Shown here: one piece after another, positions 1 to 64,000 of the stretch
How positions within the stretch are numbered: position 1 is the stretch's first letter
Layout of the letters: each line of letters begins with the position of its first letter
Source: Amphiscolops sp. MND2022
Lineage: Eukaryota
Direction of reading: 5' to 3'
DNA: 64,000 nt
NCBI GenBank assembly: GCA_964187785.1
Contig: OZ076409.1
Location: 41,728,001-41,792,000 of the forward strand
The notes under the pieces: generated by a model
What the model saw: the letters and a program-made list of their open reading frames with translations, nothing else
Databases searched by the model: none
Told to the model about the DNA's origin: nothing
Made by a program: the position numbers and the translations under genes

Positions 1-525
1 TTGCCAGTCGGGGAAAAAGTGATTTCCCAGTCATGTCGAGAATGAAAGGCACACTTTGGGTGTCTCGAAACTGTTTTCAAAGCTTTGCCTGAGTACGTCT
101 TGGGCATATTTTAAAAACTTTGCGCTTTTTGAGCCTGATTATTTAGTACCTGATTTTGCACGCATACAAAGCCTCTAACACGAAATACAAAACCATTTCA
201 AAGCAGAAGTGCCCCTTTCCACTTTTTTCGGCAGTATGAGACTCCCCGATTTATCGGCTCTGTGAGATTTTTTTCAGAGAACTTTTCAGTGTCACCAAAT
301 GGTAAAAATCCCAAAAGGTCTTAAATAAAATCCCACAAAGGTCTAGAAGGGCCCTTCTAGATTTTTCGGCATCATCGAAAATTTCTTCCAAAGGATCCTC
401 GGAAGTTTTTATTCTAAGTAATTTGCGTTTTACTACGGAGGATGCCGTAGTTAATTTCTGTAAAAAGTGGACCTTTCAGTATGAGTCTGTGGTCTGAAAA
501 AAAGGTCAGTGTAAGAGTGGGACAT

Positions 526-1984
526 TTTTAGTTGGCGTTTTCGAAGAGAAACCCGACTCTTTACAGTGGCTAGTCTTTTCCGTCAGTTTAATGCGATCAG
601 TCCACTTTTTGTGCATTATGCACTTTTACCACATGTACTAAGTACTTCCTTTTCAACGCATCCAAAGCCTCTAACATGAGATAAGAAGCCATTCCAAAGC
701 AGAAGGGTCCCACTTTTTCGACACCGAGATTTTTCCCCTTTTTTCGGTACTGTGAGACTGTTCAAATTTCTCTTTGGAGCAATAAAAGAAATTTCGGAAA
801 TCTCGGGTGCTTCCAAAGGGGGATACCATAGTTTTAAAAGCTTTTTTCGTTACTAGTCAACTCGGAAGATTTGGGTTTACTGTTTTTTTCGGCATTGTAA
901 AACTTTTCCCGAAATTTTTTGATGGCCCCAAAGGGTCCTTCTTTGGTTATTTTGATTTTCTGCACCCAACTGAATGATATTTAAGCCGAAAGGGTCGCCT
1001 TTTTTGCGTTTTTCGGCATTATGAGACTGTTTCATCTGACTTTTGGTTTTTTCAATATATATCCACCTATATACAGTACTGTGATTAAGAAATCGTCCCC
1101 CTATGCGCTAAGCGTCGTTATCAACCAATTAGAATTGCGTATTTGCTCTCATTTTCAATTCTGATTGGCGCATCAAATGAAATTTCCGGCGCAGAAAGAA
1201 CACTTCTGCTATTTTCCCAGTTTTGGGCAGGTTTTTGAAATATTTTCCTGAAAATTTTAAATTCATCGAATTCTGCAGATTGTATAGAATTCAATGATAT
1301 ATTTTTTGTTTCAAAAACATTCTGAATGGAAAAATAATCGCAGTTCTCCTCCGCGAAACGTTCATTTCCCATCTTAATACTTGTAAATCGACGAAATTTT
1401 ACCTTTCGAGCATGATATTTCAAAAACGGTCGATAATTTTTGAAATGTAAAAATACCCATAGATTCAGTAGATTTGTGCGAGTTATTGCCGAAAAAACTG
1501 TGGATAAAACGGTCAAAAATTGGTAAAACGGAAAAACGCCCCAAATTTGCTCAAAATCAGCTAATTGTAACTTTCTGAATTTTTGTCCCAGAAAAATTTA
1601 AAAAACACTAATGTAAACTAGATGAAATTCTAAGAAACTTTTACTTATGTTTTTCAAAATTCTCAAAAGATTTCGAGAAAATCGAGCCTAAAATCGCCCC
1701 GGGTGACGTTTTCTTAATCACAGTACTGTTTCTTTTCTCAATAGTATCCGAACTTTTGATGTTATATCCGTAATAAATTTCGTTTTACTAAGGAGGAAGT
1801 GGATGTTCGAATGAAGCGCTGACATGTGGCACAGCAGCACGCTATATCCGAACTTCTGAAGCGTTTTCCAAGCACGAAAGGCACCATTTGGGCGTTTCGA
1901 AACATTTTCGTGAGTTTTTCATGAAAAAACCGTCTTTTTTTGAGCCTTAGGTATGGCACCGACATGAGACGTTTCCGTCTTGTT
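526..1984 (+). mobile_element. Helentron/HINE-like non-autonomous element, family A
   Basis: 5' TTTTAGTTGGCG; 3' GAGCCTTAGGTATGGCACCGAC-hairpin-CTTGTT; internal GGGTCCC...TTTTTCGGCA(C/T)TGTGAGACT units. Confidence 0.55.
1074..1728. mobile_element. Tc1/mariner-type MITE nested in a HINE-like repeat
   Basis: 19-bp perfect TIR CAGTACTGTGATTAAGAAA at both ends; TA on the left flank (right flank reads TT); non-coding. Confidence 0.8.
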
Positions 1985-2216
1985 ATTTCCAAAAATCTCT
2001 CCAAATACATATCATACATATCAAATACATAGCACGAAACTAAAAGTATGGCAGCTGAAATTTGCAGATGAACATCAATCATTTTGATATACTCTGGGAA
2101 CTCAACTATTACTCTTCTCTACTCTGGGAACTATTAACTTTACTTGCCCATATAGAAATACGGGCGGAAAATAAATAGTCAGAAGGCCATGTTAAGCGAG
2201 GGCGTGTCACCAAATA

Positions 2217-2321
2217 ATGACTCCAAATCAGGTGCTCACAATTTCACCTGAGGTCCCGATTCGAATGGAGCCTGTTCGGTTTCTCCTGGTTTCTCGGAGT
2301 TGGGTTGTGCTCCATATCCCT
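2217..2321 (+). CDS. CAMSAP: CAMSAP putative first coding exon
   Basis: ATG at 2217, MTPNQVLTISPEVPIRMEPVRFLLVSRSWVVLHIP, phase-0 donor GTAATC matching the next exon; only weak resemblance to CAMSAP N-termini. Confidence 0.5.
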
Positions 2322-5300
2322 GTAATCAGTTTTTTGTTAGCATTTTATTTCCTGTAGATGTCATTCTTGTCAGAATTTTTGTTTAGAACCGAGGTAGCAA
2401 TCGACAGAGCTTTCTTGCGCCACCAGGATTTCTCAGCTGCCTAGTCAAAGCTGCAATCTACAAAGCTGTTGTTGAAGAAACATTGCCTTTTTCAATAGAC
2501 TGCGGCATCGACATTGATGACGACGAATTCACTGTCACTTTTTTCACTACTCTGCTAGATACGTTAGCTGAAAATGGAATTTGCCTGCCTTCTATCGATG
2601 CTGCTTTGCTATCACGAAATCAAATTGACCTGGCGAGTATACAATATCTTAATATTAACAGTTAATTTTAAGCGAATAGTTTTTTATGTAGATGTTTTTT
2701 CAGGAATCACATTGTGCTCTCACCAAAGCTATCATGCAAATCAACATGCGCAGTATTTTCTCTAATGACATGGTGCCAAACTTCAGGTTTGCTTTTACTC
2801 AAATCCATTTAGCAGTTGAACCAATGTCTGACCCACTATTAGTTATTAGTTTGCTGTTTCTGTTGGAAAATAGCTATCCGCTATTGTTTTGGTAATTCAC
2901 CTATCGCTATACCAATCGTTATTTCATTTCTCAGTATTTTTGCTAAGAAAACTAGATAGCAAACAGACTATTCGACATTTCGTTAGTTTGCTTGTTTTGC
3001 ACATAAATGTTTCAAAAATTTGAAGTACCAAAACTGACTCAAAACTTTCCGTTCAAAAGGTACCGTCTAAACTTAAGTGTCGGCAATTTTGCCTGCACTC
3101 ACGCAGGTAGCTATTGGATGCAAAATCGATTTTCAGCTAGGGAATGATATTTGGTTTCCCTATCGCTGTCACACCTCTGAGCTCAATTTTCGATTTAAAA
3201 AAATATGGAGAAATGATCGAATAACGAATAACATATATACTTACCAAAATGTAAAGATTTTCAGTCAGTTGCTTACATATGCAAAAATCACCTCAGTGTT
3301 TGACTTTGGTGTCAAGATTTAGGGGTGAAATAAACGTTCACCAAAAAACGGTCACGTGTGTTTCAGATCAAACATATCCCAACAAGGTTCTCTGGTGTCT
3401 TGGGCAGACGTTGAGTGCACTCTCACGTCTTGGCTGAATGAGATAATCAAACAAGTTAACGAGTATGTGAAACGTAATCCTGTCTCTTCTAAAGACGATC
3501 CCCTTCTGCGTGTGGAGGGGGTCACGTCTTCCCTTGACCTCTCTTCGTCGGGGTCACACGTGCGCTCTAGATGGGAGTGCCCCGTTCCTCTCGTCGATGA
3601 TATTTATCAGGATATCTCTGACGGGCAATGTCTTGCAGCTATATTTGCTTTCTACTTTCCCCATCTTCTCACGCCCCACGGTTTGTGTTTTCAATGAAGC
3701 TGACACGATCCGTTATATCTTTGAGGGCTTACTTTTTTGCGAATTCCTGATTTTGAAAATAATGCTAGAATATCTTTTGGGTTCTACGAAAGTGCTTTCA
3801 TTTCTGAATGTATATCATTTGCTGACTTCATAGAAATATGTTTGGTCTGTTTGAAACTTGTAAAAAGACGCCCACTGACCAGCCGGATATTTTCCGCCCC
3901 AAACTTATACTACGACATGATACTCAATAGTAGGCTCAAAAGTAGTCAATGCACTATGAAAATGCCTAGACGTTTGAGGGAATGAAAGTTTTGACACGTT
4001 TTGAATCATTTTATTCCATTTTTAATGGAAACGCCTGATTTTAGAATGCACTATGTGCCAAATTGTTTTGTTGTTGAACTAAGTGAATACAGTACCAATT
4101 CTACCAATATACCTATAGTACCTATATAAACAAAAAGTCTTCAAAAATTGGAAACCTTTAATATTTTCGACTACTTTGGACCATTTTGATACGCTTTTTG
4201 AACACGAAACTGCACATATCTCTTCCAAAATACCTACTGGATACCGGGTTCAGTCGATGGTGAATGTTCTCGATGTGAGAAAATTTGCATGGAAACGTCT
4301 TTGCACGAACCCTTTTGGAATTTTAGATGTATTTCGGAGTTTTTTCTACCCGGAAGACTGCAAAATTTTATTTTCCTTCAAAAGACGTACTCCGTGGGTA
4401 CTTTTTTGTTCGGAGCCTAATGAATAATAAATATTAGACAAAGTGGTCGGAAAAATTACATTTTCAAGGTATTTTTTAATTTGTAATTTTTTTGCAGTAG
4501 CGCAAATACTTTCCGAAACCCATACTGTATAGCTACTTGTTCGACTCTGAGCCAATGTTTTTTTCAAATTTTGGAAAACATTCGGAAAAAGCCCAAAATT
4601 GGGAGTATGTGGTCGATAGATGAGAAACTTCGGAATTTCTTGTTGCTTTTTCAAATTCGAGGAACTTCGTCCCATTTTCTTTCCCAATTAGTGTTTTGAA
4701 TAACCTTTTATTTCAACGTTCGGGTCAATGGTACCTCATTTATTACTCTTAAAAATTCGAGAAATGGACACAAAATGGCACTACCTTGACAAAGAAACTA
4801 TTTTTTTGCCATTTTGGCTTATGGGGGTTCTTAAGACCGAGTCTACTAAGAAATCGTTTTTTACATTCAGAAACGACTACTTGATAGCGGGCTCAGACGT
4901 TGTTGAGTTTTTAAACTATTGTATACCACGAGTTTACAAAAAATCTGCAATAACCTCAAAACTTGAAACTTTTTTTGAATATTTTGGGTCATTCTGAGGT
5001 AACTCTTCCATAAAACTGCAAACATCTCTTCTAAAAGCGTGCTGCGAATCTTGTTTCGTCTGGATCTTTTTGACGCTTTTAACCAACTTTTCTAATTTTA
5101 AATGGAAACAAGCCGGGAACGGCAGAAGTCGGCTCATTATCGGAGGCTCAAACAGAGCAAAAGTACTTCAAAGTGTCTGCACCAAGGGGGGAAACTTGGG
5201 AGGCCTTAAAAATTTTTCGCCAAGTCTCACAATGCCGAAAAAAACTGAAAGGGGGTCCATTCGGGATTTTTCAACATCCACTCTGTCACAAACCATCAAA

Positions 5301-8300
5301 AAATTGAAGGGGGATCCTTTGATGAAAAAATTTTCGAAAAAAGTCTCAATGCCGAAAAAAACTGAAAGGGCGACCCTTTGGTCGCACCCCGTAATGTATT
5401 TTACGCGGAAGAGAAACCTTTTGGTTCAGTTCTCTGGGCCAAATGGTTCTATTTGACACCATAAAATTCGGTAGAACTTTTAAGAACTATTTTGGTGAGT
5501 TCGTGTGGATTGGAAAAAAAGTTTAAAAAAGAGTCACTATAATAGTGGCGTTTCACTTCATGAAGCGCCCACTAAAAATCACTTAATATTAATAAAAATG
5601 GGAAAATTTCGACATATTTGACTAATTTGGTGTCATTTTGAGACACTTGTTACAAGAAACTGTATTTTTCTCCAATTTTTGTCTCATTCATCCTGAAGAC
5701 CCATAAAAACTCTCGGAAGTTGTACACACTTTTTATGAAAAACGACAAAGACTGGAAAATTTTCGGTTTTTTTTGTCATTTTCGGGTCAAATTGAGGCGT
5801 TTTTAGTCGGCGCTTCATGGAGTGAAACGCGACTATTTTTTCTACCTAATTGTGACTTTTTTCTACCCACACGAAATGACCAAAATAGTTCTTAAAAGTT
5901 CTACAAAATATTATTGCACCAAATTGCACCATTTGGCCTAGCGAACTGAACCAAAAAGGTTTTTCCGCGTAACATACCATACCGGGCGAGACCAAAGGGG
6001 GTCCCCTTCCAATTTTTTTTGGCACTGCGAGACTTTTTTTCGGAATTTTTTCCTCAAAGGGTCCCCCTTCGTTTTTTTGCTGTTTTGCGTCAGAATGGAT
6101 GTTGGAAAATCCCAGAGGGTCCCTCCTTTCAGTTTTTTTCGGCACTGTGTGATTTTTTCCGAAAATAAAACTTTTTCCCTCTTCAATTTTTTGCTGTTTT
6201 GCGTCAGAATGGATGTTGGAAAATCCTAAAGGGTCCCCCTTTCAGTTTTTTTTCGGCACTGAGAGATTTTTTCCGAAAATAAAATTTTTCCCCCTTCAAT
6301 TTTTTGATGTTTTGCGACAGAATGGATGTTGTAAAACCCCAAAGGGTCCCCCTTTCAGTTTTTCGGCATTGTGAGACTTTTTTTCTGATTTTTTTTCTCT
6401 CCAAAGGGTCCCCCTTTCAATTTCTTTGATATTTTACAACATATTGGGTGTTTAAAAATCCCAAAGGGTCACTCCTTTCAGTTTTTTGGCAGTTAGACTT
6501 TTTACGAAAATTTGTTTTTTCTCCCTTTCAACTGCGACAAAAATGTTGACACTTTCGGAAGTTTCCCTCTTTTAGCGCGCCAGGGTCTCGCGCCAGCGGG
6601 CCCCGGCGCGCCACTCGGTCCATTTTTTTGCTTTTTGATTTTCGAGTACTGTAAATTGACTCTAGGAAGTCCTTTTGCTATTTTTGAGCCTTGGATATGG
6701 CGCAGACTTGGGCCGGTCCCGGCTTGTTCTATCAAACAAATGCATTTATCTCAAAAAATCCATTGAACGAAGAATTTTTTCTGATACAACGTTTTCACTT
6801 TCGTGTCTCGGAAATTTGATAAAAAATGCAAAAAAAAACGTCAAGAAATCTGAATTTTTGGTGATTTCATTAGGAATTTGAGGCATTTTCTATGAAACAA
6901 TGCAATTATCTCTTCACTGAAGTCTACTGGATAACGAATTCTTTTCTTGCTGAACGTTTTCACGTAGTTCACGAATTTTAACGACAAATTTCATGATAAC
7001 TTCTGTTTAAAAACTGCATTTATATTTTCAAAAAAGCTTCCTGGACAACTGTCGAAAATTTGAATGAAATTGTTCAAAAAACTTGAAACTATTCGAATTT
7101 TGGTCAGTTTCGGTCTAAATTTGAGGCATGCTTCTGTTAAAAAACTGCATTTTCTTCTAAGAAGCGTCCTGACAACGAATTCTTACGTTAATGTTGTCAA
7201 CATTCTAAGCAATTGTGTTGAAAATTAGACAAAAATTGCAAAAAAAACTTTGAAATTGGAAAATTTTGCTAACTAGATTTACGTCATTCGAATTCTATGG
7301 GTGAAACCCTTTAACTTGGATATGAATTTGGAACATGGCAAATTTTGGGGGAAAAACGCGGCTGTTTCAGATATCTTAATTTCCCATATGAAATATGGGC
7401 AGAAGATGAAAATTGTTGCACCTTTTTTTTCTATTTTTACGATTTTGAGTTTTTTTAAACTCTGAATATATCAGCGGTGTATTTGCTATAGAATGAACTT
7501 GACGTTTTACAACATTAATTTCATTGAAAATTGAGATATGGGTAGCTGATTTTTTTTCATATATCCGTAGAGATTTATTGTTATATTGTAAAAAAAAAAC
7601 ATTGTAAGATGTGGTATTCTACAACCTTGGTAATCAGTAATCTCTTACTGTGTATCTACTAAATCTTACCATAGAAGGCAGTCTCCAAATGGATTTATAC
7701 TTATTTTTTAATTGATGTGTAATATTGAATCAACATCAGACGCTTCCATTCTCATGAGATTTGTTCGTAATGAACAATTTCGTTCAAGTGTTCGTCAAAA
7801 TGTTTTGTTTCGTGTTTAGGCTATGTGTTTGTTTGATGTTTCAGAAATCCGCGTGAAGAGTTTAATGGGATTTTCCGACTGCCTGCACAATTTATCCATC
7901 GTGATCCATTTCTGCACAACCGACGCCCTCGTCCATTACTGTCCAGGCATGTGCAATTTATGAGCTTTTTTCCATAAAATTTATTTTCCAGTTCCCACTT
8001 CTACTTGAAGAATTTTACCGAATGATGAATTAGTTTGGCTTCATTTTAAAAATCTAATAGTGAGACTACTCTCAAGTATTCATATATGCCTCAATGGTTG
8101 GAGTTTATCTGAAGTATTTTCGTTATTGTCACAGATGACCTATTCTCAATTTGGGGTTTAAACTTTCCTGAATTTCGTAAACATGAAATATTTCACTTCA
8201 AGAGCATCTTTTATGGTATGCCAAATCTGTCTCCATTGAAAATTTATTATTGATTCAATATATCGAAATATTTTCTGGCAATAAACAATGATAAGTTATT

Positions 8301-11300
8301 TCATACAATACATTTATTTCGAGTTCATGTATATATTTATTCGGTAAGTCCTTTTTGCTAGCAGTTGTCAAAAATTCAAAATTGCGAGTAAATTCAATGG
8401 AAATTACTTGAAGACCGAAAACTCATTCAAGTTGCTTTTGAATTGTAAGTAATTCTTATCGAGTGAAACATGCCTATATCGAGAAGTTTAGCTTCAAAAT
8501 TTCAGAGAAGATCATTACACTATTCGGCAAAACTAAAAACAAAGCGTGTCTCGGAGAGAAAGTGCTGATCTCTTGATTGTTTAAACACAATAATGTAGTA
8601 TGACTGTATCCCTGCTTAGTTTTCCGACTTATTCTAATATCAGTATTTCATCTGACGAATAAAGATGATGATGCCTATATATTAATTTAATATCACGTCT
8701 GCTGAAGCTGGAATATTATTGAAACCTGTTATATGCAACTTTTCTGGTGCGTATAACAGTTGTTCGGAAGATTGTATTGCTGCATGAAGTTTTCCTCGTT
8801 ATCAGATTTTGGATTGAGGAACATTTTGTAATGTATTTCAGGGATGGCCGATTTAAATCGACGATTTAAATCAATGATTTAAATCATGATTTAAATAGAT
8901 TTTTTTTGGGTGTTATTCGATTTAAATCAAATTGGTTTTAAACCACACCGTTCAAACCAGCGCTAATTACCAATCCGACCGGCATTGTTTGATCCACAGC
9001 AAGCAACAAAACCGACTGAGAGCTTCTCTTCTGTTTTAAAGTTCTAAACAGTTCTTAAAAACACCTTTTAATTAAATTTGATTTTAAATTGGATTTAATT
9101 TTAAACATTTTTTGGTTAACAATTATCGGCCAAATAGTCCATTTTGTTTCACCACCGCACTAAGGGTAAGGGGTGGTCTGGGGTCCACCAAGTCTTTTTT
9201 AAAAGTCGGGAAAAATCATGATCTAAATCACGAATCCGGATTTAAATCAATTAAATCCGATTTGTCTGTTCTAAATGAATAAAAATCAAAATTTGACCAA
9301 CCCTGGTATTTCACATGTCTGTGGCTATTTAGACATCAGCAAACTGTGGCTGCTCTCCACAGAAGAGATCATTTACTCCAACTGGACCTTGCGAGCCCAC
9401 GTTATCAATGCATTGGTTCTACTCTACGTCAACCTGCGCAGCCTACCCCTCTCGGAGACATTGATGCATAAGGGCACCACCACATTGGTGGACCACAATT
9501 CAAAAAACGATGTCACCTCTAAGCAGTCCAATTACACAGATTTATCTCATGGCGTAACGAGTGAGTACCATATTGGTTTGAGTTGAAATGCTACCTTGAA
9601 CAGTTGAGGTTCTTAAGCGTTCAGTATAATTCTGAGAGGTTGTTAGATGTTTAATAAGGCAACCATGGTAAGTCTTAGATTTTTACCGGGGCTGAAAATA
9701 GCATAGAAACTCTTGAAAAACATGTGATTGTGTTTATTCAAATCTTTCTTGACTCAGTGGATGCTTCAAGGAACAATATTTCATGCAACAAAAAGTTTGG
9801 GTCATGCTTAAAAGATGTTTCTCGACAATAAGAATAACATGTTGGACTCATGAGTGTTCGTCTCGAATTCGATAAAGCTCGAAAACTATTTTTATTTTAA
9901 CAAGAATTATTTGATTTGTGAAAAACATGTTTTTTGAAAAAAACTAATAGTTCAATAATGAGGAAGCACTGATTTTTACTCGAGTCAAAGTCTGGAAACT
10001 TTTCGACTCCAGACGACTTAGTCTGATGTCCCTTTTTTGAGGGGACTCTGATTTATTGACACAATACACGGAATACTCGATCCAAATGATTTGTTTGTGT
10101 CTCCTTTAGCGACGCTTGCAAAGTGCTTGTTCATTGTGACATCTAAACCCATAGCCGTGCAATACTAATACATTCCCTCGAATTTTTTGTGCATACTTTT
10201 CATATGGCATGATCTAATCCTGTTTCATGTGTAAGGTGCCATTGAAGAATGACAGAATGTTTTGGTTTGCTAGACATTTTAGAGCCGTTTGAAGGCGAGT
10301 TGGTTTGCTGGGGACTTTTCTTTGCAGTTTAGCAAACAGTGCGATTCAACAGATTGTTGATATGCTTTTACCGCTTTTAGTAGATTCCGTTTTGGGGAAG
10401 ATCCAACTCGATATTTTGCACGCTCTTTTCAACGTTTGACGAGACGACACATTCGGTGGCTGCGTTTCATTAACTTGCATTACAATAACTCAGTACATTC
10501 CTTCGGCACTGGCCTTACCATTCAAATAAAACTATTCTCACCAAAACGCCACCAACTACGCATCAAACGAAGTGCAGTCTGTGGATACGAGCCACATGTG
10601 TTGCTCATTCATCCAGGAGCCTATAATTCATATACAAAAGTATATATCAAACATGCTTTATTGAAAAATTTTGCACAATGCTACCGCAAATCGTTTTTAC
10701 CATGGAGATGTTATAGAATGGTAATAACATACAACTTTGCTGATTCTTGGTTGAATATTTTGCATGCAAATATGTTTGTGTTATGCCTCCTTAGAGGCAT
10801 AGAGGACAGAAGTGTAAGTTTTTCAAGTGCGTTTAAAATAAATTGAGATATTGCACATGATGTGTAATAGCAAAGGAGCGACAGCTTGACTTTAGCGTGC
10901 CATGTCTTTAGAGCAATGTAGTTGCATTCAACGTAACAGCCTCCTCGGAGCGATAGTTTCATCAAAGTTAGCCAACAAATTTGATGTCATGGACGGATAT
11001 TTTCTAGTTATCATCTTACTGTTGAATATCACTAATCTCATTACTTGTCTTATTTTGTTTAGGCGACGAAGGTAACCTTATTGACCGTAGATTCGAGAGA
11101 GATTGCGACGATGGAGAAACGCGCTCTAATTCTAATAACAGCAATGACAACTTGAAAGAGTAAGTAGCGCAATTCCATTTTGAAAATTTGACGTGATGAT
11201 AATTCGACAGTTGGTCATTGTGACAACTTATCGATTCGTGTTTTTAAAATTTACAACTTTTTTTAGTGTTGTTTGATTTTTGGGGGTTCTCGGGAATTGA

Positions 11301-14300
11301 GGCGACCAATTTTTGCAGATGACAATTATTAATTTCTGTTGTGTAATTTTAGTTTAAATTAATTTTTGTTTTAGAACATCTTCAATGTGCTCCCGTTATT
11401 CTAGCAGACGTGAGTATTGCCTTATTGTGAGTTAGTTTTCAAGGGTTTTTTTAGGATGGGTGATTGAAATTTCCTATTTCCAGGAAATTCTTCTCTCGAT
11501 CCAGCTGGGGATGCTCTTGTGGAACTAGAAGCTCGATGGAGACCCAAATCATCGTCGTCGAATCAGCAGTTGGAACCACATCGTGAGAAATCTCATCATG
11601 ATGACACCACTATCGCCGAAATTGAGCCTCGCAACACTTTGCCAAAATACAAGAATTGCAATCAGTCCTCTAACTTCGATCGAGTCAGTGTAAGGAGTGG
11701 GCGAGACCCTTCTGAAGACTCAGCGATTGGAACATTGAGTACAAACTCCGAAGCCGGTTATTCTCATAATTCAGACGTGCCTAGAAGACGTCCTAAACAA
11801 AGCCAAGTAGTAGACGACCGACCTATTTCAAGGCCTTGTTCGTTTACAGTGGATATTGCCTCTAGTCCAGGGTCCAGCGAAATGGCGGAATCAAACTACA
11901 ACAAAACTTACTCTAGAAAGACTTCTAGAAGTGGGCAGCAGAGGATGTCGATTCAAAATATTCTAGATAGTCCTCTGGGTTCTGGCATGGAACCTGCAGG
12001 GACTGTCAAGCCTTTGTCGGCCATGAAAAATGAAAATCCAGTGTCTAATTTCCCTCCTAAGCCATCTCGAACGGGCAATCCTTTTGTGCAATCTCAGCAG
12101 CCACAGACTAAGTGCCGGCCCAAAAGTGCAATAGGAGAAAGGGTCAATTCCCAAGTTATGCTATACTCGGAAGACTCAGATGAAGAGCCTATATCGGAAC
12201 CCGAGAGTGTGATGGGGCGTAAATCAAGTTTGCCCCACGGAGCAACTAGTAACGGGAAAATGAATGCAATTAAAATGAAGATGGAGGAAAAACGGAAGAA
12301 CATTCAAATTGAGCGGGCCAGATTGGAGGCCGCAAGACAGAAACAAAGACAGAAAATGAGCAAAACAGCTTTCATGAGAGTAATGCGAAACCCAGATTCT
12401 GATAAGTCGGGACTGGAAGATTACGGATCTGCACATGCTGTTAGCGATGATGAACGGAGTTTGACCGATCAAAGTTTGACGGATGCTACTTTTGGTGACA
12501 ATCGAGCAAGGAGAACTATGAGTGAGAAGATTACAAATAATGAGCGCAGAGGAAGAGCGAAGAGCATTCATCTTGAAAACTTTGACCCAAATGCTCCTGA
12601 CAGGGTGTCTCGGCAAATGCAGGATGTGCAAACGTCAACCAACTTTTCCAGACAACATTCAGAACAGCAGAAGCATCCCGGTCGATTTTCAAGCAGGCCC
12701 AACAGCGTGCATGAGAGGTTAGAGATTTGTCTTCTGTTGAAGGTAATCTCTTGGATTCTTTTCGCTTGTTGGCTTGGTAGTTCGGCGAAATTAATAATTT
12801 TTTAAACATCTGTTGAACAGCTCGTTTACTGAAAACAAGACAAGAATGTCCTAAAACCTTAAGCCTCAAAAAGCGCAGTCTCAAATATGCTCACGCAAAT
12901 TCTCATGAAAATGAGATCGAAAAATCCAAAATGGACATCGTGTGGCCTCAAAAATGGTTTTCTTTGAGTCATCCAAAAATACCAATTTTGTGAAAAAAAA
13001 CTTGAAATAAATTAGACTCGTAAAACAACTTTTCCGCATTTAAAACGGTGTGAAACCCCAAGAGGGACCCTTTGATCAAATGAAAAAGTCGCTAAGTGCC
13101 AAAAAATCTTAATGGTTGGACCCTTTGCTTCTTAATATGAAGTCATTCCTCACGATAGTATGAAGTCACTGAAAAAGATGAACAAATTGAACAAAAAAGC
13201 AAGTTGAATGAACAACGACTTGCTTTTTGTTTTTGTTTTAGGGATATAAGGGGTATGAGAGATTTTGAATGGTCTGGTGGATTGGAGTCCAATCAGAACA
13301 CACTTAAAAGAAACAAACCAGTTCAAATGCGCCCTTTGACCAGATTAAGCGACAGTGAATACTCAGAGTTTGATCAACGACCTTTAACCATCCCTAATTA
13401 TGCTTCGAGCTCCGTTGATTTGAGAAACTCCTTGGAACGAGACATGCTCATAGAACAAAACCACCTACTGGCACGTGAGCTAGAAACACTCAAGTTAGTT
13501 TTTCAACTTTCTATTTTCCGCCCATACCGTATTTCTTCGAATACAGGCCGCGGCTTGTACGTTTTTTCCGTAGTGATTTCGCGGCCTATATCCGCAGAAA
13601 TATGGTTAGCTATGGCTTTTAAGATAAAATTTTCAGGCTCAATGCGGCTTCTAATCGGGGGCGACTTCTATTCGAAGAAATACGGTATTCCGTATGGGAA
13701 GGAAAATATTTAAATCAAACGGTTTTTTTAAAAATAAAATTTGCCAAGCACCAAATTTATATTCAACTTGAAGAGCGTTACCCATAAAACTCAACTCGCA
13801 TAAATTTAGCTTCGTGCGAAATGTATTTGTGGAGATTTCTGGACTTTTTTGGTTGACCCCAGAATGACCCAAAAATGAGAAATTTTGCAAAACTTTCCTG
13901 TTTTTGACATTTTAATGCAGTTTTTGTCAATTTTTCGATAGATATCGTGGATTAGAATGTGAAAACGCTCAACAGGGCACGAATTCGTTGTCCAGTGAGC
14001 TTTTCCAAGGAGATAATGGCTGTTTTTTAATTGAAAAAGATTCAAAGTCACACCGAAAATGACAAAGAACTCAAAATTTTCCAATTTCAAAGTTTTAATG
14101 CACTTTCTAGTCAAATTTTTGACACATTTCGTGGATGGGAATGTTGAAAAGGGTCAACAACGAAAGAATTCGTCGTCCAGTAGTCTTTTCTGGAGATAAT
14201 TGCAGTTTTCTTCATGAAAAATGTCTCAAATTGACACCGAAAATGACAAAAAACCCCAAAATTTCTAATTTTCAAAGTTTTTGGGCGTTTCTCCCCAAAT

Positions 14301-17300
14301 TTTCGTTAGACTTCGAGGATTGGAACGTTGAGAAGGGTCCACAAGGAATGCATGTGTTGTCCAGTGAGCTTAGTGAAGAAATAAACAGAGTTTTTCGAAT
14401 AAAATTGACATCTAAAACGACAAAAATTCGAAAATTTCCCGATTTTCACCATTTTTGTTCAAATTTTGTCAAACTATCGATAGACTTCGTGGGCTAGAAT
14501 GTCAAAACCCCTGAACAATGGTAAAATTTGTCGTTTCAGTTAGCTTTCGTCAAGATATACGTTCAATTTGTGAAAGAAAATGCCTCAAATTGACCCTGAA
14601 ATTGTCGAAAAAAAATGTTGTTTTTGTCGTTTTTGATGCAATTTCTGTACATTTTTCGAGAGATTTCGTTATAAGTTTCAACACAATCAAAAACGATAGA
14701 ACGATCTATGCAGTACATTTTTGAAGAGAACATTGCAGCGTTTTGCTTCAAAAACACTCTAGAATGACTCCAAATGAGATAAAAAACTTCAACATCTTCA
14801 AGTTTTTCTGGAATTTATGTGTACTTTTTGAATCGGTTCGGAGCCAGAATATTGGCAAACGTTCAACAAAGATTGAACTCATAATTCAGTAGACTTTTAA
14901 AGAACTATTTGCTTCCGTTGGAAAATGTCTCAAAATTGACCGCAAATGGTCGACAGTGTCGGACTTTTTGTCGATTTCTGACATTTTCAGTGATTTTTTA
15001 TTTGAGATTGGAACAATTTCGGTAAAATAAAAGCTTCGAAAAACTCCAGATGATAAAACTAGGTCTGCAATTTGAGTTTTCAAGTTTTTTACTTTTTTAG
15101 GCAGTTTGTACCGTTTTGAGCTACTTCCTTGCATAAAATGGTTTAGAAAACTCAACACTGACTAATCTTGGTATCCGGTAGAAAACTTTGATAATATAAC
15201 TGCAATTATTTGTTGGAATTGGCCTCGAAATATCCCAAAATCCATGAAACAACGAAGAAGCACGTTTTTTGGGCACGTTTAATCCCAATTTTTGTTCAAA
15301 CCACTATAGACAAAAAGTTTTTTGCAGAACAGAATTTCCATTGACCTGAGCATTGAAACAGTAGGGTATTCAAAATGCATTTTGGGAAAGAAGTGGGATG
15401 AAGTTCATTTCCGAATTTTTTCAATTTTCGACAACATAGTCCCAAGTTCAGACCCTTTCCGAAACTTTACTTCAGTCAGAAAATCAATAGGCTGAGGATT
15501 GGAACGTGTAGCTACCGGCAGTGTTTCAAAAAGATATCAGACAAGTTTATTTGCACAACTTTCAAAAACTTTACTTGAGAACGTAATGTAAGTCATTTGT
15601 CAAATGTTTAATATTCAATGAGCTCCAAGCAAAATCACTAGATTTGGAGTATACCTTCCAAAGGAAAATGTTTCGAGCTACTTCGTGGATTAGAATGATG
15701 TAAACATTCAACAACAACTAAACTTGGTGTCCCACTTTTTCCCCCCAATACGAATCACAAACAAATTTTACTTTGAAATTTTTTTTCGGTAAAGTCTTTT
15801 GATGACACGAATAAAAGTTTCAGCTCACAAAACTAATTTTCTGAAGCCGAAATCAGCTATTAAAGCAAGGGGGAAGTTTCGAAAAGACGCACAGAGTCGA
15901 AAAAAAGTATTTTCCACTCTCAATAAGAAAATTCATCAGTTCCACATGATCAAAAGTAACAAAGGGGTCACCCTCAAGGCTCTGGAAATTTATTTCCTTT
16001 ACAAAAAACTTCAAAATCCAAAACTAGCAAAAATTTTCCTTTACTCGGTAAGTCGCATAGTGCCGATAAAAAACGAAAATTTGCCAGCTATCTCAGAAAT
16101 AATAAATTAGGCGTTTCCCTTGAAAATGGGCTAACATGAATCAAAGCTTTCTTTTCTTCGAACTTCTTTGCGTTTTTATAGTGCATTGGCTATTCCTAAG
16201 CCTCAAATTCATGTAATTGTAGAACAGTTTGGGGCGGAAAATGTCTTGCTGCTCAACGGGCGTCTTGTTGTACAAAGCTTCAAAAAATGGATAAATTCTT
16301 TAACTGTTTTCAGGCAAAGGTTTGCTGTAGAATTAGAAACGAGAAAATTGCAATCTGAGCGCGAGCAGTTTGAACTTCAGAGACAGATGGAATCTCAGCA
16401 TCACAGTAACCCAATGCAGCCTCTGCACAATCAACCTCATCAAACGTCGCACGTTGCTCCTCCATACTGGACTATGCCTGGACCAGGTACATCAGGAGCA
16501 GGGGTACCTGGGATGCAGCAAGCAAACCAAAAAGTGCCTTTGTCACATAATGCCGCCAACTTCATGTATGGAGGAGCCACCCACAATCAGTATCCGCATG
16601 CACATGTAAATACCAATGGCACTGCTTCTCCGTACATGAGCGGCACCTCTCATTTAGCCAATCAAAAACCGCCGCTTCACCAGCCAGTTCCTTTTTATCC
16701 TTACCAATCTTTGCAACCACCATACGCCACTCAAGATCAAGAGATGTACCAGCATTACGAAACTACTCACAGACAAGAGTATAATTATGATACTCTTCAT
16801 GGAACCCATCATAGTTACTACCAACAATCGCCCTATCAAGTTCCTCCTGCACAGCAAGGTCCAGTTAATGTTCCTCCAGCTCCGGTTCAAAATCACGCCG
16901 GCTTGTATGATCTTCCTGACTCCAAAAGCCGCTCATACCATGAAGGCCTAACGAATGAAGCACTACATGGAGACTTCGGGGCTATTCAAAATCACCCGAA
17001 TGATATGCAGCACAACCGTCCAACTACCTTGCCTGTTGTTCCGAAAGCCCAAAGTTTACAGAAATCGGACAGCCTCGAATCAGAACTTTGTACACTTTTG
17101 TCTCCCATGGACCCTAATGCTGAGGTATCATCAAGTGTTGAAGTCACTCCTGAGAACTCGCCTGCCCATGAGCACAAATACAAATCTGCGTCATCCAATG
17201 TGAATCCCAGAAGTCCTAAAACTGTGAAGAGTGACCTTGCCGAAGAAAAGCCAAAAGAAACTGTGCAGCCAAGCAATCGCTTACACAGCAGAAACAATAA

Positions 17301-20300
17301 CGTGGAAGACCATGCAGATAACTCAGACGCTGGAAGAGGTAAGTTAGTTGTTCTTTCTTGAGTTCGATTAACTTGATCAGTTAAGTTGCTTCGCTTTTAT
17401 TTTATAAATTCCGTTCATTAATAAGATAATCATGATGCTGAAATGTTAGGGTTCTTCTCAGTGTTTCTTACATCAGTTTCTTTCATATCTTCTTTGCAGT
17501 GACTATTTTGGCATTTCAGCTTCCAAAAAAGGAGAGGCCTTTTCCATTGACTTCGGAAATGCAGGTGGCAAAAGCCCACGTATAGAAGCTGTCCTTGGCA
17601 AAGCGAGTCCTAAACTGCCTCGAAAGCTCGCGGCCAATAATAACTCACGAACAATGACGAAAGTGAAGGGGCGACAAGATAACAAGAAGCCTGACGATGT
17701 GCCTACTCATGACACCTCCAGAAGCAATTCTAGACTATCCTCACACAGCGGTGCTAATAATTTGGACGAGGCGCTGAAAATTGTTCGCGGTGAGAAACTT
17801 TCACACCAGTGGTTTGACCGCGAAGCGTAATTCAGCTATCGCTACCGCTATGATCAAAAGCGGTAGCTAAATAACAATATGAACAGCTAAATGTTTCACG
17901 CGAATTTCTCGCCTTGAGCATTTTTTGATGGTCTTCAAGAAAAGGAAGCGGCCATAGAACAAAAATCGATAATACCTCTTCGATTGCAGTGTCTAGAATT
18001 TTTCACTACAGGGGCGTTTTGTGGTTTACAAGAGGTATATCTACTGAATTCAGCAAAGCAGCTGATTTGGGAATAAAAAGACAAAAGCTTCGCGAAACCA
18101 AATATTTAAAAAAACAGCGGTAACTAAGCGGTAGCTATAACTTCAAAGCGGTAGCTAGCGATAGCGTTTAAATTGAGTAGCGATAAAACCACTGTTTCAT
18201 ACCTGCATGCTTTGTGAAGCGCTCGCTTCTTGAGCTGGTTCAAAGTATTAATCCTAATTGACCTGGGCGTTTTTGCAAATTTTCAAAATAAATTTTGAAA
18301 AAAATTAATTAATATCTTCACAACTACGCGTACCAGGGAAACGAACTATTGTGCGTTTGAATAGTTTTGGTCTTGGGCTTTCATTTTGCTCAGATGAGCT
18401 CCTGTCACCCCGCGCCCCTTTCTCCAGAATTTTAGGTTTTTTCCGGTACCGCCGCTTCGCGACAGTTCCGCACTTCGTGCGGCCCGCTGCGCGGGGGCTT
18501 GTAGTAACAACAGGCTATTATTGGGGTTTGTTGCACAAGGACTTGTCGTGAAAGAGTAAGGGGTTGCTTTTTACTATTAGTCAAAGACTTTTGAGAAAAC
18601 TGGATTTCGCCAAAAACTGAATTTTGGAAAAAAATAACCTTTTTTGTGCAAAAGAAAACCTTTTTCCCAGATTTGGAGACACATTCACTTTTTCTAATGC
18701 TTGTGCCATTCAAATCAATCTAGGTACCAATGAACGGCTGAAACAAAAACGTGCTAGAGAATATGGTCTGCTGGCAAAAGCAAACCAAAATTGAAAAAAC
18801 GGTAGGCTGCTTTAAAGTACCACTAGGTTAATTAGGGTTAAGCAATTGCTATATTTTCTCGTCTACATGTGTTCACTTTTTCAAAAGCTTCAGTCTAGTG
18901 TTTTGGTTACTTTTTCGATGAAACAACGGATATGAAATTAGCTTTATATCCCTTTTTCTTGTGATCTATAAATTTGATGAACAGCTTTAAAAAATTGAGG
19001 CCAAAAATTATTGATTGTGATGGCACAGTGTAGAAAAATGAGCAAGTTGGTGATTTCAGACACTGGAGCGAACGAGTCAAAAGAACAGGCAGCTGAAAAA
19101 CGGAAAAGTGCTCTTGCTTTGGTCATTGACGTTGAAGCGTTGGGCAATAATGAAAATGACGGAGAGTCTTCTCTCCGTAAAGACGGCGAAGCGGATGAGG
19201 CCAAAAGAAAGGAGCGCGAACAAGAATTCCTGCGAAGGCAAATGGAAAAGAAGCAGAAAGATTTAGAGCGGCGCAAAAAGGCAACTGAAATGGCTAATGT
19301 GGAGGGCCAAGAACGTCTGCAAAAGGAAATGCAGCAGAAGCAACAAATGAAACAAGAGGCACAAGCCAGACGAGAAAGAATTATGGCGCAATACTTGCAG
19401 CGCAAAGCCGAGAAGGAAATGGAAGAAAATGGAATGGCTCCTAGCAATCCCAAGGGGTCTATTGGAGGAGGTAATAGAGGAGGCTTCATGGTGATTGGAG
19501 GAGGTAGCGATATCAAGAGTTCAGGGGGAGTAAATGGTATGAAACCGCGTCCAAAATCCAGGTCAAAGTCTACGGTGCCCACAGATGTCAAGCAGAGTAG
19601 ACCCCGTGCTGCAACCCAGAAGTCACCATCCAATGTATCCAGAAGCCGACGAAATTCTGTTGAGAATCGTAAGTTTTCAAGTCAGACATTATTTATGCTG
19701 TGATTTATATCAACAATATGTTCCATGGATATATCAATTGTATTCATTAAAGTTCATCGATCAATCTACTGCTGCATGGCCCGTGCATGTAGCACTTGTA
19801 GAAATTGTAGAAACAATAAGTAGTTACAGTGGTTAATTCGAAATTTTCAGAATTTCTGAATGTAACGTTTCTTAGCCGTCAAAAATGAAAAGCCTTTGAA
19901 AATGAATCATTACGATACACATCCCGGTACGAACTAGCAGGATCCTAGATGACCCTAAATGAATAATATCATGAATTGACCCTGGCTCAAAATACCCAGA
20001 CCAAAATAACAAGTTATCCAATCATTCCGGTGACCGTGCTTACGACAGGGACCAAAATTAAAATTAGTTAGGCAACTATTAATGAGGGCTGCTTTGCAAT
20101 TATGTTTTCTTAAAATAGGAAACCTGTTGACAGATCAATCAATTGTTATAATTGTACTAATTAGAAGCTACAAGGTATTTTATTTGCACGTAAATGCGTG
20201 GATGAAACACACGTGTTCACGTGTGCAACTTGCATTGAATGCAGTTTATACGTACTATGCACGGTAGAGCTTAGTAATGATAACTAATTATTTATTGAAT

Positions 20301-22430
20301 CATTGTTTACTTTGACTGATTTACGATGCTGTGGTATGAATTGGAATTAAAATGAACACTGAGTTTTGAATGCATATGAACATGGTGTAAGTTGGTCAAA
20401 ACTTTGACTAACTTCCACTTATTGCAAGTATAGCGATCTGCAATTTGCAAATAGTGGAAGTTAGTCAAAGTTTTGACTGAATTACGAAAAAGAGTATTTT
20501 TGGACTAACTTCCACTTTTCACTAACTACGTGTTTTGACTAGTTTACACTATTTTCCATTACGCGCGTTGACACAGCTACACCGTTGAAGCATAGACCGT
20601 CTTGACTAACTTACGCTGAATGACCATTTTACGGATTACACAGATTACGCTGCGTGACTGAAATCGAAGTCACCGCTACGTGTATCGTAATGATGTTATA
20701 CGAATAGGCGGTTTCCCAAATTGTATGATACTAAATTTTGTGAAACCCGATTGGTGGGGTTCGTGTTCTGGACCGAACTTCCTGAGTATGACAAAGTATA
20801 CATTACGTTGGTCACTTGACTTTAAATAATCGCGATACAGTCAGATGTACCAAAGCTCAAATTTCCTTTTGTAGTACGTACATGTGCAGTTAAATAAAGC
20901 AGAATCTCGTTTCAGTGCTTAGTGACGGAGAGTCGATCGTTTCTGGGGCAGACCATTGGGATGGCAGGTCAGAAACTAGTGAATACAATGGTCAGTACAC
21001 TACTTCAATACTCACTCATGTCAATACATGAATCCGTCATCTTTTTGAAAGACCTTTCTACTCGGATGTGTCACTTTACTCGAATTGAATTATTATTGCC
21101 TTTTTTCTATTTCAATCGTTTTCAGGTAGTTTAGGTATCGTATAATTTTTGTTGTCACTGGTTTGGAACAAAATGTGGGAAAAATAATATAAAAATGGTG
21201 CTTTGTCACAGGAAATTTCGTATCAGGTTTGCAAAATTCATCGATGTACCTTAATTCATTTTTCATGCTAGCCGGTAGGATTCTCATTTTACTGTAGTTC
21301 TTTTGAATTTGCAACATTTTAGTATGTTCCGCTGTTTGACTTAGGCTCATGCTCTTTGTGTTTTCAGGACCCAAACTGTTCGGCAAACCGAGTACGAAGT
21401 CAAACAAACAGAAAATCCAGAATGCAATCACACAGTGTGTTTTCCCTGGCGCAGTAAACAGCGACATGAAACAGAAAATTCTAAACGTACGATCTTGCTC
21501 TTGTTTTCTCAAGGAACTATTTTAAGTGCCTTTTGGCTGTACAAACGCTAGCAGTTTGTGTCCGTAGAAAGTACCATTAAAAGTGGACCTACAATAAAGC
21601 TATTATTCAAAAACTACATGCAACAAGCTTTATATCTAATCCATGTTAAATTTTTCTATAAACCATGTTTAATTTTGCCTAACTCCTAAGTGTTCTGAGA
21701 AATCCGGTTTTACATAGGAGAAGGTGTCTAGTTGTTCTAAAAATTTGGTCAATATTACTTGGCCCTGAAAATGCGACAGTAGACAGCCTTGTGTGTGAAA
21801 AGAGTAAAGCCCAAGAACAATATAGTTGTCATCTGGGTTGGCAGTGGCGTGAAATAGTGACGTAGTTTTGTTCAGGAGATGGAGGCTGGCAACGAAGTGG
21901 GGAACGCTGCAGGGCTAGTTGACACGAGACACTTCTTGATTCTATTCAGAGATCACAGCCTCAAGTACAGGGGGCTCTATCTCTGCGAGGGTGACTGCTC
22001 AGACGGGGAAATCTCTAAAGTGATTGGAATTGGACCTTCCAATGTCAAACTCAGCATGATACAAGACCTCTACAAGTAAGCACTACTACACTTGTTTCTT
22101 CTCATAATTCTCATCACTCTTTTCTGATGAATTGTAAGTAAAATCAGTATATTGTCACAAAGACGATACTTCTACCTCATATAATGATTCTACGTATAAT
22201 AGTTGAGAAAAGTTGTTAATAAAAATGCCACAATGTGGAAGAAATGTTGGTATCTTTTTGTGGATTTTGTTGAAAGCTTTCGCTATTGAAACTGGTTCTC
22301 TTGTGATCCCAAATGGCTTCATTCCAGGTATGACAGTGGCGGGAAGCGGTTCTTGCAAATACCCTCTAAGACAATGGCTGTATCAGTAGATGCCTTCACA
22401 ATACACAATCAGTTATGGAAAAAGAAGTGA
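2217..22430 (+). CDS. CAMSAP: CAMSAP/Patronin-family microtubule minus-end binding protein, 17 coding exons, ~1698 aa
   Basis: Exons 2217-2321, 2387-2632, 2704-2786, 3367-3680, 7845-7946, 9333-9560, 11063-11159, 11375-11409, 11484-12717, 13242-13493, 16314-17338, 17520-17789, 19060-19668, 20916-20990, 21368-21486, 21876-22075, 22328-22430 splice in phase (5097 nt). CH-like motif PLVDDIYQDISDGQCLAAIFAFYFP, coiled coils (KMKMEEKRKNIQIERARLEAARQKQRQKMSKTAF; RARRERIMAQYLQRK) and CKK domain (EYNGPKLFGKPSTKSNKQKIQNAI...HFLILFRD...YKYDSGGKRFLQIPSKTMAVSVDAFTI...LW). The start exon is the least certain part. Confidence 0.93.
2387..2632 (+). CDS. CAMSAP: CAMSAP exon 2
   Basis: TTTAG acceptor; open frame NRGSNRQSFLAPPGFLSCLVKAAIYK...LLSRNQIDL; donor CTG|GCGAGT (GC). 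Confidence 0.7.
2704..2786 (+). CDS. CAMSAP: CAMSAP exon 3
   Basis: TTTCAG acceptor; ESHCALTKAIMQINM resembles the CAMSAP 'sAHl.mIdaLM' motif; donor AG|GTTTGC, phase 2. Confidence 0.75.
3367..3680 (+). CDS. CAMSAP: CAMSAP exon 4 (CH domain, first part)
   Basis: TTTCAG acceptor; TLTSWLNEI...PLVDDIYQDISDGQCLAAIFAFYFPH; donor G|GTTTGT. Confidence 0.9.
5107..5577 (-). mobile_element. HINE-like family A copy
   Basis: AACAAGCCGGGAACGGCAGAAGTCGG at left (3' end, reversed) and GCGCCCACTAAAA at right (5' end, reversed); internal tandem units. Confidence 0.65.
5801..6728 (+). mobile_element. HINE-like family A copy with internal tandem repeats
   Basis: 5' subTIR AGTCGGCGC (5805-5813), 3' subterminal GCGCAGACT (6700-6708), GCCGG-TC-CCGGC hairpin (6712-6723), then TTGTT; ~117-nt repeats (GGATGTTGGAAAATCC...GGGTCCCC...TTCGGCA) at ~6050-6490. 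Confidence 0.7.
7845..7946 (+). CDS. CAMSAP: CAMSAP exon 5 (CH domain)
   Basis: TTTCAG acceptor; EIRVKSLMGFSDCLHNLSIVIHFC resembles CAMSAP 'dIclke..S.aDslyNl.ll..F'; donor CAG|GCATGT (GC). Confidence 0.85.
8839..9305. mobile_element. hAT-like MITE
   Basis: CAGGG(A/T)TGG termini, repeated subterminal GATTTAAATC, direct flanking repeat GTATTT (8833-8838 / 9306-9311). Confidence 0.75.
9333..9560 (+). CDS. CAMSAP: CAMSAP exon 6 (end of CH domain)
   Basis: TTTAG acceptor; LSTEEIIYSNWTLRAHVINALVLLY resembles 'LtlEDmlY...lk.nv..f.aeLF'; donor GTGAGT. Confidence 0.85.
11063..11159 (+). CDS. CAMSAP: CAMSAP exon 7
   Basis: TTTAG acceptor, GTAAGT donor, phases 1 to 2 compatible with neighbours. Confidence 0.75.
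11375..11409 (+). CDS. CAMSAP: CAMSAP exon 8 (35-nt small exon)
   Basis: TTTTAG acceptor, GTGAGT donor; needed to bridge phase 2 to phase 1. Confidence 0.7.
11484..12717 (+). CDS. CAMSAP: CAMSAP exon 9 (disordered region plus coiled coil 1)
   Basis: Long ORF 11519-12805 of the track; TTCCAG acceptor; CC1 motif KMKMEEKRKNI...RQKMSKTAF; donor AG|GTTAGA. Confidence 0.92.
13242..13493 (+). CDS. CAMSAP: CAMSAP exon 10
   Basis: Long pyrimidine tract plus AG; open frame; donor GTTAGT; symmetric phase 2. Confidence 0.85.
13512..16269 (+). mobile_element. Helentron/HINE-like element, family B, filling CAMSAP intron 10
   Basis: 5' TATTTTCCGCCCATA; 3' GGGGCGGAAAAT...GGGCGTCTTGTT (asymmetric inverted repeat); degenerate internal tandem units (AAATTGACACCGAAAATGACAAAAA). 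Confidence 0.65.
13527..13685. mobile_element. Short Tc1/pogo-type MITE
   Basis: 17-bp perfect TIR CCGTATTTCTTCGAATA, TA on both flanks; inserted into the 5' end of the family B element. Confidence 0.85.
16314..17338 (+). CDS. CAMSAP: CAMSAP exon 11 (Q/H/Y/P-rich low-complexity region)
   Basis: TTTTCAG acceptor inside the 397-aa ORF; donor AG|GTAAGT. Confidence 0.9.
17520..17789 (+). CDS. CAMSAP: CAMSAP exon 12
   Basis: TTTCAG acceptor; ASKKGEAFSIDFG...ALKIVR open frame; donor GTGAGA; symmetric phase 1. Confidence 0.85.
17807..18194. mobile_element. hAT MITE
   Basis: CAGTGGTTT...AAACCACTG TIR; 8-bp TSD TTTCACAC/TTTCATAC; subterminal AGCGGTAGCT repeats. Confidence 0.85.
18252..18837. mobile_element. 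piggyBac-like MITE
   Basis: TTAA on both flanks (18248-18251, 18838-18841); imperfect TIR (T/C)CCTAATT(G/A)ACCT. Confidence 0.7.
19060..19668 (+). CDS. CAMSAP: CAMSAP exon 13 (coiled coil)
   Basis: TTTCAG acceptor; E/K/R/Q-rich helix ...ARRERIMAQYLQRK; donor GTAAGT. Confidence 0.92.
19906..20694. mobile_element. Unclassified TIR element with an internal 25-bp inverted repeat
   Basis: 15-bp perfect TIR ATCATTACGATACAC; internal IR 20395-20419/20453-20477; repeated TTGACTAACTT(A/C)C motif. Confidence 0.65.
20916..20990 (+). CDS. CAMSAP: CAMSAP exon 14
   Basis: TTTCAG acceptor; LSDGESIVSGADHWDGRSETSEYNG joins PKLF of the CKK domain; donor GTCAGT. Confidence 0.85.
21368..21486 (+). CDS. CAMSAP: CAMSAP exon 15 (CKK domain start)
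   Basis: GPKLFGKPSTKSNKQKIQNAITQCVFPGAVNSDMKQKILN. Confidence 0.95.
21876..22075 (+). CDS. CAMSAP: CAMSAP exon 16 (CKK domain)
   Basis: EME...HFLILFRDHSLKYRGLY...GIGPSNV...LYK; donor GTAAGC. Confidence 0.95.
22328..22430 (+). CDS. CAMSAP: CAMSAP last coding exon (CKK domain end)
   Basis: YDSGGKRFLQIPSKTMAVSVDAFTIHNQLWKKK, TGA at 22428-22430. Confidence 0.95.
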
Positions 22431-22622
22431 CCGACCCTACAGCGTGAACACTAAGCAATCCTTTTTCAACTTTTATTCTCAATTTATTGCAGTCGCTATT
22501 TTACTCTCAATTCGTGCAATATTAACTACAAATGATGGCAGATTTGGCGCTTGAAACATTTTAGTTCCTAATTTGCTTTGTATCTTTCGTTTTCCCTCTT
22601 TGCAGCATATCAAATATGAATG

Positions 22623-22628
22623 AATAAA
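22623..22628 (+). promoter_or_regulatory. Candidate polyadenylation signal of CAMSAP
   Basis: AATAAA about 190 nt after the stop codon. Confidence 0.5.
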
Positions 22629-25600
22629 TCTTATTCTGTAATTCTTATAAAATAGATTCTATCTAGAGTGGTAAATTTAGAAAGCTAATGCAATTGGTAT
22701 TTCTTGAATTCTCAGATTTACGCTGCCTTCTAATTTGGAATGAGTTCACTATGTGCTTAAAGGTTGCTTGAGATTTGATTCATGGTATTCCATATTCTTT
22801 AAAATCTGAGAATCGATTTGACACAATCCTACACGCAGCGTAAATTTTTGCTTAGAACGTTTCGTAAATTTCTATGAGAAGCCAATAATCACTGTTTGAA
22901 AGAAAATTTTGTAAATTTTATCAAATGCTTTAAAATTACTGCTATGATCTATGAATTCATGTCAGAAAATTCACGTTATTCAGACTTAACGCTCATCTGT
23001 CGTAGGCTAAAAGCACGATTGGAATCACCGCGCGACCTTATAAGACAAAAGCGAGGAATCTAGTTTAGAGAAAAAAATTCTCGTGTCATCTCTAGTAAAA
23101 ATCAATTAGCCCTCGACCAACGAATCTATTGGCTGAGTTTCGTCGTTTGTTGACAAATACTTATGTCAGGAACCCAAATTTTTGTCTCTGTTCTCATGAA
23201 GAACCTATATCTTTTCAGTACTAAATTGGAACATGAGAAAGCCAGGAAACAGGTTGGAAACATCCAAAGTCGGCTGCCGCGCAAAGTCTTTTGAGTATGC
23301 TAAAATGCTGTTTCCATGAATAGTCTGACGCTGTCGAAAAAAATAGAAACATGGACATGTTGAACGCAATGAAGACTTTTCCCCAGCTAAATACATCAAA
23401 GCACAAAATCTAGGATACTTCAGGGAGTTGAGAAACATTCCTCAAAATAGTCTCACTATGCCAAATGGCAAAAAATTGAAATAAAAGATTTTTCTAGTTG
23501 CTTAAAGATAAATTTTTAGTTAGCAAAAGAGGGACCCTTGATATGTCTTCAAGAAGTAAGACTAAGTTGGTACCAGTCTAAAAACAACTCGATACGTAAT
23601 ATTCGAGTTCTATAACATCTGAAACATTGTAGGTTATATGCGTTGTTTTAGAAACTTGAAATTTGCTTGATTTCTTATGAAAACAATGAAAAATTCGGCG
23701 TTGGTTCTATATCTCAATTTTAGAACTTTTGTCGTTATCTTCGGGTTATATCGTTTTGTAGACATTATATCAAAAACCGCTAAAAATTTTTCGATGGATC
23801 AAAATGAGAACAAAGGTTAAAAAAGGTTTAGAACGGTTTTTTTAAATGCAAAAGGACACTATTTTGAAAATTATATAAGTTTCGGGTGCCAAAAAGTACC
23901 TGAAGAGATATGCAAACGACTTTAAAACAGTTTTCTCCAACTTGAAACATCAAAAAACAGTTTTTTTCAAATTATTTTCTTCGGGCAAAACTTTCATTGT
24001 GTCGAAAGAGGAGCTTCAGGCTCTCCAATCGCTTTTTTAGGCCGAAAACAAAATAAAGTTAAGGGGGCTACCCTTTGACCAAATGAAAATTGTAGCAAAA
24101 AAGTCTCAGAGCTTTGAAATAAACCGTAGGTCTCTTCCACAACCATTGAGAAAATTCATCGGTTTTACAGAATCCAAAAACTTTCAGGTAAAAGTCTCAC
24201 TTTTCCGAAAAACGAAAAGAGGGGTGATTTGTTATCATTGTGATTTTGTGATTTTGTATCATCCAGTTTGTTGCAAAAAATCAAATTGACTAGAAAGGGG
24301 ACCTTTTGGCGACATCAATAAACTTTGGAAAAAAGTATCTTGATGCCGAAAAAAACAGTAGAACCTGAGTTGTCTAGTTACGACAAAAGCTTCAAAAACT
24401 ATGATAGCCAAAGGTGGTTCCCTTTGAAAGCACCAAAGATTGCTTGCTAGTAAGAGAGGCCTAGAGAAATCCTGTAAAAAGCGGACCATTCAGTGTGAGT
24501 TGTGTAGTTTGCAGATAAAAGAGTCATTGTAACTTTTTTGTTTTCACAAAAGCGGCGACAGAATATAAATAAACAAGATGCCCGCTAAGGACCTGGATAT
24601 TTTCCGCCAAAAGATATAACGCATCAGCAGACACACTACCAACTGTACCATAGTGACAAAAATATCCAAATTACTATTTAATAGTAACAAGTAACTAGAA
24701 TAGCCAAGTAACTAAATATTTAAGTAACTAGAAGTGAGGTCGATGAAGAAACTGGGAGGAAATTTGGCAGATTTTGGAAAAAAAACGCAGTTTTGATTTC
24801 CTCCCCCAATGTGTGGGCGGGAAATCATAAAAACCTAATTAGAAAATTATAAAAATTTTAAAAAGGAAAACTTTGGCACTTTTTGGTAGAATTTATCTCC
24901 TTTTTTAAAATGCTAAGGAAAACAAAATATTTTGAATTTTTTACTCTTCCTGGCTACTATGGCACACTTTCGTGTTGAATTTTAGACACAAATTCCAACA
25001 CTAAATACGTCGCATACTATGTCGAAATGATTTGAGTTGGGCCTGAATTACTTGCGAAAAATGCTTCATGAACGTTTGATTATTCACGAACTCAGGTAAT
25101 TGTTCCTGGAAGAAAAAAGTATCAGATTTTTTATCCCATTCAATTCACAGCGTAATTTTCACATTACATTGAAAATTTGTACTCTTTTCAGCGAAATATT
25201 TTTGAGCTTTAAACGTACCTTTTGGATTTTTCGGGGCTGTGAGACTTGAGATTTCTGAGAAAAATTCTGAAAATCTCGGAAATTTTTCTCAGGTTTCTTT
25301 ATTTTCAATTGATTCGTTTGAAATTATTTGCAGATTATTGATCTTTTGAAAGATGTGATTGAATCAAGACGTTTTATTATACCGTTTAGTGTTTTCGAAT
25401 GCCGTCAAAAATTATTAAGTCAGAAAGGATACGTCGTTACGAAATCGATAGGTCGATATAATTAGATCAGTTTAAACATTATCAGTTTCAAGTTTCAAAA
25501 ACTTCATGAAATGTTTTACTTCAACATGCTATAACTTTGAAAATTGTCTTTGAATAAAGATTCTTATGTTACTTCCTTTCAAAAAATGTTTCTTTTCAAC

Positions 25601-25946
25601 TTTGCGGCGTGGCATTGGTCTAACAAGCAAGACCTTGGGGCGATTTTGCATGGGATCTGCCTTTAGTGCTGGGTCCGCAAAGTCGCGGGAATTGAATCAT
25701 CAACAGCTGTCTGCTTGGGCGGGTCTCCTGCAAATAAAAAAGGAATATATAATCTACAAGCTTGAACTTCTTTAGACTTTGTGTTGCCGTTTTGCCGACA
25801 CTGTTCTCCTTTTTTCTAACAGCAAGGACCCACCGCCCACGCTGGCGATGAGAAAGAGCGGTAAAACAAAAGGGAGAAGAGAAGGCTGGGAGGGAGGAGG
25901 CGAACAATGGTGTTAAGTAACTTCTTGTTTCTCTTCAATTGACGCA

Positions 25947-26128
25947 GATAGGGTCATAAAGCATTTATTGTTTCGGGGCTAGGTCACTCTTCGGGACAAC
26001 TTCTCAGAAGAAAATTCTTTTCTCCAATTCGGCGGGGATAGGGTCATAAAGCATTTATTGTTTCGGGGCTAGGTCACTCTTCGAGACAAGTTCTCAGAAG
26101 AAAATTCATTTCTCCGATTCTGCGGGGG
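25947..26128. repeat. Tandem duplication, 2 x 90 bp
   Basis: GATAGGGTCATAAAGCATTTATTG... starts at 25947 and 26037 with few mismatches. Confidence 0.9.
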
Positions 26129-26606
26129 ACGCCGAATAAGTGGTTCTGAATTTGGTCGGTGCCCTTTCGTATATAAACCAAGTTGTCAATCAATGGTCGG
26201 CTTGAGCATGGGGAGCATGGCGTAATGGGGAGCATGGCCTATATGGGGAGCATGGCGTACATGGGGAGCATGGCGTAGTGGTTAGAGCATTTGAATTTTT
26301 TGGGCTGGTATCAGGTTCGAATCTCTCTCAACTCACCATTGTTGGTCCTTAAGCAAGTCCTTCATCCCTAGCTTAGTGGTATGGTTATTGACAAAAAATA
26401 ACGCATTGGCGGATAAAAGCAAAACAAAAAGAGCAACGGTGAGCAGTCAGACCTTTGTGACCTTGAGCAAGTCACTTTGAAACCACAGCTTCAAGTCCAC
26501 CACTATTTGACCACTTGGCTGCAAATATGGTACCATAGCTTGCTATGGGGAGATAGTATCCGAACGGGCGCCGACTTTGAAAAGCAGAACTGCTTATTCG
26601 GCGTCC
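26127..26606. mobile_element. MITE with imperfect ~40-bp TIRs hosting a SINE
   Basis: Perfect core GGACGCCGAATAAG (26127-26140) / CTTATTCGGCGTCC (26593-26606), extending imperfectly inward. Confidence 0.6.
26263..26431 (+). mobile_element. tRNA-derived SINE
   Basis: A box TGGCGTAGTGG (26271-26281), B box GGTTCGAATC (26314-26323), GTCCTTAAGCAAGTC central motif, A-rich tail; no intact cloverleaf. Confidence 0.7.
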
Positions 26607-28237
26607 ACCCCGCGGTAATGGGGAAATTAACTTCTCTCTTTTCTCTTGAAGTTGTGGTTTCAAAGTGACTTGCTCAGGGTTGCTCAAGGTTTCTTTTCGA
26701 TGGACACCTTGAAAAGTTTGCTTCTCTATCCATACGCTTTCAAACTTTTCCTGATTGAATTTAAGATTTCCGTCATTTGCGTCATATGAATTTTTTTTTA
26801 AAAAATCAAAAATGCAGTTCAAATTTCCAGTAATTTCAATTGGAAGTCTTTTGATTTTCATTGGGTTATAGCGATAACATCCAAAAAATAATCATTTCAA
26901 ACTCTTCTACCGTAATTTTTGGATCGTTTCCCGGAAAAACGTCTATGAAATTATTAAATTATTTTGTATGCAAAAATTTGGAAAATCATGTATCAAGATG
27001 GAAATTAATTTCAGTTCCCAATTTACTTTATGGAATCTCTGAATATTTTTATTTACTAAACGTTTTGAGAGGTTTTAAGGCATGTCTCTATTATAAAAAA
27101 GAATCAAACTTATAATTTAGAAACATGGTAGAAAACTGTGAGAATTGCTGCTTTTCCAATCACCTTGGTGTTGAAAAAGAGTTTTTTGTTTTTGCAGAGA
27201 CCTTGTACCAAAAATTGTTTTCTAAATGCTTTCCATTTTATAAAAACATGCCATTTGTGAACAATTTCTGAAGTCTACGATAACAAGATTCGCAGTGGCA
27301 CTGCGGGTTTTTCGTATTTCTGCTAATGTTTTTGAAAAAAAAAAACAGACACCTTCCAGCCGCAATTGTTTGATAAAAAAGCAGCGGATTGGTTCGAATT
27401 TGAGAAGTCTCTACTGATCTGACAACTAGTTCATACGCTTATGCAGAGTTCCAAACAAAAATTACAAAACATCATTTCCCTCGCCGTCGTCCTCGCAATA
27501 TCAATTTCTTTCACATACTTCAATTCCAACTACCGCTTTCAATTCACTTGTTTAATTTCTCCCTTCAAAACAAGACTGCTGAAATAACTTTAATTCACTT
27601 CGTAAATTTTAACCTGAGAAATCTGTACGAGTCTGAAAACTAGTTCATGCACTTATTTAGATTTCCAAAAAGAAAATTCAAAAAATATATAAATCCCCTG
27701 CCTTCGTCCTCACAATATAGCTCAGAAATAACGTTGCAAGTACGGATGCAGGGCATTTATATGTGCTTTGACAGAAAACGGTGAATTATTATTCGACACT
27801 GATTGCACTTTAGATCTTGGGTAAACTGGGAAATTGGACTTCTCTCGAGCTTGAAACATCTAAAAACCCACCATGGTGAAAAGTTTTTTGATTTTATGAA
27901 AATACGCATTGTGCCAAAAACACAAAGGGGACCCTTCCGGCTGGGAAAATGCAAAATCCTAACTGAAAAGAAACAAACATGAGACCCCCAAATGAATACG
28001 TGGAAAATTGCGAAACGTAGAATTTGCACCAACCTTTTGATCGGATAATTTTTTCGACGAATTTAAGAAGTGAACGAATTCGTGGAAACTTGACCACTCC
28101 GGGATTCACTTTGAAGCTTGATCAACTCAAAAAATGCATGTTTTGCCAACTTGAAACTTGAAAAAAATCGTGAAAGTTTTTTAAATGAATTTTCCAGACC
28201 AAAATTGCAATTTAAAAGTTCTAAAAACTAAAATCAA

Positions 28238-29226
28238 AACAAGACAGGAACGTCTAAAGTTGGTGCTATAACTAAGGAACAAAAGTCGCCCAGATTCCAA
28301 AATCTGCCCAGGTAATTTTTATGGAAAACTCACAAAAAAGTTTTGAAACATCCAAAGGGTGCCTTTCGTGCTTGGAAAACACTTCAGAATTTCGGATATA
28401 GTGTGCTGAGACAAATGCGAGCGCTTTTTTGATCATATGCCTTCTCCTCAGTAAGACGCAAATTACCTCTGTTATAACGTCCAAAGTTCGAATATACCGT
28501 GCTGGGACAAATGGGAGCGCTTGTTTCCGAACCTCCGCCTCCTTCTAAGTAAAACGCAAAATAGTTTAGAAATGGCGTCAAAATTTCGCATAACGCAATC
28601 TTTTCAAACCTCCACCTCCGAAAATTGGATAGTATTGAAAAAATTATTGGTGGATATTCATTGAGAAAACAAATATCAGACAAATATGAACACAGTCTCA
28701 TAGTGCCAAAAATGCAAAGGGGCCTTTTGGGATTTTTCAGCATCCATTTGGTTGCTTAATATCAAAAAAATGGATGGGGACCCTTTGGAGACATTGAAAA
28801 AGTTTCGACAATGAACAAAAAATGAGAAGTTTGAACACTACCACAGTGCCGAAAAATGTGAAAAGGGGGCCCTTCGGCGTTTTTTTATCATTTATTCCGT
28901 TGCAAAATATCTGAAAAATTAAAAGGGGGACCTTTTGATGCAACCAAAAAATTTCGAAAAAGTCTCACAAAGCAAACAATCTTCTCACAATTCCGAAACA
29001 AAAGTTATCAACATCAAGATTTTTGTTTTGCACGAGGTTCTGACGTTTCGAGGATGGTTTGGATATCCGAAGTTCAAGTTAAACAAATGAAAAGCAAGTG
29101 GACCTTACGTTTCTAAAAGAAACTAAGCACTGTAAGAGTCGGGCACTTTTCCTGAAAAGCGCCGACCAAAAATTAGTAACTGTAATAGTCGGCTTTTTTC
29201 CTTAAGGGAAAAGGTGTCGACTAAAA
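28238..29226 (-). mobile_element. HINE-like family A copy
   Basis: AACAAGACAGGAACGTCTAAAGTTGGTGC at left; GCGCCGACCAAAA / GTGTCGACTAAAA at right; GGGACCC...GTGCCGAAAAA units. Confidence 0.55.
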
Positions 29227-32200
29227 ATGAAGGCGAGGTCCTTCCCAAAAACGAGAGAGTGAAAGAGTAACTTCTTCGAAAAAATCCCCCAGTGCCAAAA
29301 AATCCGGAGGTCTTTTCAAACACTTCAAAGACAAACTAAACATCTATTTGTTTTTTATCCGCTTGTGTGGATACCAAAACCTAACCAATCAAGTTCTCTT
29401 ATAATTTTGCGCCAAGTCGCCAAAAATGTGAAAGTTCAGAAAATTTTGCCTTTTCGGCAACTTTTCGGTCATTTGAGGAATTTTTCTACAGAAACTGAAG
29501 ATATTTTTCTGAGAACGCCTATTGTATACCTGGTCCAGTGGTTCTTGAATCACAAAATTGCTCGAAAGTAGTTTTTAAGTAGATAAACATTTCAAAAACA
29601 TTTGATTTCTCAATTACGTTAAGTTCTTTACGAACTTTTTACTTTGGAAACTGTAATTATCTTCTTTTTAAACATTCTGCATGTCTAATAAAAAACTTTA
29701 GAATTTTCGAAGTTTATGAATTTCTGGTAACGTTTATTAAAATCTAACTAAACGTGTTATAAAAAACTTCAGAAATGTTTTGTTGTTTCGACTCATTTGG
29801 GTCATTCTGAGATAATATTCTACCTAGAAAACTACAAGGCTTCAAAATGCCTACGGCATACCTTGGTAAGTTGTCTGGATCTTTGCGACCATCTAGTTTA
29901 CAAAAAAGTTCACAAACAATCACTAAAACTGTCAAAAGAAGGAATCACAAACGTTTGATTTTTTACACATTTTTTTTCATTTTGAGACATTTTCCAAACG
30001 CCAATCAGCTTATACCTCCCACAAAAGCCGATCGGATATCAAACCATTCTTTTATTTTAACACTCGAAACGTTGGAAAAGTTCAGAGTTTGCACTAAAAC
30101 GTTTGAAAATTCAAATCTACATTCCGACTCAGTTGTGCTGTTTTGAAGTATTTCATGTAAAACACCGTGATTTCCTCATCAGAAAGGGACAATACATACC
30201 TATTTTTCGCCTTTGAAGTATGTAAAACACTGTAATTTTCTCATCAAAAATGGACTCTTTAAACCTGATATTTTGGCTTTTGATTCTTCTGAACCTTCTA
30301 ACTCCCAAAGGTTCTCAACATTTGTACTCAAAAACATGAAGAAGCTACATAAACTTGACGTTTTTGGATTTTTCGATGAACTTTTTTGTCATATTGATTT
30401 ATCAGAAACCGGCCTTTATCCGTTCAAGATGTCTACTACTGGACAACGCTTCCAGTTGTTGATGAATAGTTTCAGAGTTCTAACCCATGAAAACGTTAAA
30501 AAAATTACAAAAATTGCGTTGGGAAATCAAAAATTGTAAAAAAATGCTTTGACTATTTTGGGTCAAGGTGACACTTTCTTCTTAGAAAACTGCATTTATC
30601 TCCTCGAACAACCCTATTGAACAACAAAATCATTCGTTGTTGAACGTTTTCAACGTTCTGATCCATGGAGTCTCTTGAAAATTTCACAAAAGTTCCATCA
30701 AAACTTGAAAAATTGGTACTTTTTGGAGTTTTTGTCGTTTTGTCGCAATCAGAGCCTTTTGTTTATACAAAAACTGCGTTTATGTCTTAATAGAGCCCCC
30801 CGGGACAACGACTTGTTTCATTGTTGAATGCTTTAAGGTTCTAAGCTACCAAGTCTTTCGAAAATAGACAAAAACAGCATGTAAACGTCAAAAATCTGAG
30901 TTCTTAGAATTTTTGTCAACTTCAGTTTCAATTTGAGGCATTTTCAATTTGAAAATTTGCCTTTTGATCTTCAAAAAAACCTCTCGTATAATGAACTTTT
31001 TCCATTTTGACGTTTCCAACATTCTAAGTCACGAAACCTATAAAAAATTTGAGAAATAATGCATAAAAACGTTAAAAGTTGGAAAATTTATTTCTATTAT
31101 CTTTATTTATTTGTTTTTCATTATCTTTGTGGTCTTTTTTAGTCATTAAAACAATTTTGTCAGTTTTGGTGGCAATTTGAGAAATTTGCATTTATAAAAC
31201 TACATTTATTTCTTTGAAAAGGTTTCCTCGAGAACTAATTCCTTTCTTGTTGAACGTGTCCAGATTTTAATTCACGAAGTTTATCAAAAATTTAGCAAAA
31301 AGTGCAGAAGTGCAAAAACGTGAAAAATATCCGTATATTTCTGGAATTTTTGTCAATTTCGGTCGCAATTTGAGAAATTCTTCTATTGAAAAACTACATT
31401 TATTTTTTCAAAAAGCTTTCTGGAAAGACTTTCCTTGTTGAACGATTTCAAGATTGTAGGCCATCAAGTGTGTAGAATATTAGACAAAAAAACTTTGATA
31501 TTGCGAAGTTTTGCTATTTTAGTCATTTTTGGGACATTCTTGAGTCTTTGGGGTCAACGAAAAAAATCCAAAAATCTCTACAAATACAAACCGCATGATG
31601 CTAATTTTGCGTCAGTTGAATTCTATAGGTGAAACCCTTTAGGTTGGATATAAATTTGGTTCTCGACCAATTTTGTAAAAAAAACGTTTGATTTGAATAT
31701 TTCAGTTTTCCATATGAAATATGGACGGAAAATATCAAAAAATTCAAGACACCAAAATTAGTCGAAGGAAATTCCATTTTGTTTTGGAAACACTTCTGAT
31801 TTAGGTCGCAGTGCCGAAGAACCCTAAGGGTATCAGCTCGCTCTTTTTCCTAGCTGAAACTTGGAGAGGTAGCCTTCGGTAGCAAAATGAAAACAAAAGT
31901 AGCACAGTTCCAAAATGAACCCAGGCGATAGACCCTTTTGTTTTCCATCTACCGCTACAAACATAAACACTTTGATGTATCGCGGTACTCGAACCCATAT
32001 ACCCCTGTTTTCCGGGGTCAAACACTAGGCAAACAAACCCTTGTTGTCTTCTGGGCCAAGTAAAAAGTACTTTCTAGCTGTTCAATATCATCTAGTAGGT
32101 AGTGGTAGAAACTGAAAATTACCGTGCTAAAACTAAAACTTTTCCTTTCTGGAGAAAACGAAGAAAATAGAAAGTTAAGCTGTCAGAACACTTTATTGCA

Positions 32201-33101
32201 CTTCTCCTGACGCTGCTGTAAGCAAGGTTACCCAAACAACACACTGAAGATGGCGCTAAGTTGTTATTGTTGAATAGACAGGTTGATTTGCAAAAAAATT
32301 AAATAACAACTGATTGCGATATATAAAAACAAAACATAATGGATTTTCCTTAATCTTTATCAGAACAAACAAAGAAACCTCCGTCTTTCATTCAACTAAA
32401 AGCTCCGACGAAAAACCTCATTAATCTATATTAAGACTAAAGAAACTTATCGTTTGTCGATAAAATGTAACAAAAGCTGTCAATCTTCAGAGTCTCATCA
32501 GAGAGTTTTTGAGATAATGAAAAAAATTCTTGGCAATCTACAAAAGTACGCAAAAATTTCAACCAATTTCAACTAGGTCTGTTTCTTCTCAGTCAATTGT
32601 ATAATTTCGCAGATGTTGCGAAATGCAGTCTTGAGTGTGTTTCAAAAAACGATGTTAGACAAACTTCATTGGTAAATGGAACAAGACTTCTGCTGACCCG
32701 ATACACTTCGAAACTTTTAATTTTTTTTACTTTTTTTGCTTCGTTTTAGACATCTCTATCAAAAGTATCCTAAACAACTAACGTTGAGTTCGTTGAAGGC
32801 TGTGGTTTTTCATTTTCACGAATACTTCAAAAGCTGCATTAAAAAAAGCAAAAGTTTCGAGCTAACTTTGGGGCTTCTTTTTACTTTGAAAAATTAAGTT
32901 TCTTCATTTGAAAAGTATATTTTATAGCTAATTGTTTGTTTTGGACCTCTGTCCAAATCACACAAACTATGAAATGTGCCGAAGTTGCTTAAAAAGTCCA
33001 CAAGCTTGAATGTTTTTGGCCTGGTACAAACATTAGCTACGAACACTTTTATGGTAGCTGAATTCTGTAGAAGATTCTCAATCATTTGGGTATAATATTG
33101 G

Positions 33102-33336
33102 TGTTACATTCGGGTTCATTCCGGTTCATGACCTTGCCGAGTTTCGGTTCCAAGAACTACAAACCATTTAGTTTATATGTCTAGAATACCTACTAGTGTT
33201 GACAAATACACATTACATCAATACTGAATTAGACATCTCATTTATACTATTTTGATATCTACAATCTAGACTTACAAAAGAGATTAACTTTTAGAAACCT
33301 TTCTTTTCTTAGAACCTAGTTTGTTAGAATAGAACA
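33102..33336 (+). repeat. 5' LTR (235 bp)
   Basis: TGTTACATTCGGG...AATAGAACA; differs from the 3' LTR by 3 transitions and 1 indel (counted by eye). Confidence 0.95.
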
Positions 33337-33346
33337 TGGCGCAGTC
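33337..33346 (+). promoter_or_regulatory. Primer binding site, probably tRNA-Ser
   Basis: TGGCGCAGTC directly after the 5' LTR, complementary to a ...GACUGCGCCA tRNA 3' end. Confidence 0.7.
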
Positions 33347-33391
33347 AGCGAATTTTTAAATAAACCGGATTCTTACCAACAAACTGAAATC

Positions 33392-36300
33392 ATGGCAGAA
33401 AAGAATATAGTACCGAACATTGAAACTAAAGCCACTGACGGGAATCCGGTATTCACACCGAGACAGTGGCTAGAAAGATTCAAACAATTTACCAAACGGG
33501 AACACAAGATTGATATCACGCCATTACTAAAAGGTGAAGACATAACCGATCCCAGTTGAGGCGCAAAAGAACAAGCAATATAAGAAGATTTTGTCTGGGG
33601 AGTGGGACCGGAAGTACTTTTCCAGATAACCCGAGCAGAATACAAGACAGACCCGGACAGTATAAAAATTAAAGATCTAATCCGGTTATAGACCGAATAT
33701 TACCTACCAAAACGGAACACTTACCACAACCGAGGAGATTTCTTCTGGGCGAAACAATCAGAAGAGGAAACACCGGAGGATTTTTGGAGACGACTAATCG
33801 AAATCGAATAAAGATTGCAATTTCGGTTCCACTTCGGCCGAAGAATTGCTAATCTCCAAATATATGACCGCAATAACAGACAAGAAATTACGGGATAAAA
33901 TAAGGAAAGAAAAAACACTGGAACTGAAGAAGATAAGGAACTAAAAAAGCAAAACACATACAAAAAGAAAAACAGAAAGAATACAAACCCGGAAGCATTG
34001 ATCTCATCAAAAGAGAAACAAATGATAAAAGAAGAACCGTTACAGAGAATGGAAAGATTCGGAACAAAACCGAAAAATAAACAATTCGGAAAACGACTAT
34101 GTAGATTTTGCAATGCACCAAACTGGTCACCGATACATAAATGCCCGGCGTTAGAAGCAAACTGCAACAAATGCGGAAAGAAAGGCCACTTTGCAAAAGC
34201 ATGCAGACAAAGAACATACAAAAACCGAACAGTGAAAAGACTAACCGAAGATGAAACTCAACAACCGAACGAATCAACCAGCGAATCAGAAGAGAGCATA
34301 CATCACATCAAAGAAATAAAAGCAATTGAAGAAAAGAACAAACACTACACGGCAACGATCAAAATAAATGGAGTGAAGAAAGGATTTATTATCGATACGG
34401 GGTCACCAATAACGATAATGCCACCAGACGAAAAAATCATGAAACATGCCGAAATTCAAAAAGTAACAAACCGATACCAAGATGTAAATAAAAACGATGT
34501 GAAGTTTCGGGGAAAAGTTCCGGTTAACATCGAAAACGAAAATAACAAACAGAAGATGGAAATTCTGATAACCAAAAGAACAGATATAACACCATTACTC
34601 GGAATGGATTGTATGAAAACTTTCAGATTACCCATCGGAAGAATACAATTGGCCAAAAACAACCAATCAGAAAAAGAGACTTATAAACAAATTCCCGGAC
34701 CTATTCGGAAACAACGAGACAATAAAAGATACCGAAATAAAAATACAACTAAAGCCCAGACATTTTCCGGTGAAACAAAAAACCCGACCGGTACCACTAC
34801 ACCTACAAGAAGACGTAGGAAGAGAACTAGAAAAACTAATCAAATCCGGACACTTGGAGAATATAAAAGACGTTGACGAAGATTGTTTTGTATCACCGGT
34901 AGTATTCACAGTAAAAAGTGACAAGTCAGTAAAAATAGCACTAGACTCCCGAAAACTAAACGATAGTTGCATCAAAATGAGACCACATATGCCAAACATG
35001 GAATAACTATTAAATCAAAGTTCGGTAGAGATAACACGCGACCGGACAATGCAACTATTTATGTCTAAAATAGACTTGGATTACGGTTACGGCCAAATGA
35101 GACTATCCGAAGAAACCAGCCAACAATGAGTACTCGCATAAACTGGGGGAAAATTTAGTGGCTATTATAGATATAAAAAAGGGTTCTACGGACTTGCCGA
35201 CATTCCCTCAATATTCCAAGAAAAAATTGTCCGAACACTCGGATACTGTACCCCAGCGTGGTTGGACGACATAATAATAGTAACACGCGGAAGCAAACAA
35301 GATCACGAAAGGAAACTATTTGACGTCCTAAACAAGATAGAAAAAGACGGTTACCGAGCTAGCAAGAAACAATCAGAATTCTTCATGAAACAAACAAAGT
35401 GGCTGGGCCACGAGATTGATGAAAACAGAATAAAACCGAACGAAGAAAAAGTTGAAGCCATACTAAAATTGAATCCACCGGAGAATATCAAAGAATTAAA
35501 ATCATTCCTTGGAGCAATACAATACATGGCCAAATTTCTACCGAAATTTTCGGAAAGAACAGACCGATTACGGAAACCCTTGAAAAAGAACGAACCATGG
35601 AATTGGGGAACCGAACAAAACGAAGATTTCGGAAAAAAAACAGATGCTAACCGAAGGCCCGTGTTTAGCACACTACGCAAAAGATAAAGATAATATAGTA
35701 ACGATCGATGCTAGCACAACCGGATTGGCAAAAACAAGATAACGGAAATACAATTCAATAGCTTACGGAAGTAGATATTTGAATGATACGGAAAAGAAAT
35801 ACTCCATCGGTGAATTAGAACTATTAGCAGTCGTGTGGGCATTAGAGAAATTCCGATTTTACCTTAACGGAAAAAAGATTCACTTATATACAGACCACCA
35901 AGCATTAGAACGTTTGATCAAAAGAAACTGGAGTAACAAACAATACAGCGCAAGACTAACGAGATGGTTAGACCGCCTAACACATTTTGACATATCAATA
36001 CAACAAATAGCCGGCAGTAATTTGAAATTTACCGATTATCTCAGCAGAAATCCGGTAGGGGGAGCTACACCGGAAGAAAATTACGATGAAGAATACGTAA
36101 TTATTATACTCACCGAACAAGCTGAACTGAACTTGAAATACGGACAACTATTCGAGGACCAATCAAAATGCAGCAAAGAAATCACCGAAAGAACAAAGAA
36201 TAACTCGGAACACAAAATTGAGCATAAAACCGACAAATCACAATTAAATAGAACATTCGAGAGCAAAAACCACGTGAACGAAACCGGACAAAACAAGAAA

Positions 36301-38540
36301 ACAACATCCGGGCAGTCCGATATTAGCACTCTGAAAGTTAGTCAAACATCAATCACTGAAAACTTTGACAATATGGATCGTGAAAACTTTTATCACTGGG
36401 GAGCCACCCGAGAGATTATGGACATCATTAGAAGAAGAAATAACAGTCCAGAGACAAGAAGAATTGTCGAACAACGCAATGCACTGTCCCGACCCGGCAC
36501 ATTGAGACGCCGGTATGACCATCAAACACAACGTACGGTTTTTGCTCCGACCCGGCCAAATAAACGTAGTAGAGAAGAGATTGCCGAAATCGATGCCGAA
36601 TTATTCCGGAGAGCGAACAGACTGGGGGTGGTTATCAACCGATAATCGAAGAACAAGAAAAACAACCGAACGAAGTACGGAAAGAAGGAGAACTCGAGAT
36701 GGAAAACGAAACTGAAGAGGACAGCACAATCATGCGGGGCGACATTTTACCGATTGTGGACTTTTCTAAATACAACATAGAAGGCAAAGAAGCAAAGTAT
36801 ATGCAGAAAAACCACATTGTTGGAAAATTAACCGCAAACAAAAAGGCCACCGAAGACCACATCAAAAAAGCTGAATTTTAGTTTATACTGGACCTGAAGA
36901 CGCTGATATCAAAAACAGCAATTGATCCGGAGCTGACCCGAGTAAGAACCAGCATGCGCCGAGAAGATAGAGAAACTAACCCGGACGGCTACCGTACGGT
37001 CTTCGAAAAATCATCGATCAGATGGGGCCTGATATTCGTGGACAACCAAATCGTCATACCCATCGATCTCAGACGACGACTGCTCGATATCCTTCATTTC
37101 GGTCATTCCGGCATCACAAAAATGACAACCGAAGTCAAAATTTTCTGGTGGCCGAACAAAAAACAGGACATCGGAACGAAAGTCAAGGATTGTACAGCAT
37201 GCCTAGCATCAGGTAAAAATCTTAACTATCCATTACCGAAAAAACATTACGGAAAATAATCAAAATTGTCCGAACCCGGACAAGAAATACAAATTGATTT
37301 TTCCCGAAAACTACACAAAAAAGTTAAGCGGAGAAACACAAATGCTAATCGCGATTTAGCAAGATTTAGCAAGTGGCCGACAGCGAAATTTGTAAAACTT
37401 CGGAAACAAAAGAAGTAAAAAACTTCCTATCTAGTAATTTTAACTTATACGGAATACCGGAAAAGATCAAATCGGACAAAGGGGGGGGGGCATTCATTTC
37501 AAAAGAATACCGACAAGTTGTTGTAAAAACCGAAATAGAATATTGTACACCCCGAATGCACACCGGAAACGGAGTAGTCGAGAGAGCAATCCAAACAATC
37601 AAAAACCTAATAATAGCAAACATGGAAGACGCACTATGCCTAACCGAAAGTGTAAATCGGGCACTACGGGTAATACGTTTTACAATACATACAATACTTA
37701 CGGGATTGAAAGTAACACCGTTTGAATTACACCACGGAAGAAAACCGAGAACCGAATTAACAAATTTTGTTAAAGACGGAAATACATACTTATCTAATTG
37801 GTCGGAAATGACTATTTCAGCTCCGGACAGACCGAAACTTCTAATCCATGTGGGTCGCGATGCGGAAGGTTGAATAACAACCACATCATAATGGCGAAGA
37901 CGAAGAACGAAGAAAAACAAGCGGGAGAAAACAAAAAGTCATCGAAAAAGAAAAATTCGATTAGATACCCTTTCTCATTCGTTGAAAAAAATTATAATAA
38001 AAGTCCCTAGAAGGGAAGAGGTTTCAAAACAAATACAAACCGCAATAAGCGGAACCGAAAACACCGTAAAAACGGATACCGGAAAAGTAATTCACCGAAA
38101 ATTTATTTCGGGACCATTATTTCAGACCGAGAAGAAAACACGAAGAGAGACGACACTAAATACCAACGGCGAAATAAACCCGAAAAATAGACACTGCCTA
38201 CGAGGCTTCGATGGCAAATACGGCAGATGGGACGAAATACTCCGTGATATACTAAATGGAAAAGATCGTCCAAAACTGGAAACAGACGGCAAGCGACACG
38301 GAAGAAGAAGATGATTATGAAGACGATGAAGAGATGCCGGAAGAAATCGGGACACCAACACCGAAGATATATGATACCTCAGAACGGGACGGACGGTATG
38401 CACCAATCCGGACTAACCCGGAAGAAGAAGATACACTACAACTGCATACCGACGGCGAGATATCGGGTGAGAGTGTGAAAACAAAAATAAGACGGTCTTT
38501 CCGAGATAGTAAAAAACCGAATAGATACGGTACCATACTA
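33392..38540 (+). pseudogene. gag-pol, disrupted by many stops and frameshifts
   Basis: Zn knuckles CRFC...HKCPA...CNKCGKKGHFAKAC; protease IDTGS; RT WLDD; RNase H (DAS, ELELLAV, TDHQAL, DYLSR); integrase H-FGH...CTAC, SDKG, GNGVVER. Confidence 0.92.
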
Positions 38541-38703
38541 TACACTGGACTGGAAATTTTTGGGGTTAAAAATAAAATGTTTAAAAAGAAATTGTACTTG
38601 TTACAGGAAACGTGTGGATCCGTCCAAAGGGAACACCACAACCCGAGAAAATCCAAAAGCCCGCAGAAGAAGAAACACCCCCTGGAACATCAAACCAGAA
38701 CTG

Positions 38704-38730
38704 AGAAGGAGGAGAGGAAAGAGGGGGAAA
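38704..38730 (+). promoter_or_regulatory. Polypurine tract
   Basis: AGAAGGAGGAGAGGAAAGAGGGGGAAA directly before the 3' LTR. Confidence 0.9.
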
Positions 38731-38966
38731 TGTTACATTCGGGTTCATTCCGGTTCATGATCTTGCCGAGTTTCGGTTCCAAGAACTACAAACCATTTAG
38801 TTTATATGTCTAGAATACCTACTAGTGTTGACAAATACACATTACATCAATACTAAATTAGATATCTTCATTTATACTATTTTGATATCTACAATCTAGA
38901 CTTACAAAAGAGATTAACTTTTAGAAACCTTTCTTTTCTTAGAACCTAGTTTGTTAGAATAGAACA
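38731..38966 (+). repeat. 3' LTR (236 bp)
   Basis: Direct repeat of 33102-33336. Confidence 0.95.
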
Positions 38967-41129
38967 ATTGGAACGTGTCGAAATGTGGAAGAACGCAATT
39001 GAGTTAGAAATTTTTCTTTACCATTTGGAATTAAGCAAAAAATTACAACTGTATGACTCTGAATGCATGCGCAGTTGAGTTCCCAGATTAATAGCAAAAC
39101 TGATTTTGCGTCTACCAGAAAAACAACAGTGATTGCTGATGTTTGATCAAGAATTACTTGAAAACAATGTCGCCATCACTTCGCCAAAATAACAACAAGA
39201 ATACTTTTTCCGAGAAAATCGTCATTATTATACAATTGACGCCGCTTGCTTGAAGCGAAATCCAACTTTATTATGATTCAAAGTCGCTAACTTTACTTTC
39301 AAGTCCAGATACCCGAATTTGTAGACTAATTGTTCTGTGAAATTTCGATCTCAATTGTTAATCAAATTTGCAATTTACCTAAAACATTTAGAGCATGCGT
39401 CTCTAAGTCACTTATCGAGATCGATGCACTATATCAAAGAACCAACAGCACTGTTAAATCTTCCGTCCTGTCAAATTCTTGATAAGCAGCGGCTTACAAA
39501 GAAGTATTTGAACAAACCCTATTTCTGCTATTACAAAATGGCGAAAAACTTTGAAGGCTCATCACAAGGTGTGGTATCATTTTTGGTATCATTTTTTTTT
39601 CGCATTTCAGAGCAAATAGGTTAATCTAAGCTGCTTTAATCAACTACAAATCATATAAAATTCTTGAAATAGGCAATATTTATAGTACAAAAATTGAGCG
39701 GAAGAAAGACGCCACAAAATAGCCGACTCTTAGGTATAAAACGGCCTATTTAAAAAATCCAAAAGCAGCTGATCATTCAATTGTAACAAAACTGCCAATT
39801 TTAGAGCGTAACAAAGGGATTTGATCAGCTACCGAGACACACCTATAGTGCCCATGGAGGAGTGAAGTGAAGTGGAGCACCGTGCCACCACTTGAATAGT
39901 AGCTGGGTTGACCAAGGCTGGGTTGGAGGGGCGCAAAGCGTCCCAGAAAGAGGAAGGCTAAATCAAGCCAATTGTTTTTGACGTTCCAGGAACGCCAAAT
40001 TCCTATTAAATTTGGGTTAATTAATATTTCACTCGATAAAAAGATGCTTATTGAATTCGTCATTTTGTTACATTTGAAAACTGGCATTTTTCTTACGTTT
40101 TGAAAACCGTCAGTTTTGTGACAATTTAAAAGTCGGCCCTTTTGTTAATTTGAAAACTGACATTTTTTCTGGTGCACATCCGGCGGTAGATATCTTGACG
40201 CTAACTGGGTGTTTATAATCAGCATCCAATGCGGCCAAAGGGCCATGACATCTCTGCACACTTTGAAAACGCTTCGTCTCTACTCGACCAACAAAAATAA
40301 ATGAGAAAAGATATCCACATTGGAATTTTTCAACCCTTTCCAATTTTTTTTCCAAAAGTATTAATTTCACTTCCAATAATCTTTTCTTAGGTTTTGTGAT
40401 GTTTTCACCTAGCGAAAGCCTTTTTAGAATCTAAAGGGTCTCCCTTTGGATATTTTTTGGCCATGTGCAATTTTCCATTAATCTCTCCGATACCGCACTT
40501 AAAAACCTTCAAGAGACCCTGCTTTTTCTGAGCCTTAATAATACCGATCTCTAATTGTTTATGGTTAGTGAGAAATCGCGTTTCGGTTAATGTTTTGGTG
40601 GGAAATGTTATACAAGTCCTATTTTACTGTTGTTTACTTTGAATCAAGTCAACCAAATTATGTATATTTCCAAGATTCAAACATTGTGTTATACGTATGT
40701 TTCATTTAATCAGGTCGCTTGTATCTTGTTACTTATAAAGCGTACATGTCGCAGGCCTACCCGTGCGAGATGTCCGGGGTGCAACACCGGTGAAGCAGAC
40801 AACGCCACCCACTACCAGCAGTTTCGACAAATCAAACGAAGAAGAGGAAGTGATGAACATTTGAAACTTTGTGTTTAGTTTAATACAGTTTTTTCATTTT
40901 GTTCGCTTATGATGTTTTTGTTTACTTATTTTTGTGTCCATCTAAACAATGGTAATTGTTGCTGAAGTTTCTTTCACCCAAAAGGTGCGTTGATCAAATA
41001 AAAGAACCAAAAAGAGTAACGCTTTAGTTACCTGATCTGAGAAGAAACCCCCATTTTTACAACCATTAATGTGTTTGAGAATCTATACATATAAAGGACG
41101 TTTCGAACATAACTATACGTATATTGTTT

Positions 41130-41687
41130 GAAAACAGTATGATGATCCGATTAAAAAGCATCCTACAACATTCATACGTGACAATGATTGCAAATTATAC
41201 TGCTTTATGCGGATTGTATAATACAGCATATGCGGTATTAACGATAAAACAGCATAATGAGTGCATATTTACTGATGCTTATGCCCTATACTGTATTATG
41301 CGGTATTAGTATCAAAACAGCATATACAGCAATTCTACAAGAACAGCATGACGTTTAGACCTGGAAACACCATATGAGGAAATCCCATAAAAACAGCATG
41401 ATGCTTTGACCTGGGAACAGCATATGCGGAAATACAGCAGAAACAACATGTGCGGAAATTCTGCAGAAACAGCATATGCGGAAATCCTGCAGAAACAGCA
41501 TGCCGTTTTAACCTAGATTCAGCATATGCGGTAATCCCGCGAAAACAGCATGATGATATAATTTGAAAACAACGTAAATACTTGTACAACGTTGCTACCA
41601 GAATATACTGCATTATGCAGTTTTCATGAAACAGCATATGCGGAATTATGATGATAATCAGCATATATTGCATAACATTTCTCAGTG
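41130..41687. repeat. Degenerate minisatellite built on AAACAGCATATGCGG
   Basis: Many spaced copies of AACAGCAT(A/G)TG(C/A)GG; right end TTTCTCAGTG could be a CACTG-type terminus. Confidence 0.7.
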
Positions 41688-41733
41688 ATTTACTTGTCTT
41701 ACTTATCTATGTTTAGACCTTCTAGGGACGTAA

Positions 41734-42582
41734 TGTAAAGGAGTATTTCTAATTTCTGACCCTAGAAACATGACGTAATGATGATTTGAATAAAAACGTC
41801 GGTCATGCTCCTAAAAGTAGAACCCAATGAGAACATTTGAGAAGAGACTCACAATATCAGAGCTCAATCTTTCGAAAAAAGGGCATCCACACAATACAGT
41901 CACTCAATTGATCAAATAATTCCGCAATTCCCAAAATTTGCAGTTTCTTTTCACTAAAGATAACTATAACAACTTCATTTCTCGCAATATCTCTGAATTG
42001 GAAGATTTTTGCACCCAAAATTGCTTTTCATCACGGGGAACAAAAGAAACAGACGACTGAGAAGAGTTGAGTCTCAGTCTCCAGGCGGAGAAGAAAACCT
42101 CTCAGAAACAAGCATTCTGCAAGGTAATGCGACTCTAACTAATGTTTCCGAAAATGTTGACAATGTTTTTGATAGGAATCTATGTAGCGAATTAACGGAA
42201 CCATCACATGCCAGCAACGAAATAGAAATTTCACAAAAGTTAACCGAACGAAATAACACGAAAATGTCACAGATCAAAGAACATCTAAACAGTAAACTTG
42301 AGGAAATACTGAAAGAAATCAGAGCGAGCAAAAACTGTAATAGAGAAAAAGACGATGAAATCTGCGATCCTGGTTGTTCTAATTTGAGGAACGAACATCT
42401 CAAGAAAAAATATGCATCAAACATCGAAAACAATAGCGATAGAATACAGGATAATCGCGTCCCGTCTTCAAACATAGACATGGATGAACTAAGGCAACCG
42501 TCAACTCCTTTTGGAGTTGCAAATGAGACCTTAGAAGATACCATTATAATAAACAAAAACAGACAGGAAGCCGATTATCACA
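41734..42582 (+). mobile_element. Probable solo LTR containing an ORF
   Basis: Starts TGTAAAG, ends TATCACA; flanks GTAA/GTAC (4-bp TSD, 1 mismatch); open frame from 42009 runs to and past the CA end. Confidence 0.5.
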
Positions 42583-44417
42583 GTACAGTATTGAAAAAAA
42601 TGACTTGGAATCTTGATTGTAACAATGATTTGGACTGGTAACAATTAGCCCAAACCCCAAGTAAATTAGAAGGTAAATTTTAAAGAATGAACAAACGTCA
42701 TTCATTTTGTAAAGTCACTTCAATATCAGTTTTGCAAACGATTTTGAAGCCTGCTTTTATCATTTTTGACTTCTTACATTTACTATTAATTCCTGATCTG
42801 GGCCAGGGATTTGCAAATTTAGGTGTCACACATACCTAGATTTACAATGTTGTATCATTGATAGAATATATTCCATCCACTAAAGACGACAAAAGGTGTT
42901 GCTCGCGGAAAATACGAAAAACTACTGACATACGGCTTTTCTCAGAATTGGATTTCCATATCTTAAAGCGTTGCATCAAGATTTTCTCTGAGAAATTTCC
43001 TGTTTAAGTAGGTTTCGTTTGAAAATTTGGCCATGAATGTTATCTCAGTGGACATTTATGCTTGAAAAGCGTTTGAAAAATTACAAAATTTTTTCAACGC
43101 TTGAGGTTTTTGAAATTTGAACTTAAGTAAATTGGAAGCGAAATCCGTTGTGAAAGCATAGTTTCTACGTTTTTGTACGTTAATCACATACATTGAGTTT
43201 TCATGTGTTGAGTTTTCCATATCACCAGTATGGTATTTGCTCACAAACTAACTTCGAGTATTAGTAGCGCGCTCCTATTTAATTTGACTGTGGCCTATGG
43301 CAAATTTCCACACTCTACAACACTTTACAAGACGTTTTGCAACTCTACATCGATAAAATACTTTTAAATTAACTAGAATGCGCAATAACCAACTGTACTT
43401 TTGTCTTGAGATGCTTTTTGTTACAGAGTAAGCATTTTGAACCTATATTCGACTTGGTGATGTTTTCAAAGAGAGAATTCCGTTAATTCATGTAGGTAAG
43501 GATGGTGGCAACTTTTTATCCAGAGGACAGTTTTCGATGATGCAACCATATTATATTCCTTTCATCAAAACATTTAGCTGTAGATTGTTAGAATGAATGT
43601 TACCATGAAGCAATGTTCGAAAAGACCTGCGAACCATGGGAGGTGGTGCCTTCTGGAGATAAGTGACAACACAGGTTTAGAACTCGCTAGATGACACTCC
43701 TGAATTCAGAGCCCTCTTTGATGCTCAATTTATCTTTCCTTATCCACACTTAGTAGTCGCAGGATAGAGGTTTTTATAAGTTTGAAATAGCGTCGCCGCT
43801 TAACGTCACATGACCTATTCTATAGATTTATGCGGTAAAAATAAAATATTTTCAATTCTCAATCTTATTGCTATTGCTAGTGCATCTTTCGACCATTTGA
43901 TTCCAATAGTTTTTATGGGTTCCATTGGAGAGAGCTGTTCAGTCTTTATTTGCTGGTCAATTCCACGTTACGAGTTTCTACGCTATTTTTTGAACTACAA
44001 AGTCTTATGAACTTTTGAACTGTATTTCGAAGTGTTTTGATTCCAAGTTATAACAAGTTTACTCGTCGTGGAACATTGTCAATATTCTGAGCAACGAATT
44101 TTCTCTGAAATTCACAAAAATTGCATTAAAATCGGTTTTTCGAATCATTTAGGGTCATTCTGAAGTCATTGTACTCAAATTTCATGAAAAACGACCTAAA
44201 CTGGAAAATTGAGGTTATTTTGACTTTTTGGGGTCAATTAAACGCATACTTCTGATGAAAAACTGCATTTATATCTTCACAAAAGCCTACTCGACAACGT
44301 GTTCATTCGTGTTCATGAAAACATTAAAATTTTTGGATTTTTTGCCTATTTTTGGATCATTTTTTGCGGTCGTCTTTTGCGTCAACCAAAAAAGTCCAAA
44401 AATCTCTACAAGAACAT

Positions 44418-45718
44418 GGAAGGCGGAAATTTCGTCGTAAGAAATTTCGTCGTATTAGCCAATCCAGAAATGTCGTCGTCAGAAATATTGTCGTGAGAAA
44501 TTTCGTGGTATTGATTAGAATTAACAGCGTTCACCAAAAGAAACCATTCGAATTATTCAATTATTAAAATGAGATCTCAAGAACAAGTTTCCTTTTTCAC
44601 AAAAATTGAGTCAAAAAGTTGATTGCATTCAATCAATTCAATCAAGACGCTTAAGTCTTGAACTATTTACTATTTTACGGTGTAAAAAAAGTGAAAAAAA
44701 GAACACGAAAAAACTTTGCTGAAGATTCTCACCACACTAGACTAGATCAATTACTTTGAAACTTTGTGTCAATACTCATTGGGCGTTTAAAGTACTTTTC
44801 CATGAACATACTTGTATACCTAGGTATACAAGTATGTTCATGGAAAAGTACTTTAAACGCCCAATGAGTATTGAGACAAAGTTTCAAAGTAGTTGATCTA
44901 GTCTAGTGTGGTGAGAATCTTCAGCAAAGTTTTTTCGTGTTCTTTTTTTCACTTTTTTTACACCGTAAAATAGTAAAATAGTGATAACAGCATGATTTGC
45001 TAGTATGACCATTCACGCATTTCAAAATTAATTTTATTCCAAGTGTACAAAAATATACATAGGTGAGATCCCTCAAGTAAATCTGTTAATTATTATTTTC
45101 CGCACATATTTCTAATTATTATTTTCCGTCCATATTTCACACGGGAAATGAAAATATTTGAATCAGCCGCGTTTTTATCAAAAAACTGCCATGTTCCAAA
45201 CGCGGACCCAAACTGAAAGATTTCACCCATAAAATAAAACTGACATAAGTTTAGTTTCATGCGATATGTTTTTGGATTACCAGAAATTTCGTCGTCGGTA
45301 ATTAAGTTCTATAAAACGTCGCATTCCATCTAATCTATTAGGAATTGTCTATTATTATTGAGTTTACATGTACTTATCCTAATAACTATCGTTAATTGCG
45401 CAGTTACCAGATACACCTGTTTCTTAAAACCCCGAACACGAAATCAGCTTTCATGCTTGATAAAACTTCTCGTGCGAACAAATGTATATTGAGAGCTCTC
45501 GATATACATTTGTTCGCACGAGAAGTTTTATCAAGCATAAAAAGCTGATTTCGTGTTCGGGGTTTTAAGAAACAGGTGTATCTGGTAACTGCGCAATTAA
45601 CGATAGTTATTAGGATAAGTACATGTAAACTCAATAATAATAGACAATTCCTAATAGATTAGATTGAATGCGACGTTTTATAGAACTTAATTCCCGACGA
45701 CGAAATTTCTGGTAATCC
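44418..45718. mobile_element. DNA transposon remnant (GG termini, 8-bp TSD), internally rearranged by fold-back duplications
   Basis: Ends GGAAGGCGGAAATTTCGTCGT / ACGACGAAATTTCTGGTAATCC; TSD AAGAACAT/AAAAACAT; subterminal AGAAATTTCGTCGT repeats; interrupts a family B repeat that resumes after 45726. Confidence 0.65.
44663..44981. repeat. Loop-less palindrome, ~158-bp arms
   Basis: Centre ...GTATACCT|AGGTATAC... between 44821 and 44822; 2 mismatches and 1 indel seen. Confidence 0.95.
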
Positions 45719-46009
45719 AAAAACATATCGCATGAAACTAAACTTATGTCAGTTATATTTTATGGGTGAAATCTTTCAGTTTGGGTCCGCGTTTGGAACA
45801 TGGCAGTTTTTTGATAAAAACGCGGCTGATTCAAATATTTTCATTTCCCGTGTGAAATATGGACGGAAAATAATAATTAGAAATATGTGCGGAAAATAAA
45901 TAGCAGATTTACTTGAGGGGTCTCACCTATGTATAATTTTGTACACTGGGAATAAAATTAATTTTGAAATGCGTGAATGGTCATACTAGCAAATCATGCT
46001 GTTATCACT
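44980..46009. repeat. Loop-less palindrome, ~515-bp arms
   Basis: Centre GAGAG|CTCTC between 45495 and 45496; ends AGTGATAACAGCATG / CATGCTGTTATCACT; about 10 differences between arms. Confidence 0.96.
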
Positions 46010-47899
46010 TATGTAGCCGATAGAATTATATAGAAGAAAACTGGAAATCTTCCAAACCAAGTTGCATTGATTTCTGCTGGAAAACTCATTGCCCACTGTT
46101 TCTCGTGTTTTTCAACCGGAACTTTTTTTATAGCTATCTGAAACATGCATGTATGCTGGTAGATGCATGTATGAAGAGTTTTCCAAATTTTCGATACGGA
46201 AGGACATTTGTATTACTAGGAGTGCACACACCAGACGTCGAGATGAGCCACAAAAATGTTTGGTCAAAAATTGATGAAATAACTAATTGAGACGTTTGTA
46301 AAAACATTGCATTTTTAGGAGTTATGTTTTATGGAGTGCCATAGTTCACCACTCATTCATTTCATCACAATTTGAACCAGACACTTCAGACTATCCTTTA
46401 TCTTCCAAATTGATGAAATATTGAACTAGGAGACTCCTTAGAGGGTGGGAAACAAAAGATACTCAATACAAAAACCATTACAGTTTAATTAGATATGCCA
46501 TAGTAATTTGTGTCTTCATAAAAATACAGTGAATCAGTGAATTTCAAAAACAAAGAATTTGGTGGAGGGGTAAAAGAATGAATGAACGTATTTGAACGAA
46601 TCTGAACGTATAAGTTCAAACGAACGTAGTTGAACGTAAAAGATTTCTCTCGCTTTTATGTGAAAATCTAGTTTTTGGGAATAAAGAAGGCTTTACATTG
46701 CTCTTAAATTTCTAGATAATTTCTTTTAGATATTACTGGAATGCCCCCAAATCAAAACCGATCGGAATCTGTTCCCAGCTGAACGATTGTTGTCGTTTCC
46801 AGGATCCTGCAGCTCGGACGCTCCAAGTCATTGATTGTTTCTTCCGGGTACCGGGTACACTTTTACTTGCATCGAGACATGTATAACGAGTAACGCCTTG
46901 ATGACTAGAAAAGTGATGAAGCAAATGAACAGTTGCTATCTATTTGTTTATCAGGCGAAATGTTTAGGTTGAGATTAAAAATCAAACACCATTTGATTTA
47001 TTCGTTACGGTCCTCACAAATGATCAAATGTGAAATGTTCTCTCCTTTTTTTCATAGTACTTTTGAAATGACTGATTCCATGGGGAAGAGACTCGAAGAG
47101 CTGATAAGCTCATTCTCTGTCCCAACTGAGTGGTTTTATTTGTTTCATGGAATGTTACATATAGCGTTTCTGTTGAATTAAACTTTCTTCATTAATTTTT
47201 TCTATCAATTTTCCTTAGTATTTCGACCAGAGATTTCAGTCGTACCTCAGGCGCTTAGTCCCCTGAGCTTTCATGCGGAGGGTTGCAAGTTCGATTCGCA
47301 ACCGCTACGAAACTTACAATTTGTTGAAGAGTTCTAGCTTTCTTTTCTTTAGTCAATTTGCAGATGAAACTGGTCGCTTAGCAATCGTGTTAACACTACT
47401 TTGTATTACTTTCTCGGTATCACCGAACACAAACAAACTCGAAAAAACCTCTTTATAGTATATTTATTTGTAGCGATAGATTTGTACTAAAGAAGTTGAG
47501 TAAAAGAGAAACTTATTTTAAGAAAACCTTGTATTCCTTAATCTTAGCCTTAGAAAATATTAACACCTACTCCCTGAAAGATCGATTACACGATGCGCAG
47601 TGGCACTGCAATTTTTTCAGTACATTCCGCTGAGAAGCTTTTGGAGGAAACTCAGACACATTTCAGCCTAGATTATTTGACCAAAAATGTATCGTTCTAT
47701 TTTGAAATGGAGAAAAATATCTAACGTTCTTAAAAATGCATATAGACATTGTAAATGGCAATTCGAAAAAAATGTCTCTCTTTTCTTCGATATCGCAAAA
47801 TCCAATATAATTCAGGATTACCGTTAATGATTTGGATATATAGTTTTTATGATTACATATGTTATAACAGAAAGCATTAATATTTTGAAATTGCTAAAA

Positions 47900-50580
47900 C
47901 CTATCTTTTATTGAAATCACGCCCACACTCTCTCCAGCAAAACATAAAATCATAAAGATAACACGTCAAAAATACGGACGTCATTCTGGATGCTGTTTGT
48001 ATAACGGCATTATCGCAGACAAGGTCAAACTGCAGTGAGTACAATTTCATGAGTACAATTTCATTGATCGCTATAGCCATGATTGTTTTCCGATATGACA
48101 TTCAGCATTGAAAACGCACTAAGTCCGTATTTTTGACAGTTTCGTGTTCTATTTATGATTATTTGCTTTGACCATCAAACTTTGGCTAAACACTTCGGAG
48201 TTTTTTGTCACCAACACCTAACTGAATGCATAACACGACCTGAACAATTAAACTGAAACTCAACTATCATGCATATTGAACCTCTGAAAAATAATTTACG
48301 AAATTTGGTGCTAATTCTTATGGTACAAATTCCTTGGACGTAGTTGATTTTCCACGTTTTCGCAACATTTGCTCTCTAGAAACTTTTCTGAGCTGTTGAT
48401 TTGCTAACAGTTTCCACTGAAGTTTGTTTTGCAGAAAACTAAACTTTTCAATAGAACTTTCGAGAATTGATACACTATGGTAACAAAGGGTTATAACCCT
48501 TTGTTACCATAGTGTATCAATTATATTCACTAGAATTATAATTCACTAGATTTGGTTGAAAAAAATTAAATCGCAGTAATTTTTTACATATTCAATTGAC
48601 ACAAAAATCGCAAGAACAAAATTTTGTTCAATTTTGATTAAAATTACAGGGTTTTTTTGTTTTGCAGTGAAACAAAACCGACAAAAATTATAACACTAAG
48701 CATATTTTTGACGTTTGACAGTATCTGAAATTTACTCATGCAATATTTCGGAATCGCTCTTCATAACAAGAAATTATTCCTGCAACAAAATTTGTACCTT
48801 TCATTCAGACCTCTAACTTTTGGTTTCAACTTTTTGTGAAAAGTCCCTCCTTATGAATTGACACCGCAGAATGATCACAAAATGAAAACTCTTCAGTTTT
48901 TACACAGTGAAAATATTGTTTCGACGGAATTACAACTGTTTTTGGCTGTTCTTTTTTCAAGGATGCATTTCCAGAAAAACTGTTAATTATAAAGTTGAAG
49001 AACGGTGTCAAGGCTTCAAAAGTGATCGGGTGATCTTTTTCTTTCATATCATCAGTAGGTTTTGAGATATTGCATAATGAAGTTCGAAAAAATCCAAAAT
49101 TACTCAAACTGTCATGTAATATCCCTTTCGAAATTTCGGCTTCAAAACAAACTGTACCTTTGTAATTCTCATTAAATTTTGAGATAGTTCTGCTCCTGTG
49201 ATTTTTCTGTAAAATGAATAAAATAAAAGATATTTCGTTTTGAAATATTTCGTTGGCCAAATGGAGTGTACTTAGATTTTTGATACCTTAGTGTACAAGT
49301 TTTGTTAAATAATTCCATTGTTCGCATTTAGATAATTTTTATCTTGTTCTGAGATATCGTCGGCAATATTTTTGCTGCGAGAGCAAAGATTCAAAGGTTT
49401 CGCACTGGTCACAGTCGAATCCAACACTCTCCTTGGCAATATTTGAAGAAAATTGTAAATGAATTCAGACAAAATTGGTTCTAAAGTCATCTAGGGTTCG
49501 GTAATAGCGCATTTGCCATCGAAAAAAGCGCTAAATTGGCGAATAGTACAAAAGTTATTCAATTGAAAAGATACTGTAGTAAGACACTGGTTGGATGCAA
49601 ACTGCTACCTGGGGTGCTAATTGGTTAGTTGGTACTAATGAATTCAAAAGAAAAAGAAAAAAAAAAAGAAAAACAATGTTAGCACGTTTCCAGGCTGAAC
49701 AATACTTTTTTCTACTTGCAACCATCAAACAATGCAAAAAGGAGAAATATTTTGTGAAACGTTTTTCCATAAATCTGTGTCAAAGTACAAGGAAGAGGGA
49801 AGCCCATGGGAGACCCTTCGGTAAAAAATCCATGAAATAAGTTGTTCAGAGCCAAAATACCTTAAGGTGGACACGTTTGTCTCTCTCACTGTGTTGCATC
49901 AGATAAAAAGGTCAAGAAATTAAAGGCAGCACTTCGGCACACCTGAAAGCACTCCTGATATTAGACCAATCTAAAAGTTGAAACAAAGTTTTCCAAAACT
50001 TGTTGCATTGTGCCGAAAAAACTCCAGAGTTGACTGAGGTAGACAGCTGATGTAACTGCTACGGCAAGTGGGAAGTACTTTTCGATCTACCAAATCCAGA
50101 AGTCTAGTATTAACAGTTACTATTGGTCGAAGGCCGCCGCCTGTGACGGTAATTTTTACCAGATTCTGCTAGAAGGTGACAACACCATCCGACGTTCTAC
50201 CAATTTGAAACCGTGTGGACCTTCAGTCTACGCGGCCAAAACAAAACTTAGATTTAATGAACCTGAAATGTATTATGCTTTAATATGGAATTTTGTGTCT
50301 GTCATAGAAGAAAGTTATTGTTGTTTTGTAATATGTTGGAAAGGCTGTTCAAAAATGCAGTAAATTGATACAAATGTAAACAATTGAAGAGCAATTGAAT
50401 CAGTATAGGAAACGAGTTCAAATGAATTTTTGTTGTCGCACTGTGGACTCGCTGTCAAAATGTTATTATTATCCAATGAGAGCGCAGTATTTATATTTAT
50501 TTTGCTGTATCCGCGCGGACTGGAAGTCCGTCGCTGTAAAATTGTCACGTGACTTACACCATTGCAATACTTGTTTGTAT
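47900..50580 (-). pseudogene. Possible decayed SLC22/organic-cation-transporter-like (MFS) gene fragments
   Basis: CTGCAG acceptor then FDLVCDNAVIQTAS (48029 downward); after a frameshift FAGESVGVISIKDR|GT; Cys-containing segment ...CDNKNSFELVSYTDSIALQ at ~50380-50580. Confidence 0.4.
48465..48522. repeat. Perfect 58-bp loop-less palindrome
   Basis: AATTGATACACTATGGTAACAAAGGGTTA|TAACCCTTTGTTACCATAGTGTATCAATT. Confidence 0.95.
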
Positions 50581-50705
50581 CACTGTAGCTCGACAGACCT
50601 AAAGTCCACCATGGTTAATTTACAAAGCTTGCTTGAATTACAATATTAAAATTATATGTAATGTTGCAGTCGATAGTGTATACATGAAAATTGAATACCT
50701 TGACA

Positions 50706-51404
50706 TGTAAATTTGACTTGAAGGCCTAACCGCTCAATAACCTGATTTGCCTTTGATGTCATTTTGATACAATGACGTCACCCCGATCTAACCCTAAAGG
50801 AGCTATTTTTGGAAATGCTATAGTCTAATTTTTGCTACAAGACATGCATAATTTCGTTAGTCAAAGCCAGCTAACTATAAATAGTAGAGACTGCTAGTAC
50901 TGGGGACTTTAGTCTACTCAAACTCAATGCAAGCAAGTTGATCACTATTCGATTTGTTACATTTGATTGAAATTAGAACCTTTGTCACTTGATATAAACT
51001 TTACGTTTTGTACTGACCGTTTTTAAATTCACTCTTGGAAACGAACTCTTTCTCCGATGCCTTCAACTAGAAACAGAAAGCACGAGAGAAGCGGTCCAGA
51101 AAATCAGACGTAAGTTCTGATTTAAAAAATGTAGATATAATGCTGGGTAGTTACTCAAGGAACAATGAAGTGAATGATCAGAATGACAATGATATTACTT
51201 TAGACTCAGGGTCTAGCAGACTAAACCGAAATTCTAACTTTGTCGGAGAAGACATTAAGATCTCTCCTTATTGCAAATAGTAGAGAGAATAGCTAAGTGA
51301 CAATTGAGACATCTAGCATGATTAACAATGAAATTTTTAGACTCAATAGACAGAGGTTCTGCCACTCTAACTAACGAAGTAAAAAGTAGTTTGATATAAC
51401 GTTT
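50706..51404 (+). mobile_element. Putative older LTR fragment interrupted by the large Gypsy element
   Basis: TGTAA start, TATAAATA at ~50876, decayed basic ORF start at 51057 (MPSTR/KQKAREKRSRKSDVSSDLKNVDIMLGSY), cut at the 51405 LTR. Confidence 0.4.
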
Positions 51405-52150
51405 TGTAACGATAAGCGCTGGCGCTTGAACCGCAACTTAGAGTGGAGGAACTAGAACAGCGAATATAATCTGGGACTTAGATCTCCGCGGCCCTAGCTC
51501 ATTTTCCCTCCGTAGGAGCTAGTCCCGAGGTGGGGGAACCGTTTTGTAAGAAACTATCTGGCCTGGTCCCAGTCTGTAACTGCTAAAAGTAACAGGCATC
51601 TTGCTTAACTCAAGACAACTGCTCAACTAGCCTTTAAAAAGGGGGCTGAAAACAAGAGAAGGTTGAGCCATACTATTGGAGAATCTGATAAAATCGATAT
51701 AGCCAAATTAGGTAAATACAGATGTCAAAGGGCAGCTCTCGAGCATATCAATCTACTACAAAGAAAAACACCATAAAATCAACAGTTTGAGTCATTTTAA
51801 AGGAAATTGACCTCGGCTTCCAGCGCTAACGCTCGTCACCACACAGGACACCGCAAGGATATTCAGGCACGCATCCGGAACACTGGTTTCTGCTACTATG
51901 ATAGTGTTAATCTCCCGGGGATGGGCACAATACCGTGTTCTATAGACGGAATAGACGTCTTTTCGGTCGTCTCTTGCGTTCGTTTTTCGCGGGCGGCGAT
52001 TTCTGCTCTTCTGGTTTGCTTTTCTGGCAGGTCTTTCACCTTGAGCATGTTTGAGTGCCACGTCAGATTTGAACGAATTTTTGACAAAATTTCTGAACAT
52101 GTCGAGTTACAAAATCGGTTGATATTGCTGTGCCAGAGCTTGCCGTTACA
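51405..52150 (-). repeat. 3' LTR (746 bp) of the large Gypsy element
   Basis: Terminal inverted repeat TGTAACG...CGTTACA; purine-rich AGAAGCCCGGGGAGTGA on the minus strand just inside (52151-52167); partner LTR not in window. Confidence 0.75.
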
Positions 52151-52939
52151 TCACTCCCCGGGCTTCTGGCTTGTCGTCCCTGGCAAGCGGCATCTGGGTT
52201 CGTCTGGAAACTGCGTCACAGTGACTGCTGGGAACCATCCTCCACACATCAGGGGACAAGGACGAGTCCTTGTTTTTCAGCAACAATTTTGGTCAAATTT
52301 CGCGGTTTTTTTCAAAGAAAATCTTACTGCCTAGTTATTTTTTACAAAAACGCGAACGAGGTTTTAGCACCAGCTCGAGAGCTAAGATTTTCAGCCGGTT
52401 AAAACTCGTTTGGGCAAGTAGTTTTCGCTAAAAATTCTTTTGCGACCAAGGTCAGCTAAAATTTCTTTTTCATGCAACTTGACATTCGCAGTTTTCAGTC
52501 AATTTCGGGTAACATAAAACTTCTTTTAGGAGCGCGCAAGTTTGCCTACGCACCAGACAGACAATTGAGGATGATTGAACAAACAAAAGGCAAGGAAAAA
52601 CCGCAAAAAAATGTAACTAAAAGGCTAAAACTTCGTTTTAACTTTGGCAACTCAAAAACACCGCGAACGGTGCGCAACGAAAAAAGCAGTTTTTCTTTGG
52701 TAATATTCTCTTTTTCAACTTTTTAGTCTATGCAGCTGGGGCAGGCGCACTCTACTGGCCGTACACCCAGCGCGACACCAACAACACATTAACTAAATAA
52801 TAGCTACAAACAAAAATTGCACCTTGTACGGGTAGCACCGGTTAAAGCTATGAGTTTGAAGGCACTGTTTTGGTTCAAATTCAGAGTCTATAGGAAGCGC
52901 GAACGCTCCCATTGGCGGCAGGGATAACTGAGCCGAGCT

Positions 52940-55900
52940 TCATCGAGCTCGATCTTTAGTGGCCTCGTCGGAAACCTCTACATTTCCAGCATCTTCCAAT
53001 GCGATTGATGCTCTGCGTTGAGCTGGAACCACAGTGACTACTGTCTCTGAGTCTGAGATATCTTCAGGGAGCGCTAAGTCCGCGATTGGCTGCACCAGGA
53101 CAGTGTTTGGGGTCAGTTCAGCGTCATGCTCTCCGGTTTGTGGCTGGGATGATTGAGGACTGGCTTGTGACGATGATGGACTGATGGGTTCCGGCCTCAA
53201 GACATGAATCGGTAGGTAAAGGGTTATGGGCCGGGGGGCTGGTTGACTTAGAGACATAGCCATCGTCGGCGCGAGCATGGTAGGCGCGAACGCCTGTTGT
53301 CTGGCAACCTCTGCTCTACTCTCCACGGCCAATGATACTCGCTTGGAAATCCAGCCTGGTTGATTCCAGAGATAGCAAGCTCGTTTCCATTTCGGGAAAC
53401 TGGTGATCTCCATCTCCAAACAATGTCCCTCCCACTCTGCGCGGGCTTCGGGTCCTAGCACGGAATTATTCTCATCGTGCAGCACGATTGACATATCTCC
53501 GGACATTGTCATCTTCCCTTGTGGTCTCCATACGGATTTTCGGGGAAACGGAGTGATGCGGCACCGAAGGTTTCTTTGTCTAATTTGGGCAGCTCCTTCT
53601 ATCCAACCCGGGATTTGCGCCAGTTCCAAATGTTGGATTTGTCGATTGAGGGTCTCTGGGGTGCGACCAACGGGCTTCGGTCTGGGCCAACCCAGTGGTT
53701 CCTTCCAGTAATAGTTTGGAAAAGTAATGCATTTGAAGGTGTAGAGAGGATCTATGGGTGGACCAGCACTAGTGCTGGCACGGATCACCTTGCGTATAAA
53801 CTCTTGAGTCCACGGAAATCTGAAGGGGACTCCGTTCAGACTGCGGGGAGCTGAGTACCAATTGACTGGGCCATATTCTCGCGGCAGAGGGCATGCTTTT
53901 CGCGTGCGAGCACGCAGTAGACCCATCAAATTCTCCTCCAGCTGTTTCTCGGACTTTAAAGTAGGGTATCCATGCAGCATCTCTCCACTCAATACGGCTT
54001 GTATCACGCGCTGGTAGGCCAGTGAAGGGCATCCTTGAAGATAGGTGCAGAAGGATACCATATGCACCTGCACTGCTCTCGCGAGAGGTATAGTCGGGTA
54101 CCTGCACACGCCTACTGCGCCGAAGATTGGGGCCAAAACAGGAATCATGGTGGCCACAAAGTCCTCCACTTCGGCCAACGTTAAGTCAGCGAGTTGCTGA
54201 GGCATGGGAAACCCGGTCATCTCCCAGGGGATCTGTCGTTCTGCATTATGTAGGGGTTGCGACTTGTCCACGTCTACAAATAGGCCAGAGGCGAACACCA
54301 GGGTTGAGTACAACCAATGTTGGATTGACGCACGCATGCGTTCCAATTGAGCGGCGTAGTTTTGCTGGTCCTTAGAATTCATAAGGTGGCCCCAGCGGAT
54401 TAGGCTGCGTAGTTGTCTTTGCGCCAGGATCAGATAGCTGTAGAAGGTGATCAGGTCTCCCGATATCACAACGTCTACTAGCATGGCTAGAGGGCCAGCC
54501 ACAAACTTCGTCGGGCCCATTGTTAGCGCGAGCTTCCACTTCGTCTTTCAGATTGGTTGCTTCAGCGGCCACGATGTGTCTAAGGCACACGGGCAGCTTA
54601 ACGGGTTCGATTCCCGTAGCGAAGCTGATCTGCGGAATTGTTCTTTCGACTGTGCGTGCAGCAGGCCACGTTCCAATCTGTTTCGTTAACTCAGCCAATT
54701 CGGCACGCACTGGAACTTCTTTGTCCTTGCGCACCAGCCAGTTATGGCGACGGACAGCTTCTCGTTCCGTTACGTTGGATTCCCGCATGACGCGATTGCC
54801 ATCCAAGTCGAAGGCCATTCTTCGCATATACATTCCATGGTCGAAGAGCACAGCGTCATCGATAGTCAATTGTGTGTTCCCCGAACGCTCTACAGCGATC
54901 AACACTCGGGATATCGCAGCGAAGAAGGCTGGGTATGACAGCACGTCAGGGCGCAAGTCTCCATGATTAACCCGAAGGTTCGGTGCACAGATAGCAAAGT
55001 CAATCCTGCGTGCCTTGCACACTTCCAACCGGATATAAACGAATTGTTGCAAACTTTGCTGGCAGTACATGAATCCTGGCGGAGACACGAAGAGCGCCAA
55101 CGCTCCCAGGCGACCCCGAAGGATCCCTGCGGCACGCTTCATTGCATCCGTCACAGAGTTGACTAATGTTGCGACGTTCCCATGTCGGCGGGTGTCAGCC
55201 ATGATGGTATCCAGGTCGCGCAACAACCCTTCGCACACCATGTGGTCTAGTAGATTAGCAAAGATCACTCTATGTGGGGTGGTTCTTTCAGTGATCCTCT
55301 CAGGTTCGGTCATACATTACCCCAACCATTTCAGCAACTTCGGCGAAGCGGGACAGAGGCATTGTCAAGACTAGCACGTCGGGCATTAGATTGTCAATGG
55401 GTAGTGTCAATTTGCAAGTGGAATCCACTGCCACACAGTAGCGCGCACGCTGCAAAGCTGCTTTCAACAAGGGCTTCATGGAAACGATGTTGCGGGCGTA
55501 GCGGGCATTCGCTTCCCAAGTTTCACCATCTCGCAATATGTACCGCGCGGGGAACTGCTCGGTGATATTATGCTGCAGGGGCGCCATGTAGTTGTTAGGT
55601 GTCATAGGCAGTTGCTCTCGAGCACGCTGTTCCCAGGCTTGTTCGGACATATCTGCATCACGGGGACGCAGCACTCGTGTAATCTGCGCGGCGATGGTTA
55701 CTCTATTCACCTCTTTCTGGTCAGCTTCTGTGGGGGGCGTTCTCCTTCTGACCGCACACATATTCGGGTGTAGGCGTTCAGCGGCCATCCAAATTCGCTT
55801 GCTGTCGCTGGTCATCACAGAGCCAGACACATCGTCAGATGGGGGAAGGAAAGCAGGGGGGCTAGCCTCCTCGATTGCCTCAGGCACTTCCAGAGACATA

Positions 55901-57007
55901 TCAGCTGAACCCGTGCCCGAGGGCACAGAGCTCATTTCAGGGCCTGCATCTGAGTCGCCGTATTGTTCAATGGCTTCTTGCATGGTCATTTGGGGGCGCA
56001 CCTCGGCCCAGGTGTCCAACAAGATATGGGGGCCTGACTATGACCACGCTCTTCATCTGAGGTTGCTGCGGCACATCGGCGCGCTTGTCCGGAGGGGGAC
56101 GACTGGTTGGGCTCTCTGTCACTGAGTCAGTGCGGGCAGCGGCGGTACTCCCTCCCGTCACTCGCTTTCGTCCAGCTTCTTCACGTTGGCCGTTCGCAGT
56201 GCTGCCACTTGGAACAGCTGTAGTGCTACTGCTGGGTCCCGCTATGGTCTCGGTGTCCATAGATGCTGTTTCGGCTAAAGTGGTGGGAGTCTCACAGCCC
56301 GAGGGCTGAGCGGCGGCTTGCAAATATCCAGCCAACCCTGGAATCCTTTGTTCAACTGCCCGAATGATATCAGAGGAATTGGGATAGTTTGCCACTGCTT
56401 GCAAGGCCACTATCACTGCTTGTTCACCAGTGCTTCGCCCAATAAGATTCAGGTTCGGCACAGGTGGCAACCGAGGCCCCGAGGGCTCCCGATCAGAGAC
56501 TGTTTGATTAATTGGAGTTTGCGATGTCATCTGTTGGGCTCCATATGGTGCTCCGAAAGCAGATGAGCCAGAATAAGCTGGCGTCATCGGCACTGGGTTT
56601 GGTGCTGAAATTGGCGGCAACGACGGAATGTTGGCAGGCATCATTCGTAGTGAGGCCTCTTGCTCAAATCTGCTGCCTTGGCTCGGGCCATACACTGCGG
56701 TAGACCGCTCGTCTAGGAATTGATGGGTCAAGTCGTAGCCATCCCAGGCATTATTGGTGCAAGTTAAGGCGCGGCGGTAGCCAGCTACCTCAGTTACAAT
56801 TGAGAGCGATACGCCTGGCAGCGTTTGCATTGTGTCAAGCTGGGTGAGCAGCGCTGCTACACCAGCGATGGCCACTGGCGGAAGGCCATTCCGCAGTCTC
56901 TCCTCTACATACTGGGCCTGGTTGACCCTCTGGGCTCGCGCAGATTCCTGAGGCCTTGCACTATTAGGCCCAGTTGCAGGCACGGAGATGCTGGGGCAGT
57001 AGGCCAT
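52940..57007 (-). pseudogene. Extra ORF of the Gypsy element (~1350 codons, three frameshifts), contains an SGNH-like segment
   Basis: Four overlapping same-strand ORFs (55967-57007, 55300-56022, 54372-55313, 52940-54520) tile the span from ATG 57007 to TGA 52940. Confidence 0.75.
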
Positions 57008-57287
57008 TAACTTATAGGTCTAAAAAGGACGACTGTTAGGCTTACGCGGTGAGTTTTGGTGGGAGCTTAAGGCTCGTCACCCAATTACAGTATTGCAATA
57101 TTGGCTCCATAAGGGAACCTCAACAACTTAAATCTAACTCTAACTAAACTAAAACGAAAACATTTAGGGAAGTAACATAACAAGTTGATACTTCGGCGGC
57201 AAGAGCGTTCAAGACTCTTCCACGGGTACTACAAATGAATAAGTGTGAAAGGGGGATAGGGACTACTGGGATGATAAGGCGATAAGG

Positions 57288-58690
57288 CTACTCCAGCCCT
57301 ATACTCAGTATTGACACATATACGCGGCTGTGTAAATCCACATGAATACCAGTACCCTCGAACAGGTTCGCTAGGGCATGGTACAAATTGACCAACGAGA
57401 AGGTAGGTCTCTCGGGGTCCAGAATGGGCAAGTGGACACGTGCGGATCCCTTGTCCATTAAGCGCTGTATCAGGTGTGTCATGCAGCGCAGATAGTCATC
57501 AGTCAGCAGCGGCGCACGCTGGTTCGCTCGGATTATCAATAGATGAACATTCTGGTTGGGATTTGGATTAATGTCAGGGGGGATAGTGAGTATCTCACCC
57601 ACCTTAGGCCGTAAGGAAAATACGCTTTCCATGCCACATTCTCGCAGCACGTATCGCAAGGCGGCGGAGTTAGTTTTGAGGTCAGCAGGGCATGCTAACA
57701 CTATATCTCCTTCTGCTTGTAAAAAGTCTGTTTCGTCGTACGAGACATGTTCGGCTGAGTTTGGATAGAGGGCTCCCGGGTAAACAATTTCTCGTCCGGG
57801 TCCGTTATCGGAAGGTAGGCACACACGAGGCGTGCGTCCTTGAATTGCAGCCAGGTCTTGCCATACCGAACGGGGCATCGCTTGATTGTCGCTGCTAGCC
57901 TTGACCCACGTGTCCAGAGTCCCCAGAGCGGCTTTTGGGAACAGAGGGACCTCGAATGTGTGAGTCCACTCATCTAGCAGTCGAATTCTGGGATAGGTGG
58001 TGAAGCAGGTGATGATCAGTTCCAACCACCATGCAAATTTCATCTTACCCCGATACCAGTCTATGATATGAAAGCAAAGTATCAAGTCCGTAGTGGTAAG
58101 GGTCCTTAGACTCTCTAAACAGGACAGCAGGTGTAGCGGTTCCACAATTGCCTCCACTCGTGGAGCAGTAACCAGCAACCACCAATGAGGAGCAGGACTA
58201 TATACTCCACCCGGTTCCACTTGAACTCCATACTTGTCGCACAACAAATCAGCAGTGATACATCGCGCCATTTGCACGGGTTCCCTTTCAAAATTGAATG
58301 GTCCGAATGCAATGTTGTTGGGCACAGGGTGCATCACGGTGGGCAAAGTGAACTCCAGGCCCTTTCCATCACTTGTCCACTCCTTAAACCGAGGGCAAGG
58401 AGCCTTCGCTACTCCAGGTGATGATAGCTTCTCAAGGATAGTGTCCACTGGGTGATCTGCGGATCGCTCTACCGCGGAGTAGGTTTTCTCGGCCCGCACT
58501 GTAAGGCGGTACACTAGTTTTTCTCCCTCTTCCGGAGGAACTCCCCGGGCTCCAGTGGGAACCCTCCGGTTCTCATCAACAGCCAACAAGCAGACACAGT
58601 CTCGCAGCCCGCAAGTTCCACATTTGTAGCGCGACAGCCGTTTACTCCTCAGGTAATACCTTGGAGCTTCGGATGCTTCTGCAGATTTTA
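57288..58690 (-). CDS. Post-integrase Pol extension with a Cys cluster and a C-terminal macrodomain-like region
   Basis: The frame of the 433-aa ORF is open upstream through 58690 (YKCGTCGLRDCVC) and overlaps the integrase stop; the C-terminal ~145 aa align by eye with OARD1/TARG1. Confidence 0.7.
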
Positions 58691-60697
58691 AGTTTTCGGT
58701 CTCGGTTGGATTGCTGTTTCGGCTGAGACCTCGGTTTCATCGTTCGTTGGTGTTTCTTTCTTCCTCGTTCTTGCCTTTGCTTGAACTAGCCGTTTCTTCT
58801 GCTCCTTGGGTGGTCTCCCCCTCCCCCGTTTAAAAGAAGGAGCGGTCCCCGCTCCGGGCCAAGCTGAGGGAATATCAGGCACTTTGGGCTGAATGTCACT
58901 TTCATCGCTGGCAGACTTCAGAGGAATAGGAGGAACGGTCGGCCAGATAGGATAGTTGCTAAGGAAGTTGGTAAACGAGGGGTTCGTTATTAGAGATGCC
59001 GACGTTCCCGGCAACGACGAATCCTTATCGGAGGAAGATATTTGTGGAGACGGTGAGCGCACGCGCTCATGGTCAGAGAATAGTTGAGGTAGAATACGAG
59101 CGGGTGATATCGATTGATCTGAAGCAGCCGGAGGAGCCTCAGGCTCCACATGATCCGCATCAATAGGATTCGGAGGCACCGGCAACATGACATCAGATAA
59201 TTCGTCATCAGTACCCGAGGTGGAATAGTCGAATTGCTGATAATGCATACGCGAGCCTCCTGCGCGTAGCTTTGTACGCAATCGAGTGTCCATCCAGTGA
59301 CGTCTGCGTGAGGGTAACGACACATCGGACGCTTCTGAAAGCAGTTGTTCGGACTTATACGAGGGAAGCGATTTGTCGTCATCAACCACGTCGACGGAAC
59401 GTTCAGGTTCGGGGTCCATGAGTACTACTACGTCACCGCTGTCCACGTGTGCAGCAGCAAGTTCAAGCGGGCCACTGTTGTGTGGTTTGAGGCGCTCGAA
59501 ATGAACCTTTTGGCCCGTGTCCAGAACGTAGACACGACCGTCCTGGAAGACTTGGACAATCTTGTGAGGGCCACGCCAAGCGCGCTTCAGCTTGGGGGAT
59601 CCTATTTGTGGTACGTAACGGCAAAAAACCCAGACAAGCTCTCCTGGCTGGTAAGCTCGCGCTTGTATTGCACGATCGTATTTGAGTTTTTGACGTAGCT
59701 GGGCTTGGTGCGTGTTACGTCGCACCAAGTCATGAATTTCTTGTTGGCGAGCCAACAGGTGATCGACGTACGCTTCATGCGTTTCAAATGACTTGGCCGC
59801 AAACTCGGGATACAGAAACGTGAGAGGAATGGCTTTTTCCACACGCCGAGTTAACATGTAGTGTGAGAAGCCAGTGGTGGCATGCCTCGTAGAATTATAG
59901 GCACCCATGACTTCGTCAAGACATTGGTCCCAGTCGCGCATGCGGCGGGAGCAAAAGACTCGTAGTAGGGATAACAGTGTTCGGTTTTGGCGTTCCACCA
60001 AGCCTTGAGTCCTTGGATGTCCTGCAGTGGAAGTCACCTTCGTGACGTGGGCTGCTTTCAAGAATTCATTGGATACTTCGGCAGTTAAGTTCGGAGCATT
60101 ATCTGATTGCATTCGAGTGGGTGTGCCATGACGGGCAAACCATTTTTGCAGCAGCAATTGAGATGTGGTTACAGCGTCATAGTCGTGATGACTACAAGGG
60201 ACTGCTTCTGCAAACTTAGAGAAATGGCCGATGATGACCAAGATGCCGGTGTTGTTGTTGTCTGAGGGGCAGATCTTCAAGTGGTCGTACTGGACCAATT
60301 CAATGAAGTACCCGCTCTGGAGGTTTTTCAGATGGAATCGGACGTCACCAGGTTTATCACGTACCTGTTGACAGGTGAGGCATTGGCCAACATAACGGCC
60401 CACACTGCGTCGAATGCCAGGCCATGTGTGGCGTTCTTGAATTCGGGCCACCACCTTGAAGATGCCTTGGTGTCCCATGGCGTCATGTGCGCGGAACAAG
60501 ATCTCGTGTTGATATAATTGAGGCATGATGATCATGCACGGGCGTTCGTGCAAAGGGCGTTGGTTGGGGGAATACCGTACGCAGAGAACATCATTTTTGT
60601 TGATGAACAGGAGATCCTTTTTCTGACGGTAATAGTTACGTGCGAACTCACGCACGTTCTCAGGAAAGATGTCGTGGTCGATGGATTTGCTCAGCAC
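58688..60697 (-). CDS. Gypsy integrase region
   Basis: HDAMGH...CLTC zinc finger; YDHL, SDNAP, GLVERQN; WRGPHKI; long S/P/D-rich tail with KRGRGRPPK. Confidence 0.93.
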   Translation of the reverse strand: MLSKSIDHDIFPENVREFARNYYRQKKDLLFINKNDVLCVRYSPNQRPLHERPCMIIMPQLYQHEILFRAHDAMGHQGIFKVVARIQERHTWPGIRRSVGRYVGQCLTCQQVRDKPGDVRFHLKNLQSGYFIELVQYDHLKICPSDNNNTGILVIIGHFSKFAEAVPCSHHDYDAVTTSQLLLQKWFARHGTPTRMQSDNAPNLTAEVSNEFLKAAHVTKVTSTAGHPRTQGLVERQNRTLLSLLRVFCSRRMRDWDQCLDEVMGAYNSTRHATTGFSHYMLTRRVEKAIPLTFLYPEFAAKSFETHEAYVDHLLARQQEIHDLVRRNTHQAQLRQKLKYDRAIQARAYQPGELVWVFCRYVPQIGSPKLKRAWRGPHKIVQVFQDGRVYVLDTGQKVHFERLKPHNSGPLELAAAHVDSGDVVVLMDPEPERSVDVVDDDKSLPSYKSEQLLSEASDVSLPSRRRHWMDTRLRTKLRAGGSRMHYQQFDYSTSGTDDELSDVMLPVPPNPIDADHVEPEAPPAASDQSISPARILPQLFSDHERVRSPSPQISSSDKDSSLPGTSASLITNPSFTNFLSNYPIWPTVPPIPLKSASDESDIQPKVPDIPSAWPGAGTAPSFKRGRGRPPKEQKKRLVQAKARTRKKETPTNDETEVSAETAIQPRPKT

Positions 60698-63600
60698 TAG
60701 TTTTTTTCAGTGCCAGCACATGCACATCACGGTTCTGGGCTAAGACTAGATCCTTGATTCCATGCACGGTGTGAGCATGTTCGTGAAGCTCGGTGTCGAT
60801 GTCTTTAAGGGCCATGATAGAGTCACGCACACCCGAAGGAGTACCTAGCAGTCTAGCTGCACTCGCTCCGGCAACTGAGTAGACAGTTTGTGAGGGTACA
60901 TTGACAGCATGCGTCGGTAACAAATAATCTTCACGGGCCTCGGCAGTGACATCGATCCAGTCTTCTGGATAGTCTGGATAGGATTCTTCATGCGGGTGTG
61001 GTGCGAGAGGTGGTAAGGGCGGGAAAGGCGCTGCTAACGCCCTTGCTTGTTTTTCTCGCCTGGTTGCTCGTTGAGTGCGGCGAATCACACGCAATACTGG
61101 GCTGGGAGCCTTAGGCTCCAAATTCTGCAGGTGCGCAGGAAGATCGGGATGATTTGGGATTATTCGACCTTGGAGGTCAAACCATGGGGAAACAGGGAGC
61201 TTGTCGAATCCGTCAGCTGAAAGGAAATTCCAACGCTTGCCCGCCGCTGGCTGCTGCGCAAGCTGTTTTTCTCGGCAACGATATTTATTGGTTCGTTTAC
61301 TCAAGCCATCGGCGTTGCGATGCTGAGTTCGTGGACGGTGTTCCACGCGAAGGTGATACTTCTCCAGGGTCATGATCCATCGGCCAATCAGTGCTTGATC
61401 TGTGGAATACGTCTTCAACCAGGATAAGGCTTGGTTATCCACTCTCAGGGTGAACTTTCGTGGACAGAGATAGCGATGGTTCTTCACAATGAAGTAGTAG
61501 GCTGCAAACATTTCCAGTTTGGGATCTCCATACTTGGCTTGTGTGGTCGTGAGCTTCTTGCTGCCATACACTATCAGTTTTAGGCGCCTTTCACTTGGAG
61601 GACCTTGCCATTGGTGCAGGATGCCAGAGATGGCAACAGCGCTGGCGTCAGTGTCCAGCACAAACTCTACTTCGGAATCGGGCTGCGCAAGCGCAGTCGC
61701 CTCGATCAACGCTTTCTTGATTTCGTTAAATGCTTTTTGTTGTTCGGAACCCCAGGTGAACGTGACGTTTAGTCCGGTGACTGCATGTAGGGGTGCGACT
61801 AACATGGCGTGCCAGGGAATAAATTCGCGATAGTAATTGGCAAACCCTAGGAAACTCTGCATTTCCGTTTTGTTGCGGGGGATTTCCCAGTCGCGTAATT
61901 TGGCAACGGCTTTCGGGTCTGGTTTTACGCCTTCTGCGGAGACAACACGTCCCAAATACTTGATCTCTGACTTCATGAAGTCGCATTTGGCTACGGGCAT
62001 TTTGAAGCCAGCTTCACGAAGGCACTCAAAGACTTCGCGTAAGCGTGCCATGTGGTCCTCTACGGTTTCGGTCGCAATCACAATGTCATCGATGTAGGCC
62101 ATTACCATGCTGCCTTCGCGGTAGACAATATTCCGTAGCGCGCGCGCTATCGCTCGCTGGAAAGTGGTTGAAGCATTACACATGCCGAACGGCATTCTCC
62201 GCCATTCAAAAAGCCCTAATTCGCAAGCAAAAGCAGTTTTGTGACGATCCGTCTTTCGTACAGGAATTTGCCAGAATGCCCAGGCAAGGTCTATGCTGGT
62301 GTAAATCTTGGCTTTGCCCAGCCGTGCCAGGCTTTCATCAATACGAGGCAAAGGATATGCATCTTTAATGGTCGCCTCGTTCAACGGGCGGAAGTCGCAG
62401 CAGGAGAGCAACTCCCCGTTTTTTTCCATTACAATGCCACTCGCCCAAGGGGACAGCGAGGGTCGTATCATCCCCAAGGCCAAGAGGTTCCGCACCTCTT
62501 GATTGACACGTTCAGCTTTTTCAGGGGACATCCTACGAGCACCTTTGCGATGCGGTACAGCCCCTGGCTCTACTTCTACGGTGTCTTTGGCGATAGTGCA
62601 CCGGCCGATGTCCGCCTTGTGCTTCATGAATAGATCATCGAACTCGTTAAGGATCTTACCGAGGGACTCGCAGGCGCTAGCGCCCCATAAATCCTTAACT
62701 TCCTGCAACTGAGATTCTGGCCCAGGAAACGGAGCCATTAGCTCTGGATCAGTACGCTTGCGAATTTCGCGCTCCGAAAGTCCTGTCTCACTAGGATCAG
62801 TTGAGGATAAAAACTCAAATTCTGAAGAAGAAGTCAACTCAGAAGCAGTGGATAGATTCATTTCACTGTACACTTTATAAACAAAATTTGCACGACCGTT
62901 GTCGGCGTTAGTTTCTTCACTGGTCGTTGTAGGAGAGCCCAGATTCTGAGGCACCGCCTGATACACTAACGACACGGGTACTACAGTGCCCAGTTGAACA
63001 CCACACCGTACACGCTGTGGGTTGCTGGAAAGGTTTATCAGACTCACGTACAATGTTCCTGTCTCACTGACAGTGGCCACGCTGTCCTCTAAAAAGACGA
63101 CATTGTGCAATGAAGTGTCAGACAATGAGGCGTTGAGTGCTACGCTTTGAAAGATCATTGGCTCTAGTGCATCGGTGACGAGCTTAGCTCTAGCCACCGC
63201 ACGTTCGAAAGGCTGTAGGACTAAGTCACAGTCCAAAACAACCGGGGTAACTAACGAAGCGTCACCTACCTGTGCATGTGCATGATGCCAGACAGGCTTC
63301 ACTGGTGCTCGCACCACGATCTTCATGGAGGTAAGGTCCACTAAGACCTGATAGGAGCGGAGGAAGTTCCGCCCTAGGAGGAAGTCCTCCACACCCATAG
63401 CGTCGTCCACCACGACAAAGTTTGTTTCAAGCTCGTATCCTCCCAACTGGAAGTGGATACGTTCCGCCAGGCCGTAAGTCTTTATTGTCTTCCCATTGGC
63501 GGCGTACAGGTCTACTTGGTACGGCTTCAGGACAGTACCGGTGCGTGCTGCCACTCTATTGAAAGCGGAAAACGTCAATATCGACACACCGGATCCAGTG

Positions 63601-63806
63601 TCCACCAACCCTCGCAATGGAATAGGTGCTGCATGGGGCACGACGAAGGAGACAACGAGCGACGCACGCTCATCAATGCGCGCCTCGCCAGTAGGTTCCT
63701 GGTGGTTAAGGTTGTAGCACTTCAGCTCTTGAGGACCAAGACATATACCAGGTGGAAATACATCTACCACTACACAAGCCTCAAACTTCACATCCACGCC
63801 ATCCAT
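60660..63806 (-). CDS. Gypsy Pol: protease, RT, RNase H
   Basis: LVDTGSG, LLGRNFL, CDFRPLN, DLAWAFWQI, MPFGM, YIDD, DTDASA; separated from integrase by a 1-nt frameshift in an A7 run (60701-60707). Confidence 0.95.
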   Translation of the reverse strand: MDGVDVKFEACVVVDVFPPGICLGPQELKCYNLNHQEPTGEARIDERASLVVSFVVPHAAPIPLRGLVDTGSGVSILTFSAFNRVAARTGTVLKPYQVDLYAANGKTIKTYGLAERIHFQLGGYELETNFVVVDDAMGVEDFLLGRNFLRSYQVLVDLTSMKIVVRAPVKPVWHHAHAQVGDASLVTPVVLDCDLVLQPFERAVARAKLVTDALEPMIFQSVALNASLSDTSLHNVVFLEDSVATVSETGTLYVSLINLSSNPQRVRCGVQLGTVVPVSLVYQAVPQNLGSPTTTSEETNADNGRANFVYKVYSEMNLSTASELTSSSEFEFLSSTDPSETGLSEREIRKRTDPELMAPFPGPESQLQEVKDLWGASACESLGKILNEFDDLFMKHKADIGRCTIAKDTVEVEPGAVPHRKGARRMSPEKAERVNQEVRNLLALGMIRPSLSPWASGIVMEKNGELLSCCDFRPLNEATIKDAYPLPRIDESLARLGKAKIYTSIDLAWAFWQIPVRKTDRHKTAFACELGLFEWRRMPFGMCNASTTFQRAIARALRNIVYREGSMVMAYIDDIVIATETVEDHMARLREVFECLREAGFKMPVAKCDFMKSEIKYLGRVVSAEGVKPDPKAVAKLRDWEIPRNKTEMQSFLGFANYYREFIPWHAMLVAPLHAVTGLNVTFTWGSEQQKAFNEIKKALIEATALAQPDSEVEFVLDTDASAVAISGILHQWQGPPSERRLKLIVYGSKKLTTTQAKYGDPKLEMFAAYYFIVKNHRYLCPRKFTLRVDNQALSWLKTYSTDQALIGRWIMTLEKYHLRVEHRPRTQHRNADGLSKRTNKYRCREKQLAQQPAAGKRWNFLSADGFDKLPVSPWFDLQGRIIPNHPDLPAHLQNLEPKAPSPVLRVIRRTQRATRREKQARALAAPFPPLPPLAPHPHEESYPDYPEDWIDVTAEAREDYLLPTHAVNVPSQTVYSVAGASAARLLGTPSGVRDSIMALKDIDTELHEHAHTVHGIKDLVLAQNRDVHVLALKKTSAEQIHRPRHLS

Positions 63807-64000
63807 TGTCGCGCAACGGGCACTGGGGAATACGTCGTCAGGGTTTCAGACTCTCCCGGGACGTACCACTCCTTCGGATGGGGCAACTCGACTCGCGTGT
63901 AGAGGATAGACAATTCAACCCAAAGCTTTGCAAGAGTCAATGTTGGTTTGCGGACTTGTTCGGCGGCTAATAACAGGTGGATTGAAATCAACGTCCGTCC

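Follow-up and report, generated by a model that had tools for sequence, protein, structure and literature searches.

The Vesta LTR retrotransposons of bdelloid rotifers carry in the env slot an ORF3 that encodes a GDSL esterase/lipase with intact catalytic residues, for which a role in membrane passage or in auxiliary steps of replication has been proposed (Rodriguez et al. 2017, PMC5408684; this and the other papers are cited from excerpts of their text). The GDSL ORFs in the env slot of rotifer LTR elements and the dead GDSL copies of Athena-L are also described in PMC6431247. Here we describe an extra ORF in the 64,000-nucleotide stretch of DNA that was analysed (the window), which like Vesta ORF3 combines an SGNH fold, in this case a predicted one, with the env slot of an LTR retrotransposon and is without env features (PMC5408684). 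Vesta ORF3 is about 1.3 kb long and has its catalytic residues intact, whereas the window ORF is about 4.3 kb long and multi-domain, appears to keep only the Ser and has no detectable similarity to the Pfam GDSL families.

Other systems share part of this organisation. GDSL derivatives in the Penelope-like Athena-L elements resemble the window domain in being a retroelement SGNH fold without catalytic residues, but Athena-L belongs to a different class of retroelement and is not an LTR element (PMC5408684). The ORF1 esterase of ZfL2-1, from the CR1/L2/RTEX non-LTR elements, also places the SGNH fold in a structural protein of a retrotransposon, and its lipid binding is independent of the active site; for the window domain lipid binding would be an analogy (PMC3905857). 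Unlike the window domain, the ZfL2-1 esterase has an active triad, a basic surface and a gag-like position before pol (PMC3905857). The OSK domain of Oskar (5a4a) is, as predicted for the window domain, a non-catalytic SGNH fold, but it is encoded by a host gene, has lost the Ser together with the whole triad and binds RNA, whereas the window domain keeps the Ser (PMC10792757). In Ngaro retrotransposons an extra SGNH ORF of unproven function lies, like the ORF in the window, at the 3' end of the element, where it follows the recombinase; Ngaro elements, however, are tyrosine-recombinase elements, and their SGNH_hydrolase is recognised by domain annotation, unlike the domain described here (10.1101/2021.08.05.455354). 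Since GDSL ORF3s in LTR retrotransposons and dead Athena GDSL copies have already been described (PMC5408684), the idea of such a domain at this locus is less new than an earlier, first-pass annotation of the window implied. Our literature search, with most subscription journals, Repbase reports and supplements outside its scope, brought up no publication describing a gypsy element with a catalytically dead SGNH ORF3. What appears to be new is a Ser-only, Arg-substituted form of 1,400-1,500 aa in a gypsy element, which resembles the known ORFs in position and fold and would not be an active SGNH hydrolase.

The gypsy element and its extra ORF

The element is a Ty3/gypsy retrotransposon on the minus strand that extends from at least position 64,000 down to about 52,900, with its 5' end beyond the window, and its GC content is about 52% as against about 36% in the flank. 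By Pfam it has the PR-RT-RH-IN domain order of Ty3/gypsy (Table 1). In relatives the integrase is joined in frame with RT-RH; gag lies past the window end, and in relatives a CCHC knuckle is found upstream of pol. Neither an LTR pair nor a clear PPT was found for this element in the window, which stops short of its 5' end, and Rfam gave no matches in 50,000-64,000. In its 3' region the opposite strand has a stop-free frame of 177 codons (51,801-52,334, plus strand). Elsewhere in the window are exons of an animal host gene in the flank (about 3,300-19,700, plus strand) with a CH-like stretch and coiled coils, presumably related to CAMSAP/Patronin; a second, degraded gypsy-like element (33,102-38,966, plus strand) with direct repeats 98-100% identical and about 5.6 kb apart, as an LTR pair; and MITE- or foldback-like nested inverted repeats (44,666-46,009), near-perfect, with arms of 359, 156, 115 and 47 nt.

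Table 1. Coordinates in the window of the gypsy element's features and of the pieces of its extra ORF (P0017 is an unbroken relative)
Feature	Position	Strand	Remarks
Ty3/gypsy pol (aspartic protease, reverse transcriptase, RNase H)	60660..63845	-	Pfam RVT_1 E 5e-33, RT_RNaseH_2 3e-21, gag-asp_proteas 9e-8
Integrase (H2C2 and rve core) with long low-complexity tail	58688..60706	-	Pfam Integrase_H2C2 5e-16, rve 1e-6
C-terminal extension of pol: Cys-rich motif, globular region, TARG1/OARD1-like macrodomain (~57,310-57,740)	57288..58736	-	Continuous with the integrase tail in many relatives
Splice-acceptor-like site: CTAAC branch-like word, pyrimidine tract, TAG	57020..57039	-	12 nt before the ATG at 57,007
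Piece A: conserved N-terminal region, short, followed by a Pro/Ser/Thr-rich linker	55995..57007	-	Matches P0017 residues 1-330
Piece B: linker followed by SGNH blocks I and II	55309..55995	-	P0017 330-558, 81%; Ser codon 55,422-55,420
11 domain codons in the third frame, with a frame break on either side	55277..55309	-	P0017 559-569, 91%
Piece C: SGNH blocks III-V and conserved flank	54531..55277	-	P0017 570-818, 82%
N-x-x-D-H in piece C	55,256-55,242	-	
Arg at the His position in piece C	54,953-54,951	-	
Piece D: remainder of helical domain, hydrophobic stretch (~54,104-54,160), further region, low-complexity tail	52940..54532	-	P0017 892-1426, 83%
Whole predicted SGNH-fold domain, broken in the window copy	54888..55449	-	Residues 24-213 of a relative's domain model match SGNH hydrolases (Z 10.7 at best)

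The extra ORF lies behind pol on the minus strand (57,007-52,940) and is in broken pieces. Its position in the env slot of a Ty3/gypsy element agrees with the first-pass annotation, and the six peptides quoted there were found on the minus strand where it had placed them: YCVAVDST (55,440-55,417), VLVLTM..EMV (55,377-55,324), PHRVIFANLLDH (55,277-55,242), ALFVSPPG (55,097-55,074), LEVC..FAI (55,028-54,990) and GDLRP..RVL (54,962-54,900). The single frameshift that it assumed within the domain has to be replaced by two breaks, near 55,309 and 55,277, with 11 third-frame codons between them. Compared with its relatives the window copy has a further frame break near 55,995, lacks 73 codons at 54,531/54,532 and has an early stop, the frame of piece D ending five codons before the stop of P0017.

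Twelve full-length relatives in three subfamilies have 1,426-1,521 aa: seven have 1,426 aa, three have 1,435 aa, and two have 1,473 and 1,521 aa, the last two sharing just 32-41% identity with the window. In all 12 relatives of at least 1,400 aa pieces A, B, C and D are covered in order in one frame, so the proposal that the four ORFs join in intact copies holds. Because these relatives are unbroken while the window copy carries breaks, we conclude that the extra ORF is a real gene under constraint and that the window copy is dead. The evidence for selection consists of unbroken frames in subfamilies that are only about 40% alike, and of clusters with 581, 491 and 173 members. The length of about 1,350 aa given earlier is correct for the window copy, as a result of the 73 absent codons, and too short for the family.

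When longer proteins were searched with piece C, 62 relatives were found, each an unnamed ENA protein; the representative search for relatives covered the best 150 of 601 matches, and the most remote relatives fall outside this sample. One family member, P0278, is annotated on a contig of 816 bp in a Bacteroidota MAG and is probably host DNA in the bin. DNA scans of JGI metagenomes, viral contigs and GTDB genomes found no relatives of the extra ORF, and an RT DNA scan gave 42 distant loci, none of which had the SGNH-fold domain, the macrodomain or the tail of the protein P0505 described below. With equal length as a proxy for the same contig, the 119 contigs that have the extra ORF coincide with 10 of the 147 that have a pol tail, 7 of the 103 that have a close RT and none of the 73 that have a sister RT, which by this proxy links the extra ORF to the present element. 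In the relative P0003 the SGNH domain is followed by a predicted all-helical domain (residues 390-565, pLDDT 79-97; window about 54,290-54,532, with the first part absent), whose conservation between subfamilies is about 35-57%.

The splice-acceptor-like site upstream of the ORF is the sole one in the element's 11 kb, there being seven in 128 kb on both strands at thresholds that were set post hoc. This putative acceptor at 57,020 would fit an env-style spliced RNA. The view that the protein shows no env hallmarks was largely upheld. Four long relatives were examined by a simple scan for hydropathy and motifs, which is not a trained predictor, and no clear signal peptide, furin site or C-terminal membrane anchor was found: three of the four are without a hydrophobic N-terminus (that of P0049 has a hydropathy of 1.7 over 9 residues), and R-x-[RK]-R occurs only at the very C-terminus and not internally. 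The qualification is one hydrophobic stretch of 19 residues, about 400 aa from the C-terminus, with a Kyte-Doolittle value of 2.1-2.3 and of 1.7 in the divergent subfamily.

Predicted fold and active-site positions of the middle domain

Natural unbroken relatives were folded instead of the window copy. The P0017 domain alone (267 aa, 69 sequences) gave a model with pLDDT 80 and pTM 0.80, in which five strands with helices between them form an alpha/beta fold of flavodoxin type, along which blocks I, II, III and V follow in order; P0003 (886 aa, 143 sequences) gave a pTM of 0.50. When the P0017 domain was compared with 48,161 chains by VIA-align, 44 chains had a Z of at least 8 over model residues ~24-213, the top matches being 3p94 (Z 10.7, the best; rmsd 4.0, 177 aligned) and 8a2n (rmsd 3.6, 187 aligned). 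A Z below 8 may reflect a common arrangement; the top rows here lie above 8, and one superfamily dominates the best 50. Among these 50, 12 titles state GDSL/SGNH, and the rows other than these and a further seven are presumably SGNH-type also. The further seven are SGNH-fold entries or belong to SGNH-fold families according to PMC10792757. OSK (5a4a) is at rank 39 of the 50 (Z 8.2, rmsd 3.9, 155 aligned, identity 6%), below active esterases, and ZfL2-1 is not among them. In the second model, residues ~61-295 of P0003 again match SGNH hydrolases by VIA-align (best Z 8.0).

Foldseek had been put forward as a check in the first-pass annotation. For the P0017 domain model it gave no matches at E<=0.001; a designed scaffold heads the rows and many GDSL enzymes follow it, the best annotated hydrolase being 4iyj (E 0.015, probability 0.98). 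For the 886-aa P0003 model Foldseek likewise gave nothing significant, either in the PDB or among viral structures, where the weak rows are long helical proteins. Pfam GDSL (Lipase_GDSL, Lipase_GDSL_2) and OSK gave nothing at E<=1 for the window pieces or the 69 alignment members, and nothing at E<=10 for eight relatives; PDB sequence searches gave no match for the domain, and the ESM Atlas no usable match. The link to SGNH is purely structural, without a sequence-level match. With two models of unbroken relatives both matching SGNH hydrolases, the middle domain of the extra ORF very probably has the SGNH fold, as the first reading of the locus had suggested.

Conservation at the catalytic positions was counted in an alignment (A4) of 68 proteins and the query stretch (67 chosen from 132 candidates, near-duplicates and some fragments being dropped, with P0287 added). 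The block register comes from motifs, the secondary structure of the model (strands 27-31, 48-52, 84-88 and 141-145; last helix 193-210), the P0505 repeat and the block table of PMC10792757, and not from atomic distances; the alignment with the P0505 repeat fixes the register of block III. Block I has Asp in 42/42 rows and the nucleophile Ser in 40/42, the preceding Gly being replaced by V, I, M or F. The Gly position of block II is L, C or H in all 55 rows. Block III reads N-x-hydrophobic-D-H, with Asn at the Gly position in 55/56, no Asn at the oxyanion-Asn position (0/56) and a conserved His, H93, in 52/56. At the His position of block V there is Arg in 54/57 and His in none, and the Asp position has Asp in just 7/57. 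The first-pass annotation had read the block order as matching, with NLLD in the place of GxND; by motif register the N of NLLD falls on the G, so that besides the His the domain has lost the oxyanion Asn, the Gly of block II and the Asp of block V. Its claim that the catalytic His is replaced by Arg stands, with a wider loss than it supposed. That the Arg might be a lesion of the window copy was ruled out, since it is family-wide. Two single proteins outside A4, P0222 and P0420, have His at the block-V position, which is probably point decay.

Judged from the alignment, of S-G-N-D-H only the Ser would be retained in nearly all family members, and we are fairly confident that the classic catalytic triad has been lost. 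Among the 46 A4 rows with <60% identity, D32, S33, N89, D92, H93, R190, P191 and S195 are each conserved in at least 85%, and the pocket is therefore under constraint. The charge of the domain is near neutral, K+R being about equal to D+E in 34 rows. In the rows of the PMC10792757 block table consulted, the Ser-only pattern is absent; SGNH enzymes there (Table 2 of that paper) tolerate the loss of Gly, Asn or Asp, and every enzyme retains the block-V His, with OSK alone lacking it.

The sister lineage and the pol tail

A search with the RT region led to a sister gypsy lineage of about 55% identity. One of its proteins, P0505 (2 cluster members; best PDB sequence match Ty3 Gag-Pol), has a shortened integrase core that runs on into a tail bearing an intact GDSL domain at residues 1320-1490 (Pfam Lipase_GDSL_2 E 9e-7; GDS, GTND and DGIH present). 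A second repeat at residues 1740-1855 is degenerate and truncated and ends in GINDH, of which the D-H is common to the window family; it keeps the Ser and has Asn for the block-I Asp (A-N-S). Against the profile of the window domain this repeat scored 31.6 over 79 columns, whereas 69 shuffles reached 20.4 at most and 26 unrelated windows 16.7. The intact GDSL domain that precedes it in P0505 matches neither the window-family profile (score 12.6) nor the second repeat. The score of the second repeat suggests that the window family may descend from the degenerate half of a tandem pair of active and degenerate SGNH domains, an ancestry that rests on a single case because P0505 is one rearranged protein, with its integrase cut and its second repeat truncated.

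The frame of the pol tail before the extra ORF has 482 aa; a separate gene was ruled out there, the tail being fused to the integrase in relatives, and of two suspected macrodomains in it only the last is supported. A profile of this macrodomain that included sister-lineage members matched OARD1 entries only, five of them at E 1.3e-5 to 1.8e-5; E was 0.06 without the sister-lineage members, and the sister-lineage protein P0553 alone matched OARD1 at E 1.5e-5. A TARG1-like macrodomain is present in the pol tail of the sister lineage too. The OARD1 words LITKK and GCGLD, which we take to hold the catalytic Lys and Asp and the GCG loop, align with LITRA-like and DPERP-like words, and the GCG loop is replaced. 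The macrodomain therefore looks degenerate and apparently disarmed. Macro-domain ORFs are mentioned for fish endogenous retroviruses in PMC4977317, and our literature search found no paper on macrodomains in gypsy pol. A doubtful extension of these observations is that the gypsy clade once had a tandem SGNH pair in the env slot, that of this pair the window lineage kept only the degenerate domain, with a pocket (Ser, N-x-x-D-H, Arg) remodelled for new ligand binding or catalysis, and that the element uses two captured pseudo-enzymes, the other being the disarmed macrodomain on pol, for membrane traffic or evasion of host defence without an envelope protein.

Possible roles of the protein

Our preferred reading, to which we give a probability of roughly 0.45, is that the extra ORF is a conserved accessory gene in the env slot, broken here, whose SGNH-fold domain is without classic catalysis and would serve as a lipid-ligand module that tethers the particle or RNP. 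The product would be a cytosolic accessory protein expressed from a spliced subgenomic RNA. Its disarmed SGNH domain, derived perhaps from the degenerate partner of an active and degenerate pair like that in the one sister-lineage protein, would bind a ligand, most likely an acyl or anionic lipid group, in an anion or acyl pocket formed by the kept Ser and the conserved Arg, and through this pocket the element's particle or RNP may be anchored at membranes or lipid-rich bodies. The ZfL2-1 esterase still binds liposomes when its active site is mutated, and it leaves oligo-(A) RNA unbound (PMC3905857). For the window family lipid binding is an analogy only, because its domain is neutral whereas liposome binding by ZfL2-1 is charge-driven.

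The neutral charge would suit a domain that purely contacts other proteins, as a scaffold or as a decoy aimed, for instance, at host silencing or innate defence, in which the pocket is kept for structure and binds no small ligand. Long disordered linkers and further helical domains in the same protein point the same way, as does the second apparently disarmed enzyme fold of the element, the macrodomain with its replaced GCG loop. We nevertheless think a scaffold rather unlikely: Ser, Arg, Asn and His are conserved at canonical active-site positions down to about 30% identity, and among the conserved pocket residues just two Asp have a known structural role according to PMC10792757. The same conservation can be read as a re-wired enzyme, and H93 speaks against a pure ligand module in that it leaves space for a re-wired active site. 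The Ser (40/42) could work with the block-III His of N-x-x-D-H (52/56) or with the Arg in a slow hydrolase or acyltransferase; the D-H is shared with GINDH of the sister repeat, and SGNH enzymes can do without the Gly, Asn or Asp (PMC10792757, Table 2). However, the block-V His is present in every enzyme of the table rows consulted, OSK alone being without it (PMC10792757), the sister repeat has Asn for the block-I Asp and the oxyanion residues are gone in the window family, all of which makes catalysis unlikely.

An alternative that follows Oskar is that the domain binds RNA and serves to package the element's RNA or to bring it to germ-line granules, OSK being a non-catalytic, RNA-binding SGNH fold (PMC10792757) and among the structural matches. 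We consider this quite unlikely, in that OSK ranks below active esterases at 6% identity and is without the Ser kept here, the window domain has no net positive charge, and the ZfL2-1 esterase showed no binding of oligo-(A) RNA (PMC3905857). Most improbable is an unrecognised envelope or fusion glycoprotein, with the SGNH part as a parallel to the haemagglutinin-esterase of enveloped viruses. The env-slot position, the splice-acceptor-like site and the hydrophobic 19-mer would fit it, but the two close subfamilies are without a signal-like N-terminus, an internal R-x-[RK]-R site is absent, and the hydrophobic stretch, which is less pronounced in the divergent subfamily, lies far from the C-terminus.

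The locus bears on a wider puzzle, the repeated capture of SGNH domains by unrelated retroelements (CR1/L2, Ngaro, Penelope and rotifer LTR elements). As the family is invisible to Pfam, other env-slot ORFs of this sort have probably been annotated wrongly or not at all. A large, multi-copy family in which fold and pocket are conserved and the triad has been dropped would be a natural test of whether it is binding or hydrolysis that these elements need.
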